In this document: positions 1 to 64,000 of the stretch, in pieces | How positions within the stretch are numbered: the stretch's first letter is position 1 | How the letters are laid out: every line of letters begins with the position of its first letter | Origin: Balanoglossus misakiensis | Taxonomy: Eukaryota > Animalia > Hemichordata | Direction of reading: 5' to 3' | Length of the DNA stretch: 64,000 nucleotides | NCBI GenBank assembly: GCA_040954595.2 | Contig: CM082594.2 | Location: 394,208-458,207 of the forward strand | Position numbers and translations under genes: made by a program | Notes under the pieces: model-generated | Told to the model about the DNA's origin: nothing | The model's database searches: none | The model's input: the letters and a program-made list of their open reading frames with translations, nothing else

Positions 1-2042
1 CTTTATATAGGACACAGACTGGCGTAAGTTAACAACGGTAATCACGTCGGGTTTCCTACGGCCTGGATCAGCTGAAGCCCCGGCACTCTAGAGCAGAAAC
101 AGGCGTACATTGACCACGTTGATCAAGTCAGATTTCCTACGGCCTGGCTCGACTAAAACCCCGGCACACCATGACAGACACTAGCGTTCGTTAGCAACGG
201 TGATCAAGTCGGATTTCCTTCGGCCTGGCTCGGCAAAAGACCCGACACTCTAGTACAAAGACGTTGGCTAAGTCGGGCAAACCGAAGAGGGAAAGTCACA
301 GCGGGTCAACACTCGACATTTGTTCGGGTAGGACTGCATTATTGCCTGTCAATTTATTGAGAAAGCCCGAATTTAACACGGGCGTTTCAAACACCGACGT
401 TAGTTGGGGGCACGGCCTGCAGTACTGCCGGGTAAGCTGACATCGGCGGACCGCATATAATGTAGGGGGGGGGGGGGGGAAACAGAACGGCTCAATACTA
501 CATTTATTAGATATCAGCTAATTTTGGACAATCATCTAAAATCTAAATCATTTTTTCATATTTGGATATCTGATGATGTATGAAATTTCCATTATATGTA
601 AAAATGGTGCTGATTATAAAAAATACACTCTGAATGAGCTGATTTAATACAAAATTGCGTTTTATTCGTTTTTGCACCAAAAAGGTCATTTTTAGGCAAA
701 ACATTCTTTATTTTTTTAATTCGGTGACCTGATCATATATAAACAATTGCTTGTATGTTAAAAGTTTTTATGACTTTTAAAAGCAGGGACACTGGCGGCA
801 TTCAACACGAAAATAACAATTTTAGCCACATTTTGGTCAAAATGGTAAATTTTTGAAAATTACAAAAAATACCTGTTTTCTACATTTTCGGAAATCTGAT
901 GGAGTATACAATGCTCTTCGTATGTATATATCGATACAAATTCCACAAAAGACCGTCTAATTTGGCTCACTGCAGACAAAATTGTGTTTTACCAAAGTTT
1001 CCTTGAAAATGTCATTTTTAGAAAAATAAATAAAAAAACCTTTGTTCTTCGAATTTGGTGCCCTGATCATATATGACATGTTGATTGTATGTTAAAACTT
1101 TCGACCACTCTAAAAATGCAGAGATATTGACGGAATTCAAGAAAAAATAGCCATTTTGGCCATATTTTGACTAAATGGTAAATTTTTAAAAAATCATAAA
1201 AAATTAACTCTTTTCTTCATTTTCGGAAAAATTATGGAGCATGAAGTGTCGTTCTCTTGTAAAAAGTGCTGCAAATTCCAGAAAAGGCGGTATAATTTGA
1301 ATCACCCAAGACAAAATTACCATTTTCGACTTTTTTTCGAAAAATTGTCTTTTTTACAAAATAAATAAGAATAAATTCTTTTCTTAGTTTCAAACGGGTA
1401 GAGATACTTTCCACACGGGTTTTCTAACATTGAATTCCCGTTCATCAACTCAGATTTCTTACAGCATAAGTCGGCTAAAACCCTGACACTCTAGAGCAGA
1501 AACAGTTGCACACTGGTAACGTTGAACAAGTCGATTTTTCTACGGCCTGGCTCGGCTAAATCTCCGTCACAATATGACAGACACTAGCGTACGTTAGCAA
1601 CGGTGATCAAGTCAGATTTTCTACGGCAAGGCCTGGATAAAGCCATGGCACTCTAGAGCAGAAACACGCGTACAGAGACCACGTTGATCAAGTCTAATCT
1701 CCTACGGCTTGGCTCGACTGAAACCCCGGCACACTATGACAGACACTAGCGTTCGTTAGCAACGTTGATCAAGTCAGATTTCCTACGGCATGGCTTTGCT
1801 AAAGCCCTGACACTCTAGAGCAGAAACACGCGTACAGAGACCACGTTGATCTACTCACATTTCCTTCGGCCTGGCACGGCTGATGCCCCGGCACTATATA
1901 TAGGACACAGACTGGCGTAAGTTAACAACGGTAATCACGTCGGGTTTCCTACGGCCTGGCTCAGCTGAAGCCCCGGCACTCTAGAGCAGAAACAGGCGTA
2001 CATTGACCACGTTGATCAAGTCAGATTTCCTACGGCGTGATT
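1..2042 (-). repeat. ~2.05-kb composite satellite, inverted-orientation block left of the BEL insertion (continues beyond window start)
   Basis: Reverse complement of the monomer repeated in 10950-64000: poly-G tract at ~465, AT-rich block ~490-1430, 81-bp subrepeats at 1-250 and 1440-2042. Strand label is only relative to the majority orientation. Confidence 0.97.
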
Positions 2043-2078
2043 TAAATTACGAATTCCAGATATGCTATTACTAATTAA

Positions 2079-5000
2079 TTATGGTGTAATACGTGTACTA
2101 CTTTCCTCAAGCAAGCACAGTTTGCGAACATCTCTACGCAATCTTCCTGTTTCAGTCTTCACTAGGACCTGGCGCACATTGCCGTACTGATCTGGGTAAG
2201 TTTGCTGAACTAGTCCTTTTGACCACTGTCCTCTTGGGATATTTTCCTCTACCACGATAACCAAATCTCCAACAGTCAGATTTCTCTTGGGCTTCAACCA
2301 CTTCTGTCTCTGCTGAAGGGAAGGCAGGTATTCGTGTAGCCATCGTTTCCAAAACGAGTTCGCTATGAGATTAGCTTGGTTCCTTCTGTGATTAGCTGTA
2401 CTGGTCGTGACAGTGTCTGCAGGAGATGTGCATGGATTCGGCCTCAGTAGTAACAGGCTATTAGGCGTCAGTGCTTCAAGGTCATTCGGGTCATCTGATT
2501 GACGGGTCAAAGGTCGATCATTGATAATCTTCTCCACCTCCGCCAAGACAGTAAGTAAAGTTTCGTCGTCAATTAGTTGGTTTCCAACGAGTGCTCGTAG
2601 GATTTTCCGCACTGAACGTATCATCCTTTCCCAAACTCCTCCAGTATGACTGGCTGCGGGTGCATTGAAATACCATTGGATATCCCTCTTGCGTAGACTA
2701 TCAGTTATCTTCTCTTGATTCCAACTCGCTAGAGCTTCTTTGATTTCAGTTTCCGCTCCCCGGAAATTTGTTCCGTTGTCACTGTATACCGTTTTTGGTG
2801 GACCACGTCTGCTGACAAATCTCCATACTGCCTGAATAAATGAATCTGTGGATAAACTGTGGGTGACTTCAATATGCACAGCTCGTATGGCGAGACAGGT
2901 GAATATACATCCGTATCGTTTGGACGTTCCTCTTCTCCACTTGACTTTCGGAGGACCAAAGAAGTCGATTCCCACTGCAGCAAATGCACTCTCACCTGGA
3001 GTAACTCTTGGGGTTGGAATTCTTCTGACAGTAGCTTGGCCTCTCAAAATCCAATATTCTTTTCGGATTCTGGATAACACATGGGTGGTTCCTACGTGAC
3101 CTTCCTGCTCATGGAAAAACTGAACAATTAATTCGGTCACTTGATGATTATGGGGTAGAATAATAGGATGTTTTGTGGTTTCATCTATGGGGGCGTTGTT
3201 TAGTCTTCCACCAACGTGTATACTGCCATCTTTGTAGATTGGACTGAGTCTGCAAAGTGGACTGGTATATCCTTCAGAATCTGGTTTTCTGCTTGGATTC
3301 TTCAACTGTGTTGATATTTCCTTAGGAAACGCTTTCCGTTGAACGACTCTAATGACTTCGAAGGTAGCATCGGACACTTCTGACACCGTTAGAGCACCAA
3401 CCGGAACTTTACCATTTCCGCCATTCTCAATGCGAGCTCGGAGATACTTCTTGTATCGTAAAATCCAAGCGACAGATTTGCAAAGTTTGTACCATGACGA
3501 AAATCTGTGAATTAACGAATGGATGATATCAGTGTCATCTGTCTGGTTGCTGTTTACCACTGCGCATACCTTTGCCATTTTCAATTCGTTGTCCTCATCC
3601 GATATTCTTGGTAAGTCGGTAGGTTGGGTTGGCCAGTTTCCTTCAGATTTCCAGAGAAATTCTGGACCTTCGAACCACAGTTTGGACTTCGCTTTGGCGG
3701 CTTTCAAGGTAATACCTCGGGAGGCACAATCAGCTGGATTGAGTTGTGAAGGAACATGATGCCATTGTGACGGTAGTGTTGCATCGTGTATTAGTTGTAG
3801 GTGGTTGGCTACAAAGGTCTTGAAGCGTCTTGTTGAGCTGCAGATATATTGTATAACAATGGTAGAGTCTGTCCAGAATCGCTCTCGATGGATAGGAAAT
3901 TGAAGTTCTTCTTTTATCTGTTTGCTGACTTTAACGGCCACTGTTGCTGCTGTCAATTCCAATCTTGGTACTGTAATGGTCTTCAGTGGAGCAACTCTAG
4001 ATTTGCCAGTCACGAGGCTGCAGTGAAAGTTACCACCTTTGTCAGTAAACCGTAGGTAGGAAACAACCCCATATCCTTCCGTTGAAGCATCGCAGAAATG
4101 ATGAATTTCTATAGATTGTGGCTGGCCAAAACCTGGAGGTGTGTAACACCGTGGAATTACCATGGCTTTTAACATCGGTAACTTCTGTAACCATTCACGC
4201 CAAACAACTAGATATTTCACTGGTATGGCTTCATCCCATCCACATCCTTCTTTGCATAATTCTTGTAATAAGCGCTTAGCCGGCAATACAAATGGTGCAA
4301 CAAATCCTAGTGGGTCGTACACAGATGCTACAACTGAGAGAATCCCTCTTCGAGTTTCACTTTTACTTTCCTTGCCAACTCTGAAGCTCATAGTATCTTC
4401 TTGAATGTCCCATTGTACACCAAGAGCTCTGTCAACTGGTAAGTCTTCCAGGTCTAAATTCATCACAGATGGCGCCCTTTCTTCTGACGGGATGGAGGAC
4501 AATACTTCTGTGCAATTAGAAATCCATTTGGTCAGATGAAATCCACCATTAGACAAAAGAGCTGAAACTTCAGTGATGAGTCTCTTGGCTGTGTCCACGG
4601 CAAGTACTGATTTTAAGAAATCATCCACGTAGAAATTTCTGTAGACAGCATCTATGATGTCCGAGTCGAAGTTACTTCTATTGTCATCAGCTGTTCTCCG
4701 GAGGGCGTATGCTGAACAACTAGGTGATGATGTCGCGCCAAACAAATGAACAAGCATTTGATGATCGACGGGCTCCTTCGTGAGGTCACCGTTAGGCCAC
4801 CATAGGAATCGCAGGACATCACAATCTTCGGGGTCGACATGAACTTGGTGAAACATTTGCTTGATATCAGCAACCACTGCAACAGGATACTGACGGAACC
4901 GTAGCAAGACTCCAACCAAGGAATTGGTCAAATCCGGACCCTGCAGGAGTTGATCGTTCAGTGAAGTTCCTCCACATTTGGCAGCACAATCGAAGACGAC

Positions 5001-8000
5001 TCTCACCTTTTCTGGTTTCATGGGATGCGTCACCGGATGATGAGGTAGGTACCATAACCGTCTATCGTCTTCTTTGTTTTCATCAGATACTTCTTTTGCA
5101 TGACCTTGTACAATATAGTCTTGTATAGTTGTACTGTACTTTTCATGGAGATCTGGATCTTTAAGTAGACGTCTTTTGAGTAGGTTGAGTCGTTTCTCAG
5201 CTACATGCCTGTTATTTGGTAAGGCTGGTTCTTCAAATTTCCAAGGTAGCTTCAACTGATAGTGACCATTTTGTAGACGGACAGATCGATCCATTATCGC
5301 CTTTGCCCTTCGGTCTTCTAATGACATGCATTCTTTAGTATCCACTAGATTTACGTTGAAGTCGGCATTGTACATCCTTTCCAATTGTGATGAAATGGAC
5401 TCCATACCTTTGATAGAAGTATCACTGTCGATGATCTGGTCCATATTGATACAGTTGATTGATGAGTTGGTTTCTTTCTTTCCTTTCATCGGCCCAATCA
5501 ACGTCCATCCAAGTAATGTTCGGATTGCGTATGGTTGTTTTCTCCCGGCACGTCTTTCCTCCAGGACCCAGTGTGCTTCTGGAATGTCGTTACCGATCAG
5601 GATTGTGACTTCCTTGTTCTGCAATTCTGGTAATTCAACATCCTTCAGATGAGACCATTCCTTCGTATCCTCTGCTGTTGGTATACTGTTTGCCGTTATG
5701 GGAAGTTTGTCCGTCGTCCATACCTTATCAAGATGAACACTTTGATTTCTATGTAGACCTCGTACATCTAATTTAACTTCACGTCCATACTTCTTCGTTT
5801 CAGCATCGAGTGTGGAAAGTGTATATGTAATGGGTTGTCCACCCAAACCAAGTCTGTCTGCTAGAGATGAGAGACATATTGTTGTGTCTGAACCATTGTC
5901 CAGGAATGCATAAGTTTCAATCTCTGCTCCTCCCTCCACTCCACTTACTCGGACTGGTACAACTTGTAGGCTGATACGTGGCTTGTTTGTCCTGGTTGCT
6001 TTACAATGAACGGTGTTACCGGCCCCATTGGTTACTTCAGAATTCCCGTCACTTTTCTCGTCTTTATTCTTCCCAAGACGTGTTGTGGGTGGAGCTGGTC
6101 TACCACTTCCACTGGGATACACTTCATTTGACGACTGGCTAGGATGTGACGATACTGGGTGTAGTAATGGGTGGTGAAGTCTTCCACAGTCAGTTACTGG
6201 ACAAAACAATCCACTTTTGCAGTTTTTAGCGAAGTGTCGAGGGGTTGCTTCCAGACAACAATCACAGAGGTTCTGTTTTCGCACAAACGTTTTCTTCTCC
6301 ATGAACGACTTCCTGGCAAACTTCCGGCATCTCTGCAGTTGGTGTTGTCCTTGGCAGAAAAGACATCTAATTTCTCTCTTGGATTGGCAGTAGGGTTTGT
6401 CTTGCGTCTTGCCGTACATTTCATGACTTACTTGTGTGGTCAAAGTAGTAGCCTTGGTGAATTGTTTGACCCTGGACTTTACGTCTCTCTCTGGTTCTGG
6501 TTTTGATCCAACCAACATCCCGAATCTTGTATTGGCCAAGGCTGCTCGCTTCTCCAAAAACGCTGTCAGATGGATGAATTCTGGTTCAATACCGGAGTAA
6601 ATCATTCTTCCAGCTTCTTTTGCCCAATCTCCTTGTAGAAATGTAGGTAGGCGTCTCACTATCTTCTCCAATGTATCCATGGAGTTCAGATCAGCGGTGT
6701 ATTTCATTTGGCTGGAACACATATGACAATTATTCATGTCACGTGCCAACTGTAGCAACTTTGATGTGTCCGTGGCCTTGATCTGTGGTCCCTTGATGAC
6801 TTTGTCTATGGTGGCATGGACGATCGTGTGTTTCTGGCCGAAATTCTGGTATAATATTTTCCTTGCTTCAGTGTAACCTTGTTCTGGAGGTAGAATCACA
6901 CAGTTCTTGATTGCTTCTTTGGCTGGTCCAGTGCAGTATTGGATGAGATAAGCCAATCTAGTGCCATCATTGGTTGTTCCCTTTACAATGTTTATCTCAA
7001 AATTTCTGATGAACGTGGGGTACACTACTGGGTCACCATTAAACGATAGGAATTCCCGCTTCGGCAAATTCAAACTAGTTACAAGTGCTTGCGTGGCTTC
7101 ACTCTGTTGTCTTATCATACTCTGTAGGATTTCGTGTTGCCCATCCCGCAATGGACTTGGTTCATTTCTATAAAGTTGTTCCCCAATATTGTGGTCCACG
7201 GGCTGCCATTCTGGTGCATTCGGATTTAATGCTGCCACATTGCCCTCCAACTGTTTCACATTTTCGGACAGCGGTCTGTCTTTAAGCAAAGTTGTTATTG
7301 TGTTGAACTGGGAAACTTCTACTGGGGGACCACTCGACAATACATGGGGGTGATAATCTTGAAAAGACTGGAAATACCTGTCAATCTTCTCACTTGGACT
7401 GGTCATCTTTGCTTCACTTGTATCAACAGAGTATTCTTCGGAATGAAACGAAGTTCCCTCTTCTGCTAATTCAGCCTCCATTTCAGCCTGTTTTAACTTC
7501 TGTTGAACGTCTAGAATCTTCAATGTTGACTGCATCTTTATTTCTTCTTCTCGAAGTCGCAGATCACGAAGCTTGGCTTTGGCTTCTTCTTCTTGCTGTA
7601 TCTTTTCAAGTTCAAGCTGGGTTTCCAATATCTTCCTTCTTGCAATTCTTGAAGCTCGACTTGCCTTTGAACTCGATAAAGAACATATATTACTTGTCTG
7701 CCGGTTACCATTTCCATAAGACGTTTGACTATGTGATTTCTTTTTTACAGATTTTACCTGGTCCTTGGTAGAGTGACATGAATTTTTGGAAGCCGCTGAA
7801 CCGTTGACATCATCCTCTTGTGAAGCTGGTGGCACTTCTGGCTCCAACCCACGTGACGGAGTTGTTATCGTGATTCGATGAGACGAAATCCAGTTCTTCA
7901 GGCGTTGTTCCAGACACTCTTTTCTGTTAACTTCAGATTCGTGTTCAAGTCGTACACTTTCTTGTTCGGACCTTGAAAGATGTTTCTGATATTCATAACA

Positions 8001-8267
8001 AGTATTTGTATATGAAGTAAAAATCCTATCCGAGTCTTCTTTCTTTTTGGTAACTGCTTGGTAGTCAGGCGACGACATTAACATGGTCTCTACATCCATG
8101 TAAATACGTGTCATATGGCCGCGGTAAGCGATAATTGATCTCCTTAATTTGGGAACTAAATTTTCTTCTCTTGTTGAGCTAGCTGTTTTTGATGAACTGC
8201 TACTCTTGACGGAGACAGGGCCTGGTGCTGCTGGAACGTGGAACATCTCGTCGTTTCCAGTTGCCAT
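2079..8267 (-). CDS. BEL/Pao Gag-Pol polyprotein (Gag, Zn knuckles, aspartic protease, RT, RNase H, integrase), 2062 aa
   Basis: Gag core (FNGDPVVYPTF...LIQYCTGPAKEAI), three Cys/His knuckles (CLFCQGQHQLQRC, CDCCLEATPRHFAKNC, CPVTDCGRLHHPLLH), protease FLDNGS, RT (WYLPHHPV, RVVFDCAA, ADIKQMF, FYVDD), RNase H (HHFCDAS, VPRLEL, WTDSTIV, NPADCASRG), integrase (GIDFFGP, SDNGTNF, WERMI), C-terminal FWKRWLHEYLPSLQQRQKW. PR-RT-RH-IN order in one ORF is typical of BEL/Pao. Confidence 0.96.
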   Translation of the reverse strand: MATGNDEMFHVPAAPGPVSVKSSSSSKTASSTREENLVPKLRRSIIAYRGHMTRIYMDVETMLMSSPDYQAVTKKKEDSDRIFTSYTNTCYEYQKHLSRSEQESVRLEHESEVNRKECLEQRLKNWISSHRITITTPSRGLEPEVPPASQEDDVNGSAASKNSCHSTKDQVKSVKKKSHSQTSYGNGNRQTSNICSLSSSKASRASRIARRKILETQLELEKIQQEEEAKAKLRDLRLREEEIKMQSTLKILDVQQKLKQAEMEAELAEEGTSFHSEEYSVDTSEAKMTSPSEKIDRYFQSFQDYHPHVLSSGPPVEVSQFNTITTLLKDRPLSENVKQLEGNVAALNPNAPEWQPVDHNIGEQLYRNEPSPLRDGQHEILQSMIRQQSEATQALVTSLNLPKREFLSFNGDPVVYPTFIRNFEINIVKGTTNDGTRLAYLIQYCTGPAKEAIKNCVILPPEQGYTEARKILYQNFGQKHTIVHATIDKVIKGPQIKATDTSKLLQLARDMNNCHMCSSQMKYTADLNSMDTLEKIVRRLPTFLQGDWAKEAGRMIYSGIEPEFIHLTAFLEKRAALANTRFGMLVGSKPEPERDVKSRVKQFTKATTLTTQVSHEMYGKTQDKPYCQSKREIRCLFCQGQHQLQRCRKFARKSFMEKKTFVRKQNLCDCCLEATPRHFAKNCKSGLFCPVTDCGRLHHPLLHPVSSHPSQSSNEVYPSGSGRPAPPTTRLGKNKDEKSDGNSEVTNGAGNTVHCKATRTNKPRISLQVVPVRVSGVEGGAEIETYAFLDNGSDTTICLSSLADRLGLGGQPITYTLSTLDAETKKYGREVKLDVRGLHRNQSVHLDKVWTTDKLPITANSIPTAEDTKEWSHLKDVELPELQNKEVTILIGNDIPEAHWVLEERRAGRKQPYAIRTLLGWTLIGPMKGKKETNSSINCINMDQIIDSDTSIKGMESISSQLERMYNADFNVNLVDTKECMSLEDRRAKAIMDRSVRLQNGHYQLKLPWKFEEPALPNNRHVAEKRLNLLKRRLLKDPDLHEKYSTTIQDYIVQGHAKEVSDENKEDDRRLWYLPHHPVTHPMKPEKVRVVFDCAAKCGGTSLNDQLLQGPDLTNSLVGVLLRFRQYPVAVVADIKQMFHQVHVDPEDCDVLRFLWWPNGDLTKEPVDHQMLVHLFGATSSPSCSAYALRRTADDNRSNFDSDIIDAVYRNFYVDDFLKSVLAVDTAKRLITEVSALLSNGGFHLTKWISNCTEVLSSIPSEERAPSVMNLDLEDLPVDRALGVQWDIQEDTMSFRVGKESKSETRRGILSVVASVYDPLGFVAPFVLPAKRLLQELCKEGCGWDEAIPVKYLVVWREWLQKLPMLKAMVIPRCYTPPGFGQPQSIEIHHFCDASTEGYGVVSYLRFTDKGGNFHCSLVTGKSRVAPLKTITVPRLELTAATVAVKVSKQIKEELQFPIHRERFWTDSTIVIQYICSSTRRFKTFVANHLQLIHDATLPSQWHHVPSQLNPADCASRGITLKAAKAKSKLWFEGPEFLWKSEGNWPTQPTDLPRISDEDNELKMAKVCAVVNSNQTDDTDIIHSLIHRFSSWYKLCKSVAWILRYKKYLRARIENGGNGKVPVGALTVSEVSDATFEVIRVVQRKAFPKEISTQLKNPSRKPDSEGYTSPLCRLSPIYKDGSIHVGGRLNNAPIDETTKHPIILPHNHQVTELIVQFFHEQEGHVGTTHVLSRIRKEYWILRGQATVRRIPTPRVTPGESAFAAVGIDFFGPPKVKWRRGTSKRYGCIFTCLAIRAVHIEVTHSLSTDSFIQAVWRFVSRRGPPKTVYSDNGTNFRGAETEIKEALASWNQEKITDSLRKRDIQWYFNAPAASHTGGVWERMIRSVRKILRALVGNQLIDDETLLTVLAEVEKIINDRPLTRQSDDPNDLEALTPNSLLLLRPNPCTSPADTVTTSTANHRRNQANLIANSFWKRWLHEYLPSLQQRQKWLKPKRNLTVGDLVIVVEENIPRGQWSKGLVQQTYPDQYGNVRQVLVKTETGRLRRDVRKLCLLEESSTRITP

Positions 8268-8375
8268 GACTTTCTAATGTATCTGCTAGTACACGGTTAC
8301 ACCAGGTTTCAGTCCAACGTCATCTGAGAACTATGTAGGATCCAATTCCTACTTGCATGGGCCCCTCGACACTCG

Positions 8376-8974
8376 TGTTGTATAAAAATTCTCCTTTTAT
8401 TTTACTCTCTACGAGGAGCAAACTGTTCGGTGCATACAAAATAGACCGTGCACGACGTAATAACACGGTTCTAATACTGGTATAACACTGGTATAACACG
8501 GGTACAACACGGTTCTGTATAAACAAATACATAGACGAAATAAATTCAAGTAAGTATTCAAAGGTAAATGTAAAATGCCGATACAGAAGTTCAAACTCAA
8601 TTACAAAGCAAATTCCAAAAATACAGCGTTTACAGGTAAGTAAATTCAAATCAATTCTATTCAATCGCTCAAAATTAATGGTTTATAAATGAAGTAGTCT
8701 GCGTCCTGGATAGTCGCTGCTTCTGTTGAAAGACCGCTCTGTATCGCTAAATAAAACAGTCTTACCTCAGATGGTGACGCTTTTAGGGGCTCAAAAAGCA
8801 TGCAGTGCAGTGGTCACAAACATGTAGCCTAGAAGGCCTGACGTGGCAAAATGAAAACTTGCACACTGGCGAGGTGCCAATTTATAGTGAAAAGGAAATT
8901 TGCATATTGGATAACCACTATGTGCATGTGCACCTGCACACACAGCCATCCAATCAGGGAGGACTGCACTTACA
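8376..8974 (-). repeat. Probable 5' LTR of the BEL element (inner boundary uncertain)
   Basis: Minus strand starts TGT at 8974; TATAAA near 8880-8885; AATAAA at 8396-8401; candidate end ...TACAACA at 8376 (alternative ...TTCAACA at 8724). No partner LTR and no clear TGG primer-binding site, so the inner end is a guess. Confidence 0.55.
8461..8515. repeat. About five copies of an 11-bp minirepeat (taacactggta-like) in the BEL LTR/leader
   Basis: taacacggttc taatactggta taacactggta taacacgggta caacacggttc read directly. Confidence 0.8.
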
Positions 8975-10951
8975 CCGGCTCTATATGACACAGACTGGCG
9001 TAAGTTATCAACGGTGATTACTTCGGATTTCCTACGGCCTGGTTTAGCTGAAGCTAAAGACGTTGGCTAATCGGGCAAACCGAAGAGGGAAAGTCACAGC
9101 GGGTCAACACTCGACATTTGTTCGGGTAGGACTGCATTATTGCCTGTCAATTTATAGAGAAAGCCCGAATTTTACCAGGGCGTTTCAAACACCGACGTTA
9201 GTTGGGGGCACGGCCTGCAGTACTGCCGGGTAAGCTGACATCGGCGTACCGCATATAATGTAGGGGGGGGGGGGGGGGAAACAGAACGGTTCAATACTAG
9301 CTAATTTTGGACAATCATCTAAAATCTAAATCATTTTTTCATATTTGGATATCTGATGATGTATGAAATTTCCATCATATGTAAAAATGGTGCTGATTAT
9401 AAAAAATGCACTCTGAATGAGCTGATTTAATACAAAATTGCGTTTTATTCGTTTTTGCACCAAAAAGGTCATTTTTAGGCAAAACATTCTTTTTTTTTTA
9501 ATTCGGTGACCTCATCATATATAAACAATTGCTTGTATGTTAAAAGTTTTTATGACTTTTAAAAGCAGTGACACTGGCGGCATTCAACACGAAAATAACA
9601 ATTTTAGCCACAATTTGGTCAAAATGGTAAATTTTTGAAAATTACAAAAAATACCTGTTTTCTACATTTTCGGAAATCTGATGGAGTATAGAATGCTCTT
9701 CGTATGTATATATCGATATAAATTCCACAAAAGACAGTCTAATATGGCTCACTGCAGACAAAATTGCGTTTTACCAAATTTACCTTGAAAATGTCATTTT
9801 TAGAGAAAAAAAAAAAAACACCTTTGTTCCTCGAATTTGGTGCCCTGATCATATATGACATGTTGATTGTATGTTAAAACTTTCGACCACTCCAAAAATG
9901 CAGAGATATTGACGGAATTCAAGAAAAAATAGCCATTTTGGCCATATTTTGACAAAAATGGTAAATTTTTAAAAAATCATCAAAAAATAAACTCTTTTCT
10001 TCATTTTCGGAAATAGTATGGAGCATGAAGTGTCGTTCTCTTGTAAAAAGTGCTGCAAATTCCAGAAAATGTGGTATAATTTGAATCACCCAAGACAAAA
10101 TTACCATTTTCGACTTGTTTTCGAAAAATTGTCTTTTTTACAAAATAAATAAGAATAAATTCTTTTCTTAGTTTCAAACGGGTAGAGATACTTTCCACAC
10201 GGGTTTTCTAACATTGAATTCCCGTTCATCAACTCAGATTTCCTACAGCATAAGTCGGCTAAAACCCAGACACTCTAGAGCAGAAACAGTTGCACACTGG
10301 TAACGTTGAACAAGTCGATTTTTCTACGGCCTGGCTCGGCTAAATCTCCGTCACAATATGACAGACACTAGCGTACGTTAGCAACGGTGATCAAGTCAGA
10401 TTTTCTACGGCATGGCTTGGATAAAGCCCCGGCACTCTAGAGCAGAAACACGCGTACAGAGACCACGTTGATGTAGTCTGATCTCCTACGGCTTGGCTCG
10501 ACTAAAACCCCGGCACACTATGACAGACACTAGCGTTATTATTATTATTATTATTAAGAATTGTTTAAAATGCGCTACACATACGTCTCAGCGCATTGTG
10601 CACAGCTAAAACAGTAGATTAAAAAATACAAGGCTGGTAAAAATAGTTAAAAGGACACAATCGAACACGTTACACATAAAACCGAGTAAAAAGGTATGTT
10701 TTCAAATTACGCTTAAAAATATTGAGCGTTCGTTAGCAACGTTGATCAAGTCAGATTTCCTACGGCATGGCTTTGCTAAAGCCCTGACACTCTAGAGCAG
10801 AAACACGCGTACAGAGACCACGTTGATCGACTAACATTTCCTTCGGCCTGGCACGGCTGATGCCCCGGCACTATATATAGGACACAGACTGGCGTAAGTT
10901 AACAACGGTAATCACGTCGGGTTTCCTACGGCCTGGCTCAGCTGAAGCCCC
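8975..10951 (-). repeat. Composite satellite, inverted-orientation monomer right of the BEL insertion
   Basis: Same monomer in reverse complement, with a ~180-bp deletion at ~9055, a small deletion at ~9300 and an L2 fragment at 10538-10724. Confidence 0.96.
10538..10724 (-). mobile_element. 5'-truncated L2-clade LINE 3' end, 187 bp (copy 1)
   Basis: Reverse complement of 18455-18641; (ATT)n tail; flanked by 6-bp TSD AGCGTT at 10532-10537 and 10725-10730. Confidence 0.85.
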
Positions 10952-13900
10952 AAATTCGAAGAACGAAGGTTTTTTTATTTTATTTTTCTAAAAATGACAT
11001 TTTCAAGGAAAATTTGGTAAAACGCAATTTTGTCTGCAGTGAGCCAAATTAGACGGTCTTTTGTGGAATTGGTATCGATATATATATACGAAGAGCATTC
11101 TATACTCCATCAGATTTCCGAAAATGTAGAAAACAGGTATTTTTTGTAATTTTCAAAAATTTACCATTTTGACCAAATTGTGGTTAAAATTGTTATTTTC
11201 GTGTTGAATGCCGCCAGTGTCACTGCTTTTAAAAGTCATAAAAACTTTTAACATGCAAGCAATTGCTTATATATGATCAGGTCACCGAATTAAAAAAATA
11301 AAGAATGTTTTGCCTAAAAATGACCTTTTTGGTGCAAAAACGAATAAAACGCAATTTTGTATTAAATCAGCTCATTCAGAGTGCATTTTTTATAATCAGC
11401 ACCATTTTTACATATAATGGAAATTTCATACATCATCAGATATCCAAATATGAAAAAATGATTTAGATTTTAGATGATTGTCCAAAATTAGCTGATATCT
11501 AATAAATGTAGTATTGAACCGTTCTGTCCCCCCCCCCCCTACATTATATGCGGTACGCCGATGTCAGCTTACCCGGCAGTACTGCAGGCCGTGCCCCCAA
11601 ATAACGTCGGTTTTTGAAACGCCCTGGTTAAATTCGGGCTTTCTCTATAAATTGACAGGCAATAATGCAGTCCTACCCGAACAAATGTCGAGTGTTGACC
11701 CGCTGTGACTTTCCCTCTTCGGTTTGCCCGACTTAGCCAACGTCTTTGTACTAATGTGTCGGGTCTTTTGCAGAGCCAGGCCAAAGGAAATCCGACTTGA
11801 TCACCGTTGCTAACGAACGCTAGTGTCTGTCATGGTGTGCCGGGGTTTTAGTCGAGCCAGGCCGTAGGAGATCTGACTTGATCATCGTGGTCAATGTACG
11901 CGTGTTTCCGCTGTAAAGTGCCGGGGCTTCAGCTAAACCATGCCGTAGGAAATCCGGCGTAATCACCGTTGATAACTCACGCCAGTCTGTGTCATATAGA
12001 GCCAGTGCACCAGCCGAGTCACGCCGTAGGAAATCTGACTTGATCAACTTGGTCAATGTACGCCTGTTTCTGCTCTAAAGTGCCGGGGCTTTAGCTAAAC
12101 CATGCCGTAGGAAATCCGACGTAATCACCGTTGATAACTTACGCCAGTCTGTGTCATATAGAGCCGGTGCACCAGCCGAGTCACGCCGTAGGAAATCTGA
12201 CTTGATCAACGTGGTCAATGTACGCCTGTTTCTGCTCTAGAGTGCCGGGGCTTCAGCTGAGCCAGGCCGTAGGAAACCCGACGTGATTACCGTTATTAAC
12301 TTACGCCAGTCTGTGTCCTATATATAGTGCCGGGGCATCAGCCGTGCCAGGCCGAAATGTGAGTAGATCAACGTGGTCTCTGTACGCGTGTTTCTGCTCT
12401 AGAGTGTCAGGGCTTTAGCAAAGCCATGCCGTAGGAAATCTGACTTGATCAACGTTGCTAACGAACGCTAGTGTCTGTCATAGTGTGCCGGGGTTTTAGT
12501 CGAGCCAAGCCGTAGGAGATCAGACTTGATCAACGTGGTCTCTGTACGGGTGTTTCTGCTCTAGAGTGCCGGGGCTTTATCCAACCCATGCCGTAGAAAA
12601 TCTGACTTGATCACCGTTGCTAACGTACGCTAGTGTCTGTCATATTGTGACGAGATTTAGCCGAGCCAGGCCGTAGAAAAATCGACTTGTTCAACGTTAC
12701 CAGTGTGCAACTGTTTCTGCTCTAGAGTGTCTGGGTTTTAGCCCACTTATGCTGTAGGAAATCTGAGTTGATGAACGGGAATTCAATGTTAGAAAACCCG
12801 TGTGGAAAGTATCTCTACCCGTTTGAAACTAAGAAAAGAATTTATTCTTATTTATTTTTTAAAAAAGACAATTTTTCGAAAACAAGTCGAAAATGGTAAT
12901 TTTGTCTTGGGTGATTCAAATTATACCACATTTTCTGGAATTTGCAGAACTTTTTACAAGAGAACGACACTTCATGCTCCATAATATTTCCGAAAATGAA
13001 GAAAAGAGTTTATTTTTTATGATTTTTTAAAAATGTACCATTTTGTCAAAATATGACCAAAATGGCTATTTTTTCTTGAATTCCGTCAATATCTCTGCAT
13101 TTTTGGAGTGGTGGAAAGTTTTAACATACAATCAACATGTCATATATGATCAGGGCACCAAATTCGAAGAACGAAGGTTTTTTTATTTTATTTTTCTAAA
13201 AATGACATTTTCAAGGAAAATTTGGTAAAACGCAATTTTGTCTGCAGTAAGCCAAATTAGACCGTCTTTTGTGGAATTTGTATCGATATATATATACGAA
13301 GAGCATTCTATACTCCATCAGATTTCCGAAAATGTAGAAAACAGGTATTTTTTGTAATTTTCAAAAATTTACCATTTTGACCAAATTGTGGTTAAAATTG
13401 TTATTTTCGTGTTGAATGCCGCCAGTGTCACTGCTTTTAAAAGTCATAAAAACTTTTAACATGCAAGCAATTGCTTATATATGATCAGGCCACCGAATTA
13501 AAAAAATAAAGAATGTTTTGCCTAAAAATGACCTTTTTGGTGCAAAAACGAATAAAACGCAATTTTTGTATTAAATCAGCTCATTCAGAGTGCATTTTTT
13601 ATAATCAGCACCATTTTTACATATATTGGAAATTTCATACATCATCAGATATCCAAATATGAAAAAATGATTTAGATTTTAGATGATTGTCCAAAATTAG
13701 CTGATATCTAATAAATGTAGTATTGAACCGTTCTGTCCCCCCCCCCCCTACATTATATGCGGTACGCCGATGTCAGCTTACCCGGCAGTACTGCAGGCCG
13801 TGCCCCCAAATAACGTCGGTGTTTGAAACGCCCTGGTTAAATTCGGGCTTTCTCTATAAATTGACAGGCAATAATGCAGTCCTACCCGAACAAATGTCGA

Positions 13901-13959
13901 GTGTTGACCCGCTGTGACTTTCCCTCTTCGGTTTGCCCGACTTAGCCAACGTCTTTGTA

Positions 13960-14830
13960 CTAATGTGTCGGGTCTTTTGCAGAGCCAGGCCAAAGGAAAT
14001 CCGACTTGATCACCGTTGCTAACGAACGCTAGTGTCTGTCATGGTGTGCCGGGGTTTTAGTCGAGCCAGGCCGTAGGAGATCTGACTTGATCATCGTGGT
14101 CAATGTACGCGTGTTTCCGCTCTGAAGTGCCGGGGCTTCAGCTAAACCATGCCGTAGGAAATCCGACGTAATCCCCGTTGATAACTTACGCCAGTCTGTG
14201 TCATATAGAGCCGGTGCACCAGCCGAGTCACGCCGTAGGAAATCTGACTTGATCAACGTGGTCAATGTACGCCTGTTTCTGCTCTAGAGTGCCGGGGCTT
14301 CAGCTGAGCCAGGCCGTAGGAAACCCGACGTGATTACCGTTGTTAACTTACGCCAGTCTGTGTCCTATATATAGTGCCGGGGCATCAGCCGTGCCAGGCC
14401 GAAGGAAATGTGAGTAGATCAACGTGGTCTCTGTACGCGTGTTTCTGCTCTAGAGTGCCAGGGCTTTAGCCAAGCCATGCCGTAGGAAATCTGACTTGAT
14501 CAACGTTGCTAACGAACGCTAGTGTCTGTCATAGTGTGCCGGGGTTTTAGTCGAGCCAAGCCGTAGGAGATCAGACTTGATCAACGTGGTCTCTGTACGC
14601 GTGTTTCTGCTCTAGAGTGCCGGGGCTTTATCCGAGCTATGCCGTAGAAAATCTGACTTGATCACCGTTGCTAACTTACGCTAGTGTCTGTCATATTGTG
14701 ACGGAGATTTAGCCGAGCCAGGCCGTAGAAAAATCGACTTTTTCAACGTTACCAGTGTGCAACTGTTTCTGCTCTAGAGTGTCAGGGTTTTAGCCGACTT
14801 GTGCTGTAGGAAATCTGAGTTGATGAACGG
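13960..14830 (+). repeat. 81-bp GC-rich subrepeat block (example; one per monomer), alternating A/B types forming a 162-bp dimer
   Basis: Anchor gccgtagga-like motif at 13989, 14070, 14151, 14232, 14313, 14398, 14479, 14560, 14641, 14722, 14803: spacing 81, once 85. Confidence 0.95.
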
Positions 14831-14869
14831 GAATTCAATGTTAGAAAACCCGTGTGTAAAGTATCTCTA

Positions 14870-15760
14870 CCCGTTTGAAACTAAGAAAAGAATTTATTCT
14901 TATTTATTTTGTAAAACAAGACAATTTTTCGAAAAAAAGTCGAAAATGGTAATTTTGTCTTGGGTCATTCAAATTATACCGCCTTTTCTGGAATTTGCAG
15001 CACTTTTTACAAGAGAACGACACTTCATGCTCCATAATATTTCCGAAAATGAAGAAAAGAGTTAATTTTTTATGATTTTTTAAAAAATTACCATTTTTGT
15101 CAAAATATGGCCAAAATGGCTATTTTTTCTTGAATTCCGTCAATATCTCTACATTTTTGGAGTGGTCGAAAGTTTTAACATACAATCAACATGTCATATA
15201 TGATCAGGGCACCAAATTCGAAGAACAAAGTTTTTTTTAGTTTTTTTTCTAAAAATGACATTTTCAAGGAACATTTGGTAAAACGCAATTTTGTCTGCAG
15301 TGAGCCAAATTAGATTGTCTTTTGTGGAATTTGTATCGATATATACATACGAAGAGCATTCTATACTCCATCAGATTTCCGAAAATGTAGAAAACAGGTA
15401 TTTTTTGTAATTTTCAAAAATTTACCATTTTGACTAAATTATGGCTAAAATTGTTATTTTCGTATTGAATGCCGCCAGTGTCACTGCTTTTAAAAGTCAT
15501 AAAAACTTTTAACATACAAGCAATTGTTTATATATGATCAGGTCACCGAATTAAAAAAAATAAAGAATGTTTGGCCTAAAAATGACCTTTTTGGTGCAAA
15601 AACGAATAAAACGCAATTTTGTATTAAATAACCTCATTCAGAGTGCATTTTTTTATAATCAGCACCATTTTTACATATAATGGAAATTTCATACATCACC
15701 AGATATCCAAATATGAAAAAATGATTTAGATTTTAGATGATTGTCCAAAATTAGCTGATA
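14870..15760 (+). repeat. AT-rich block made of ~2.7 diverged copies of a ~335-bp unit (example; one per monomer)
   Basis: ttccgaaaatg at 15041 and 15377; tgatcagg at 15201 and 15535; aaacgcaattttgt at 15281 and 15609 with a diverged copy near 14943. Confidence 0.85.
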
Positions 15761-18454
15761 TCTAATAAATGTAGTATTGAACCGTTCTGTTCCCCCCCCC
15801 CCCCTCCCCTACATTATATGCGGTACGCCGATGTCAGCTTACCCGGCAGTACTGCAGGCCGTGCCCCCACCTAACGTCGGTGTTTGAAACGCCCTGGTTA
15901 AATTCGGGCTTTCTCTATAAATTGACAGGCAATAATGCAGTCCTACCCGAACAAATGTCGAGTGTTGACACGCTGTGACTTTCCCTCTTCGGTTTGCCCG
16001 ACTTAGCCGACGTCTTTGTACTAGAGTGTCGGGTCTTTTGCAGAGCCAGGCCGAAGGAAATCCGACTTGATCACCGTTGCTAACGAACGCTAGTGTCTGT
16101 CATGGTGTGCCGGGGTTTTAGTCGAGCCAGGCCGTAGGAGATCTGACTTGATCTTCGTGGTCAATGTACGCGTGTTTCCGCTCTAAAGTGCCGGGGCTTC
16201 AGCTAAACCAGGCCGTAGGAAATCCGACGTAATCACCGTTGATAACTTACGCCAGTCTGTGTCATATAGAGCCGGTGCACCAGCCGAGTCACGCCGTAGG
16301 AAATCTGACTTGATCAACGTGGTCAATGTACGCCTGTTTCTGCTCTAGAGTGCCGGGGCTTCAGCTGAGCCAGGCCGTAGGAAACCCGACGTGATTACAG
16401 TTGTTAACTTACGCCAGTCTGTGTCCTATATATAGTGCCGGGGCATCAGCCGTGCCAGGCCGAAGGAAATGTGAGTAGATCAACGTGGTCTCTGTACGCG
16501 TGTTTCTGCTCTAGAGTGTCAGGGCTTTAGCAAAGCCATGCCGTAGGAAATCTGACTTGATCAACGTTGCTAACGAACGCTAGTGTCTGTCATAGTGTGC
16601 CGGGGTTTTAGTCGAGCCAAGCCGTAGGAGATCAGACTTGATCAACGTGGTCTCTGTACGCGTGTTTCTGCTCTTGAGTGCCGGGGCTTTATCCAAGCCA
16701 TGCCGTAGAAAATCTGACTTGATCACCGTTGCTAACGTACGCTAGTGTCTGTCATATTGTGACGGAGATTTAGCCGAGCCAGGCCGTAAAAAATCGACTT
16801 GTTCAACGTTACCAGTGTGCAACTGTTTCTGCTCTAGAGTGTCAGGGTTTTAGCTGACTTATGCTGTAGGAAATCTGAGTTGATGAACGGGAATTCAATG
16901 TTAGAAAACCCGTGTGGAAAGTATCTCTTCCCGTTTGAAACTAAGAAAAGAATTTATTCTTATTTATTTTGTTAAAAAGACAATTTTTCGAAAAAAAGTC
17001 GAAAATGGTAATTTTGTCTTGGGTGATTCAAATTATACCACCTTTTCTGGAATTTGCAGCACTTTTTACAAGAGAACGACACTTCATGCTCCATAATATT
17101 TCCGAAAATGAAGAAAATAGTTAATGTTTTATGATTTTTTAAAAATTTACCATTTTTGTCAAAATATGGCCAAAATGACTATTTTTTCTTGAATTCCGTC
17201 AATATCTCTGCATTTTTGGAGTGGTCGAAAGTTTTAACATACAATCAACATGTCATATATGATCAGGGCACCACATTTGAAGAACAAAGGTTTTTTTATT
17301 TTTTTTTCTAAAAATGACATTTTAAAGGAAAATTTGGTAAAACGCAATTTTGTCTGCAGTGAGCCAAATTAGACGGTCTTTTGTGGAATTTGTATCGATA
17401 TATACATACGAAGAGCATTCTATACTCCATCAGATTTCCAAAAATGTAGAAAACAGGTATTTTTTGTAATTTTCAAAAATTTACCATTTTGACCAAATTG
17501 TGGCTAAAATTGTTATTTTCGTGTTGAATGCCGCCAGTGTCACTGCTTTTAAAAGTCATAAAAACTTTTAACATACAAGCAATTGTTTATATATGATCAG
17601 GTCACCGAATTAAAAAAATAAAGAATGTTTTGCCTAAAAATGACCTTTTAGGTGCAAAAACGAATAAAACGTAATTTTGTATTAAATCAGTTCATTCAGA
17701 GTGCATTTTTTATAATCAGCACCATTTTTACATATAATGGAAATTTCATACATCATCAGATATCCAAATATGAAAAAATGATTTAGATTTTAGATGATTG
17801 TCCAAAATTAGCTGATATCTAATAAATGTAGTATTGAACCGTTCTGTTCCCCCCCCCCCCCTATATTATATGCGGTACGCCGATGTCAGCTTACCCGGCA
17901 GTACTGCAGGCCGTGCCCCCAACTAACGTCGGTGTTTGTAACGCCCTGGTTAAATTCGGGCTTTCTCTATAAATTGACAGGCAATAATGCAGTCCTACCC
18001 GAACAAATGTCGAGTGTTGACACGCTGTGGCTTTCCCTCTTCGGTTTGCCCGACTTAGCCAAGAGTGTCGGGTCTTTTGCAGAGCCAGGCCGAAGGAAAT
18101 CCGACTTGATCACCGTTGCTAACGAACGCTAGTGTCTGTCATGGTGTGCCGGGGTTTTAGTCGAGCCAGGCCGTAGGAGATCTGCCTTGATCATCGTGGT
18201 CAATGTACGCCTGTTTCCGCTCTAAAGTGCCGGGGCTTCAGCTAAACCAGGCCGTAGGAAATCCGACGTAATCACCGTTGATAACTTACGCCAGTCTGTG
18301 TCATATAGAGCCGGTTCACCAGCCGTGCCAGGCCGAAGGAAATGTTAGTCGATCAACGTGGTCTCTGTACGCGTGTTTCTGCTCTAGAGTGTCAGGGCTT
18401 TAGCAAAGCCATGCCGTAGGAAATCTGACTTGATCAACGTTGCTAACGAACGCT

Positions 18455-18641
18455 CAATATTTTTAAGCGTAATTTGAAAACATACCTTTTTACTCGGTTT
18501 TATGTGTAACGTGTTCGATTGTGTCCTTTTAACTATTTTTACCAGCCTTGTATTTTTTAATCTACTGTTTTAGCTGTGCACAATGCGCTGAGACGTATGT
18601 GTAGCGCATTTTAAACAATTCTTAATAATAATAATAATAAT
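18455..18641 (+). mobile_element. 5'-truncated L2-clade LINE 3' end, 187 bp (copy 2)
   Basis: Starts with the ORF2 C-terminus NIFKRNLKTYLFTRFYV* (FKxxLKTxLF motif typical of L2); 3' stem-loop AATGCGCT...AGCGCATT; (AAT)n tail; TSD AACGCT at 18449-18454 and 18642-18647; other monomers show the empty site. Confidence 0.87.
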
Positions 18642-20709
18642 AACGCTAGTGTCTGTCATAGTGTGCCGGGGTTTTAGTCAAGCCAAGCCGTAGGAGATCA
18701 GACTACATCAACGTGGTCTCTGTACGCGTGTTTCTGCTCTAGAGTGCCGGGGCTTTATCAAACCCATGCCGTTGAAAATCTGACTTGATCACCGTTGCTA
18801 ACGTACGCTAGTGTCTGTCATATTGTGACGAGATTTAGCCGAGCCAGGCCGTAGAAAAATCGACTTGTTCAATGTTATCAGTGTGCAACTGTTTCTGCTC
18901 TAGAGTGTCAGGGTTTTAGCCGACTTATGCTGTAGGAAATCTGAGTTGATGAACGGGAATTCAATGTTAGAAAACCCGTGTGGAAAGTATCTCTACCCGT
19001 TTGAAACTAAGAAAAGAATTTATTCTTATTTATTTTTTAAAAAAGACAATTTTTCGAAAACAAGTCGAAAATGGTAATTTTGTCTTGGGTGATTCAAATT
19101 ATACCACATTTTCTGGAATTTGCAGCACTTTTTACAAGAGAACGACACTTCATGCTCCATAATATTTCCGAAAATGAAGAAAAGAGTTTATTTTTTATGA
19201 TTTTTTAAAAATGTACCATTTTGTCAAAATATGACCAAAATGGCTATTTTTTCTTGAATTCCGTCAATATCTCTGCATTTTTGGAGTGGTGGAAAGTTTT
19301 AACATACAATCAACATGTCATATATGATCAGGGCACCAAATTCGAAGAACAAAGTTTTTTTTAGTTTTTTTTCTAAAAATGACATTTTCAAGGAACATTT
19401 GGTAAAACGCAATTTTGTCTGCAGTGAGCCAAATTAGATTGTCTTTTGTGGAATTTGTATCGATATATACATACGAAGAGCATTCTATACTCCATCAGAT
19501 TTCCGAAAATGTAGAAAACAGGTATTTTTTGTAATTTTCAAAAATTTACCATTTTGACCAAATTATGGCTAAAATTGTTATTTTCGTGTTGAATGCCGCC
19601 AGTGTCACTGCTTTTAAAAGTCATAAAAACTTTTAACATACAAGCAATTGTTTATATATGATCAGGTCACCGAATTAAAAAAAAATAAAGAATGTTTGGC
19701 CTAAAAATGACCTTTTTGGTGCAAAAACGAATACATTGTAAAACGCAATTTTGTATTAAATAACCTCATTCAGAGTGCATTTTTTTATAATCAGCACCAT
19801 TTTTACATATAATGGAAATTTCATACATCACCAGATATCCAAATATGAAAAAATGATTTAGATTTTAGATGATTGTCCAAAATTAGCTGATATCTAATAA
19901 ATGTAGTATTGAACCGTTCTGTCCCCCCCCCCTCCCCTACATTATATGCGGTACGCCGATGTCAGCTTACCCGGCAGTACTGCAGGCCGTGCCCCCACCT
20001 AACGTCGGTGTTTGAAACGCTCTGGTTAAATTCGGGCTTTCTCTATAAATTGACAGGCAATAATGCAGTCCTACCCGAACAAATGTCGAGTGTTGACCCG
20101 CTGTGACTTTCCCTCTTCGGTTTGCCCGACTTAGCCAACGTCTTTGTACTAATGTGTCGGGTCTTTTGCAGAGCCAGGCCGAAGGAAATCCGACTTGATC
20201 ACCGTTGCTAACGAACGCTAGTGTCTGTCATGGTGTGCCGGGGTTTTAGAAGAGCCAGGCCGTAGGAGATCTGACTTGATCATCGTGGTCAATGTACGCG
20301 TGTTTCCGCTCTAAAGTGCCGGGGCTTCAGCTAAACCATGCCGTAGGAAATCCGACGTAATCACCGTTGATAACTTACGCCAGTCTGTGTCATATAGAGC
20401 CGGTGCACCAGCCGAATCACGCCGTAGGAAATCTGACTTGATCAACGTGGTCAATGTACGCCTGTTTCTGCTCTAGAGTGCCGGGACTTCAGCTGAGCCA
20501 GGCCGTAGGAAACCCGACGTGATTACCGTTGTTAACTTACGCCAGTCTGTGTCCTATATATAGTGCCGGGGCATCAGCCGTGCCAGGCCGAAGGAAATGT
20601 TAGTCGATCAACGTGGTCTCTGTACGCGTGTTTCTGCTCTAGAGTGTCAGGGCTTTAGCAAAGCCATGCCGTAGGAAATCTGACTTGATCAACGTTGCTA
20701 ACGAACGCT

Positions 20710-20896
20710 CAATATTTTTAAGCGTAATTTGAAAACATACCTTTTTACTCGGTTTTATGTGTAACGTGTTCGATTGTGTCCTTTTAACTATTTTTACCAG
20801 CCTTGTATTTTTTAATCTACTGTTTTAGCTGTGCACAATGCGCTGAGACGTATGTGTAGCGCATTTTAAACAATTCTTAATAATAATAATAATAAT
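20710..20896 (+). mobile_element. 5'-truncated L2-clade LINE 3' end, 187 bp (copy 3)
   Basis: Same sequence, same insertion site and same AACGCT TSD as copy 2. Confidence 0.87.
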
Positions 20897-23800
20897 AACG
20901 CTAGTGTCTGTCATAGTGTGCCGGGGTTTTAGTCGAGCCAAGCCGTAGGAGATCAGACTTCATCAACGTGGTCTATGTACGCGTGTTTCTGCTCTAGAGT
21001 GCCGGGGCTTTATCCAAGCCATGCCGTAGAAAATCTGACTTGATCACCGTTGCTAACGTACGCTAGTGTCTGTCATATTGTGACGGAGATTTAGCCGAGC
21101 CAGGCCGTAGAAAAATCGACTTGTTCAACGTTACCAGCAACTGTTTCTGCTCTAGAGTGTCAGGGTTTTAGCTGACTTATGCTGTAGGAAATCTGAGTTG
21201 ATGAACGGGAATTCAATGTTAGAAAACCCGTGTGGAAAGTATCTCTTCCCGTTTGAAACTAAGAAAAGAATGTATTCTTATTTATTTTGTTAAAAAGACA
21301 ATTTTTCGAAAAAAAGTCGAAAATGGTAATTTTGTCTTGGGTGATTCAAATTATACCACCTTTTCTGGAATTTGCAGCACTTTTTACAAGAGAACACACT
21401 TCATGCTCCATAATATTTCCGAAAATGAAGAAAATAGTTAATGTTTTATGATTTTTTAAAAATTTACCATTTTTGTCAAAATATGGCCAAAATGGCTATT
21501 TTTTCTTGAATTCCGTCAATATCTCTGCATTTTTGGAGTGGTCGAAAGTTTTAACATACAATCAACATGTCATATATGATCAGGGCACCACATTTGAAGA
21601 ACAAAGGTTTTTTTATTTTTTTTTCTAAAAATGACATTTTAAAGGAAAATTTGGGAAAACGCAATTTTGTCTGCAGTGAGCCAAATTAGACGGTCTTTTG
21701 TGGAATTTGTATCGATATATACATACGAAGAGCATTCTATACTCCATCAGATTTCCAAAAATGTAGAAAACAGGTATTTTTTGTAATTTTCAAAAATTTA
21801 CCATTTTGACCAAATTGTGGCTAAAATTGTTATTTTCGTGTTGAATGCCGCCAGTGTCACTGCTTTTAAAAGTCATAAAAACTTTTAACATACAAGCAAT
21901 TGTTTATATATGATCAGGTCACCGAATTAAAAAAATAAAGAATGTTTTGCCTAAAAATGACCTTTTTGGTGCAAAAACGAATAAAACGCAATTTTGTATT
22001 AAATCAGCTCATTCAGAGTGCATTTTTATAATCAGCACCATTTTTACATATAATGGAAATTTCATACATCATCAGATATCCAAATATGAAAAGATGATTT
22101 AGATTTTAGATGATTGTCCAAAATTAGCTGATATCTGCTAAATGTAGTATTGAACCGTTCTGTTTCTCCCCCCCCCCCCCTACATTATATGCGGTACGCC
22201 GATGTCACCTTACCCGGCAGTACTGCAGGCCGTGCCCCCAACTAACGTCGGTGTTTGAAGCGCCCTGGTTAAATTCGGGCTTTCTCTATAAATTAACAGG
22301 CAATAATGCAGTCCTACCCGAACAAATGTCGAGTGTTGACCCGCTGTGACTTTCCCTCTTCGGTTTGCCCGACTTAGCCAACGTCTTTGTACTAGAGGGT
22401 CGGGTCTTTTGCCGAGCCAGGCCGAAGGAAATCCGACTTGATCACCGTTGCTAACGAACGCTAGTGTCTGTCATGGTGTGCCGGGGTTTTAGTCGAACCA
22501 GGCCGTAGGAAATCTGACTTGATCAACGTGGTCAATGTACGCCTGTTTCTGCTCTAGAGTGCCGGGGCTTCAGCTGATCCAGGCCGTAGGAAACCCGACG
22601 TGATTACCGTTGTTAACTTACGCCAGTCTGTGTCCTATATATAGTGCGGGGCATCAGCCGTGCCAGGCCTAAGGAAATGTGAGTAGATCAATGTGGTCTC
22701 TGTACGCGTGTTTCTGCTCTAGAATGCCAGGGCTTTAGCCAAGCCATGCCGTAGGAAATCTGACTTGATCAACGTTGCTAACGAACGCTAGTGTCTGTCA
22801 TAGTGTGCCGGGGTTTTAGTCGAGCCAAGCCGTAGGAGATCTGACTTGATCATCGTGGTCAATGTACGCGTGTTTCCGCTCTAAAGTGCCGGGGCTTGAG
22901 CTAAACCAGGCCGTAGGAAATCCGACGTAATCACCGTTGATAACTTACGCCAGTCTGTGTCATATAGAGCCGGTGCACCAGCGGAGTCACGCCGTAGGAC
23001 ATCTGACTTGATCAACGTGGTCAATGTACGCCTGTTTCTGCTCTAGAGTGCCGGGGCTTCAGCTGAGCCAGGCCGTAGGAAACCCGACGTGATTACCGTT
23101 GTTAACTTACGCCAGTCTGTGTCCTCTATATAGTGCCGGGGCATCAGCTGTGCCAGGCCGAAGGAAATGGGAGTAGATCAACGTGGTCTCTGCACGCGTG
23201 TTTCTGCTCTAGAGTGCCAGGGCTTTAGCCAAGCCATGCCGTAGGAAATCTGACTTGATCAACGTTGCTAACGAACGCTAGTGTCTGTCATAGTGTGCCG
23301 GGGTTTTAGTCAAACCAAGCCGTAGGAGATCAGACTTGATCAACGTGGTCTCTGTACGCGTGTTTCTGCTCTAGAGTGCCGGGGCTTTATCCCAGCCATG
23401 CCGTAGAAAATCTGACTTGATCACCGTTGCTAACGTGCGCTAGTGTCTGTCATATTGTGACGGAGATTTAGCCGAGCCAGGCCGTAGAAAAATCGACTTG
23501 TTCAACGTTACCAGTGTGCAACTGTTTCTGCTCTAGAGTGTCAGGGTTTTAGCCGACTTATGCTGTAGGAAATCTGAGTTGATGAATTGGAATTCAATGT
23601 TAAAAAACCTGTGTGGAAAGTGTCTCTACCCTTTTGAAACTAAGAAAATAATTTATTCTTATTTATTTTGTAAAAATCACAATTTTTCGAAAAAAAGTCG
23701 AAAATGGTAATTTTGTCATGGGTGATTCAAATTATACCGCCTTTTCTGGAATTTGCAGCACTTTTTACAAGAGAACGACACTTCATGCTCCATAATATTT

Positions 23801-26800
23801 CCGAAAATGAAGAAAAGAGTTAATTTTTTATGATTTTTTAAAAATCTACCGTTTTTGTCAAAATATGGCCAAAATGGCTATTTTTTCTTGAATTCCGTCA
23901 ATATCTCTGCATTTTTGGAGTGGTCGAAAGTTTTAACATACAATCAACATGTCATATATGATCAGGGCACCAAATTCGAAGAACAAAGGTTTTTTTTTTT
24001 TTTTTTTCTAAAAATGACATTTTCAAGGAAAATTTGGTAAAACGCAATTTTGTCTGCAGTGAGCCAAATTGGCCGTTTTTTTTGTGGAATTTGAATCGAT
24101 ATATGTATACGAAGAGCATTCTATACTCCATCAGATTTCCGAAAATGTAGAAAACAGGTATTTTTTGTAATTTTCAAAAATTTACCATTTTGACCGAATT
24201 GTGGCTAAAATTGTTATTTTCGTGTTGAATGCCGCCAGTGTCACTGCTTTTAAAAGTCATTAAAACTTTTAACACACAAGCAATTGTTTATATATGATCA
24301 GGTCACCGAATTTAAAGAATAAAGAATGTTTTCCCTAAAAATGACCTTTTTGGTGCAAAAACGAATAAAACGCAATTTTGTATTAAATCAGCTCATTCAG
24401 AGTGCATTTTTTATAATCAGCACCATTTTTACATATAATGGAAATTTCATACATCATCAGATATCCAAATATGAAAAAATGATTTAGATTTTAGATGATT
24501 GTCCAAAAGTAGCTGATATCTAATAAATGTAGTATTGAACCGTTCTGTTCCCCCCCCCCCCCTACATTACATGCGGTACGCCGATGTCAGCTTACCCGGC
24601 AGTACTGTAGGCCGTGCCCCCAACAAACGTCGGTGTTTGAAACGCCCTGGTTAAATTCGGGCTCTCTCTATAAATCGACAGGCAATAATGCAGTCCTACC
24701 GGAACAAATGTCAAGTGTTGAACCGCTGTGACTTTCCCTGTTCGGTTTGCCCGACTTAGCCAACGTCTTTGTACTAGAGTGACGGGTCTTTTGCAGAGCC
24801 AGGCCGAAGGAAATCCGACTTGATCACCGTTGCTAACGAACGCTAGTGTCTGTCATGGTGTGCCGGGGTTTTAGTCGAGCCAGGCCGTAGGAGATCTGAC
24901 TTGATCATCGTGGTCAATGTACGCGTGTTTCCGCTCTAAAGTGCAGGGGTTTCAGCTAAACCAGGCCGTAGGAAATCCGACGTAATCACCGTTGATAACT
25001 TACGCCAGTCTGTGTCATATAGAGCCGGTGCACCAGCCGAGTCACGCCGTAGGAAATCTGACTTGATCAACGTGGTCAATGTACGCCTGTTTCTGCTCTA
25101 GAGTGCCGGGGCTTCAGCTGAGCCAGGCCGTAGGAAACCCGACGTGATTACCGTTGTTAACTTACGCCAGTCTGTGTCCTACATATAGTGCCGGGGCATC
25201 AGCCGTGCCAGGCCGAAGGAAATGTGAGAAGATCAACGTGGTCTCTGTACGCGTGTTTCTGCTCTAGAGTGCCAGGGCTTTAGCTAAGCCATGCCGTAGG
25301 AAATCTGACTTGATCAAAGTTGCTAACGAACGCTAGTGTCTGTCATAGTGTGCCGGGGTTTTAGTCGAGCCAAGCCGTAGGAGATCAGACTTGATCAACG
25401 TGGTCTCTGTACGCGTGTTTCTGCTCTAGAGTGCCGGGGCTTTATCCAAGCCATGCCGTAGAAAATCTGACTTGATCACCGTTGCTAACGTACGCTAGTG
25501 TCTGTCATATTGTGACGGAGATTTAGCCGAGCCAGGTCGTAGAAAAATCGACTTGTTCAACGTTACCAGTGTGCAACTGTTTCTGCTCTAGAGTGTCAGG
25601 GTTTTAGCCGACTTATGCTGTAGGAAATCTGAGTTTATGAACGGGAATTCAATGTTAGAAAACCCGTGTGGAAAGTATCTCTACCCGTTTGAAACTATGA
25701 AAAGAATTTATTCTTATTTATTTTGTAAAAAAAGACAATTTTTCGAAAAAAAGTTGAAAATGGTAATTTTGTCTTGGGTGATTCAAATTATACCGCCTTT
25801 TCTGCAATTTGCAGCACTTTTTGCAAGAGAACGACACTTCATGCTCCATAATATTTCCGAAAATGAAGAAAAGAGTTAATTTTTTATAATTTTTCAAAAA
25901 TTTACCATTTTTGTCAAAATATGGCCAAAATGGCTATTTTTCTTGAATTCCGTCAATATCTCTGCATTTTTGGAGTGGTCGAGAGTTTTAACATACAATC
26001 AACATGTCATATATGATCAGGGCACCAAATTCGAAGAACAAAGGTTTTTTTTTTTTTTTTCTAAAAATGACATTTTCAAGGAAAATTTGGTAAAACGCAA
26101 TTTTGTCTGCAGTGAGCCAAATTAGACGGTCTTTTGTGGAATTTGTATCGATATATACATACGAAGAGCATTCTATACTCCATCAGATTTCCGAAAATGT
26201 AGAAAACAGGTATTTTTTGTAATTTTCAAAAATTTACCATTTTGACCAAATTGTGGCTAAAATTGTTATTTACGTGATGAATGCCGCCAGTGTCACTGCT
26301 TTTAAAAGTCATAAAAACTTTTAACATACAAGTAATTGTTTATATATGATCAGGTCACCGAATTAAAAATATAAAGAATGTTTTGCCTAAAAATGACCTT
26401 TTTGGTGCAAAAACGAATAAAACGCAATCTTGTATTAAATCAGCTCATTCAGAGTGCATTTTTTATAATCAGCACCATTTTTACATATATTGGAAATTTC
26501 ATACATCATCAGATATCCAAATATGAAAAAATGATTTAGATTTTAGATGATTGTCCAAAATTAGCTGATATCTAATAAATGTAGTATTGAACCGTTCTGT
26601 CCCCCCCCCTCCCCAACATTATATGCGGTACGCCGATGTCAGCTTACCCGGCAGTACTGCAGGCCGTGCCCCCAAATAACGTCGGTGTTTGAAACGCCCT
26701 GGTTAAATTCGGGCTTTCTCTATAAATTGACAGGCAATAATGCAGTCCTACCCGAACAAATGTCGAGTGTTGACCCGCTGTGACTTTCCCTCTTCGGTTT

Positions 26801-29800
26801 GCCCGACTTAGCCAATGTCTTTGTGCTAATGTGTCGGGTCTTTTGCAGAGCCAGGCCGAAGGAAATCCGACTTGATCACCGTTGCTAACGAACGCTAGTG
26901 TCTGTCATGGTGTGCCGGGGTTTTAGTCGAGCCAGGCCGTAGGAGATCTGACTTGATCATCGTGGTCAATGTACGCGTGTTTCCGCTCTAAAGTGCCGGG
27001 GCTTCAGCTAAACCATGCCGTAGGAAATCCGACGTAATCACCGTTGATAACTTACGCCAGTCTGTGTCATATAGAGCCGGTGCACCAGCCGAGTCACGCC
27101 GTAGGAAATCTTACTTGATCAACGTGGTCAATGTACGCCTGTTTCTGCTCTAGAGTGCCGGGGCTTCAGCTGAGCCAGGCCGTGGGAAACCCGACGTGAT
27201 TACCGTTGTTAACTTACGCCAGTTTGTGTCCTATATATAGTGCCGGGGCATCAGCCGTGCCAGGCCGAAGGAAATGTGAGTAGATCAACGTGGTCTCTGT
27301 ACGCGTGTTTCTCCTCTAGAGTGCCAGGGCTTTAGCCAAGCCATGCCGTAGGAAATCTGACTTGATCAACGTTGCTAACGAACGCTAATGTCTGTCATAG
27401 TGTGCCGGGGTTTTAGTCGAGCCAAGCCGTAGGAGATCAGACTTGATCAACGTGGTCTCTGTACGCGTGTTTCTGCTCTAGAGTGCCGGGGCTTTATCCA
27501 ACCCATGCCGTAGAAAATCTGACTTGATCACCGTTGCTAACGTACGCTAGTGTCTGTCATATTGTGACGGAGATTTAGCCGAGCCAGGCCGTAGAAAAAT
27601 CGACTTGTTCAACGTTACCAGTGTGCAACTGTTTCTGCTCTAGAGTGTCAGGGTTTTAGCCGACTTATGCTGTAGGAAATCTTAGTTGATGACGGGAATT
27701 CAATGTTAGAAAACCCGTGTGGAAAGTATCTCTACCCGTTTGAAACTAAGAAAAGAATTTATTCTTATTTATTTTGTAAAAAAGACAATTTTTCGAAAAA
27801 AAGTCGAAAAATTGCAATTTTGTCTTGGGTGATTCAAATTATGCCGCCTTTTCTGGAATTTGCAGCACTTTTTACAAGAGAACGACACTTCATGCTCCAT
27901 AATATTTCCGAAAATGAAGAAAAGAGTTTATTTTTTATGATTTTTTAAAAATGTACCATTTTGTCAAAATATGGCCAAAATGGCTATTTTTTCTTGAATT
28001 CCGTCAATATCTCTGCATTTTTGGAGTGGTCGAAAGTTTTAACATACAATCAACATGTCATATATGATCAGGGCACCAAATTCGAAGAACGAAGGTTTTT
28101 TTATTTTATTTTTCTAAAAATGACATTTTCAAGACAAATTTGGTAAAACGCAATTTTGTCTGCAGTGAGCCAAATTAGACGGTCTTTTGTGGAATTTGTA
28201 TCGATATATATATACGAAGAGCATTCTATACTCCATCAGATTTCCGAAAATGTAGAAAACAGGTATTTTTTGTAATTTTCAAAAATTTACCATTTTGACC
28301 AAATTGTGGTTAAAATTGTTATTTTCGTGTTGAATGCCGCCAGTGTCACTGCTTTTAAAAGTCATAAAAACTTTTAACATGCAAGCAATTGTTTATATAT
28401 GATCAGGTCACCGAATTAAAAATATAAAGAATGGTTTGCCTAAAAATGACCTTTTTGGTGCAAAAACGAATAAAACGCAATTTTGTATTAAATCAGTTCA
28501 TTCAGAGTGCATGTTTTATAATAAGCACCATTTTTACATATAATGGAAATTTCATACATCATCAGATATCCAAATATGAAAAAATGATTTAGATTTTAGA
28601 TGATTGTCCAAAATTAGCTGATATCTAATAAATGTAGTATTGAACCGTTCTGTCCCCCCCCCCCCTTACATTATATGCGGTACGCCGATGTCAGCTTACC
28701 CGGCAGTACTGTAGGCCGTGCCCCCAACAAACGTCGGTGTTTGAAACGCCCTGGTTAAATTCGGGCTCTCTCTATAAATTGACAGGCAATAATGCAGTCC
28801 TACCCGAACAAATGTCGAGTGTTGACCCGCTGTGACTTTCCCTCTTCGGTTTGCCCGACTTAGCCAACGTCTTTGTACTAATGTGTCGGGTCTTTTGCAG
28901 AGCCAGGCCGAAGGAAATCCGACTTGATCACCGTTGCTAACGAACGCTAGTGTCTGTCATGGTGTGCCGGGGTTTTAGAAGAGCCAGGCCGTAGGAGATC
29001 TGACTTGATCATCGTGGTCAATGTACGCGTGTTTCCGCTCTAAAGTGCCGGGGCTTCAGCTAAACCATGCCGTAGGAAATCCGACGTAATCACCGTTGAT
29101 AACTTACGCCAGTCTGTGTCATATAGAGCCGGTGCACCAGCCGAGTCACGCCGTAGGAAATCTGACTTGATCAACGTGGTCAATGTACGCCTGTTTCTGC
29201 TCTAGAGTGCCGGGGCTTCAGCTGAGCCAGGCCGTAGGAAACCCGACGTGATTACCGTTGTTAACTTACGCCAGTCTGTGTCCTATATATAGTGCCGGGG
29301 CATCAGCCGTGCCAGGCCGAAGGAAATGTGAGTAGATCAATGTGGTCTCTGTACGCGTGTTTCTGCTCTAGAGTGCCGGGGCTTTATCCAAGCCATGCCG
29401 TAGAAAATCTGACTTGATCACCGTTGCTAACGTACGATAGTGTCTGTCATAGTGTGCCGGGGTTTTAGTCGAGCCAAGCCGTAGGAGATCAGACTTGATC
29501 AACGTGGTCTCTGTACGCGTGTTTCTGCTCTAGAGTGCCGGGGCTTTATCCGAGCTATGCCGTAGAAAATCTGACTTGATCACCGTTGCTAACTTACGCT
29601 AGTGTCTGTCATATTGTGACGGAGATTTAGCCGAGCCAGGCCGTAGAAAAATCGACTTGTTCAACGTTACCAGTGTGCAACTGTTTCTGCTCTAGAGTGT
29701 CAGGGTTTTAGCCGACTTGTGCTGTAGGAAATCTGAGTTGATGAACGGGAATTCAATGTTAGAAAACCCGTGTGTAAAGTATCTCTACCCGTTTGAAACT

Positions 29801-32800
29801 AAGAAAAGAATTTATTCTTATTTATTTTGTGAAACAAGACAATTTTTCGAAAAAAAGTCGAAAATGGTAATTTTGTCTTGGGTGATTCAAATTATACCAC
29901 ATTTTCTGGAATTTGCAGCACTTTTTACAAGAGAACGACACTTCATGCTCCATAATATTTCCGAAAATGAAGAAAAGAGTTTATTTTTTATGATTTTTTA
30001 AAAATGTACCATTTTGTCAAAATATGGCCAAAATGGCTATTTTTTCTTGAATTCCGTCAATATCTCTGCATTTTTGGAGTGGTCGAAAGTTTTAACATAC
30101 AATCAACATGTCATATATGATCAGGGCACCAAATTCGAAGAACGAAGGTTTTTTTATTTTATTTTTCTAAAAATGACATTTTCAAGGAAAATTTGGTAAA
30201 ACGCAATTTTGTCTGCAGTGAGCCAAATTAGACGGTCTTTTGTGGAATTTGTATCGATATATATATACGAAGAGCATTCTATACTCCATCAGATTTCCGA
30301 AAATGTAGAAAACAGGTATTTTTTGTAATTTTCAAAAATTTACCATTTTGACCAAATTGTGGTTAAAATTGTTATTTTCGTGTTGAATGCCGCCAGTGTC
30401 ACTGCTTTTAAAAGTCATAAAAACTTTTAACATGCAAGCAATTGTTTATATATGATCAGGTCACCGAATTAAAAATATAAAGAATGGTTTGCCTAAAAAT
30501 GACCTTTTTGGTGCAAAAACGAATAAAACGCAATTTTGTATTAAATCAGTTCATTCAGAGTGCATGTTTTATAATAAGCACCATTTTTACATATAATGGA
30601 AATTTCATACATCATCAGATATCCAAATATGAAAAAATGATTTAGATTTTAGATGATTGTCCAAAATTAGCTGATATCTAATAAATGTAGTATTGAACCG
30701 TTCTGTCCCCCCCCCCCCTTACATTATATGCGGTACGCCGATGTCAGCTTACCCGGCAGTACTGTAGGCCGTGCCCCCAACAAACGTCGGTGTTTGAAAC
30801 GCCCTGGTTAAATTCGGGCTCTCTCTATAAATTGACAGGCAATAATGCAGTCCTACCCGAACAAATGTCGAGTGTTGACCCGCTGTGACTTTCCCTCTTC
30901 GGTTTGCCCGACTTAGCCAACGTCTTTGTACTAATGTGTCGGGTCTTTTGCAGAGCCAGGCCGAAGGAAATCCGACTTGATCACCGTTGCTAACGAACGC
31001 TAGTGTCTGTCATGGTGTGCCGGGGTTTTAGAAGAGCCAGGCCGTAGGAGATCTGACTTGATCATCGTGGTCAATGTACGCGTGTTTCCGCTCTAAAGTG
31101 CCGGGGCTTCAGCTAAACCATGCCGTAGGAAATCCGACGTAATCACCGTTGATAACTTACGCCAGTCTGTGTCATATAGAGCCGGTGCACCAGCCGAATC
31201 ACGCCGTAGGAAATCTGACTTGATCAACGTGGTCAATGTACGCCTGTTTCTGCTCTAGAGTGCCGGGGCTTCAGCTGAGCCAGGCCGTAGGAAACCCGAC
31301 GTGATTACCGTTGTTAACTTACGCCAGTCTGTGTCCTATATATAGTGCCGGGGCATCAGCCGTGCCAGGCCGAAGGAAATGTGAGTAGATCAACGTGGTC
31401 TCTGTACGCGTGTTTCTGCTCTAGAGTGCCGGGGCTTTATCCAAGCCATGCCGTAGAAAATCTGACTTGATCACCGTTGCTAACGTACGATAGTGTCTGT
31501 CATAGTGTGCCGGGGTTTTAGTCGAGCCAAGCCGTAGGAGATCAGACTTCATCAACGTGGTCTCTGTACGCGTGTTTCTGCTCTAGAGTGCCGGGGCTTT
31601 ATCCGAGCTATGCCGTAGAAAATCTGACTTGATCACCGTTGCTAACTTACGCTAGTGTCTGTCATATTGTGACGGAGATTTAGCCGAGCCAGGCCGTAGA
31701 AAAATCGACTTGTTCAACGTTACCAGTGTGCAACTGTTTCTGCTCTAGAGTGTCAGGGTTTTAGCCGACTTGTGCTGTAGGAAATCTGAGTTGATGAACG
31801 GGAATTCAATGTTAGAAAACCCGTGTGTAAAGTATCTCTACCCGTTTGAAACTAAGAAAAGAATTTATTCTTATTTATTTTGTGAAACAAGACAATTTTT
31901 CGAAAAAAAGTCGAAAATGGTAATTTTGTCTTGGGTGATTCAAATTATACCACATTTTCTGGAATTTGCAGCACTTTTTACAAGAGAACGACACTTCATG
32001 CTCCATAATATTTCCGAAAATGAAGAAAAGAGTTTATTTTTTATGATTTTTTAAAAATGTACCATTTTGTCAAAATATGGCCAAAATGGCTATTTTTTCT
32101 TGAATTCCGTCAATATCTCTGCATTTTTGGAGTGGTCGAAAGTTTTAACATACAATCAACATGTCATATATGATCAGGGCACCAAATTCGAAGAACGAAG
32201 GTTTTTTTATTTTATTTTTCTAAAAATGACATTTTCAAGGAAAATTTGGTAAAACGCAATTTTGTCTGCAGTGAGCCAAATTAGACGGTCTTTTGTGGAA
32301 TTTGTATCGATATATATATACGAAGAGCATTCTATACTCCATCAGATTTCCGAAAATGTAGAAAACAGGTATTTTTTGTAATTTTCAAAAATTTACCATT
32401 TTGACCAAATTGTGGTTAAAATTGTTATTTTCGTGTTGAATGCCGCCAGTGTCACTGCTTTTAAAAGTCATAAAAACTTTTAACATGCAAGCAATTGCTT
32501 ATATATGATCAGGCCACCGAATTAAAAAAATAAAGAATGTTTTGCCTAAAAATGACCTTTTTGGTGCAAAAACGATTAAAACGCAATTTTGTATTAAATC
32601 AGCTCATTCAGAGTGCATTTTTTATAATCAGCACCATTTTTACATATATTGGAAATTTCATACATCACCAGATATCCAAATATGAAAAAATGATTTAGAT
32701 TTTAGATGATTGTCCAAAATTAGCTGATATCTAATAAATGTAGTATTGAACCGTTCTGTCCCCCCCTACATTATATGCGGTACGCCGATGTCAGCTTACC

Positions 32801-35800
32801 CGGCAGTACTGCAGGCCGTGCCCCCAAATAACGTCGGTGTGTGAAACGCCCTGGTTAAATTCGGGCTTTCTCTATAAATTGACAGGCAATAATGCAGTCC
32901 TACCCGAACAAATGTCGAGTGTTGACCCGCTGTGACTTTCCCTCTTCGGTTTGCCCGACTTAGCCAACGTCTTTGTACTAATGTGTCGGGTCTTTTGCAG
33001 AGCCAGGCCGAAGGAAATCCGACTTGATCACCGTTGCTAACGAACGCTAGTGTCTGTCATGGTGTGCCGGGGTTTTAGAAGAGCCAGGCCGTAGGAGATC
33101 TGACTTGATCATCGTGGTCAATGTACGCGTGTTTCCGCTCTAAAGTGCCGGGGCTTCAGCTAAACCATGCCGTAGGAAATCCGACGTAATCACCGTTGAT
33201 AACTTACGCCAGTCTGTGTCATATAGAGCCGGTGCACCAGCCGAATCACGCCGTAGGAAATCTGACTTGATCAACGTGGTCAATGTACGCCTGTTTCTGC
33301 TCTAGAGTGCCGGGGCTTCAGCTGAGCCAGGCCGTAGGAAACCCGACGTGATTACCGTTGTTAACTTACGCCAGTCTGTGTCCTATATATAGTGCCGGGG
33401 CATCAGCCGTGCCAGGCCGAAGGAAATGTGAGTAGATCAACGTCGTCTCTGTACGCGTGTTTCTGCTCTAGAGTGCCGGGGCTTTATCCAAGCCATGCCG
33501 TAGAAAATCTGACTTGATCACCGTTGCTAACGTACGATAGTGTCTGTCATAGTGTGCCGGGGTTTTAGTCGAGCCAAGCCGTAGGAGATCAGACTTCATC
33601 AACGTGGTCTCTGTACGCGTGTTTCTGCTCTAGAGTGCCGGGGCTTTATCCGAGCTATGCCGTAGAAAATCTGACTTGATCACCGTTGCTAACTTACGCT
33701 AGTGTCTGTCATATTGTGACGGAGATTTAGCCGAGCCAGGCCGTAGAAAAATCGACTTGTTCAACGTTACCAGTGTGCAACTGTTTCTGCTCTAGAGTGT
33801 CAGGGTTTTAGCCGACTTGTGCTGTAGGAAATCTGAGTTGATGAACGGGAATTCAATGTTAGAAAACCCGTGTGTAAAGTATCTCTACCCGTTTGAAACT
33901 AAGAAAAGAATTTATTCTTATTTATTTTGTGAAACAAGACAATTTTTCGAAAAAAAGTCGAAAATGGTAATTTTGTCTTGGGTGATTCAAATTATACCAC
34001 ATTTTCTGGAATTTGCAGCACTTTTTACAAGAGAACGACACTTCATGCTCCATAATATTTCCGAAAATGAAGAAAAGAGTTTATTTTTTATGATTTTTTA
34101 AAAATGTACCATTTTGTCAAAATATGGCCAAAATGGCTATTTTTTCTTGAATTCCGTCAATATCTCTGCATTTTTGGAGTGGTCGAAAGTTTTAACATAC
34201 AATCAACATGTCATATATGATCAGGGCACCAAATTCGAAGAACGAAGGTTTTTTTATTTTATTTTTCTAAAAATGACATTTTCAAGGAAAATTTGGTAAA
34301 ACGCAATTTTGTCTGCAGTGAGCCAAATTAGACGGTCTTTTGTGGAATTTGTATCGATATATATATACGAAGAGCATTCTATACTCCATCAGATTTCCGA
34401 AAATGTAGAAAACAGGTATTTTTTGTAATTTTCAAAAATTTACCATTTTGACCAAATTGTGGTTAAAATTGTTATTTTCGTGTTGAATGCCGCCAGTGTC
34501 ACTGCTTTTAAAAGTCATAAAAACTTTTAACATGCAAGCAATTGCTTATATATGATCAGGCCACCGAATTAAAAAAATAAAGAATGTTTTGCCTAAAAAT
34601 GACCTTTTTGGTGCAAAAACGATTAAAACGCAATTTTGTATTAAATCAGCTCATTCAGAGTGCATTTTTTATAATCAGCACCATTTTTACATATATTGGA
34701 AATTTCATACATCACCAGATATCCAAATATGAAAAAATGATTTAGATTTTAGATGATTGTCCAAAATTAGCTGATATCTAATAAATGTAGTATTGAACCG
34801 TTCTGTCCCCCCCTACATTATATGCGGTACGCCGATGTCAGCTTACCCGGCAGTACTGCAGGCCGTGCCCCCAAATAACGTCGGTGTGTGAAACGCCCTG
34901 GTTAAATTCGGGCTTTCTCTATAAATTGACAGGCAATAATGCAGTCCTACCCGAACAAATGTCGAGTGTTGACCCGCTGTGACTTTCCCTCTTCGGTTTG
35001 CCCGACTTAGCCAACGTCTTTGTACTAATGTGTCGGGTCTTTTGCAGAGCCAGGCCGAAGGAAATCCGACTTGATCACCGTTGCTAACGAACGCTAGTGT
35101 CTGTCATGGTGTGCCGGGGTTTTAGTCGAGCCAGGCCGTAGGAGATCTGACTTGATCATCGTGGTCAATGTACGCGTGTTTCCGCTCTAAAGTGCCGGGG
35201 CTTCAGCTAAACCATGCCGTAGGAAATCCGACGTAATCACCGTTGATAACTTACGCCAGTCTGTGTCATATAGAGCCGGTGCACCAGCCGAATCACGCCG
35301 TAGGAAATCTGACTTGATCAACGTGGTCAATGTACGCCTGTTTCTGCTCTAGAGTGCCGGGGCTTCAGCTGAGCCAGGCCGTAGGAAACCCGACGTGATT
35401 ACCGTTGTTAACTTACGCCAGTCTGTGTCCTATATATAGTGCCGGGGCATCAGCCGTGCCAGGCCGAAGGAAATGTGAGTAGATCAACGTGGTCTCTGTA
35501 CGCGTGTTTCTCCTCTAGAGTGCCAGGGCTTTAGCCAAGCCATGCCGTAGGAAATCTGACTTGATCAACGTTGCTAACGAACGCTAATGTCTGTCAAAGT
35601 GTGCCGGGGTTTTAGTCGAGCCAAGCCGTAGGAGATCAGACTTGATCAACGTGGTCTCTGTACGCGTGTTTCTGCTCTAGAGTGCCGGGGCTTTATCCAA
35701 CCCATGCCGTAGAAAATCTGACTTGATCACCGTTGCTAACGTACGCTAGTGTCTGTCATATTGTGACGGAGATTTAGCCGAGCCAGGCCGTAGAAAAATC

Positions 35801-38800
35801 GACTTGTTCAACGTTACCAGTGTGCAACTGTTTCTGCTCTAGAGTGTCAGGGTTTTAGCCGACTTATGCTGTAGGAAATCTTAGTTGATGACGGGAATTC
35901 AATGTTAGAAAACCCGTGTGGAAAGTATCTCTACCCGTTTGAAACTAAGAAAAGAATTTATTCTTATTTATTTTGTAAAAAAGACAATTTTTCGAAAAAA
36001 AGTCGAAAAATTGCAATTTTGTCTTGGGTGATTCAAATTATACCGCCTTTTCTGGAATTTGCAGCACTTTTTACAAGAGAACGACACTTCATGCTCCATA
36101 ATATTTCCGAAAATGAAGAAAAGAGTTTATTTTTTATGATTTTTTAAAAATGTACCATTTTGTCAAAATATGGCCAAAATGGCTATTTTTTCTTGAATTC
36201 CGTCAATATCTCTGCATTTTTGGAGTGGTCGAAAGTTTTAACATACAATCAACATGTCATATATGATCAGGGCACCAAATTCGAAGAACGAAGGTTTTTT
36301 TATTTTATTTTTCTAAAAATTTCATTTTCAAGAAAAATTTGGTAAAACGCAATTTTGTCTGCAGTGAGCCAAATTAGACGGTCTTTTGTGGAATTTGTAT
36401 CGATATATATATACGAAGAGCATTCTATACTCCATCAGATTTCCGAAAATGTAGAAAACAGGTATTTTTTGTAATTTTCAAAAAATTACCATTTTGACCA
36501 AATTGTGGCTAAAATTGTTATTTTCGTGTTGAATGCCGCCAGTGTCACTGCTTTTAAAAGTCATAAAAACTTTTAACATACAAGCAATTGTTTATATATG
36601 ATCAGGTCACCGAATTAAAAATATAAAGAATGTTTTGCCTAAAAATGACCTTTTTGGTGCAAAAACGAATAAAACGCAATCTTGTATTAAATCAGTTCAT
36701 TCAGAGTGCATGTTTTATAATAAGCACCATTTTTACATATAATGGAAATTTCATACATCATCAGATATCCAAATATGAAAAAATGATTTAGATTTTAGAT
36801 GATTGTCCAAAATTAGCTGATATCTAATAAATGTAGTATTGAACCGTTCTGTCCCCCCCCCCCCCTTACATTATATGCGGTACGCCGATGTCAGCTTACC
36901 CGGCAGTACTGTAGGCCGTGCCCCCAACAAACGTCGGTGTTTGAAACGCCCTGGTTAAATTCGGGCTCTCTCTATAAATTGACAGGCAATAATGCAGTCC
37001 TACCCGAACAAATGTCGAGTGTTGACCCGCTGTGACTTTCCCTCTTCGGTTTGCCCGACTTAGCCAACGTCTTTGTACTAATGTGTCGGGTCTTTTGCAG
37101 AGCCAGGCCGAAGGAAATCCGACTTGATCACCGTTGCTAACGAACGCTAGTGTCTGTCATGGTGTGCCGGGGTTTTAGAAGAGCCAGGCCGTAGGAGATC
37201 TGACTTGATCATCGTGGTCAATGTACGCGTGTTTCCGCTCTAAAGTGCCGGGGCTTCAGCTAAACCATGCCGTAGGAAATCCGACGTAATCACCGTTGAT
37301 AACTTACGCCAGTCTGTGTCATATAGAGCCGGTGCACCAGCCGAATCACGCCGTAGGAAATCTGACTTGATCAACGTGGTCAATGTACGCCTGTTTCTGC
37401 TCTAGAGTGCCGGGGCTTCAGCTGAGCCAGGCCGTAGGAAACCCGACGTGATTACCGTTGTTAACTTACGCCAGTCTGTGTCCTATATATAGTGCCGGGG
37501 CATCAGCCGTGCCAGGCCGAAGGAAATGTGAGTAGATCAACGTGGTCTCTGTACGCGTGTTTCTGCTCTAGAGTGCCGGGGCTTTATCCAAGCCATGCCG
37601 TAGAAAATCTGACTTGATCACCGTTGCTAACGTACGATAGTGTCTGTCATAGTGTGCCGGGGTTTTAGTCGAGCCAAGCCGTAGGAGATCAGACTTCATC
37701 AACGTGGTCTCTGTACGCGTGTTTCTGCTCTAGAGTGCCGGGGCTTTATCCGAGCTATGCCGTAGAAAATCTGACTTGATCACCGTTGCTAACTTACGCT
37801 AGTGTCTGTCATATTGTGACGGAGATTTAGCCGAGCCAGGCCGTAGAAAAATCGACTTGTTCAACGTTACCAGTGTGCAACTGTTTCTGCTCTAGAGTGT
37901 CAGGGTTTTAGCCGACTTGTGCTGTAGGAAATCTGAGTTGATGAACGGGAATTCAATGTTAGAAAACCCGTGTGTAAAGTATCTCTACCCGTTTGAAACT
38001 AAGAAAAGAATTTATTCTTATTTATTTTGTGAAACAAGACAATTTTTCGAAAAAAAGTCGAAAATGGTAATTTTGTCTTGGGTGATTCAAATTATACCAC
38101 ATTTTCTGGAATTTGCAGCACTTTTTACAAGAGAACGACACTTCATGCTCCATAATATTTCCGAAAATGAAGAAAAGAGTTTATTTTTTATGATTTTTTA
38201 AAAATGTACCATTTTGTCAAAATATGGCCAAAATGGCTATTTTTTCTTGAATTCCGTCAATATCTCTGCATTTTTGGAGTGGTCGAAAGTTTTAACATAC
38301 AATCAACATGTCATATATGATCAGGGCACCAAATTCGAAGACCGAAGGTTTTTTTATTTTATTTTTCTAAAAATGACATTTTCAAGGAAAATTTGGTAAA
38401 ACGCAATTTTGTCTGCAGTGAGCCAAATTAGACGGTCTTTTGTGGAATTTGTATCGATATATATATACGAAGAGCATTCTATACTCCATCAGATTTCCGA
38501 AAATGTAGAAAACAGGTATTTTTTGTAATTTTCAAAAATTTACCATTTTGACCAAATTGTGGTTAAAATTGTTATTTTCGTGTTGAATGCCGCCAGTGTC
38601 ACTGCTTTTAAAAGTCATAAAAACTTTTAACATGCAAGCAATTGCTTATATATGATCAGGCCACCGAATTAAAAAAATAAAGAATGTTTTGCCTAAAAAT
38701 GACCTTTTTGGTGCAAAAACGATTAAAACGCAATTTTGTATTAAATCAGCTCATTCAGAGTGCATTTTTTATAATCAGCACCATTTTTACATATATTGGA

Positions 38801-41742
38801 AATTTCATACATCACCAGATATCCAAATATGAAAAAATGATTTAGATTTTAGATGATTGTCCAAAATTAGCTGATATCTAATAAATGTAGTATTGAACCG
38901 TTCTGTCCCCCCCTACATTATATGCGGTACGCCGATGTCAGCTTACCCGGCAGTACTGCAGGCCGTGCCCCCAAATAACGTCGGTGTGTGAAACGCCCTG
39001 GTTAAATTCGGGCTTTCTCTATAAATTGACAGGCAATAATGCAGTCCTACCCGAACAAATGTCGAGTGTTGACCCGCTGTGACTTTCCCTCTTCGGTTTG
39101 CCCGACTTAGCCAACGTCTTTGTACTAATGTGTCGGGTCTTTTGCAGAGCCAGGCCGAAGGAAATCCGACTTGATCACCGTTGCTAACGAACGCTAGTGT
39201 CTGTCATGGTGTGCCGGGGTTTTAGAAGAGCCAGGCCGTAGGAGATCTGACTTGATCATCGTGGTCAATGTACGCGTGTTTCCGCTCTAAAGTGCCGGGG
39301 CTTCAGCTAAACCATGCCGTAGGAAATCCGACGTAATCACCGTTGATAACTTACGCCAGTCTGTGTCATATAGAGCCGGTGCACCAGCCGAATCACGCCG
39401 TAGGAAATCTGACTTGATCAACGTGGTCAATGTACGCCTGTTTCTGCTCTAGAGTGCCGGGGCTTCAGCTGAGCCAGGCCGTAGGAAACCCGACGTGATT
39501 ACCGTTGTTAACTTACGCCAGTCTGTGTCCTATATATAGTGCCGGGGCATCAGCCGTGCCAGGCCGAAGGAAATGTGAGTAGATCAACGTGGTCTCTGTA
39601 CGCGTGTTTCTGCTCTAGAGTGCCGGGGCTTTATCCAAGCCATGCCGTAGAAAATCTGACTTGATCACCGTTGCTAACGTACGATAGTGTCTGTCATAGT
39701 GTGCCGGGGTTTTAGTCGAGCCAAGCCGTAGGAGATCAGACTTCATCAACGTGGTCTCTGTACGCGTGTTTCTGCTCTAGAGTGCCGGGGCTTTATCCGA
39801 GCTATGCCGTAGAAAATCTGACTTGATCACCGTTGCTAACTTACGCTAGTGTCTGTCATATTGTGACGGAGATTTAGCCGAGCCAGGCCGTAGAAAAATC
39901 GACTTGTTCAACGTTACCAGTGTGCAACTGTTTCTGCTCTAGAGTGTCAGGGTTTTAGCCGACTTGTGCTGTAGGAAATCTGAGTTGATGAACGGGAATT
40001 CAATGTTAGAAAACCCGTGTGTAAAGTATCTCTACCCGTTTGAAACTAAGAAAAGAATTTATTCTTATTTATTTTGTGAAACAAGACAATTTTTCGAAAA
40101 AAAGTCGAAAATGGTAATTTTGTCTTGGGTGATTCAAATTATACCACATTTTCTGGAATTTGCAGCACTTTTTACAAGAGAACGACACTTCATGCTCCAT
40201 AATATTTCCGAAAATGAAGAAAAGAGTTTATTTTTTATGATTTTTTAAAAATGTACCATTTTGTCAAAATATGGCCAAAATGGCTATTTTTTCTTGAATT
40301 CCGTCAATATCTCTGCATTTTTGGAGTGGTCGAAAGTTTTAACATACAATCAACATGTCATATATGATCAGGGCACCAAATTCGAAGAACGAAGGTTTTT
40401 TTATTTTATTTTTCTAAAAATGACATTTTCAAGGAAAATTTGGTAAAACGCAATTTTGTCTGCAGTGAGCCAAATTAGACGGTCTTTTGTGGAATTTGTA
40501 TCGATATATATATACGAAGAGCATTCTATACTCCATCAGATTTCCGAAAATGTAGAAAACAGGTATTTTTTGTAATTTTCAAAAATTTACCATTTTGACC
40601 AAATTGTGGTTAAAATTGTTATTTTCGTGTTGAATGCCGCCAGTGTCACTGCTTTTAAAAGTCATAAAAACTTTTAACATGCAAGCAATTGCTTATATAT
40701 GATCAGGCCACCGAATTAAAAAAATAAAGAATGTTTTGCCTAAAAATGACCTTTTTGGTGCAAAAACGATTAAAACGCAATTTTGTATTAAATCAGCTCA
40801 TTCAGAGTGCATTTTTTATAATCAGCACCATTTTTACATATATTGGAAATTTCATACATCACCAGATATCCAAATATGAAAAAATGATTTAGATTTTAGA
40901 TGATTGTCCAAAATTAGCTGATATCTAATAAATGTAGTATTGAACCGTTCTGTCCCCCCCTACATTATATGCGGTACGCCGATGTCAGCTTACCCGGCAG
41001 TACTGCAGGCCGTGCCCCCAAATAACGTCGGTGTGTGAAACGCCCTGGTTAAATTCGGGCTTTCTCTATAAATTGACAGGCAATAATGCAGTCCTACCCG
41101 AACAAATGTCGAGTGTTGACCCGCTGTGACTTTCCCTCTTCGGTTTGCCCGACTTAGCCAACGTCTTTGTACTAATGTGTCGGGTCTTTTGCAGAGCCAG
41201 GCCGAAGGAAATCCGACTTGATCACCGTTGCTAACGAACGCTAGTGTCTGTCATGGTGTGCCGGGGTTTTAGTCGAGCCAGGCCGTAGGAGATCTGACTT
41301 GATCATCGTGGTCAATGTACGCGTGTTTCCGCTCTAAAGTGCCGGGGCTTCAGCTAAACCATGCCGTAGGAAATCCGACGTAATCACCGTTGATAACTTA
41401 CGCCAGTCTGTGTCATATAGAGCCGGTGCACCAGCCGAATCACGCCGTAGGAAATCTGACTTGATCAACGTGGTCAATGTACGCCTGTTTCTGCTCTAGA
41501 GTGCCGGGGCTTCAGCTGAGCCAGGCCGTAGGAAACCCGACGTGATTACCGTTGTTAACTTACGCCAGTCTGTGTCCTATATATAGTGCCGGGGCATCAG
41601 CCGTGCCAGGCCGAAGGAAATGTGAGTAGATCAACGTGGTCTCTGTACGCGTGTTTCTCCTCTAGAGTGCCAGGGCTTTAGCCAAGCCATGCCGTAGGAA
41701 ATCTGACTTGATCAACGTTGCTAACGAACGCTAATGTCTGTC

Positions 41743-41775
41743 CATAGACAGTGGAGAAAAGACGGACGTGCTACT
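41743..41775 (+). repeat. Left terminal inverted repeat (33 bp)
   Basis: CATAGACAGTGGAGAAAAGACGGACGTGCTACT, exact reverse complement of 51024-51056. Confidence 0.98.
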
Positions 41776-42009
41776 AGTGCATTTCTTTTGTAGTAACGTC
41801 TGTTGTAATCCCTTTTAATCCACCAAACAATAGACAAACTCATCATCACCTCTTTATCGCCGTCTGGCGATAAAACCTCGCATAATATCGCAAAACGCGA
41901 GAGTTACCACGAGAAAAAGCGTAATATTTCGTGCTACGCGAGACGTTATTTGGCGAGATTCGGGTCACAGGTCATAAGTTGTTTACAAGCGGCTCGCAGC
42001 ACATACACA

Positions 42010-44343
42010 ATGGCTTCCGTCCAAACCGATAGCGAATTTGTTGCCGTTTTTACTGATTCCGAATACAGCGATTTCGATTATTCAGGGAGCGAGACTAGCG
42101 ACGACGATGATACATCGCCACTTACCGACGACGAGTTACAAGAAGGCATGCAGCAAGCTCCTAAACGTCGAGACTTGAGCTATCTTGATCGATACATCGT
42201 TTGCGTCGGTGGTGATACAAAAACTATCAAATGTGACGTTTGTGACAAAACTTTCAACAGAAAGCAGAGTTGCAAGCAGCATTTGATAAATGGCCATGGG
42301 CTAGTCGGTAAGTTTTACTGCTATTTTGTTGATCGAAATGTGGAGCAAGGCGTTGGTCACAAGCTGAAACTACACCGCCTGGTACCTGTACATTTTTACT
42401 GTCTATGATTTTTAAAGACATCCCATAATCATAATGATCGTCGCCAAGCATGGATATGAATGAAGAATGTTTTTCAAGGCCAAAAATGTCATGCGAAAAA
42501 AATGAGCAACATATGGGCTGCACAGATAAACAGATTGTTATGAATATGGGCAAAGCAGACTAATGGGTCCCCTTCAAGTTAATGGTAGCAATTTCCCTTG
42601 GTAGTTTACATTGTCTAAGCTGATCAGGATCAGACATACAACTGTGCCACAAGTTTTCTAACAACTAACTAAAATGAAAAACTGGAAATACAAGTAAAGA
42701 AAGATATGCTATATTATGTTAAAATGAAATAAAAGTGTTATGAGTAAAACACTTCAGACATATTTCAAAATACCATAGACACTAGGCAGCCATTGATTAT
42801 TACTGTTGATGCCAGAAACATTTCTCTGTATTTTCCCTCCATTATCAACATTTTATTATTATTCTATCCCTGTCGTGCTCACAACTCATTATTGATCATT
42901 TTTCCTTTCCAGGACCAGACATGGTGAAAAGAACAGACTGTGATCCAAAGAAAAACGTTTTGAAAGGAGCTGGGGTTTCCAAGAAGATTAACAACAAAGG
43001 TAAGCTAAGAACACATATTTAGTAACTGTGATTATTTATCTTTCAAAATATGATTTCATTTCTAATGTGAGACAAAGACAGTAGAGAAACAGTACTCCCA
43101 TACTTAAAAGGGACACTCACAGTTTCATAGCTGTCTATGCTGCCACTTTGGGGGAAATTTCACTGTTTTGCTTTCCATCATAAATATTGGCAAAACAGTG
43201 GTGGCAATTTACAGTTACTGTGGCGTTATTCTGAATATGTAAGATAAAACTTTCTTTTCATTTTTGTTGTCGGGCACCAGTGTCACTGACCAATCAACTA
43301 TAACAATATTTTTCCCCACAGAGAACAGACCCACCAGGAAACTACAAATGACAATGGATGATGCAACGCAGGAAGCCCAACGGATCCTTCTAGCCTCAAT
43401 CAAACCACTCACCGTTGACAGCATTTTCAACAGTCCTAGATTACCTGGTGTTTCCAAAGTTAAAGTTGTTGCAAAGAAACTGTGTGATACATTGTCAAGT
43501 GATCCAGTAAGTGTAAAAAGTGAACTGGATGCAGTGATACAAGTGCTGTGGCCTGCTGTTACTGGAGGAGACAGACAGTTCCTTCCTTCGCGGCGCCGAG
43601 AAGAGATGTTTCGCATATTCCACTCTTTGCGCCTGGATCCAGAATTACGGAAATGTCTACACAAGCTTTGTTCAAAAGTTGGGTTGACAGTATCAGGACC
43701 TGTTCTCATGATTTTAGCCAGGCACATTTTTGAAGGTTTAGTTTTAGAAAGGGAAAAGGTCACCACAATTGATGAGAGCTTCAGCGGGGATATGAGTCGT
43801 GTTGAAGAAAACATTCTGAGGTATGCCTGTGGTTACATCCCTATGGCTCTCATATCTCAACTTCAGAAACGTGGATCAGGGTTTAGAAGCATGGTAAAGT
43901 GTTTGGAGGGTATGAGTACAATTCAGCCTGTATCAACATTTTTGTCTTACACAACAGAATGGGTCAACAAAGAGAACCGGGGCGGTCTGTACACTGTGAA
44001 TGACACAACTTATATGTTTTTTAGGAGGGTAGAGTATTTTGTAAGGAAACACAACAAGGCCCTTTTTACCAGTGGTGATTTAAACATTCACGATTTAGTA
44101 AGCAAGGATGTTACAGGTGATGCAGCTGCAGTGCAGCACTGGTCACAATTATCTGTAGGCCTTGATGAGGGTCAGTCATTGAAGCTGATGTTAATGTGTA
44201 GTAAAATGTGGATCAATATCAGAGGCCATTCTGCAGCTAGGAAATTAGTTGAGGGCCTTAAATATACTGAGGGAATGAAGAATCGTAGTCAGAAAGCACT
44301 TCGAAAAGAACTTAAACAGCTTAATACAGATGACAACAAGTAA
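42010..44343 (+). CDS. P-element second gene: C2H2 zinc finger plus P-transposase C-terminal-domain-like protein, ~468 aa, 3 exons
   Basis: Predicted exons 42010-42307, 42913-42999, 43322-44343 joined by GT-AG introns (gtaagt/ccag, gtaagc/acag), both phase 1, 1407 nt with no internal stop. Acidic N-terminus, CDVC-x12-H-x4-H finger, then EENILRYACGYI...EWVNKENRGGL...WINIRGH...KALRKELK. AATAAA at 44460 and 44467. Confidence 0.82.
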
Positions 44344-44772
44344 AGTTTGTCAAATCCGACCATTATTTATTGCACCATATATTGTAAACTGTCAGGTTGA
44401 AAATTTTCTTTGAACATGTACACGTTTAAGATTGAAAAATGTACTAGCATGTGTTGAGTAATAAAGAATAAATTGCAGTACAGTGTATTTCGTAAGAGTG
44501 TGCTTTTAACAGTGAATGTGATCCTCTAACAGTACACAGAGCATAATCCTCCAATGATGAATGATTCAGATTTTTTTACTCCACCAACAGAAACTGTTCT
44601 GAGAGGTATGCATACACACCTAAAATATTTTACAGAAAAAATAAAACAGTGTTGTTCTCCAACTAAACTTTGAAAGCAATGACTCATTGAATGGATGATG
44701 GCATCACCGGCGGCAACAACAACATCAGTTTTCAGCAACAATGGATTCGAGTGAAAAAAAAAAACAACAAAA

Positions 44773-45029
44773 ACTGTTCGCTCCTATTTCTGTTCTGTGT
44801 ATCTTAAATGTTTGGTACCCAGGACAGAAACTTACAGCTAATGTCAGAGGGTAAAAAAGGACTGTTTGTTCACTAATGAATTCCAGTGAAAGTAAAGAAA
44901 ATTCATTGCCCACTGAAATTCCCCCCCCCCCAAAAAAAAACATCAACAACGACTGTTCGCTCACTATTTCTGTTCTGTGTATCTTAAATGTTTGGTACCC
45001 AGAACAGAAACTTACAGCTAATGTCAGAG
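44773..45029. repeat. ~78-bp direct repeat, two copies (44773-44849 and 44952-45029), between the convergent genes
   Basis: actgttcgctc(a)ctatttctgttctgtgtatcttaaatgtttggtacccag(g/a)acagaaacttacagctaatgtcagag occurs twice. Confidence 0.9.
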
Positions 45030-45121
45030 TGTGACATAAATCTCACTGTCATCTGCTATTACTCATTCATCTCAACATAACAATTTCTGTGACATATCCA
45101 CTGAGATAAATTCAAACAGTC

Positions 45122-48100
45122 CTACGGATGTGAATGTCTGGTATGGGAACGTCTTGGCAGTGCTGTGTTATCCAGCGGCGCATCAGCCATTGTTGTAACA
45201 TTGGCTCCTCTCACAGACAAAACGTGTGAAGACTTCAGCCGAAGAGCATTGGCATTTTGGCAGAACTGTTGCACTGAGGGTGCCTCATTCCCACCCTTCA
45301 TTTGGCGTTGATTCCCGAAATAGGACTCCAAAGGATCCTGGTTGAGTTTCTCTGAGAGAACACACTCCACACCCGGTTGGTTGAGTAGGTACCTTGCCAA
45401 GTCAACAAATGACTTCACTGTAGAATGGAATAAAAAGAATGCAGTATAGGATGGTTAGTAAGGGAAGGATTTCAGTGGTCGTAATAAATAGTGTACAACA
45501 ACATCACAATACCATGTACAGGATTTGTTAAATTGGCAGGTTACACTAGCACTCAGTAACTCTTCATTAATTTTTGCTTGCATTTTAGTACGGTTTGATA
45601 ATTAAAAAATATTTTGCACTCACAGCATTTTTTACCAGCCAAGCAGCCTGTAAAGCCACCGTTTCAAATTGGTCTTTTTGGACAGAGAGATTATAGCCAA
45701 CCAAAGTGAAAACTTACTAGAGACAAATTCTCATTATAGGGGTTGCCACTAACACACACTTGGTTGTATTAACAGTGCCTCCTCAGTTACAATGAGAATT
45801 AACATTCCACAGGGAGTGATTAAAAAATTAGAGAATGAAGTAAATTATAAAGACAAAATATTGATATATTTTATTACAGACAGTGGCACAAGATTTCCAC
45901 TGTCTATGATTTTATGTTATTTACCTGACATGCGGATACCTTCCAAGGTTTGTTGACTTAGCTTCATGCGGCCTTTGTCCCGTTTTGACAGATGAACTCT
46001 GGCATCAACTCTAGCATCCCAGTCGCTAAGATATGTCAGGAACTCACCCTCAAGCCACTAGATGGGTTGAAATGTGAAGAAATCACAATATTTTATTTCA
46101 TTAACATGTACATTGCAGCTCATAACTTGATCCTATTATACCTATCAATTTCTGAATATGTCTTATCAAAGTTCAAAGTTATATGCATACATATATAAGG
46201 CAGCGGAAAGCTCTCCCTTCACAATTCATTTTTACTACCGAATGAACAGAACTAAAATTCTTTGTGAAATATGCTACACTGTTCACAGCATCTCTTGTCC
46301 TTAATTGGCAGAGAGGCTTGTGTCTTAAATGAAAAATGTACTGATATAATGAATAATGCCGGAATGCATGTATGTTATAGACAACAGGAAATATGAGATG
46401 GTATTTTTTTACATCATGACAATAGGTTATTGAACATAAATTAAAGACATATACAGATACATATACTTACAGTCAGTCTTTCATCGTCTGGTGATCTGTA
46501 GGGCAACAGATTCGGTTTCCTCTTTTGTATGCCTTCTTTGGTACTTCGAACATTCATACAATCAAAGAACTTGTCAAAATGTCGTATAAATTCAATGGTG
46601 GCTCTGTGACCATTGCCATAGAATGTCTCTATGGCATTTGCCACTTGTGTACTAAGCACCTGTGAGCAAGTAGATATAAAAATATATCACTTTTCTGTTT
46701 CACAATTGCCATCTTGTATTAATTTTATAATAGCAGGATGATCAGACAATTCACTTGCATCACACAACATATCTTATTATCATGATATATGACCTAACAT
46801 TATCTCTTCTATGTGGTGTCAAACACAGATCTCAAGACCTTGCTAATAAACTGTATTGTGGGAAAATATTTAACAAATGGAAATAAATTACTTACTTGAA
46901 CAGCATACTTCACTTTCATCCTGGAGAAAGATGTTAGATGCACATGTTCATATCTCAGCTTGTTGCAGAGAAACAATCCTCCTCTTTCCAGATCTGCTTT
47001 GTACATATCAATGACAGTTTGCCAGTTGATCGGTTCACCATTCTAAGTGAGAAAAAAAAGGAAAATGCAATCATTAATTAACATAAAAAATGACCCATTG
47101 TTTTTATTAAAACTTTATAAGATCTTGATATATTTTTGCATAAATTATTTACATATAAGCATAATGGCAATAATAAGATAATAAGAAAAAAGCTAAATAT
47201 TTGTTTCTATACACACTGTAAAAAGTACAGAATTATAATAGGCTTTTACCCATAACATTCTTTTCTTTGAATGGCATCCCGAATTTGACCAACAATTCCT
47301 AGTGGTTTTCATTAGGTGTGGTACGTCTGAAAAGAAATATATCCGCCGGTCCTCTTCTGTACAGTAGTTTTCGGTCCAGTAGACAACGTCTGCAGCAGCC
47401 CTTGGTCCCATTGCATGCAGCTTATAAAATCGCCTGTTAGCTGACGCACCATCAGAAGTAGAAGCCATTACTCTGAACCCTATTAGTTCTAGAAATTCAA
47501 TTGCTCTCCATATCAAGGGGAAAAGATAGTCTGCCGTTATGGTGTTTGTGGGAAAATGGGCTAGTGGATACTGGAGCCTGAGTGTTATGCCTCTAACCAT
47601 GAAAGTAAGGATGTAGCGGGCAACTTCAGGAGTTGGTTTCTGACCATCAGTCTTCAGGGTCTTCTCATACAACATGAGCGAATTGCTGAAGTCCCCAATG
47701 TTGACGAAGCCAATGAGTTGGCCACTACTCTTGACATAAACCAGATCGGAGGAGATGCGCAACTCATCATGAAGAAGGACAACATACTTCTGGTGTTCTT
47801 CCAGCTGGCTGAAATTACTTTCTCGCAGTAGCTGATCAAAGGCTGCTTCTGTGAAACCAGTGGTTGCCTTAGTCCAGTGCGTGTAATCAATAAGTGTTCT
47901 TTCATGGGGTAATTCAAGAACACCAGAGTCCCGTAATGTGTTGTATGCTGCACTCGATCGTAAACGCAGATTCAAACACCATTTTATAAACATTGGGTGC
48001 CAGCGATGGCCTCGTTTATCAGCACATCGAAGGGCTTCTTTTTGCTGTTCCCAAAACAACCTGCGAAATGTCCCTTCTGTATTTTCTTCCTGTATGACGC

Positions 48101-49379
48101 TATCATATTCACTTATGATCTGCTTCATACTTGATGAGGTCTCACTATCCAAACACTCCCCTTCTTGATTGATGCTCTCCTGCAGCTTTACTCTCAGCCT
48201 GGCTTCACTGGCTTCTACTCGGCGTTTTGCTTTTATTATATTGTGTGTTCTCTGGTAAAGTTCATCAGCTGTTAAAGCTGATAGCGGGACAGAGCTACTG
48301 GCATGTACTCTATGGGCTGCTGGATCGTCTTCATGGCTACCTGCATTTCTCCTCTTCTGTCTGCTAAGCACAGCAAACATTGTTTTCCTTAGCTGCTCGC
48401 ACGGGCTGCATCGAACTTTGCTGGTGGTCAATTCACAGTTGGCCGCTCGCAGGGTTGTGTTATACCATTTGCCTCCTTCGCCTTCAAGCAGTACCTGCTG
48501 ACGAACCATTTGCCCAGTAAGTCCTCTACCATTCTGGATCTCTGGAACTGACCAGAACTTTTCATCAGGATTTCCCGAACAGATGCGCATTTCATGAATT
48601 TCTTGGACTACTGACAGGACAACAGAAGGACTTTGGAGCAGAGTAGGATATTGGGGAAAAACTGTCTTGACATCCATGACTTGGCCGAAGACTCGTACTT
48701 GCCATGAGCCATCTTGCTGGACTGTAAGTGACTTCATGATCACCGACTCCTGACCAACTTGGGACTGGACAAACAGGAAGTTCAGTTGAGAGTTGTCTGA
48801 CTGGTCTACCCATCCTTTTGGTAGGCAACAGGTCTTCAGGACAGCTCGGATCGCTTCAAAATTCATTGGCATGTAAGAGCCAACATTTAGTCCCGGAAAA
48901 CTGGATGATCTAGCAGGATGGACTTGCGATTGCTTGTCAACATGTTCTTGGTGTCTATATCTTCCGAACGCCGACAGTGGAGGGGGGTTTGCTTGCAGGA
49001 CAACCATGGGTGGCACATCGTTGCTTTCTTGAAAATCTGGCTTGTGAATGTCCTGGCTTTGGGATATGTCTGACATACCATGTTCAGCAGTTGTTACGGT
49101 TGTAGTGTTTTCTTGCTGTGACAAACCATTCAGTGCTTCCACAGTGTTAAGCCATAGTAGCTGTTCATCGACACTGGGGATCACATTGGAGCAGGACAGT
49201 TCATCTACACAGTCATTAAGGTTTTCAACACGTGCAGGTTCACACTCATGACAATCTGGTGAATCAACCAAAGCCTGATTCTCATTATCCAGCAGCTTCT
49301 TCTTTTTCTCTTTCGATCGTCTAGTTTTATTCTTTTTATAATTCTTCCTGTGCTGACTGATACCATACTTGTAGGGCAT
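45122..49379 (-). CDS. P-element (THAP9-like) transposase, ~964 aa, 5 coding exons
   Basis: Predicted exons 49379-47250, 47042-46896, 46659-46471, 46057-45925, 45417-45122, all GT-AG with compatible phases (0,0,0,1). Motifs: RWHPMFIKWCL, SSAAYNTLR, LPHERTL, VLLHDELRI (D), STSDGASANR (D), FSDVPHLMKTTRN, RMKVKYAVQVLS, DKFFDCMN, NQDPLESYFGNQRQ (E). Confidence 0.93.
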
Positions 49380-50802
49380 GACAGTATTCTGTTAGAATAG
49401 AAAAGAAAGAATAAGCTCACTGAAATATCGGAAGATAATATTGTATATGCATGCACCTTACCTAAATAAATAGTTTTCAAAACTTAAGGCCTTATGGATA
49501 CTAGGAAAAATGTTTTTGATCTGGTAGCAGAATTGCAGGCCAACAATGATATTGCGCCTTGGTAAAAAAAAGCTCGGAATATTGATTGATTTTAATTAAC
49601 AGAAATTTTGATAATGCATGAAGTTGTGATCAAATAACTCAATAACCACAGGCTTTGTTGTTGCAGTCCCACATAAATCATTATAATAGCCTATGAAATA
49701 ACAAAACAAGCTCCACTGTACATTAAAAACTAATCTGTCTTTTCACAGCTTTAAATTGTTAGAATCATCAAACATCTCAAGTCCATGAACAGACACAGTT
49801 GAGCCACTGTCTATCTTAGAACTCAAGGCTAAGTTCATGGATGACCCAAATCAAATGTGACCTGGCACCCAAAGGTCATCACTCAAAAAAAATGTACAAA
49901 TTGTCTTTCTGGCATTGATATACAAAAAAATCACCATGCAAAATATTGACTTCAAACAGATTAATTGTCCGTTCGTGACATGTTTTTTTCGATGACTATA
50001 CACAATCCCCGATCGGTGATAAGTACGCAAAAATGACCGGATACACAACAGCTGGAGTTGCTGTACCAAGTTTCTTTCTAAACAAAGAGCAGTGTATTCA
50101 ATAGGGAATTACGGGAAGAAAGATGGCGCCCGCTGACGCGACAACACCATATTTCCCGTCCGATAAAACCATTTCTGGGCAAGCTAGGCACACGAAACAT
50201 TCATGTTGCAAATCCCAACATCCTAAAGGACGACTACATATATACAACTTTCTGTTTTTTGTTACGAATTTATCTCAAAAGGGGGAAACGTAACACTAAT
50301 GACGCACTCACCCTACCCGACAAACGTACGAGGCCTCACGAGGTAATTCTACATAAAAACGCACGAATTTAAAAACACAAGTCGTATTTTTTATATTATT
50401 ACAATATGTACACCATAACGACAAACAAAGATAGCCACAAACCCGAAATTATGAAGAAATCTGACTACGTAATCGCACTTTTCTGCACCTCAGCAAAGAC
50501 AAACTGGTCGGAAATAGGCGTCCCAAACAAATATTTCCCCCCATAAAAACGACGTTTCTGTCACATTTAGCCACAAACAAAATCCCCATTGCAAATGCTG
50601 ACATTCTAAAGATTGATCACAAAAAAACGATTTTCTGTTTCATGTCATAAATTTGTCGTAAAAGGGGTAAACTCACACCATAGCCACTGTCTATGCTCAC
50701 ATATCGCTACATATGTGGACACGAGTAGTCAAACATGACGACCAGCGATTGTATTTTACATCGAAGGTAACTATCTACACAAAAAAAACTAAACACACTT
50801 AC

Positions 50803-50950
50803 CTACTAGATGTATAACTGGTCGAACAACAGGCACGGGGTAAAGGAACCAGGGGAAAAACGAAAAACAATGGCAAAAAGGGAACACGCGTAGTAGATGC
50901 GGTACGGTCAAATCCAAGATGGCGACTGACTGTTTACACGGTGTTGCAAC
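50803..50950 (-). promoter_or_regulatory. Putative transposase promoter and non-coding first exon
   Basis: YY1-like CAAGATGGCG at 50915-50924; minus-strand donor AG|GTAAGT at 50802; acceptor ...ttctaacag 9 nt upstream of the ATG (exon start 49388). Inference, no transcript data. Confidence 0.45.
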
Positions 50951-51023
50951 ATGGGTATTACCGGGCCGTTACCCAACAGACGTTGCTCCCGGATTATCGC
51001 CGTTTTCCTTTGTTGTCTGCGGC

Positions 51024-51056
51024 AGTAGCACGTCCGTCTTTTCTCCACTGTCTATG
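51024..51056 (-). repeat. Right terminal inverted repeat (33 bp)
   Basis: AGTAGCACGTCCGTCTTTTCTCCACTGTCTATG followed by TSD GTCTGTC. Confidence 0.98.
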
Positions 51057-54000
51057 GTCTGTCAAAGTGTGCCGGGGTTTTAGTCGAGCCAAGCCGTAGG
51101 AGATCAGACTTGATCAACGTGGTCTCTGTACGCGTGTTTCTGCTCTAGAGTGCCGGGGCTTTATCCAACCCATGCCGTAGAAAATCTGACTTGATCACCG
51201 TTGCTAACGTACGCTAGTGTCTGTCATATTGTGACGGAGATTTAGCCGAGCCAGGCCGTAGAAAAATCGACTTGTTCAACGTTACCAGTGTGCAACTGTT
51301 TCTGCTCTAGAGTGTCAGGGTTTTAGCCGACTTATGCTGTAGGAAATCTTAGTTGATGACGGGAATTCAATGTTAGAAAACCCGTGTGGAAAGTATCTCT
51401 ACCCGTTTGAAACTAAGAAAAGAATTTATTCTTATTTATTTTGTAAAAAAGACAATTTTTCGAAAAAAAGTCGAAAAATTGCAATTTTGTCTTGGGTGAT
51501 TCAAATTATACCGCCTTTTCTGGAATTTGCAGCACTTTTTACAAGAGAACGACACTTCATGCTCCATAATATTTCCGAAAATGAAGAAAAGAGTTTATTT
51601 TTTATGATTTTTTAAAAATGTACCATTTTGTCAAAATATGGCCAAAATGGCTATTTTTTCTTGAATTCCGTCAATATCTCTGCATTTTTGGAGTGGTCGA
51701 AAGTTTTAACATACAATCAACATGTCATATATGATCAGGGCACCAAATTCGAAGAACGAAGGTTTTTTTATTTTATTTTTCTAAAAATGACATTTTCAAG
51801 AAAAATTTGGTAAAACGCAATTTTGTCTGCAGTGAGCCAAATTAGACGGTCTTTTGTGGAATTTGTATCGATATATATATACGAAGAGCATTCTATACTC
51901 CATCAGATTTCCGAAAATGTAGAAAACAGGTATTTTTGTAATTTTCAAAAATTTACCATTTTGACCAAATTGTGGTTAAAATTGTTATTTTCGTGTTGAA
52001 TGCCGCCAGTGTCACTGCTTTTAAAAGTCATAAAAACTTTTAACATGCAAGCAATTGTTTATATATGATCAGGTCACCGAATTAAAAATATAAAGAATGG
52101 TTTGCCTAAAAATGACCTTTTTGGTGCAAAAACGAATAAAACGCAATTTTGTATTAAATCAGTTCATTCAGAGTGCATGTTTTATAATAAGCACCATTTT
52201 TACATATAATGGAAATTTCATACATCATCAGATATCCAAATATGAAAAAATGATTTAGATTTTAGATGATTGTCCAAAATTAGCTGATATCTAATACATG
52301 TAGTATTGAACCGTTCTGTCCCCCCCCCCCCCCCCTTACATTATATGCGGTACGCCGATGTCAGCTTACCCGGCAGTACTGTAGGCCGTGCCCCCAACAA
52401 ACGTCGGTGTTTGAAACGCCCTGGTTAAATTCGGGCTCTCTCTATAAATTGACAGGCAATAATGCAGTCCTACCCGAACAAATGTCGAGTGTTGACCCGC
52501 TGTGACTTTCCCTCTTCGGTTTGCCCGACTTAGCCAACGTCTTTGTACTAATGTGTCGGGTCTTTTGCAGAGCCAGGCCGAAGGAAATCCGACTTGATCA
52601 CCGTTGCTAACGAACGCTAGTGTCTGTCATGGTGTGCCGGGGTTTTAGAAGAGCCAGGCCGTAGGAGATCTGACTTGATCATCGTGGTCAATGTACGCGT
52701 GTTTCCGCTCTAAAGTGCCGGGGCTTCAGCTAAACCATGCCGTAGGAAATCCGACGTAATCACCGTTGATAACTTACGCCAGTCTGTGTCATATAGAGCC
52801 GGTGCACCAGCCGAATCACGCCGTAGGAAATCTGACTTGATCAACGTGGTCAATGTACGCCTGTTTCTGCTCTAGAGTGCCGGGGCTTCAGCTGAGCCAG
52901 GCCGTAGGAAACCCGACGTGATTACCGTTGTTAACTTACGCCAGTCTGTGTCCTATATATAGTGCCGGGGCATCAGCCGTGCCAGGCCGAAGGAAATGTG
53001 AGTAGATCAACGTGGTCTCTGTACGCGTGTTTCTGCTCTAGAGTGCCCGGGCTTTATCCAAGCCATGCCGTAGAAAATCTGACTTGATCACCGTTGCTAA
53101 CGTACGATAGTGTCTGTCATAGTGTGCCGGGGTTTTAGTCGAGCCAAGCCGTAGGAGATCAGACTTCATCAACGTGGTCTCTGTACGCGTGTTTCTGCTC
53201 TAGAGTGCCGGGGCTTTATCCGAGCTATGCCGTAGAAAATCTGACTTGATCACCGTTGCTAACTTACGCTAGTGTCTGTCATATTGTGACGGAGATTTAG
53301 CCGAGCCAGGCCGTAGAAAAATCGACTTGTTCAACGTTACCAGTGTGCAACTGTTTCTGCTCTAGAGTGTCAGGGTTTTAGCCGACTTGTGCTGTAGGAA
53401 ATCTGAGTTGATGAACGGGAATTCAATGTTAGAAAACCCGTGTGTAAAGTATCTCTACCCGTTTGAAACTAAGAAAAGAATTTATTCTTATTTATTTTGT
53501 GAAACAAGACAATTTTTCGAAAAAAAGTCGAAAATGGTAATTTTGTCTTGGGTGATTCAAATTATACCACATTTTCTGGAATTTGCAGCACTTTTTACAA
53601 GAGAACGACACTTCATGCTCCATAATATTTCCGAAAATGAAGAAAAGAGTTTATTTTTTATGATTTTTTAAAAATGTACCATTTTGTCAAAATATGGCCA
53701 AAATGGCTATTTTTTCTTGAATTCCGTCAATATCTCTGCATTTTTGGAGTGGTCGAAAGTTTTAACATACAATCAACATGTCATATATGATCAGGGCACC
53801 AAATTCGAAGAACGAAGGTTTTTTTATTTTATTTTTCTAAAAATGACATTTTCAAGGAAAATTTGGTAAAACGCAATTTTGTCTGCAGTGAGCCAAATTA
53901 GACGGTCTTTTGTGGAATTTGTATCGATATATATATACGAAGAGCATTCTATACTCCATCAGATTTCCGAAAATGTAGAAAACAGGTATTTTTTGTAATT

Positions 54001-57000
54001 TTCAAAAATTTACCATTTTGACCAAATTGTGGTTAAAATTGTTATTTTCGTGTTGAATGCCGCCAGTGTCACTGCTTTTAAAAGTCATAAAAACTTTTAA
54101 CATGCAAGCAATTGCTTATATATGATCAGGCCACCGAATTAAAAAAATAAAGAATGTTTTGCCTAAAAATGACCTTTTTGGTGCAAAAACGATTAAAACG
54201 CAATTTTGTATTAAATCAGCTCATTCAGAGTGCATTTTTTATAATCAGCACCATTTTTACATATATTGGAAATTTCATACATCACCAGATATCCAAATAT
54301 GAAAAAATGATTTAGATTTTAGATGATTGTCCAAAATTAGCTGATATCTAATAAATGTAGTATTGAACCGTTCTGTCCCCCCCTACATTATATGCGGTAC
54401 GCCGATGTCAGCTTACCCGGCAGTACTGCAGGCCGTGCCCCCAAATAACGTCGGTGTGTGAAACGCCCTGGTTAAATTCGGGCTTTCTCTATAAATTGAC
54501 AGGCAATAATGCAGTCCTACCCGAACAAATGTCGAGTGTTGACCCGCTGTGACTTTCCCTCTTCGGTTTGCCCGACTTAGCCAACGTCTTTGTACTAATG
54601 TGTCGGGTCTTTTGCAGAGCCAGGCCGAAGGAAATCCGACTTGATCACCGTTGCTAACGAACGCTAGTGTCTGTCATGGTGTGCCGGGGTTTTAGTCGAG
54701 CCAGGCCGTAGGAGATCTGACTTGATCATCGTGGTCAATGTACGCGTGTTTCCGCTCTAAAGTGCCGGGGCTTCAGCTAAACCATGCCGTAGGAAATCCG
54801 ACGTAATCACCGTTGATAACTTACGCCAGTCTGTGTCATATAGAGCCGGTGCACCAGCCGAATCACGCCGTAGGAAATCTGACTTGATCAACGTGGTCAA
54901 TGTACGCCTGTTTCTGCTCTAGAGTGCCGGGGCTTCAGCTGAGCCAGGCCGTAGGAAACCCGACGTGATTACCGTTGTTAACTTACGCCAGTCTGTGTCC
55001 TATATATAGTGCCGGGGCATCAGCCGTGCCAGGCCGAAGGAAATGTGAGTAGATCAACGTGGTCTCTGTACGCGTGTTTCTGCTCTAGAGTGCCGGGGCT
55101 TTATCCAAGCCATGCCGTAGAAAATCTGACTTGATCACCGTTGCTAACGTACGATAGTGTCTGTCATAGTGTGCCGGGGTTTTAGTCGAGCCAAGCCGTA
55201 GGAGATCAGACTTCATCAACGTGGTCTCTGTACGCGTGTTTCTGCTCTAGAGTGCCGGGGCTTTATCCAAGCCATGCCGTAGAAAATCTGACTTGATCAC
55301 CGTTGCTAACGTACGCTAGTGTCTGTCATATTGTGACGGAGATTTAGCCGAGCCAGGCCGTAGAAAAATCGACTTGTTCAACGTTACCAGTGTGCAACTG
55401 TTTCTGCTCTAGAGTGTCAGGGTTTTAGCCGACTTATGCTGTAGGAAATCTGAGTTGATGAACGGGAATTCAATGTTAGAAAACCCGTGTGGAAAGTATC
55501 TCCTCCCGTTTGAAACTAAGAAAAGAATTTATTCTTATTTATTTTGTTAAAAAGACAATTTTTCGAAAAAAAGTCGAAAATGGTAATTTTGTCTTGGGTG
55601 ATTCAAATTATACCACCTTTTCTGGAATTTGCAGCACTTTTTACAAGAGAACGACACTTCATGCTCCATAATATTTCCGAAAATGAAGAAAATAGTTAAT
55701 TTTTTATGATTTTTTAAAAATTTACCATTTTTGTCAAAATATGGCCAAAATGGCTATTTTTTCTTGAATTCCGTCAATATCTCTGCATTTTTGGAGTGGT
55801 CGAAAGTTTTAACATACAATCAACATGTCATATATGATCAGGGCACCAAATTCGAAGAACGAAGGTTTTTTTATTTTATTTTTCTAAAAATGACATTTTC
55901 AAGGAAAATTTGGTAAAACGCAATTTTGTCTGCAGTGAGCCAAATTAGACGGTCTTTTGTGGAATTTGTATCGATATATATATACGAAGAGCATTCTATA
56001 CTCCATCAGATTTCCGAAAATGTAGAAAACAGGTATTTTTTGTAATTTTCAAAAATTTACCATTTTGACCAAATTGTGGTTAAAATTGTTATTTTCGTGT
56101 TGAATGCCGCCAGTGTCACTGCTTTTAAAAGTCATAAAAACTTTTAACATGCAAGCAATTGCTTATATATGATCAGGCCACCGAATTAAAAAAATAAAGA
56201 ATGTTTTGCCTAAAAATGACCTTTTTGGTGCAAAAACGAATAAAACGCAATTTTGTATTAAATCAGCTCATTCAGAGTGCATTTTTTATAATCAGCACCA
56301 TTTTTACATATATTGGAAATTTCATACATCATCAGATATCCAAATATGAAAAAATGATTTAGATTTTAGATGATTGTCCAAAATTAGCTGATATCTAATA
56401 AATGTAGTATTGAACCGTTCTGTCCCCCCCCCCTACATTATATGCGGTACGCCGATGTCAGCTTACCCGGCAGTACTGCAGGCCGTGCCCCCAAATAACG
56501 TCGGTGTTTGAAACGCCCTGGTTAAATTCGGGCTTTCTCTATAAATTGACAGGCAATAATGCAGTCCTACCCGAACAAATGTCGAGTGTTGACCCGCTGT
56601 GACTTTCCCTCTTCGGTTTGCCCGACTTAGCCAATGTCTTTGTGCTAATGTGTCGGGTCTTTTGCAGAGCCAGGCCGAAGGAAATCCGACTTGATCACCG
56701 TTGCTAACGAACGCTAGTGTCTGTCATGGTGTGCCGGGGTTTTAGTCGAGCCAGGCCGTAGGAGATCTGACTTGATCATCGTGGTCAATGTACGCGTGTT
56801 TCCGCTCTAAAGTGCCGGGGCTTCAGCTAAACCATGCCGTAGGAAATCCGACGTAATCACCGTTGATAACTTACGCCAGTCTGTGTCATATAGAGCCGGT
56901 GCACCAGCCGAGTCACGCCGTAGGAAATCTTACTTGATCAACGTGGTCAATGTACGCCTGTTTCTGCTCTAGAGTGCCGGGGCTTCAGCTGAGCCAGGCC

Positions 57001-60000
57001 GTGGGAAACCCGACGTGATTACCGTTGTTAACTTACGCCAGTTTGTGTCCTATATATAGTGCCGGGGCATCAGCCGTGCCAGGCCGAAGGAAATGTGAGT
57101 AGATCAACGTGGTCTCTGTACGCGTGTTTCTCCTCTAGAGTGCCAGGGCTTTAGCCAAGCCATGCCGTAGGAAATCTGACTTGATCAACGTTGCTAACGA
57201 ACGCTAATGTCTGTCATAGTGTGCCGGGGTTTTAGTCGAGCCAAGCCGTAGGAGATCAGACTTGATCAACGTGGTCTCTGTACGCGTGTTTCTGCTCTAG
57301 AGTGCCGGGGCTTTATCCAACCCATGCCGTAGAAAATCTGACTTGATCACCGTTGCTAACGTACGCTAGTGTCTGTCATATTGTGACGGAGATTTAGCCG
57401 AGCCAGGCCGTAGAAAAATCGACTTGTTCAACGTTACCAGTGTGCAACTGTTTCTGCTCTAGAGTGTCAGGGTTTTAGCCGACTTATGCTGTAGGAAATC
57501 TTAGTTGATGACGGGAATTCAATGTTAGAAAACCCGTGTGGAAAGTATCTCTACCCGTTTGAAACTAAGAAAAGAATTTATTCTTATTTATTTTGTAAAA
57601 AAGACAATTTTTCGAAAAAAAGTCGAAAAATTGCAATTTTGTCTTGGGTGATTCAAATTATACCGCCTTTTCTGGAATTTGCAGCACTTTTTACAAGAGA
57701 ACGACACTTCATGCTCCATAATATTTCCGAAAATGAAGAAAAGAGTTTATTTTTTATGATTTTTTAAAAATGTACCATTTTGTCAAAATATGGCCAAAAT
57801 GGCTATTTTTTCTTGAATTCCGTCAATATCTCTGCATTTTTGGAGTGGTCGAAAGTTTTAACATACAATCAACATGTCATATATGATCAGGGCACCAAAT
57901 TCGAAGAACGAAGGTTTTTTTATTTTATTTTTCTAAAAATGACATTTTCAAGAAAAATTTGGTAAAACGCAATTTTGTCTGCAGTGAGCCAAATTAGACG
58001 GTCTTTTGTGGAATTTGTATCGATATATATATACGAAGAGCATTCTATACTCCATCAGATTTCCGAAAATGTAGAAAACAGGTATTTTTTGTAATTTTCA
58101 AAAAATTACCATTTTGACCAAATTGTGGTTAAAATTGTTATTTTCGTGTTGAATGCCGCCAGTGTCACTGCTTTTAAAAGTCATAAAAACTTTTAACATG
58201 CAAGCAATTGTTTATATATGATCAGGTCACCGAATTAAAAATATAAAGAATGTTTTGCCTAAAAATGACCTTTTTGGTGCAAAAACGAATAAAACGCAAT
58301 TTTGTATTAAATCAGTTCATTCAGAGTGCATGTTTTATAATAAGCACCATTTTTACATATAATGGAAATTTCATACATCATCAGATATCCAAATATGAAA
58401 AAATGATTTAGATTTTAGATGATTGTCCAAAATTAGCTGATATCTAATAAATGTAGTATTGAACCGTTCTGTCCCCCCCCCCCCCCCCTTACATTATATG
58501 CGGTACGCCGATGTCAGCTTACCCGGCAGTACTGTAGGCCGTGCCCCCAACAAACGTCGGTGTTTGAAACGCCCTGGTTAAATTCGGGCTCTCTCTATAA
58601 ATTGACAGGCAATAATGCAGTCCTACCCGAACAAATGTCGAGTGTTGACCCGCTGTGACTTTCCCTCTTCGGTTTGCCCGACTTAGCCAACGTCTTTGTA
58701 CTAATGTGTCGGGTCTTTTGCAGAGCCAGGCCGAAGGAAATCCGACTTGATCACCGTTGCTAACGAACGCTAGTGTCTGTCATGGTGTGCCAGGGTTTTA
58801 GAAGAGCCAGGCCGTAGGAGATCTGACTTGATCATCGTGGTCAATGTACGCGTGTTTCCGCTCTAAAGTGCCGGGGCTTCAGCTAAACCATGCCGTAGGA
58901 AATCCGACGTAATCACCGTTGATAACTTACGCCAGTCTGTGTCATATAGAGCCGGTGCACCAGCCGAATCACGCCGTAGGAAATCTGACTTGATCAACGT
59001 GGTCAATGTACGCCTGTTTCTGCTCTAGAGTGCCGGGGCTTCAGCTGAGCCAGGCCGTAGGAAACCCGACGTGATTACCGTTGTTAACTTACGCCAGTCT
59101 GTGTCCTATATATAGTGCCGGGGCATCAGCCGTGCCAGGCCGAAGGAAATGTGAGTAGATCAACGTGGTCTCTGTACGCGTGTTTCTGCTCTAGAGTGCC
59201 GGGGCTTTATCCAAGCCATGCCGTAGAAAATCTGACTTGATCACCGTTGCTAACGTACGATAGTGTCTGTCATAGTGTGCCGGGGTTTTAGTCGAGCCAA
59301 GCCGTAGGAGATCAGACTTGATCAACGTGGTCTCTGTACGCGTGTTTCTGCTCTAGAGTGCCGGGGCTTTATCCGAGCTATGCCGTAGAAAATCTGACTT
59401 GATCACCGTTGCTAACTTACGCTAGTGTCTGTCATATTGTGACGGAGATTTAGCCGAGCCAGGCCGTAGAAAAATCGACTTGTTCAACGTTACCAGTGTG
59501 CAACTGTTTCTGCTCTAGAGTGTCAGGGTTTTAGCCGACTTGTGCTGTAGGAAATCTGAGTTGATGAACGGGAATTCAATGTTAGAAAACCCGTGTGTAA
59601 AGTATCTCTACCCGTTTGAAACTAAGAAAAGAATTTATTCTTATTTATTTTGTGAAACAAGACAATTTTTCGAAAAAAAGTCGAAAATGGTAATTTTGTC
59701 TTGGGTGATTCAAATTATACCACATTTTCTGGAATTTGCAGCACTTTTTACAAGAGAACGACACTTCATGCTCCATAATATTTCCGAAAATGAAGAAAAG
59801 AGTTTATTTTTTATGATTTTTTAAAAATGTACCATTTTGTCAAAATATGGCCAAAATGGCTATTTTTTCTTGAATTCCGTCAATATCTCTGCATTTTTGG
59901 AGTGGTCGAAAGTTTTAACATACAATCAACATGTCATATATGATCAGGGCACCAAATTCGAAGAACGAAGGTTTTTTTATTTTATTTTTCTAAAAATGAC

Positions 60001-63000
60001 ATTTTCAAGGAAAATTTGGTAAAACGCAATTTTGTCTGCAGTGAGCCAAATTAGACGGTCTTTTGTGGAATTTGTATCGATATATATATACGAAGAGCAT
60101 TCTATACTCCATCAGATTTCCGAAAATGTAGAAAACAGGTATTTTTTGTAATTTTCAAAAATTTACCATTTTGACCAAATTGTGGTTAAAATTGTTATTT
60201 TCGTGTTGAATGCCGCCAGTGTCACTGCTTTTAAAAGTCATAAAAACTTTTAACATGCAAGCAATTGCTTATATATGATCAGGCCACCGAATTAAAAAAA
60301 TAAAGAATGTTTTGCCTAAAAATGACCTTTTTGGTGCAAAAACGATTAAAACGCAATTTTGTATTAAATCAGCTCATTCAGAGTGCATTTTTTATAATCA
60401 GCACCATTTTTACATATATTGGAAATTTCATACATCACCAGATATCCAAATATGAAAAAATGATTTAGATTTTAGATGATTGTCCAAAATTAGCTGATAT
60501 CTAATAAATGTAGTATTGAACCGTTCTGTCCCCCCCTACATTATATGCGGTACGCCGATGTCAGCTTACCCGGCAGTACTGCAGGCCGTGCCCCCAAATA
60601 ACGTCGGTGTGTGAAACGCCCTGGTTAAATTCGGGCTTTCTCTATAAATTGACAGGCAATAATGCAGTCCTACCCGAACAAATGTCGAGTGTTGACCTGC
60701 TGTGACTTTCCCTCTTCGGTTTGCCCGACTTAGCCAACGTCTTTGTACTAATGTGTCGGGTCTTTTGCAGAGCCAGGCCGAAGGAAATCCGACTTGATCA
60801 CCGTTGCTAACGAACGCTAGTGTCTGTCATGGTGTGCCGGGGTTTTAGTCGAGCCAGGCCGTAGGAGATCTGACTTGATCATCGTGGTCAATGTACGCGT
60901 GTTTCCGCTCTAAAGTGCCGGGGCTTCAACTAAACCATGCCGTAGGAAATCCGACGTAATCACTCTGTGTCATATAGAGCCGGTGCACCAGCCGAATCAC
61001 GCCGTAGGAAATCTGACTTGATCAACGTGGTCAATGTACGCCTGTTTCTGCTCTAGAGTGCCGGGGCTTCAGCTGAGCCAGGCCGTAGGAAACCCGACGT
61101 GATTACCGTTGTTAACTTACGCCAGTCTGTGTCCTATATATAGTGCCGGGGCATCAGCCGTGCCAGGCCGAAGGAAATGTGAGTAGATCAACGTGGTCTC
61201 TGTACGCGTGTTTCTGCTCTAGAGTGCCGGGGCTTTATCCAAGCCATGCCGTAGAAAATCTGACTTGATCACCGTTGCTAACGTACGATAGTGTCTGTCA
61301 TAGTGTGCCGGGGTTTTAGTCGAGCCAAGCCGTAGGAGATCAGACTTCATCAACGTGGTCTCTGTACGCGTGTTTCTGCTCTAGAGTGCCGGGGCTTTAT
61401 CCAAGCCATGCCGTAGAAAATCTGACTTGATCACCGTTGCTAACGTACGCTAGTGTCTGTCATATTGTGACGGAGATTTAGCCGAGCCAGGCCATAGAAA
61501 AATCGACTTGTTCAACGTTACCAGTGTGCAACTGTTTCTGCTCTAGAGTGTCAGGGTTTTAGCCGACTTATGCTGTAGGAAATCTGAGTTGATGAACGGG
61601 AATTCAATGTTAGAAAACCCGTGTGGAAAGTATCTCCTCCCGTTTGAAACTAAGAAAAGAATTTATTCTTATTTATTTTGTTAAAAAGACAATTTTTCGA
61701 AAAAAAGTCGAAAATGGTAATTTTGTCTTGGGTGATTCAAATTATACCACCTTTTCTGGAATTTGCAGCACTTTTTACAAGAGAACGACACTTCATGCTC
61801 CATAATATTTCCGAAAATGAAGAAAATAGTTAATTTTTTATGATTTTTTAAAAATTTACCATTTTTGTCAAAATATGGCCAAAATGGCTATTTTTTCTTG
61901 AATTCCGTCAATATCTCTGCATTTTTGGAGTGGTCGAAAGTTTTAACATACAATCAACATGTCATATATGATCAGGGCACCACATTTGAAGAACAAAGGT
62001 TTTTTTATTTTTTTTTCTAAAAATGACATTTTCAAGGAAAATTTGGTAAAACGCAATTTTGTCTGCAGTGAGCCAAATTAGACGGTCTTTTGTGGAATTT
62101 GTATCGATATATACATACGAAGAGCATTCTATACTCCATCAGATTTCCAAAAATGTAGAAAACAGGTATTTTTTGTAATTTTCAAAAATTTACCATTTTG
62201 ACCAAATTGTGGCTAAAATTGTTATTTTCGTGTTGAATGCCGCCAGTGTCACTGCTTTTAAAAGTCATAAAAACTTTTAACATACAAGCAATTGTTTATA
62301 TATGATCAGGTCACCGAATTAAAAAAATAAAGAATGTTTTGCCTAAAAATGACCTTTTTGGTGCAAAAACGAATAAAACGCAATTTTGTATTAAATCAGC
62401 TCATTCAGAGTGCATTTTTTATAATCAGCACCATTTTTACATATATTGGAAATTTCATACATCATCAGATATCCAAATATGAAAAAATGATTTAGATTTT
62501 AGATGATTGTCCAAAATTAGCTGATATCTAATAAATGTAGTATTGAACCGTTCTGTCCCCCCCCCTACATTATATGCGGTACGCCGATGTCAGCTTACCC
62601 GGCAGTACTGCAGGCCGTGCCCCCAAATAACGTCGGTGTGTGAAACGCCCTGGTTAAATTCGGGCTTTCTCTATAAATTAACAGGCAATAATGCAGTCCT
62701 ACCCGAACAAATGTCGAGTGTTGACCCGCTGTGACTTTCCCTCTTCGGTTTGCCCGACTTAGCCAACGTCTTTGTACTAGAGGGTCGGGTCTTTTGCCGA
62801 GCCAGGCCGAAGGAAATCCGACTTGATCACCGTTGCTAACGAACGCTAGTGTCTGTCATGGTGTGCCGGGGTTTTAGTCGAACCAGGCCGTAGGAAATCT
62901 GACTTGATCAACGTGGTCAATGTACGCGTGTTTCCGCTCTAAAGTGCCGGGGCTTCAGCTAAACCATGCCGTAGGAAATCCGACGTAATCACCGTTGATA

Positions 63001-64000
63001 ACTTACGCCAGTCTGTGTCATATAGAGCCGGTGCACCAGCCGAATCACGCCGTAGGAAATCTGACTTGATCAACGTGGTCAATGTACGCCTGTTTCTGCT
63101 CTAGAGTGCCGGGGCTTCAGCTGAGCCAGGCCGTAGGAAACCCGACGTGATTACCGTTGTTAACTTACGCCAGTCTGTGTCCTATATATAGTGCCGGGGC
63201 ATCAGCCGTGCCAGGCCGAAGGAAATGTGAGTAGATCAACGTGGTCTCTGTACGCGTGTTTCTGCTCTAGAGTGCCGGGGCTTTATCCAAGCCATGCCGT
63301 AGAAAATCTGACTTGATCACCGTTGCTAACGTACGATAGTGTCTGTCATAGTGTGCCGGGGTTTTAGTCGAGCCAAGCCGTAGGAGATCAGACTTCATCA
63401 ACGTGGTCTCTGTACGCGTGTTTCTGCTCTAGAGTGCCGGGGCTTTATCCAAGCCATGCCGTAGAAAATCTGACTTGATCACCGTTGCTAACGTACGCTA
63501 GTGTCTGTCATATTGTGACGGAGATTTAGCCGAGCCAGGCCGTAGAAAAATCGACTTGTTCAACGTTACCAGTGTGCAACTGTTTCTGCTCTAGAGTGTC
63601 AGGGTTTTAGCCGACTTGTGCTGTTGGAAATCTGAGTTGATGAACGGGAATTCAATGTTAGAAAACCCGTGTGGAAAGTATCTCCTCCCGTTTGAAACTA
63701 AGAAAAGAATTTATTCTTATTCATTTTGTTAAAAAGACAATTTTTCGAAAAAAAGTCGAAAATGGTAATTTTGTCTTGGGTGATTCAAATTATACCACCT
63801 TTTCTGGAATTTGCAGCACTTTTTACAAGAGAACGACACTTCATGCTCCATAATATTTCCGAAAATGAAGAAAATAGTTAATTTTTTATGATTTTTTAAA
63901 AATTTACCATTTTTGTCAAAATATGGCCAAAATGGCTATTTTTTCTTGAATTCCGTCAATATCTCTGCATTTTTGGAGTGGTCGAAAGTTTTAACATACA
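51057..64000 (+). repeat. Continuation of the ~2.05-kb satellite array (about 6.3 monomers; runs past window end)
   Basis: Resumes in register after the TSD; poly-C tracts at ~52320, 54377, 56424, 58473, 60530, 62557. Confidence 0.99.

Follow-up and report, generated by a model that had tools for sequence, protein, structure and literature searches.

The locus examined here raises the question of whether the transposase of a P-type element, an enzyme described as a single six-domain chain, can be divided between two genes. Within the window (the whole analysed stretch of 64,000 nucleotides from Balanoglossus misakiensis), a 9,314-bp P-type element was delimited at 41743-51056, with ends exact at both coordinates. 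It contains two convergent genes, A on the minus strand and B on the plus strand, and its boundary and intergenic features are as follows:

41736..41742, no strand, left target-site duplication (7 bp)
41743..41775, plus strand, left terminal inverted repeat (TIR; 33 bp, perfect)
51024..51056, minus strand, right TIR (33 bp)
51057..51063, no strand, right target-site duplication (7 bp)
44344..45121, no strand, inter-stop region between the gene A and gene B stops
44784-44852 and 44964-45032, 69-nt direct repeat pair inside the inter-stop region

The P superfamily is characterized by TIRs and a target duplication of 7-8 bp, and both were found in this element. The TIRs, claimed to be perfect in the sequence-only reading that preceded this analysis, are identical over all 33 bp, and the duplication is 7 bp, not the 8 bp of the canonical P element/THAP9 type. 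The insertion lies in a satellite array, and the empty site, rebuilt for a 7-nt duplication, matched 21 other satellite positions (at most 3 mismatches in 50 nt), whereas sites rebuilt for 0, 6 or 8 nt matched none. An Rfam search of the whole window returned no match, so the satellite does not correspond to any array of known RNA genes. We rejected an assembly join, as three overlapping stretches of X1 DNA contigs, possibly the source data of the assembly itself, together span 41746-51053 with a single mismatch.

The spliced frame of gene A is open over 964 aa and that of gene B over 468 aa, and their parts are given below, first for gene A:

50803..50897, minus strand, non-coding exon 1 (5' limit given by the reach of the contig; no ATG; joint 49388/50803 in X3)
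47250..49388, minus strand, exon 2 (ATG at 49379; four-cysteine N-terminal domain, coiled coil, HTH-like region and N-part of the RNase H, which holds D538, D643 and D685xxH688)
46896..47042, minus strand, exon 3 (GTP-binding insertion: K738, K753, V754)
46471..46659, minus strand, exon 4 (GTP-binding insertion: S762, F791, D792, N795)
45925..46057, minus strand, exon 5 (insertion domain; both junctions in X3)
45122..45417, minus strand, last exon (D894, catalytic E897 at 45326-45328, 67-aa tail, stop)

and then for gene B:

42010..42307, plus strand, exon 1 (start codon, acidic tract, C2H2 finger)
42913..42999, plus strand, exon 2 (basic linker; joint to exon 3 in X3)
43322..44343, plus strand, exon 3 to stop (N-terminal helical domain, CTD-like domain, long basic helix)
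about 43354-43755, plus strand, N-terminal helical domain within exon 3
43786..44259, plus strand, CTD-like segment, residues 284-441 (superposes as a model on Drosophila P transposase CTD 617-734)

Evidence of expression comes from a single small sequencing run on the same sample (X3). The tool labelled it 'DNA?', and we took it to contain cDNA solely on the grounds that splice junctions are joined in its contigs. The earlier claim that both convergent frames are open and spliced was borne out at four predicted junctions (three in gene A, one in gene B), and the spliced form of gene A junctions 47250/47042 and 46896/46659 was not found in the X3 contigs. Splicing of gene B intron 1 was also not found in X3, where a contig of 42040-42466 crosses its donor unspliced, and gene B exon 1 hence rests on homology to full-length relatives. 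The transcripts reach at least to 44973 for gene A and at least to 44822 for gene B. The spliced gene A contig continues 149 nt beyond the stop without further splicing, and no additional exon encoding a CTD, which would have spoken against a split enzyme, occurs within that distance. The same contig bears on whether A and B are joined as RNA, by trans-splicing or unseen exons, into one ordinary polypeptide, which we consider highly improbable. Although the pieces of A and B together give the canonical domain order and rare joined A-B RNAs are compatible with the contig data, the gene A contig is unspliced past its stop, B begins at a start codon of its own and carries its own N-terminal domains, and the A and B relatives of Glandiceps are separate RefSeq proteins whose accessions and locus numbers follow one another. 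A search for fused forms among proteins of 834-2,380 aa likewise gave no B match, which is weak evidence according to the tool.

Judged from its sequence, gene A is a P-type DDE transposase with intact catalytic and GTP-contact residues. The complete P-type DDE core and insertion domain attributed to it agree with Pfam and residue checks: PF21787, PF21788 and PF21789 are all matched above cut-offs, the A-family profile matches PDB 6p5a_A (E 1.8e-27) in an alignment reaching fly residue 559 of the 569-residue chain, and the catalytic D538, D643 and E897 as well as D685xxH688 align with the fly motifs, a C/DxxH signature being described for the P superfamily in the available text of PMC9587614. 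All eight GTP contacts reported for the fly enzyme (K385, K400, V401, S409, F443, D444, N447, D528; available text of PMC7776569) have counterparts in gene A by motif and spacing (K738, K753, V754, S762, F791, D792, N795, D894). A four-cysteine N-terminal domain stands where a THAP domain would be; no Pfam THAP match was obtained for gene A exon 2 or for 3 full-length relatives, CxxHF is absent from gene A and 18 relatives, and Foldseek with a model of the N-terminal domain returned nothing at E 0.001. Some A relatives carry the database label 'THAP9'. The CTD is not in the gene A polypeptide, which in this respect departs from a canonical P/THAP9 transposase. Its stop, placed about 65 aa past the catalytic Glu in the sequence-only reading, was measured at 67 aa after the Glu of NQDPLE. 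The Glu motif is reached by 12 of the 120 A relatives listed; in 10 of them the protein ends 60-66 aa farther on, in the other two after 20 and 50 aa. The idea that one gene had decayed was rejected because the stop position and the tail are conserved in relatives.

The motifs quoted for gene B (EWVNKENRGGL, FRRVEYFVR and WINIRGH among them) are present in the order given. A DNA-binding finger of its own had also been proposed; a C2H2 finger is indeed encoded in exon 1 (zf-met, E 2.7e-4, slightly over its cut-off), in a layout that recurs in 4 full-length relatives, but only 4 of 153 B relatives have a finger. As several compact elements also leave no room for one, the sequences indicate that the C2H2 finger is optional in the B family. 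B ends in a basic helix with a median net charge of +7 across 110 members, and purifying selection on B is evident from the closest pair (pN 0.25 vs pS 0.73). The family comprises 5,121 clusters at 50% identity, the best 150 all being of at most 493 aa. Its proteins are uncharacterised in databases.

Modelling predicts that B folds like the P transposase CTD. When the B model (pLDDT 92) was compared with 48,161 chains, the top match was 6p5a_B, the Drosophila P transposase CTD, at Z 9.4 (rmsd 2.9, 118/118 residues aligned, 13% identity in the superposition), which was the sole chain with Z of at least 8 (next chain 6.3), values to be read with the caveat of the tool that Z below about 13 can reflect a common arrangement of helical proteins. 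The Pfam family PF12596 (Tnp_P_element_C) was matched by 18 of 131 B members at E ≤1, other non-zinc-finger families by at most 2, and 9 matches among 145 proteins reached E ≤0.03, all inside profile positions 59-98. These matches are short and all below the curated cut-off (best 20.6 bits vs 22.6), and gene B of the 41743-51056 element itself had no PF12596 match. Likeness to the P CTD, on which the sequence-only reading had staked its case, is thus positive in structure and weakly positive in profile. The Foldseek check that it suggested went against it, with nothing at E 0.001 for the B model; the fly CTD was not found when PDB sequences were searched with B, two B profiles or two B members, and the ESM Atlas gave no usable match for either of two queries. 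Of the fly CTD motifs named in the sequence-only reading, a P profile could be linked by sequence to the first helix only.

These results could also be read as chance or convergence, B being an unrelated accessory protein comparable to the second genes of Kolobok lineages. The all-helical fold, the low identity, the lack of Foldseek or PDB-sequence matches and the 140-residue domain of B that has no counterpart in the fly CTD are in keeping with such a reading. It is nevertheless very improbable, given that the best of all chains compared is the very domain missing from A, over its full length, and that the sequence-profile signal leads to the same domain family.

Related loci were found in four other assemblies. 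B faces A at 8 of the 11 loci of the family with the catalytic Glu, at 3 of 6 loci found with B and at 6 of 9 found with A, the last set overlapping with the 11. Four complete A+B elements have matching CAT(A/G)GA TIRs and 7-bp duplications, and all 8 related TIR pairs with an exact duplication show 7 bp. Complete related elements carry B, the reverse of what had been named as evidence against a two-gene transposase. In five related stretches, B fragments were found without an A match, two of which are TIR-bounded deletion copies. Neither B nor A relatives were found in the viral contigs searched, and genome contigs searched with B patterns gave none. A prokaryotic origin of the related loci, suggested by MAG titles, was rejected, for the exon breaks lie at the same profile positions as in gene A. 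The element belongs to a conserved two-gene P lineage and is not a decay product, as A relatives stop alike, B mostly faces A at the catalytic-Glu loci and complete A+B elements exist.

In essence, we consider it probable that the element is an intact cut-and-paste transposon of the P superfamily with two genes, a catalytic A lacking the CTD and a predicted CTD-like B that likely acts as a separate subunit. If A works as the fly structure suggests, its DDE site would carry out DNA cleavage and joining and its insertion domain would make use of GTP, and B would likely join A at the transposon ends through a binding that we infer. The break between A and B falls where the fly enzyme has a disordered linker, and the conserved tail of A and the extra N-terminal helical domain of B are candidate docking surfaces replacing the covalent link.

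Conceivably, B may regulate transposition rather than be required for it, since the fly CTD proved dispensable in a 2026 preprint: according to its available text, fly transposase without the CTD excises and integrates like wild type, and human THAP9 without the CTD integrates about 60% better (10.64898/2026.08.31.747927). A would then transpose alone, and B, as a CTD homologue, would tune or repress it (e.g., through binding to the ends or the target DNA, or through a shift in integration). A separate B promoter permits separate dosage, and some B proteins have an acidic tract and a C2H2 finger. We regard this as possible but rather doubtful, as B has stayed next to A in elements whose B proteins share no more than 18-56% identity, and no intact A-only element was seen among the 11 catalytic-Glu loci, 2 of which could not show B. 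Such retention fits a factor aiding the element's own spread, although self-limiting repressors can be kept too.

Returning to the split transposase, the P CTD contacts DNA in the structure yet is dispensable according to the available text of the preprint (10.64898/2026.08.31.747927). A natural element in which a conserved gene of its own encodes the CTD allows the role of this domain to be tested directly, the intact and spliced copy at 41743-51056 being a ready test substrate. The pair would represent a eukaryotic DDE transposase split where two domains meet, in contrast to RAG, Kolobok and other two-gene elements with an unrelated second protein, and the large unnamed protein family of B would gain a likely function. 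We lean slightly towards the broader view of a large and old animal P lineage whose transposase has two subunits, a stand-alone family of more than 5,000 clusters providing the DNA-contacting CTD in trans; fusion from this state could have produced the single-chain enzymes (fly P and THAP9), and B could serve as a transposition switch. The earlier wording that the CTD had been moved to a separate gene presupposes a split and not a fusion. A two-part transposase could give tools a built-in control point. Full-text literature searches returned no description of a two-gene P element, though such elements may already be listed in Repbase, Repbase Reports or Dfam.

Among known systems, Galileo belongs to the P superfamily and has a 7-bp duplication like this element. 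It differs in its single transposase gene, and abstracts on it describe a THAP domain and very long TIRs. The Drosophila melanogaster P transposase (PDB 6P5A/6PE2), in the available text of PMC7776569, shares with gene A the DDE RNase H core and the GTP-binding insertion with its 8 contacts, and the two elements have TIRs of about 31-33 bp; the fly CTD and, by prediction, B are both helical with a basic end. The differences are that a second, convergent gene here encodes the CTD together with a further helical domain, that a four-cysteine domain replaces THAP, and that the element is 9.3 kb with a 7-bp duplication and not 2.9 kb with 8 bp. Vertebrate THAP9 and zebrafish P-like elements have the same catalytic core family as gene A (available texts of PMC7776569 and PMC10824691), and THAP9 is a single chain with THAP and CTD, unlike the A/B pair. 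In the accessible parts of these papers and of the preprint (10.64898/2026.08.31.747927), CTD folds are said to occur solely in P/THAP9 homologues. If the modelled match holds, B would be a free-standing counter-example.

The layout had also been likened to ProtoRAG, and the likeness holds for the two convergent genes and is one of layout only, RAG2 having an unrelated fold. ProtoRAG/RAGL carries two opposite-strand genes in one DDE transposon, RAG1L and RAG2L being convergent like A and B (available text of PMC7204232). KolobokP is organized similarly, with two opposite-strand genes, and its second protein is a His-Me nuclease of unrelated fold (available text of PMC9587614). Unlike the second proteins of RAG or Kolobok, B is by prediction a homologue of a domain in the family's own single-chain transposase.

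The element spans 9,314 bp, including perfect 33-bp terminal inverted repeats (TIRs), and, as the sequence-only reading had described and our analysis confirms, holds two convergent genes with open frames: gene A on the minus strand (a non-coding exon 1 and five coding exons, 964 aa) and gene B on the plus strand (three exons, 468 aa). It breaks a satellite array of ~2.05-kb units. The empty site, rebuilt on the assumption of a 7-nt duplication, matched 21 other satellite positions, while 0, 6 or 8 nt gave no match; the element is therefore cleanly inserted and flanked by a target duplication of 7 bp. Sequencing run X1, possibly the source data, has DNA contigs that cover the element almost fully with one letter different. 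The features of the window are as follows.

1-2042 and 9200-64000: satellite of ~2.05-kb units, which contain a sub-repeat block of 81 bp, with an orientation switch near 11 kb; no match in Rfam
2079-8273, minus strand: BEL/Pao retrotransposon inside the same satellite, 2,064-aa open frame with Peptidase_A17, DUF1759, DUF5641, RT and integrase domains
41743-51056: the two-gene P-type element
44784-45032: pair of 69-nt direct repeats, 180 bp apart, where both 3' UTRs meet
48060-48887, minus strand: alpha/beta N-terminal domain of protein A
50684-50695, 49804-49815 and 45897-45908: copies, in introns, of the outer 12 nt of the TIR
42396-42407, 42774-42785 and 45875-45886: weaker copies of the same 12 nt

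The internal TIR copies with at most one mismatch number three, all in right-end orientation; the window has no others outside the element, and the chance expectation is 0.035 (200 simulated sequences, maximum 1). They could be cryptic ends or internal sites at which the transposase binds. At the 69-nt repeats, 180 bp are missing from a contig of run X2, which may reflect a difference between copies here or a collapsed contig. In run X3, the left end (41743) is joined to flanking DNA other than the satellite in one contig, and a TIR start to 47738 in another, signs of further insertions and of an internally deleted copy in B. misakiensis.

X3 is a small run from the same sample, labelled 'DNA?', which we treated as holding cDNA because its contigs join at splice sites. 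Four predicted splice sites are joined in them (49388/50803, 46057/46471 and 45417/45925 in gene A; 42999/43322 in gene B), and the X3 contigs show no splicing at B intron 1 or at two of the A junctions; one contig crosses the donor of B intron 1 unspliced. A contig with two A junctions reads unspliced past the stop to 44973, so that a C-terminal domain (CTD) exon is absent downstream in that transcript; a B contig reaches 44822. Support for the predicted B exon 1 comes from full-length relatives in Saccoglossus, Glandiceps, Branchiostoma and Exaiptasia, in which the acidic tract and the C2H2 finger recur.

The core of the element places it in the P superfamily. Protein A scores above the cut-offs of all three Pfam TNP-like families, and its profile (100 relatives) aligns with the Drosophila P transposase 6p5a_A (E 1.8e-27) up to residue 559 of 569, indicating that the RNase H fold is complete. 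The catalytic residues D538, D643, D685xxH688 and E897 are in place, as are, at equal spacing, 8/8 GTP-contact residues listed in PMC7776569. Searches with Pfam and the CxxHF motif found no THAP domain in protein A; its position is taken by a domain modelled at pLDDT 92, hence well predicted, whose four cysteines are conserved at 99-100% across 96 aligned sequences. This domain, for which Pfam, Foldseek and Atlas gave no match, is likely a zinc module and may be an end-binding module in place of THAP. Protein A stops 67 aa beyond E897. Among the 120 A relatives listed, of 215 found, 12 extend as far as the Glu motif; ten of the 12 stop 60-66 aa later with a common tail. The fly counterpart of this end point falls within the RNase H-CTD linker, a segment described as flexible and disordered (PMC7776569).

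The A+B pair is conserved in other genomes. In Glandiceps talaboti, the full-length relative closest to A (54% identical) and a relative of B (37%) carry consecutive accession and locus numbers, with the same contig size. With A as query, an opposite-strand B directly follows A in 6/9 loci; one of the others is interrupted by an integrase-bearing insertion (the integrase presumably that of a retrotransposon) and two hold N-terminal A fragments only. With B as query, the end of A faces B in three of six short metagenome contigs, two more stop at B, and one has ~500 nt lacking A. The catalytic-Glu Pfam family as sole query gave 11 matches in four assemblies (eight from one assembly), a set overlapping that of the A query: a convergent B is present at 8/11 loci, rearranged B pieces at one, and B is absent at two (the interrupted locus and a deleted copy), with an in-frame CTD at 0/11. 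The proposed architecture, a CTD-less A beside a convergent B, is supported.

The four other assemblies (G001-G004; loci L007-L014 and L016-L035) are titled bacterial or archaeal MAGs, yet include long eukaryotic contigs with introns. Against the prokaryotic origin implied by these titles, the introns lie at the same profile positions as in gene A, and the related loci are therefore likely eukaryotic host DNA. Eight copies, four of them complete A+B elements and the other four deleted derivatives, are bounded by CAT(A/G)GA TIRs and flanked by exact duplications of 7 bp; locus L003 has a 35-bp TIR without duplication, and five sequence stretches carry B pieces without any A match. B identity among eight elements is 18-56%, with synonymous sites near saturation, and it correlates with A identity at rho 0.73 over 28 pairs that are not independent, as expected from linkage alone. 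At L009:8467-14118, a complete A+B element is nested in another, small element, which has a 9-bp duplication and a 17-bp TIR beginning TAG. L030:3592-5390 and L031:3588-5385 are near-identical 1.8-kb non-autonomous copies that have family TIRs, contain part of B and differ in their 7-bp duplications, a sign that copies in that assembly were recently mobilised in trans.

On modelling, protein B resembles the CTD missing from A. A profile from seven relatives yielded 5,121 B-family clusters at 50% identity, and none of the best 150 is longer than 493 aa. When the model of B exon 3 (131 sequences, pLDDT 92) was compared with 48,161 representative chains, the P transposase CTD, 6p5a_B, ranked first (Z 9.4, rmsd 2.9, 118/118 residues) and the second rank had Z 6.3. 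A middling Z is by itself weak for helical proteins, but the domain matched is the one that A lacks. Pfam Tnp_P_element_C is matched by 18/131 B members and any other non-finger family by at most two; among 145 proteins there are nine such matches at E <=0.03, at profile positions 59-98 and all under cut-off. Foldseek and PDB sequence searches did not recover the link. The top structural rank and, more weakly, the sub-cut-off matches support the homology of B to the P CTD that had been suggested from sequence. B ends in a long basic helix, and the fly CTD, too, has a basic helix that reaches towards target DNA; B has an extra helical domain of ~140 residues in front of its CTD-like part. The C2H2 finger of B is optional: it occurs in 4/153 relatives (many of the 153 being single-exon calls), and at four loci (L001, L009, L012 and L013) no more than ~230 bp separates the B domain from the TIR, with no space for a finger.

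Given this homology and the retention of B beside A, B is most likely a CTD provided in trans, and we infer a two-subunit function. A would cut and join the DNA; B would dock at the site of the fly CTD, between the RNase H and GTP-binding domains, and from there contact transposon and target DNA. The two-gene state may have come from division of a single chain, or the single chain may derive from it. Alternatively, B may be a regulator, since the CTD appears dispensable in a 2026 preprint (10.64898/2026.08.31.747927), which speaks most strongly against B being obligatory: fly transposase lacking the CTD is reported to equal wild type, and THAP9 lacking it to integrate better.

The element is outside the canonical P/THAP9 type, from which it differs in having no THAP, no CTD in cis and a 7-bp duplication. 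Our search, which covered full-text literature, found no paper that describes a P element with two genes. ProtoRAG and KolobokP have a two-gene layout as well, while their second proteins, unlike B, have unrelated folds.

What the first reader, a model, noticed from the sequence alone, without database searches (positions are those of the whole stretch)
42010..44343. Gene B: acidic leader, single C2H2 finger and CTD-like domain joined by phase-matched introns
The ORF track shows two unrelated ORFs (152 aa and 359 aa). Canonical splice sites and an 87-bp middle exon join them into one 468-aa frame with a Ser/Asp-rich N-terminus, a C-x2-C-x12-H-x4-H finger and a helical C-terminal domain. Inference: the finger may replace THAP in end recognition, or the protein may act as a repressor or targeting factor.
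Basis: partly seen in the sequence, partly recalled or inferred. Interest (0 to 1): 0.7.

Follow-up and report, generated by a model that had tools for sequence, protein, structure and literature searches.

The report
P transposon's tail as separate gene
This likely three-exon gene lies inside an intact P-type jumping gene whose cutting enzyme lacks its usual tail domain, and it is predicted to make that tail as a separate protein with a zinc-finger leader, likely a helper that joins the enzyme on DNA.

Summary
The gene model holds: three exons, two GT-AG phase-1 introns, one open 468-aa frame. No RNA was available, but annotated 460-aa Saccoglossus and Glandiceps proteins have the same acidic leader, C2H2 finger and helical region. 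Exon 2 rests only on splice signals and linker length. Gene B faces the transposase gene of a 9,314-bp P-superfamily element (33-bp TIRs, 7-bp TSD, empty site in the window). That 964-aa transposase has no THAP and ends before the C-terminal domain (CTD). The modelled C-terminal half of gene B matches the Drosophila P transposase CTD best of 48,161 chains (Z 10.7; next 6.2). So the element is a split P transposon. The finger probably does not replace THAP: among 167 homologs 5 have C2H2, 1 has PHD, and two loci start gene B about 100 bp from the element end with no finger. The transposase carries its own four-cysteine domain. Best reading: a CTD subunit supplied in trans, with a swappable tethering leader; repressor is the main rival. 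Binding is untested. This scan noted the split layout before on three other genomes; my ten literature searches found no description.

The parts
41736..41742 (.). Left 7-bp target-site duplication GTCTGTC
   Evidence: Repeated at 51057-51063; the satellite unit at 35589 has identical flanks with one copy
41743..41775 (+). Left 33-bp terminal inverted repeat, starting CATAGACAGTGG
   Evidence: Perfect match to the right end
41795..41805 (+). 11-bp subterminal motif AACGTCTGTTG, 19 bp inside the left TIR
   Evidence: Inverted copy at 50974-50984; P = 0.016 over 3000 simulated pairs
41854..41873 (.). Inverted pair of TTATCGCC; a third copy at 50994-51001 in the right end
   Evidence: candidate second binding site, untested
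42010..42307 (+). Gene B exon 1: acidic leader (aa 1-45), conserved RRDLxxL motif, C2H2 finger
42232..42297 (+). C2H2 finger C75-x2-C78-x12-H91-x4-H96
   Evidence: Pfam zf-met E 2.7e-4; same finger in P0002, P0004, P0071, P0129, P0149
42308..42912 (+). Gene B intron 1, 605 bp, GT-AG, phase 1 (predicted)
42913..42999 (+). Gene B exon 2, 87 bp, basic linker (least certain exon; alternative acceptor 42919)
43000..43321 (+). Gene B intron 2, 322 bp, GT-AG, phase 1 (predicted)
43322..44343 (+). Gene B exon 3, the family-wide helical region and stop
43345..43758 (+). Helical domain aa 137-274, conserved in the family, no clear structural match
   Evidence: pLDDT mostly above 90; best Z 6.2
43786..44268 (+). 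P-transposase CTD fold, aa 284-444
   Evidence: 6p5a_B Z 10.7, rmsd 2.6, 115 of 118 residues; 11 of 146 family members match PF12596 at E <= 0.1
44293..44313 (+). Conserved basic end of the last helix, KxLRKxL (aa 453-459)
   Evidence: 75-96% conserved at five positions in alignment A2
44460..44472 (+). Two AATAAA poly(A) signals after gene B
45122..45417 (-). Transposase exon 5: RNase H C-part with E897; stop about 65 aa later, no CTD
   Evidence: PF21789 E 6.4e-7
45925..46057 (-). Transposase exon 4
   Evidence: GT-AG, in frame; aligns to P0168
46471..46659 (-). Transposase exon 3 (GTP-binding insertion region)
   Evidence: PF21788 on the aligned homolog P0168
46896..47042 (-). Transposase exon 2 (GTP-binding insertion region)
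47250..49379 (-). Transposase coding exon 1: basic start, four-cysteine domain, coiled coil, HTH, RNase H N-part with D538 and D643; no THAP
   Evidence: PF21787 E 2.7e-24
48345..48887 (-). Transposase aa 165-345: alpha/beta domain followed by invariant C267, C315, C324, C327; candidate stand-in for THAP
   Evidence: 101 of 101 rows; confident model; only weak RWD/UBC-like matches, Z <= 6.3
50974..50984 (-). Right copy of the 11-bp subterminal motif, 39 bp inside the right TIR
51024..51056 (-). Right 33-bp terminal inverted repeat
51057..51063 (.). Right 7-bp target-site duplication

Best explanation
Gene B is the second gene of a 9.3-kb P-superfamily transposon whose transposase lacks both THAP and the C-terminal domain, and it is predicted to supply that C-terminal domain as a separate protein that likely joins the transposase-DNA complex. 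Shown: element ends and TSD, two convergent open gene models, transposase without THAP or CTD, the same state across the transposase clade, gene B standing alone in its best homologs. Predicted: CTD fold of aa 284-444. Inferred: the two genes are transcribed inward from the two ends; the transposase binds and cuts the ends by its HTH, its GTP-binding insertion and possibly its four-cysteine domain; the gene B protein docks where the fused CTD sits in the Drosophila complex, holds the looped-out transposon strand and reaches target DNA with its basic last helix; its extra helical domain (aa 137-274) would take the place of the lost covalent link. In one sub-lineage an acidic leader with a swappable finger (C2H2 here, PHD in one homolog) would tether the protein to DNA or chromatin and so bias where or when insertion happens. 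A single finger would read only about 3-4 bp (established knowledge, no call), so it is a tether more than a site reader.
For: Element anatomy. Transposase model of 964 aa, no stop, aligned along all five exons to Glandiceps P0168; its family profile matches 6p5a chain A (E 1.6e-24) up to residue 559, where the CTD begins. All 12 of 120 homologs that reach the RNase H C-part end within 26 aa of the aligned region; 0 of 120 match the gene B profile or a THAP pattern; 0 of 10 scanned full-length ones match THAP or PF12596. Gene B: model pLDDT 93.8; top match 6p5a_B, Z 10.7, 115 of 118 residues, next 6.2; 11 of 146 members match PF12596, best E 6.8e-4; the three published CTD motif blocks (10.64898/2026.08.31.747927) recur in order at aa 293-305, 339-372, 417-437 (compared by eye). 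Family of 5,456 clusters at E <= 0.001, best 150 all 175-535 aa. The Drosophila CTD contacts transposon and target DNA and points a basic helix at the target (PMC7776569). All 8 leader-bearing rows fall in one 28-row part of a 120-row tree.
Against: Deleting the CTD left Drosophila transposase activity unchanged and raised THAP9 integration by about 60% in HEK293 cells (10.64898/2026.08.31.747927), so a CTD need not help transposition. Z 10.7 lies under the level of about 13 that the tool names as safe for helical models, Foldseek found no match, HMM searches of PDB sequences did not find the P CTD, and 135 of 146 members, the window protein among them, do not match PF12596. The 28-row group has weak support (SH-aLRT 77). 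Many short homologs may be last-exon gene calls (P0001 looks like one), so the finger census undercounts leaders. Only the best 150 of 5,456 hits were seen; fused forms may lie among the rest. Neighbourhood was read on DNA in one other locus only (1 of 3 fetched; L002 and L003 show no transposase).
Confidence: 0.55

Rival explanations
1. Gene B makes a repressor: the free CTD binds the transposase or the strand-transfer DNA and damps transposition, and the leader adds DNA or chromatin binding at the element's promoters.
For: THAP9 without its CTD integrates about 60% more (10.64898/2026.08.31.747927). Drosophila P elements encode their own repressors (PMC7776569). A separate gene allows separate dosage.
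Against: Known P repressors are N-terminal products (66 kDa, KP), not the CTD. The Drosophila CTD deletion had no effect. The DNA-facing basic helix end is among the best conserved parts across a family of thousands of clusters, which a selfish element would more readily keep for a positive role (inference).
Confidence: 0.2
2. One reading: the C2H2 finger replaces THAP, binds the 11-bp subterminal motif and brings the transposase to the ends through the CTD.
For: No THAP in the transposase or upstream frames. Inverted 11-bp motif 19 and 39 bp inside the TIRs (P = 0.016), like the unequal 9/21 spacing of Drosophila P. Finger plus basic linker kept in 5 homologs.
Against: L001 and L002 start gene B about 110 and 90 bp from a CATAGA end motif, with no finger. 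P0125 has PHD instead, P0165 an acidic leader only. Recognition-helix residues differ in all six fingers. The transposase has its own invariant four-cysteine domain. Limit: the N-termini of the transposases of the finger-less loci were not seen on the same contigs.
Confidence: 0.12
3. Gene B is a transcriptional activator of the element's own promoters (acidic region plus finger), its CTD fold serving as DNA anchor or dimer module.
For: Acidic stretch of 15 D/E in 45 aa next to a C2H2 finger; both promoters would lie at the ends.
Against: 89 of 167 homologs have a complete domain with a short leader, and two loci cannot hold one; the constant part is the transposase-derived fold.
Confidence: 0.08
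4. Gene B is a passenger host gene, or the spliced model is an accident of two unrelated ORFs.
For: No RNA evidence here; exon 2 is not conserved in sequence.
Against: Same three-part protein annotated in two other genera; CTD fold; tail-to-tail pairing in L001 and consecutive locus ids in Glandiceps.
Confidence: 0.03

Closest known systems
Drosophila melanogaster P element 87-kDa transposase (PDB 6P5A/6PE2)
   Same: HTH, split RNase H with GTP-binding insertion and DDE residues in the transposase; CTD fold in gene B; CA...TG ends, TIR of similar length, unequally spaced subterminal motif.
   Different: One gene with THAP, six domains and 8-bp TSD. Here: two convergent genes, no THAP, CTD on a separate protein with an added helical domain and leader, four-cysteine N-terminal domain, 7-bp TSD.
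Vertebrate THAP9 and zebrafish Pdre elements
   Same: P-type catalytic core; CTD motif blocks; Pdre2 TIR also starts CATA.
   Different: THAP and CTD are fused to the core; the THAP9-CTD paper says the fold is found only in THAP9 homologs, whereas here it stands alone in thousands of clusters.
ProtoRAG / RAG1L-RAG2L transposons (analogy only)
   Same: Tail-to-tail, intron-containing gene pair between TIRs; second protein carries a PHD finger in some lineages and has lost it in others (10.1101/100735).
   Different: Transib-type transposase, 5-bp TSD, and a kelch propeller as second protein; gene B is a piece of the P transposase itself. No homology was tested or claimed.

Membership tests
P superfamily of DNA transposons | DDE transposase with split RNase H and GTP-binding insertion | tested here: met
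   PF21787, PF21789 on window exons; PF21788 on aligned homolog P0168; profile hit 6p5a_A E 1.6e-24
P superfamily of DNA transposons | TIRs with CA...TG ends and a 7-8 bp TSD (7-bp form recalled, 8-bp) | tested here: met
   33-bp perfect TIR, 7-bp TSD, empty site at 35589
Canonical P element / THAP9 transposase | [quoted passage not shown] | tested here: not met
   No THAP in the 964-aa model or the three upstream frames; 0 of 120 homologs by pattern, 0 of 10 by Pfam
Canonical P element / THAP9 transposase | CTD fused to the catalytic core in one gene | tested here: not met
   Stop about 65 aa after E897; 12 of 12 homologs that reach this region end within 26 aa of the alignment
Canonical P element / THAP9 transposase | GTP-dependent cut-and-paste activity | not testable with these tools
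   Needs biochemistry; intact frames, perfect TIRs and TSD suggest a recent insertion
P-transposase CTD (PF12596 / THAP9-CTD) | Three-block helical fold of 6P5A chain B | tested here: met
   Z 10.7, rmsd 2.6, 115 of 118 aligned, next match 6.2; motif blocks recur in order. Caveat: helical model, Foldseek blank
P-transposase CTD (PF12596 / THAP9-CTD) | Pfam PF12596 above its curated cut-off | tested here: inconclusive
   Window protein: no match; 11 of 146 members at E <= 0.1, best 6.8e-4; P0129 19.2 bits against 22.6
Classical C2H2 zinc finger | C-x2-C-x3-F-x8-H-x3-5-H spacing | tested here: met
   C75, C78, F82, H91, H96; zf-met above cut-off; the usual Leu at helix +4 is Cys
Classical C2H2 zinc finger | Sequence-specific DNA binding | not testable with these tools
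   Needs gel shift or SELEX
RAG / ProtoRAG two-gene transposons | Transib-type transposase, kelch RAG2L, 5-bp TSD | tested here: not met
   P-type core, all-helical second protein, 7-bp TSD

The most novel reading that the evidence does not exclude
A large, old branch of P elements works as an obligate two-subunit transposase: a THAP-less core with a new zinc-binding end-recognition domain, plus a free CTD subunit that has become a plug-in targeting adaptor, swapping DNA readers (C2H2) and histone readers (PHD) at its N-terminus to steer insertion, a parallel to RAG1/RAG2 built from a piece of the transposase itself.
Probability: 0.25. Interest if true: 0.85.

Novelty: new variant of a known kind. 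Interest (0 to 1): 0.6.

Why it matters
The role of the P transposase CTD is open: it touches transposon and target DNA in the structure, yet deletion had no effect in one enzyme and raised integration in another. An element that makes the CTD as its own protein lets that question be tested by adding or leaving out one gene. It also gives a function lead for a family of thousands of unnamed animal proteins, shows P elements that recognise their ends without THAP, and, if the leader steers insertion, offers a natural handle for targeting a transposase.

Tried and rejected
RNA: no RNA holder listed for 41900-49500; not evidence either way, so junctions are unseen. No whole genome was on hand, so copy number and other copies stay open. 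dN/dS was not run: the only related DNA (L001-L003) is 30-34% identical at protein level, too far for synonymous rates; protein conservation stands in for it. Complex prediction of the Glandiceps pair P0168 (405-939) with P0004 (132-460): no answer, score 0.00, partner fold uncertain. Search for fused long forms: none of 7,115 candidates of 806-2,300 aa scored, weak evidence. Genome contigs: 0 of 33 candidate stretches, viral contigs: 0 of 11. Foldseek on both models: no match at E <= 0.001. PDB sequence searches with A1 and A2: nothing under E 0.03. ESM Atlas: no usable hit for either query. No clear fold match for gene B aa 137-274 or transposase aa 165-440 (best Z 6.3, many RWD/UBC-like rows); no THAP structure was listed there, which does not exclude one. 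Exon 2 homology to the leader of P0021 looked possible by eye but failed (747 of 5000 shuffles). A nested mini-element from 42774 to 43139 around exon 2 was rejected: flanks are not duplicated. The first transposase join used wrong coordinates and was out of frame; corrected. The tree used 120 of the 146 rows of A2 (26 rows under 270 aa left out). Literature searches listed no paper on a two-gene or THAP-less P element; Repbase and most subscription journals are not covered. Earlier scan findings by place and by sequence: none; by finger words: none.

Full report
Observation. The three exons join into an open 468-aa frame through two GT-AG phase-1 introns of 605 and 322 bp. The finger is C75-x2-C78-x12-H91-x4-H96 and passes the Pfam zf-met cut-off. 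A search with exon 3 alone found 20 proteins among 1,723 candidates; two are 460-aa annotated proteins of Saccoglossus and Glandiceps whose N-termini, not used in the search, have the same acidic leader, RRDLxxL motif and finger. Exon 1 scores 135 and 179 against them, above all 1000 shuffles. So exon 1 and exon 3 belong to one protein. Exon 2 is less sure: no sequence support, but best splice signals of 12 candidates and a linker length (44 aa) in the homolog range of 36-65 aa, against 15 aa if skipped. Nearest named relatives are all acorn worms, so the host is probably a hemichordate (inference).

The element. Gene B lies in a 9,314-bp element, 41743-51056, with perfect 33-bp TIRs and a 7-bp duplication; an identical empty site with one copy lies at 35589 in the surrounding satellite. 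On the other strand five exons give a 964-aa transposase with no stop that aligns throughout to Glandiceps P0168. Pfam finds the P-type RNase H parts and the family profile matches the Drosophila P transposase, chain A, at E 1.6e-24, ending at residue 559. There is no THAP in the protein or in the frames upstream, and the protein stops about 65 aa after the third catalytic residue. This holds for the clade: of 215 homologs the best 120 were listed and none carries a precomputed THAP or PF12596 label; 0 of 120 match a THAP pattern; the 12 that reach the RNase H C-part end within 26 aa of the alignment. Many of the other 108 are exon-sized calls and say nothing about the end.

What gene B is. 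A profile search gave 5,456 clusters at E <= 0.001; the best 150 are 175-535 aa. The AlphaFold2 model of exon 3 is all-helical with pLDDT 93.8. Its best match among 48,161 chains is the Drosophila P transposase CTD, 6p5a_B 617-734: Z 10.7, rmsd 2.6, 115 of 118 residues, next 6.2. Against this, Foldseek found nothing and Z 10.7 is under the tool's safe level for helical models. Two separate lines agree with the match: PF12596 is the family most members hit (11 of 146, best E 6.8e-4), and the three CTD motif blocks given in 10.64898/2026.08.31.747927 recur in order among the conserved columns. The first half of exon 3 (aa 137-274) has no clear match. The pairing recurs: consecutive locus ids and equal contig length for the Glandiceps pair, equal contig length for P0016 and P0280, and both genes tail to tail on L001; L002 and L003 do not show a transposase.

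The finger. Of 167 homologs, 5 have a C2H2 finger after an acidic leader, 1 has a PHD finger in that place, 1 an acidic leader only, 4 other leaders, 89 a short leader and 67 are cut at the N-terminus (Pfam check). This census undercounts leaders, because intron-blind gene calls give only the last exon. But L001 and L002 start gene B about 110 and 90 bp from a TIR-like end motif, leaving no room for a finger exon. In a tree of 120 rows all 8 leader-bearing rows fall in one 28-row part, with weak support (SH-aLRT 77). The helix residues that would read DNA differ in all six fingers. Meanwhile the transposase has four cysteines invariant in 101 of 101 rows in a confidently modelled N-terminal domain with no clear fold match. 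The 11-bp subterminal motif is real (19 and 39 bp inside the TIRs, P = 0.016), but the transposase is the better candidate to read it.

Mechanism. [quoted passage not shown] Gene B keeps that fold and a conserved basic end. The simplest reading is that it fills the same seat in trans, with the leader as an optional tether (0.55). CTD deletions did not reduce activity in cells and raised THAP9 integration by about 60%, which keeps a repressor role open (0.2). THAP replacement by the finger is 0.12, promoter activator 0.08, passenger or artefact 0.03. All steps from fold to function are inferred.

Known and new. The element is a P-superfamily member by core, ends and TSD, but not a canonical P/THAP9 element: THAP and fused CTD were tested and not met. 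The layout recalls ProtoRAG, whose second gene has a PHD finger in some lineages (10.1101/100735); that is analogy only. Ten searches listed no paper on such an element; Repbase could hold it. This scan's notes report the split layout on three other genomes; I had written the same reading before seeing them, and they are not independent support. What this window adds is the spliced form with a swappable finger leader and the candidate THAP stand-in.

Papers seen. 10.64898/2026.08.31.747927: whole main text; its supplements, which list the CTD homologs and could include stand-alone ones, were not seen. PMC7776569, PMC10983969, PMC5753468 and 10.1101/100735: passages only. The original structure paper was not read; it is cited through the review and the PDB entry.

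Verdict. Real gene, real and undescribed-as-far-as-searched variant of a known superfamily; function untested. Interest 0.6.

Noticed in passing
window 42399, 43131, 45900, 50687: Four internal copies of the outer 9 bp of the TIR (two reach 12 bp), all in one orientation and all outside coding exons; 0.09 expected. Possibly extra transposase sites or remains of old self-insertions.
   Followed up: partly
window 48345-48887 (-): Transposase aa 165-345 folds confidently as an alpha/beta domain plus four invariant cysteines; weak RWD/UBC-like matches only. Candidate THAP stand-in, no Pfam family.
   Followed up: partly
window 2079-8273 (-): A stop-free 2,064-aa frame that reads like a BEL/Pao retrotransposon polyprotein (label from recalled motifs) inside the satellite; no long terminal repeat pair was found in 1900-9400.
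   Followed up: no
window 1-2050, about 9000-41742 and 51057-64000: Satellite of about 2.05-kb units with 81-bp subrepeats, copies mostly 95-100% alike, with a switch of orientation near 10.5-10.9 kb. The P element sits in one subrepeat.
   Followed up: partly
window 44784-44852 and 44964-45032: 69-bp direct repeat, 97% alike, 180 bp apart, between the 3' ends of the two genes; each copy is partly palindromic.
   Followed up: no
L001 186-220; L002 9177-9215: End motifs starting CATAGA that resemble the window TIR and share GGGATxGGAAACGC, about 110 and 90 bp before a finger-less gene B start. Their far ends are not on the contigs.
   Followed up: partly
L002 5572-8093 (-): An unrelated frame pair that looks like a hAT-type transposase (label recalled, not scanned) next to the gene B homolog, whose own frame is shifted near 9914-9929.
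   Followed up: no
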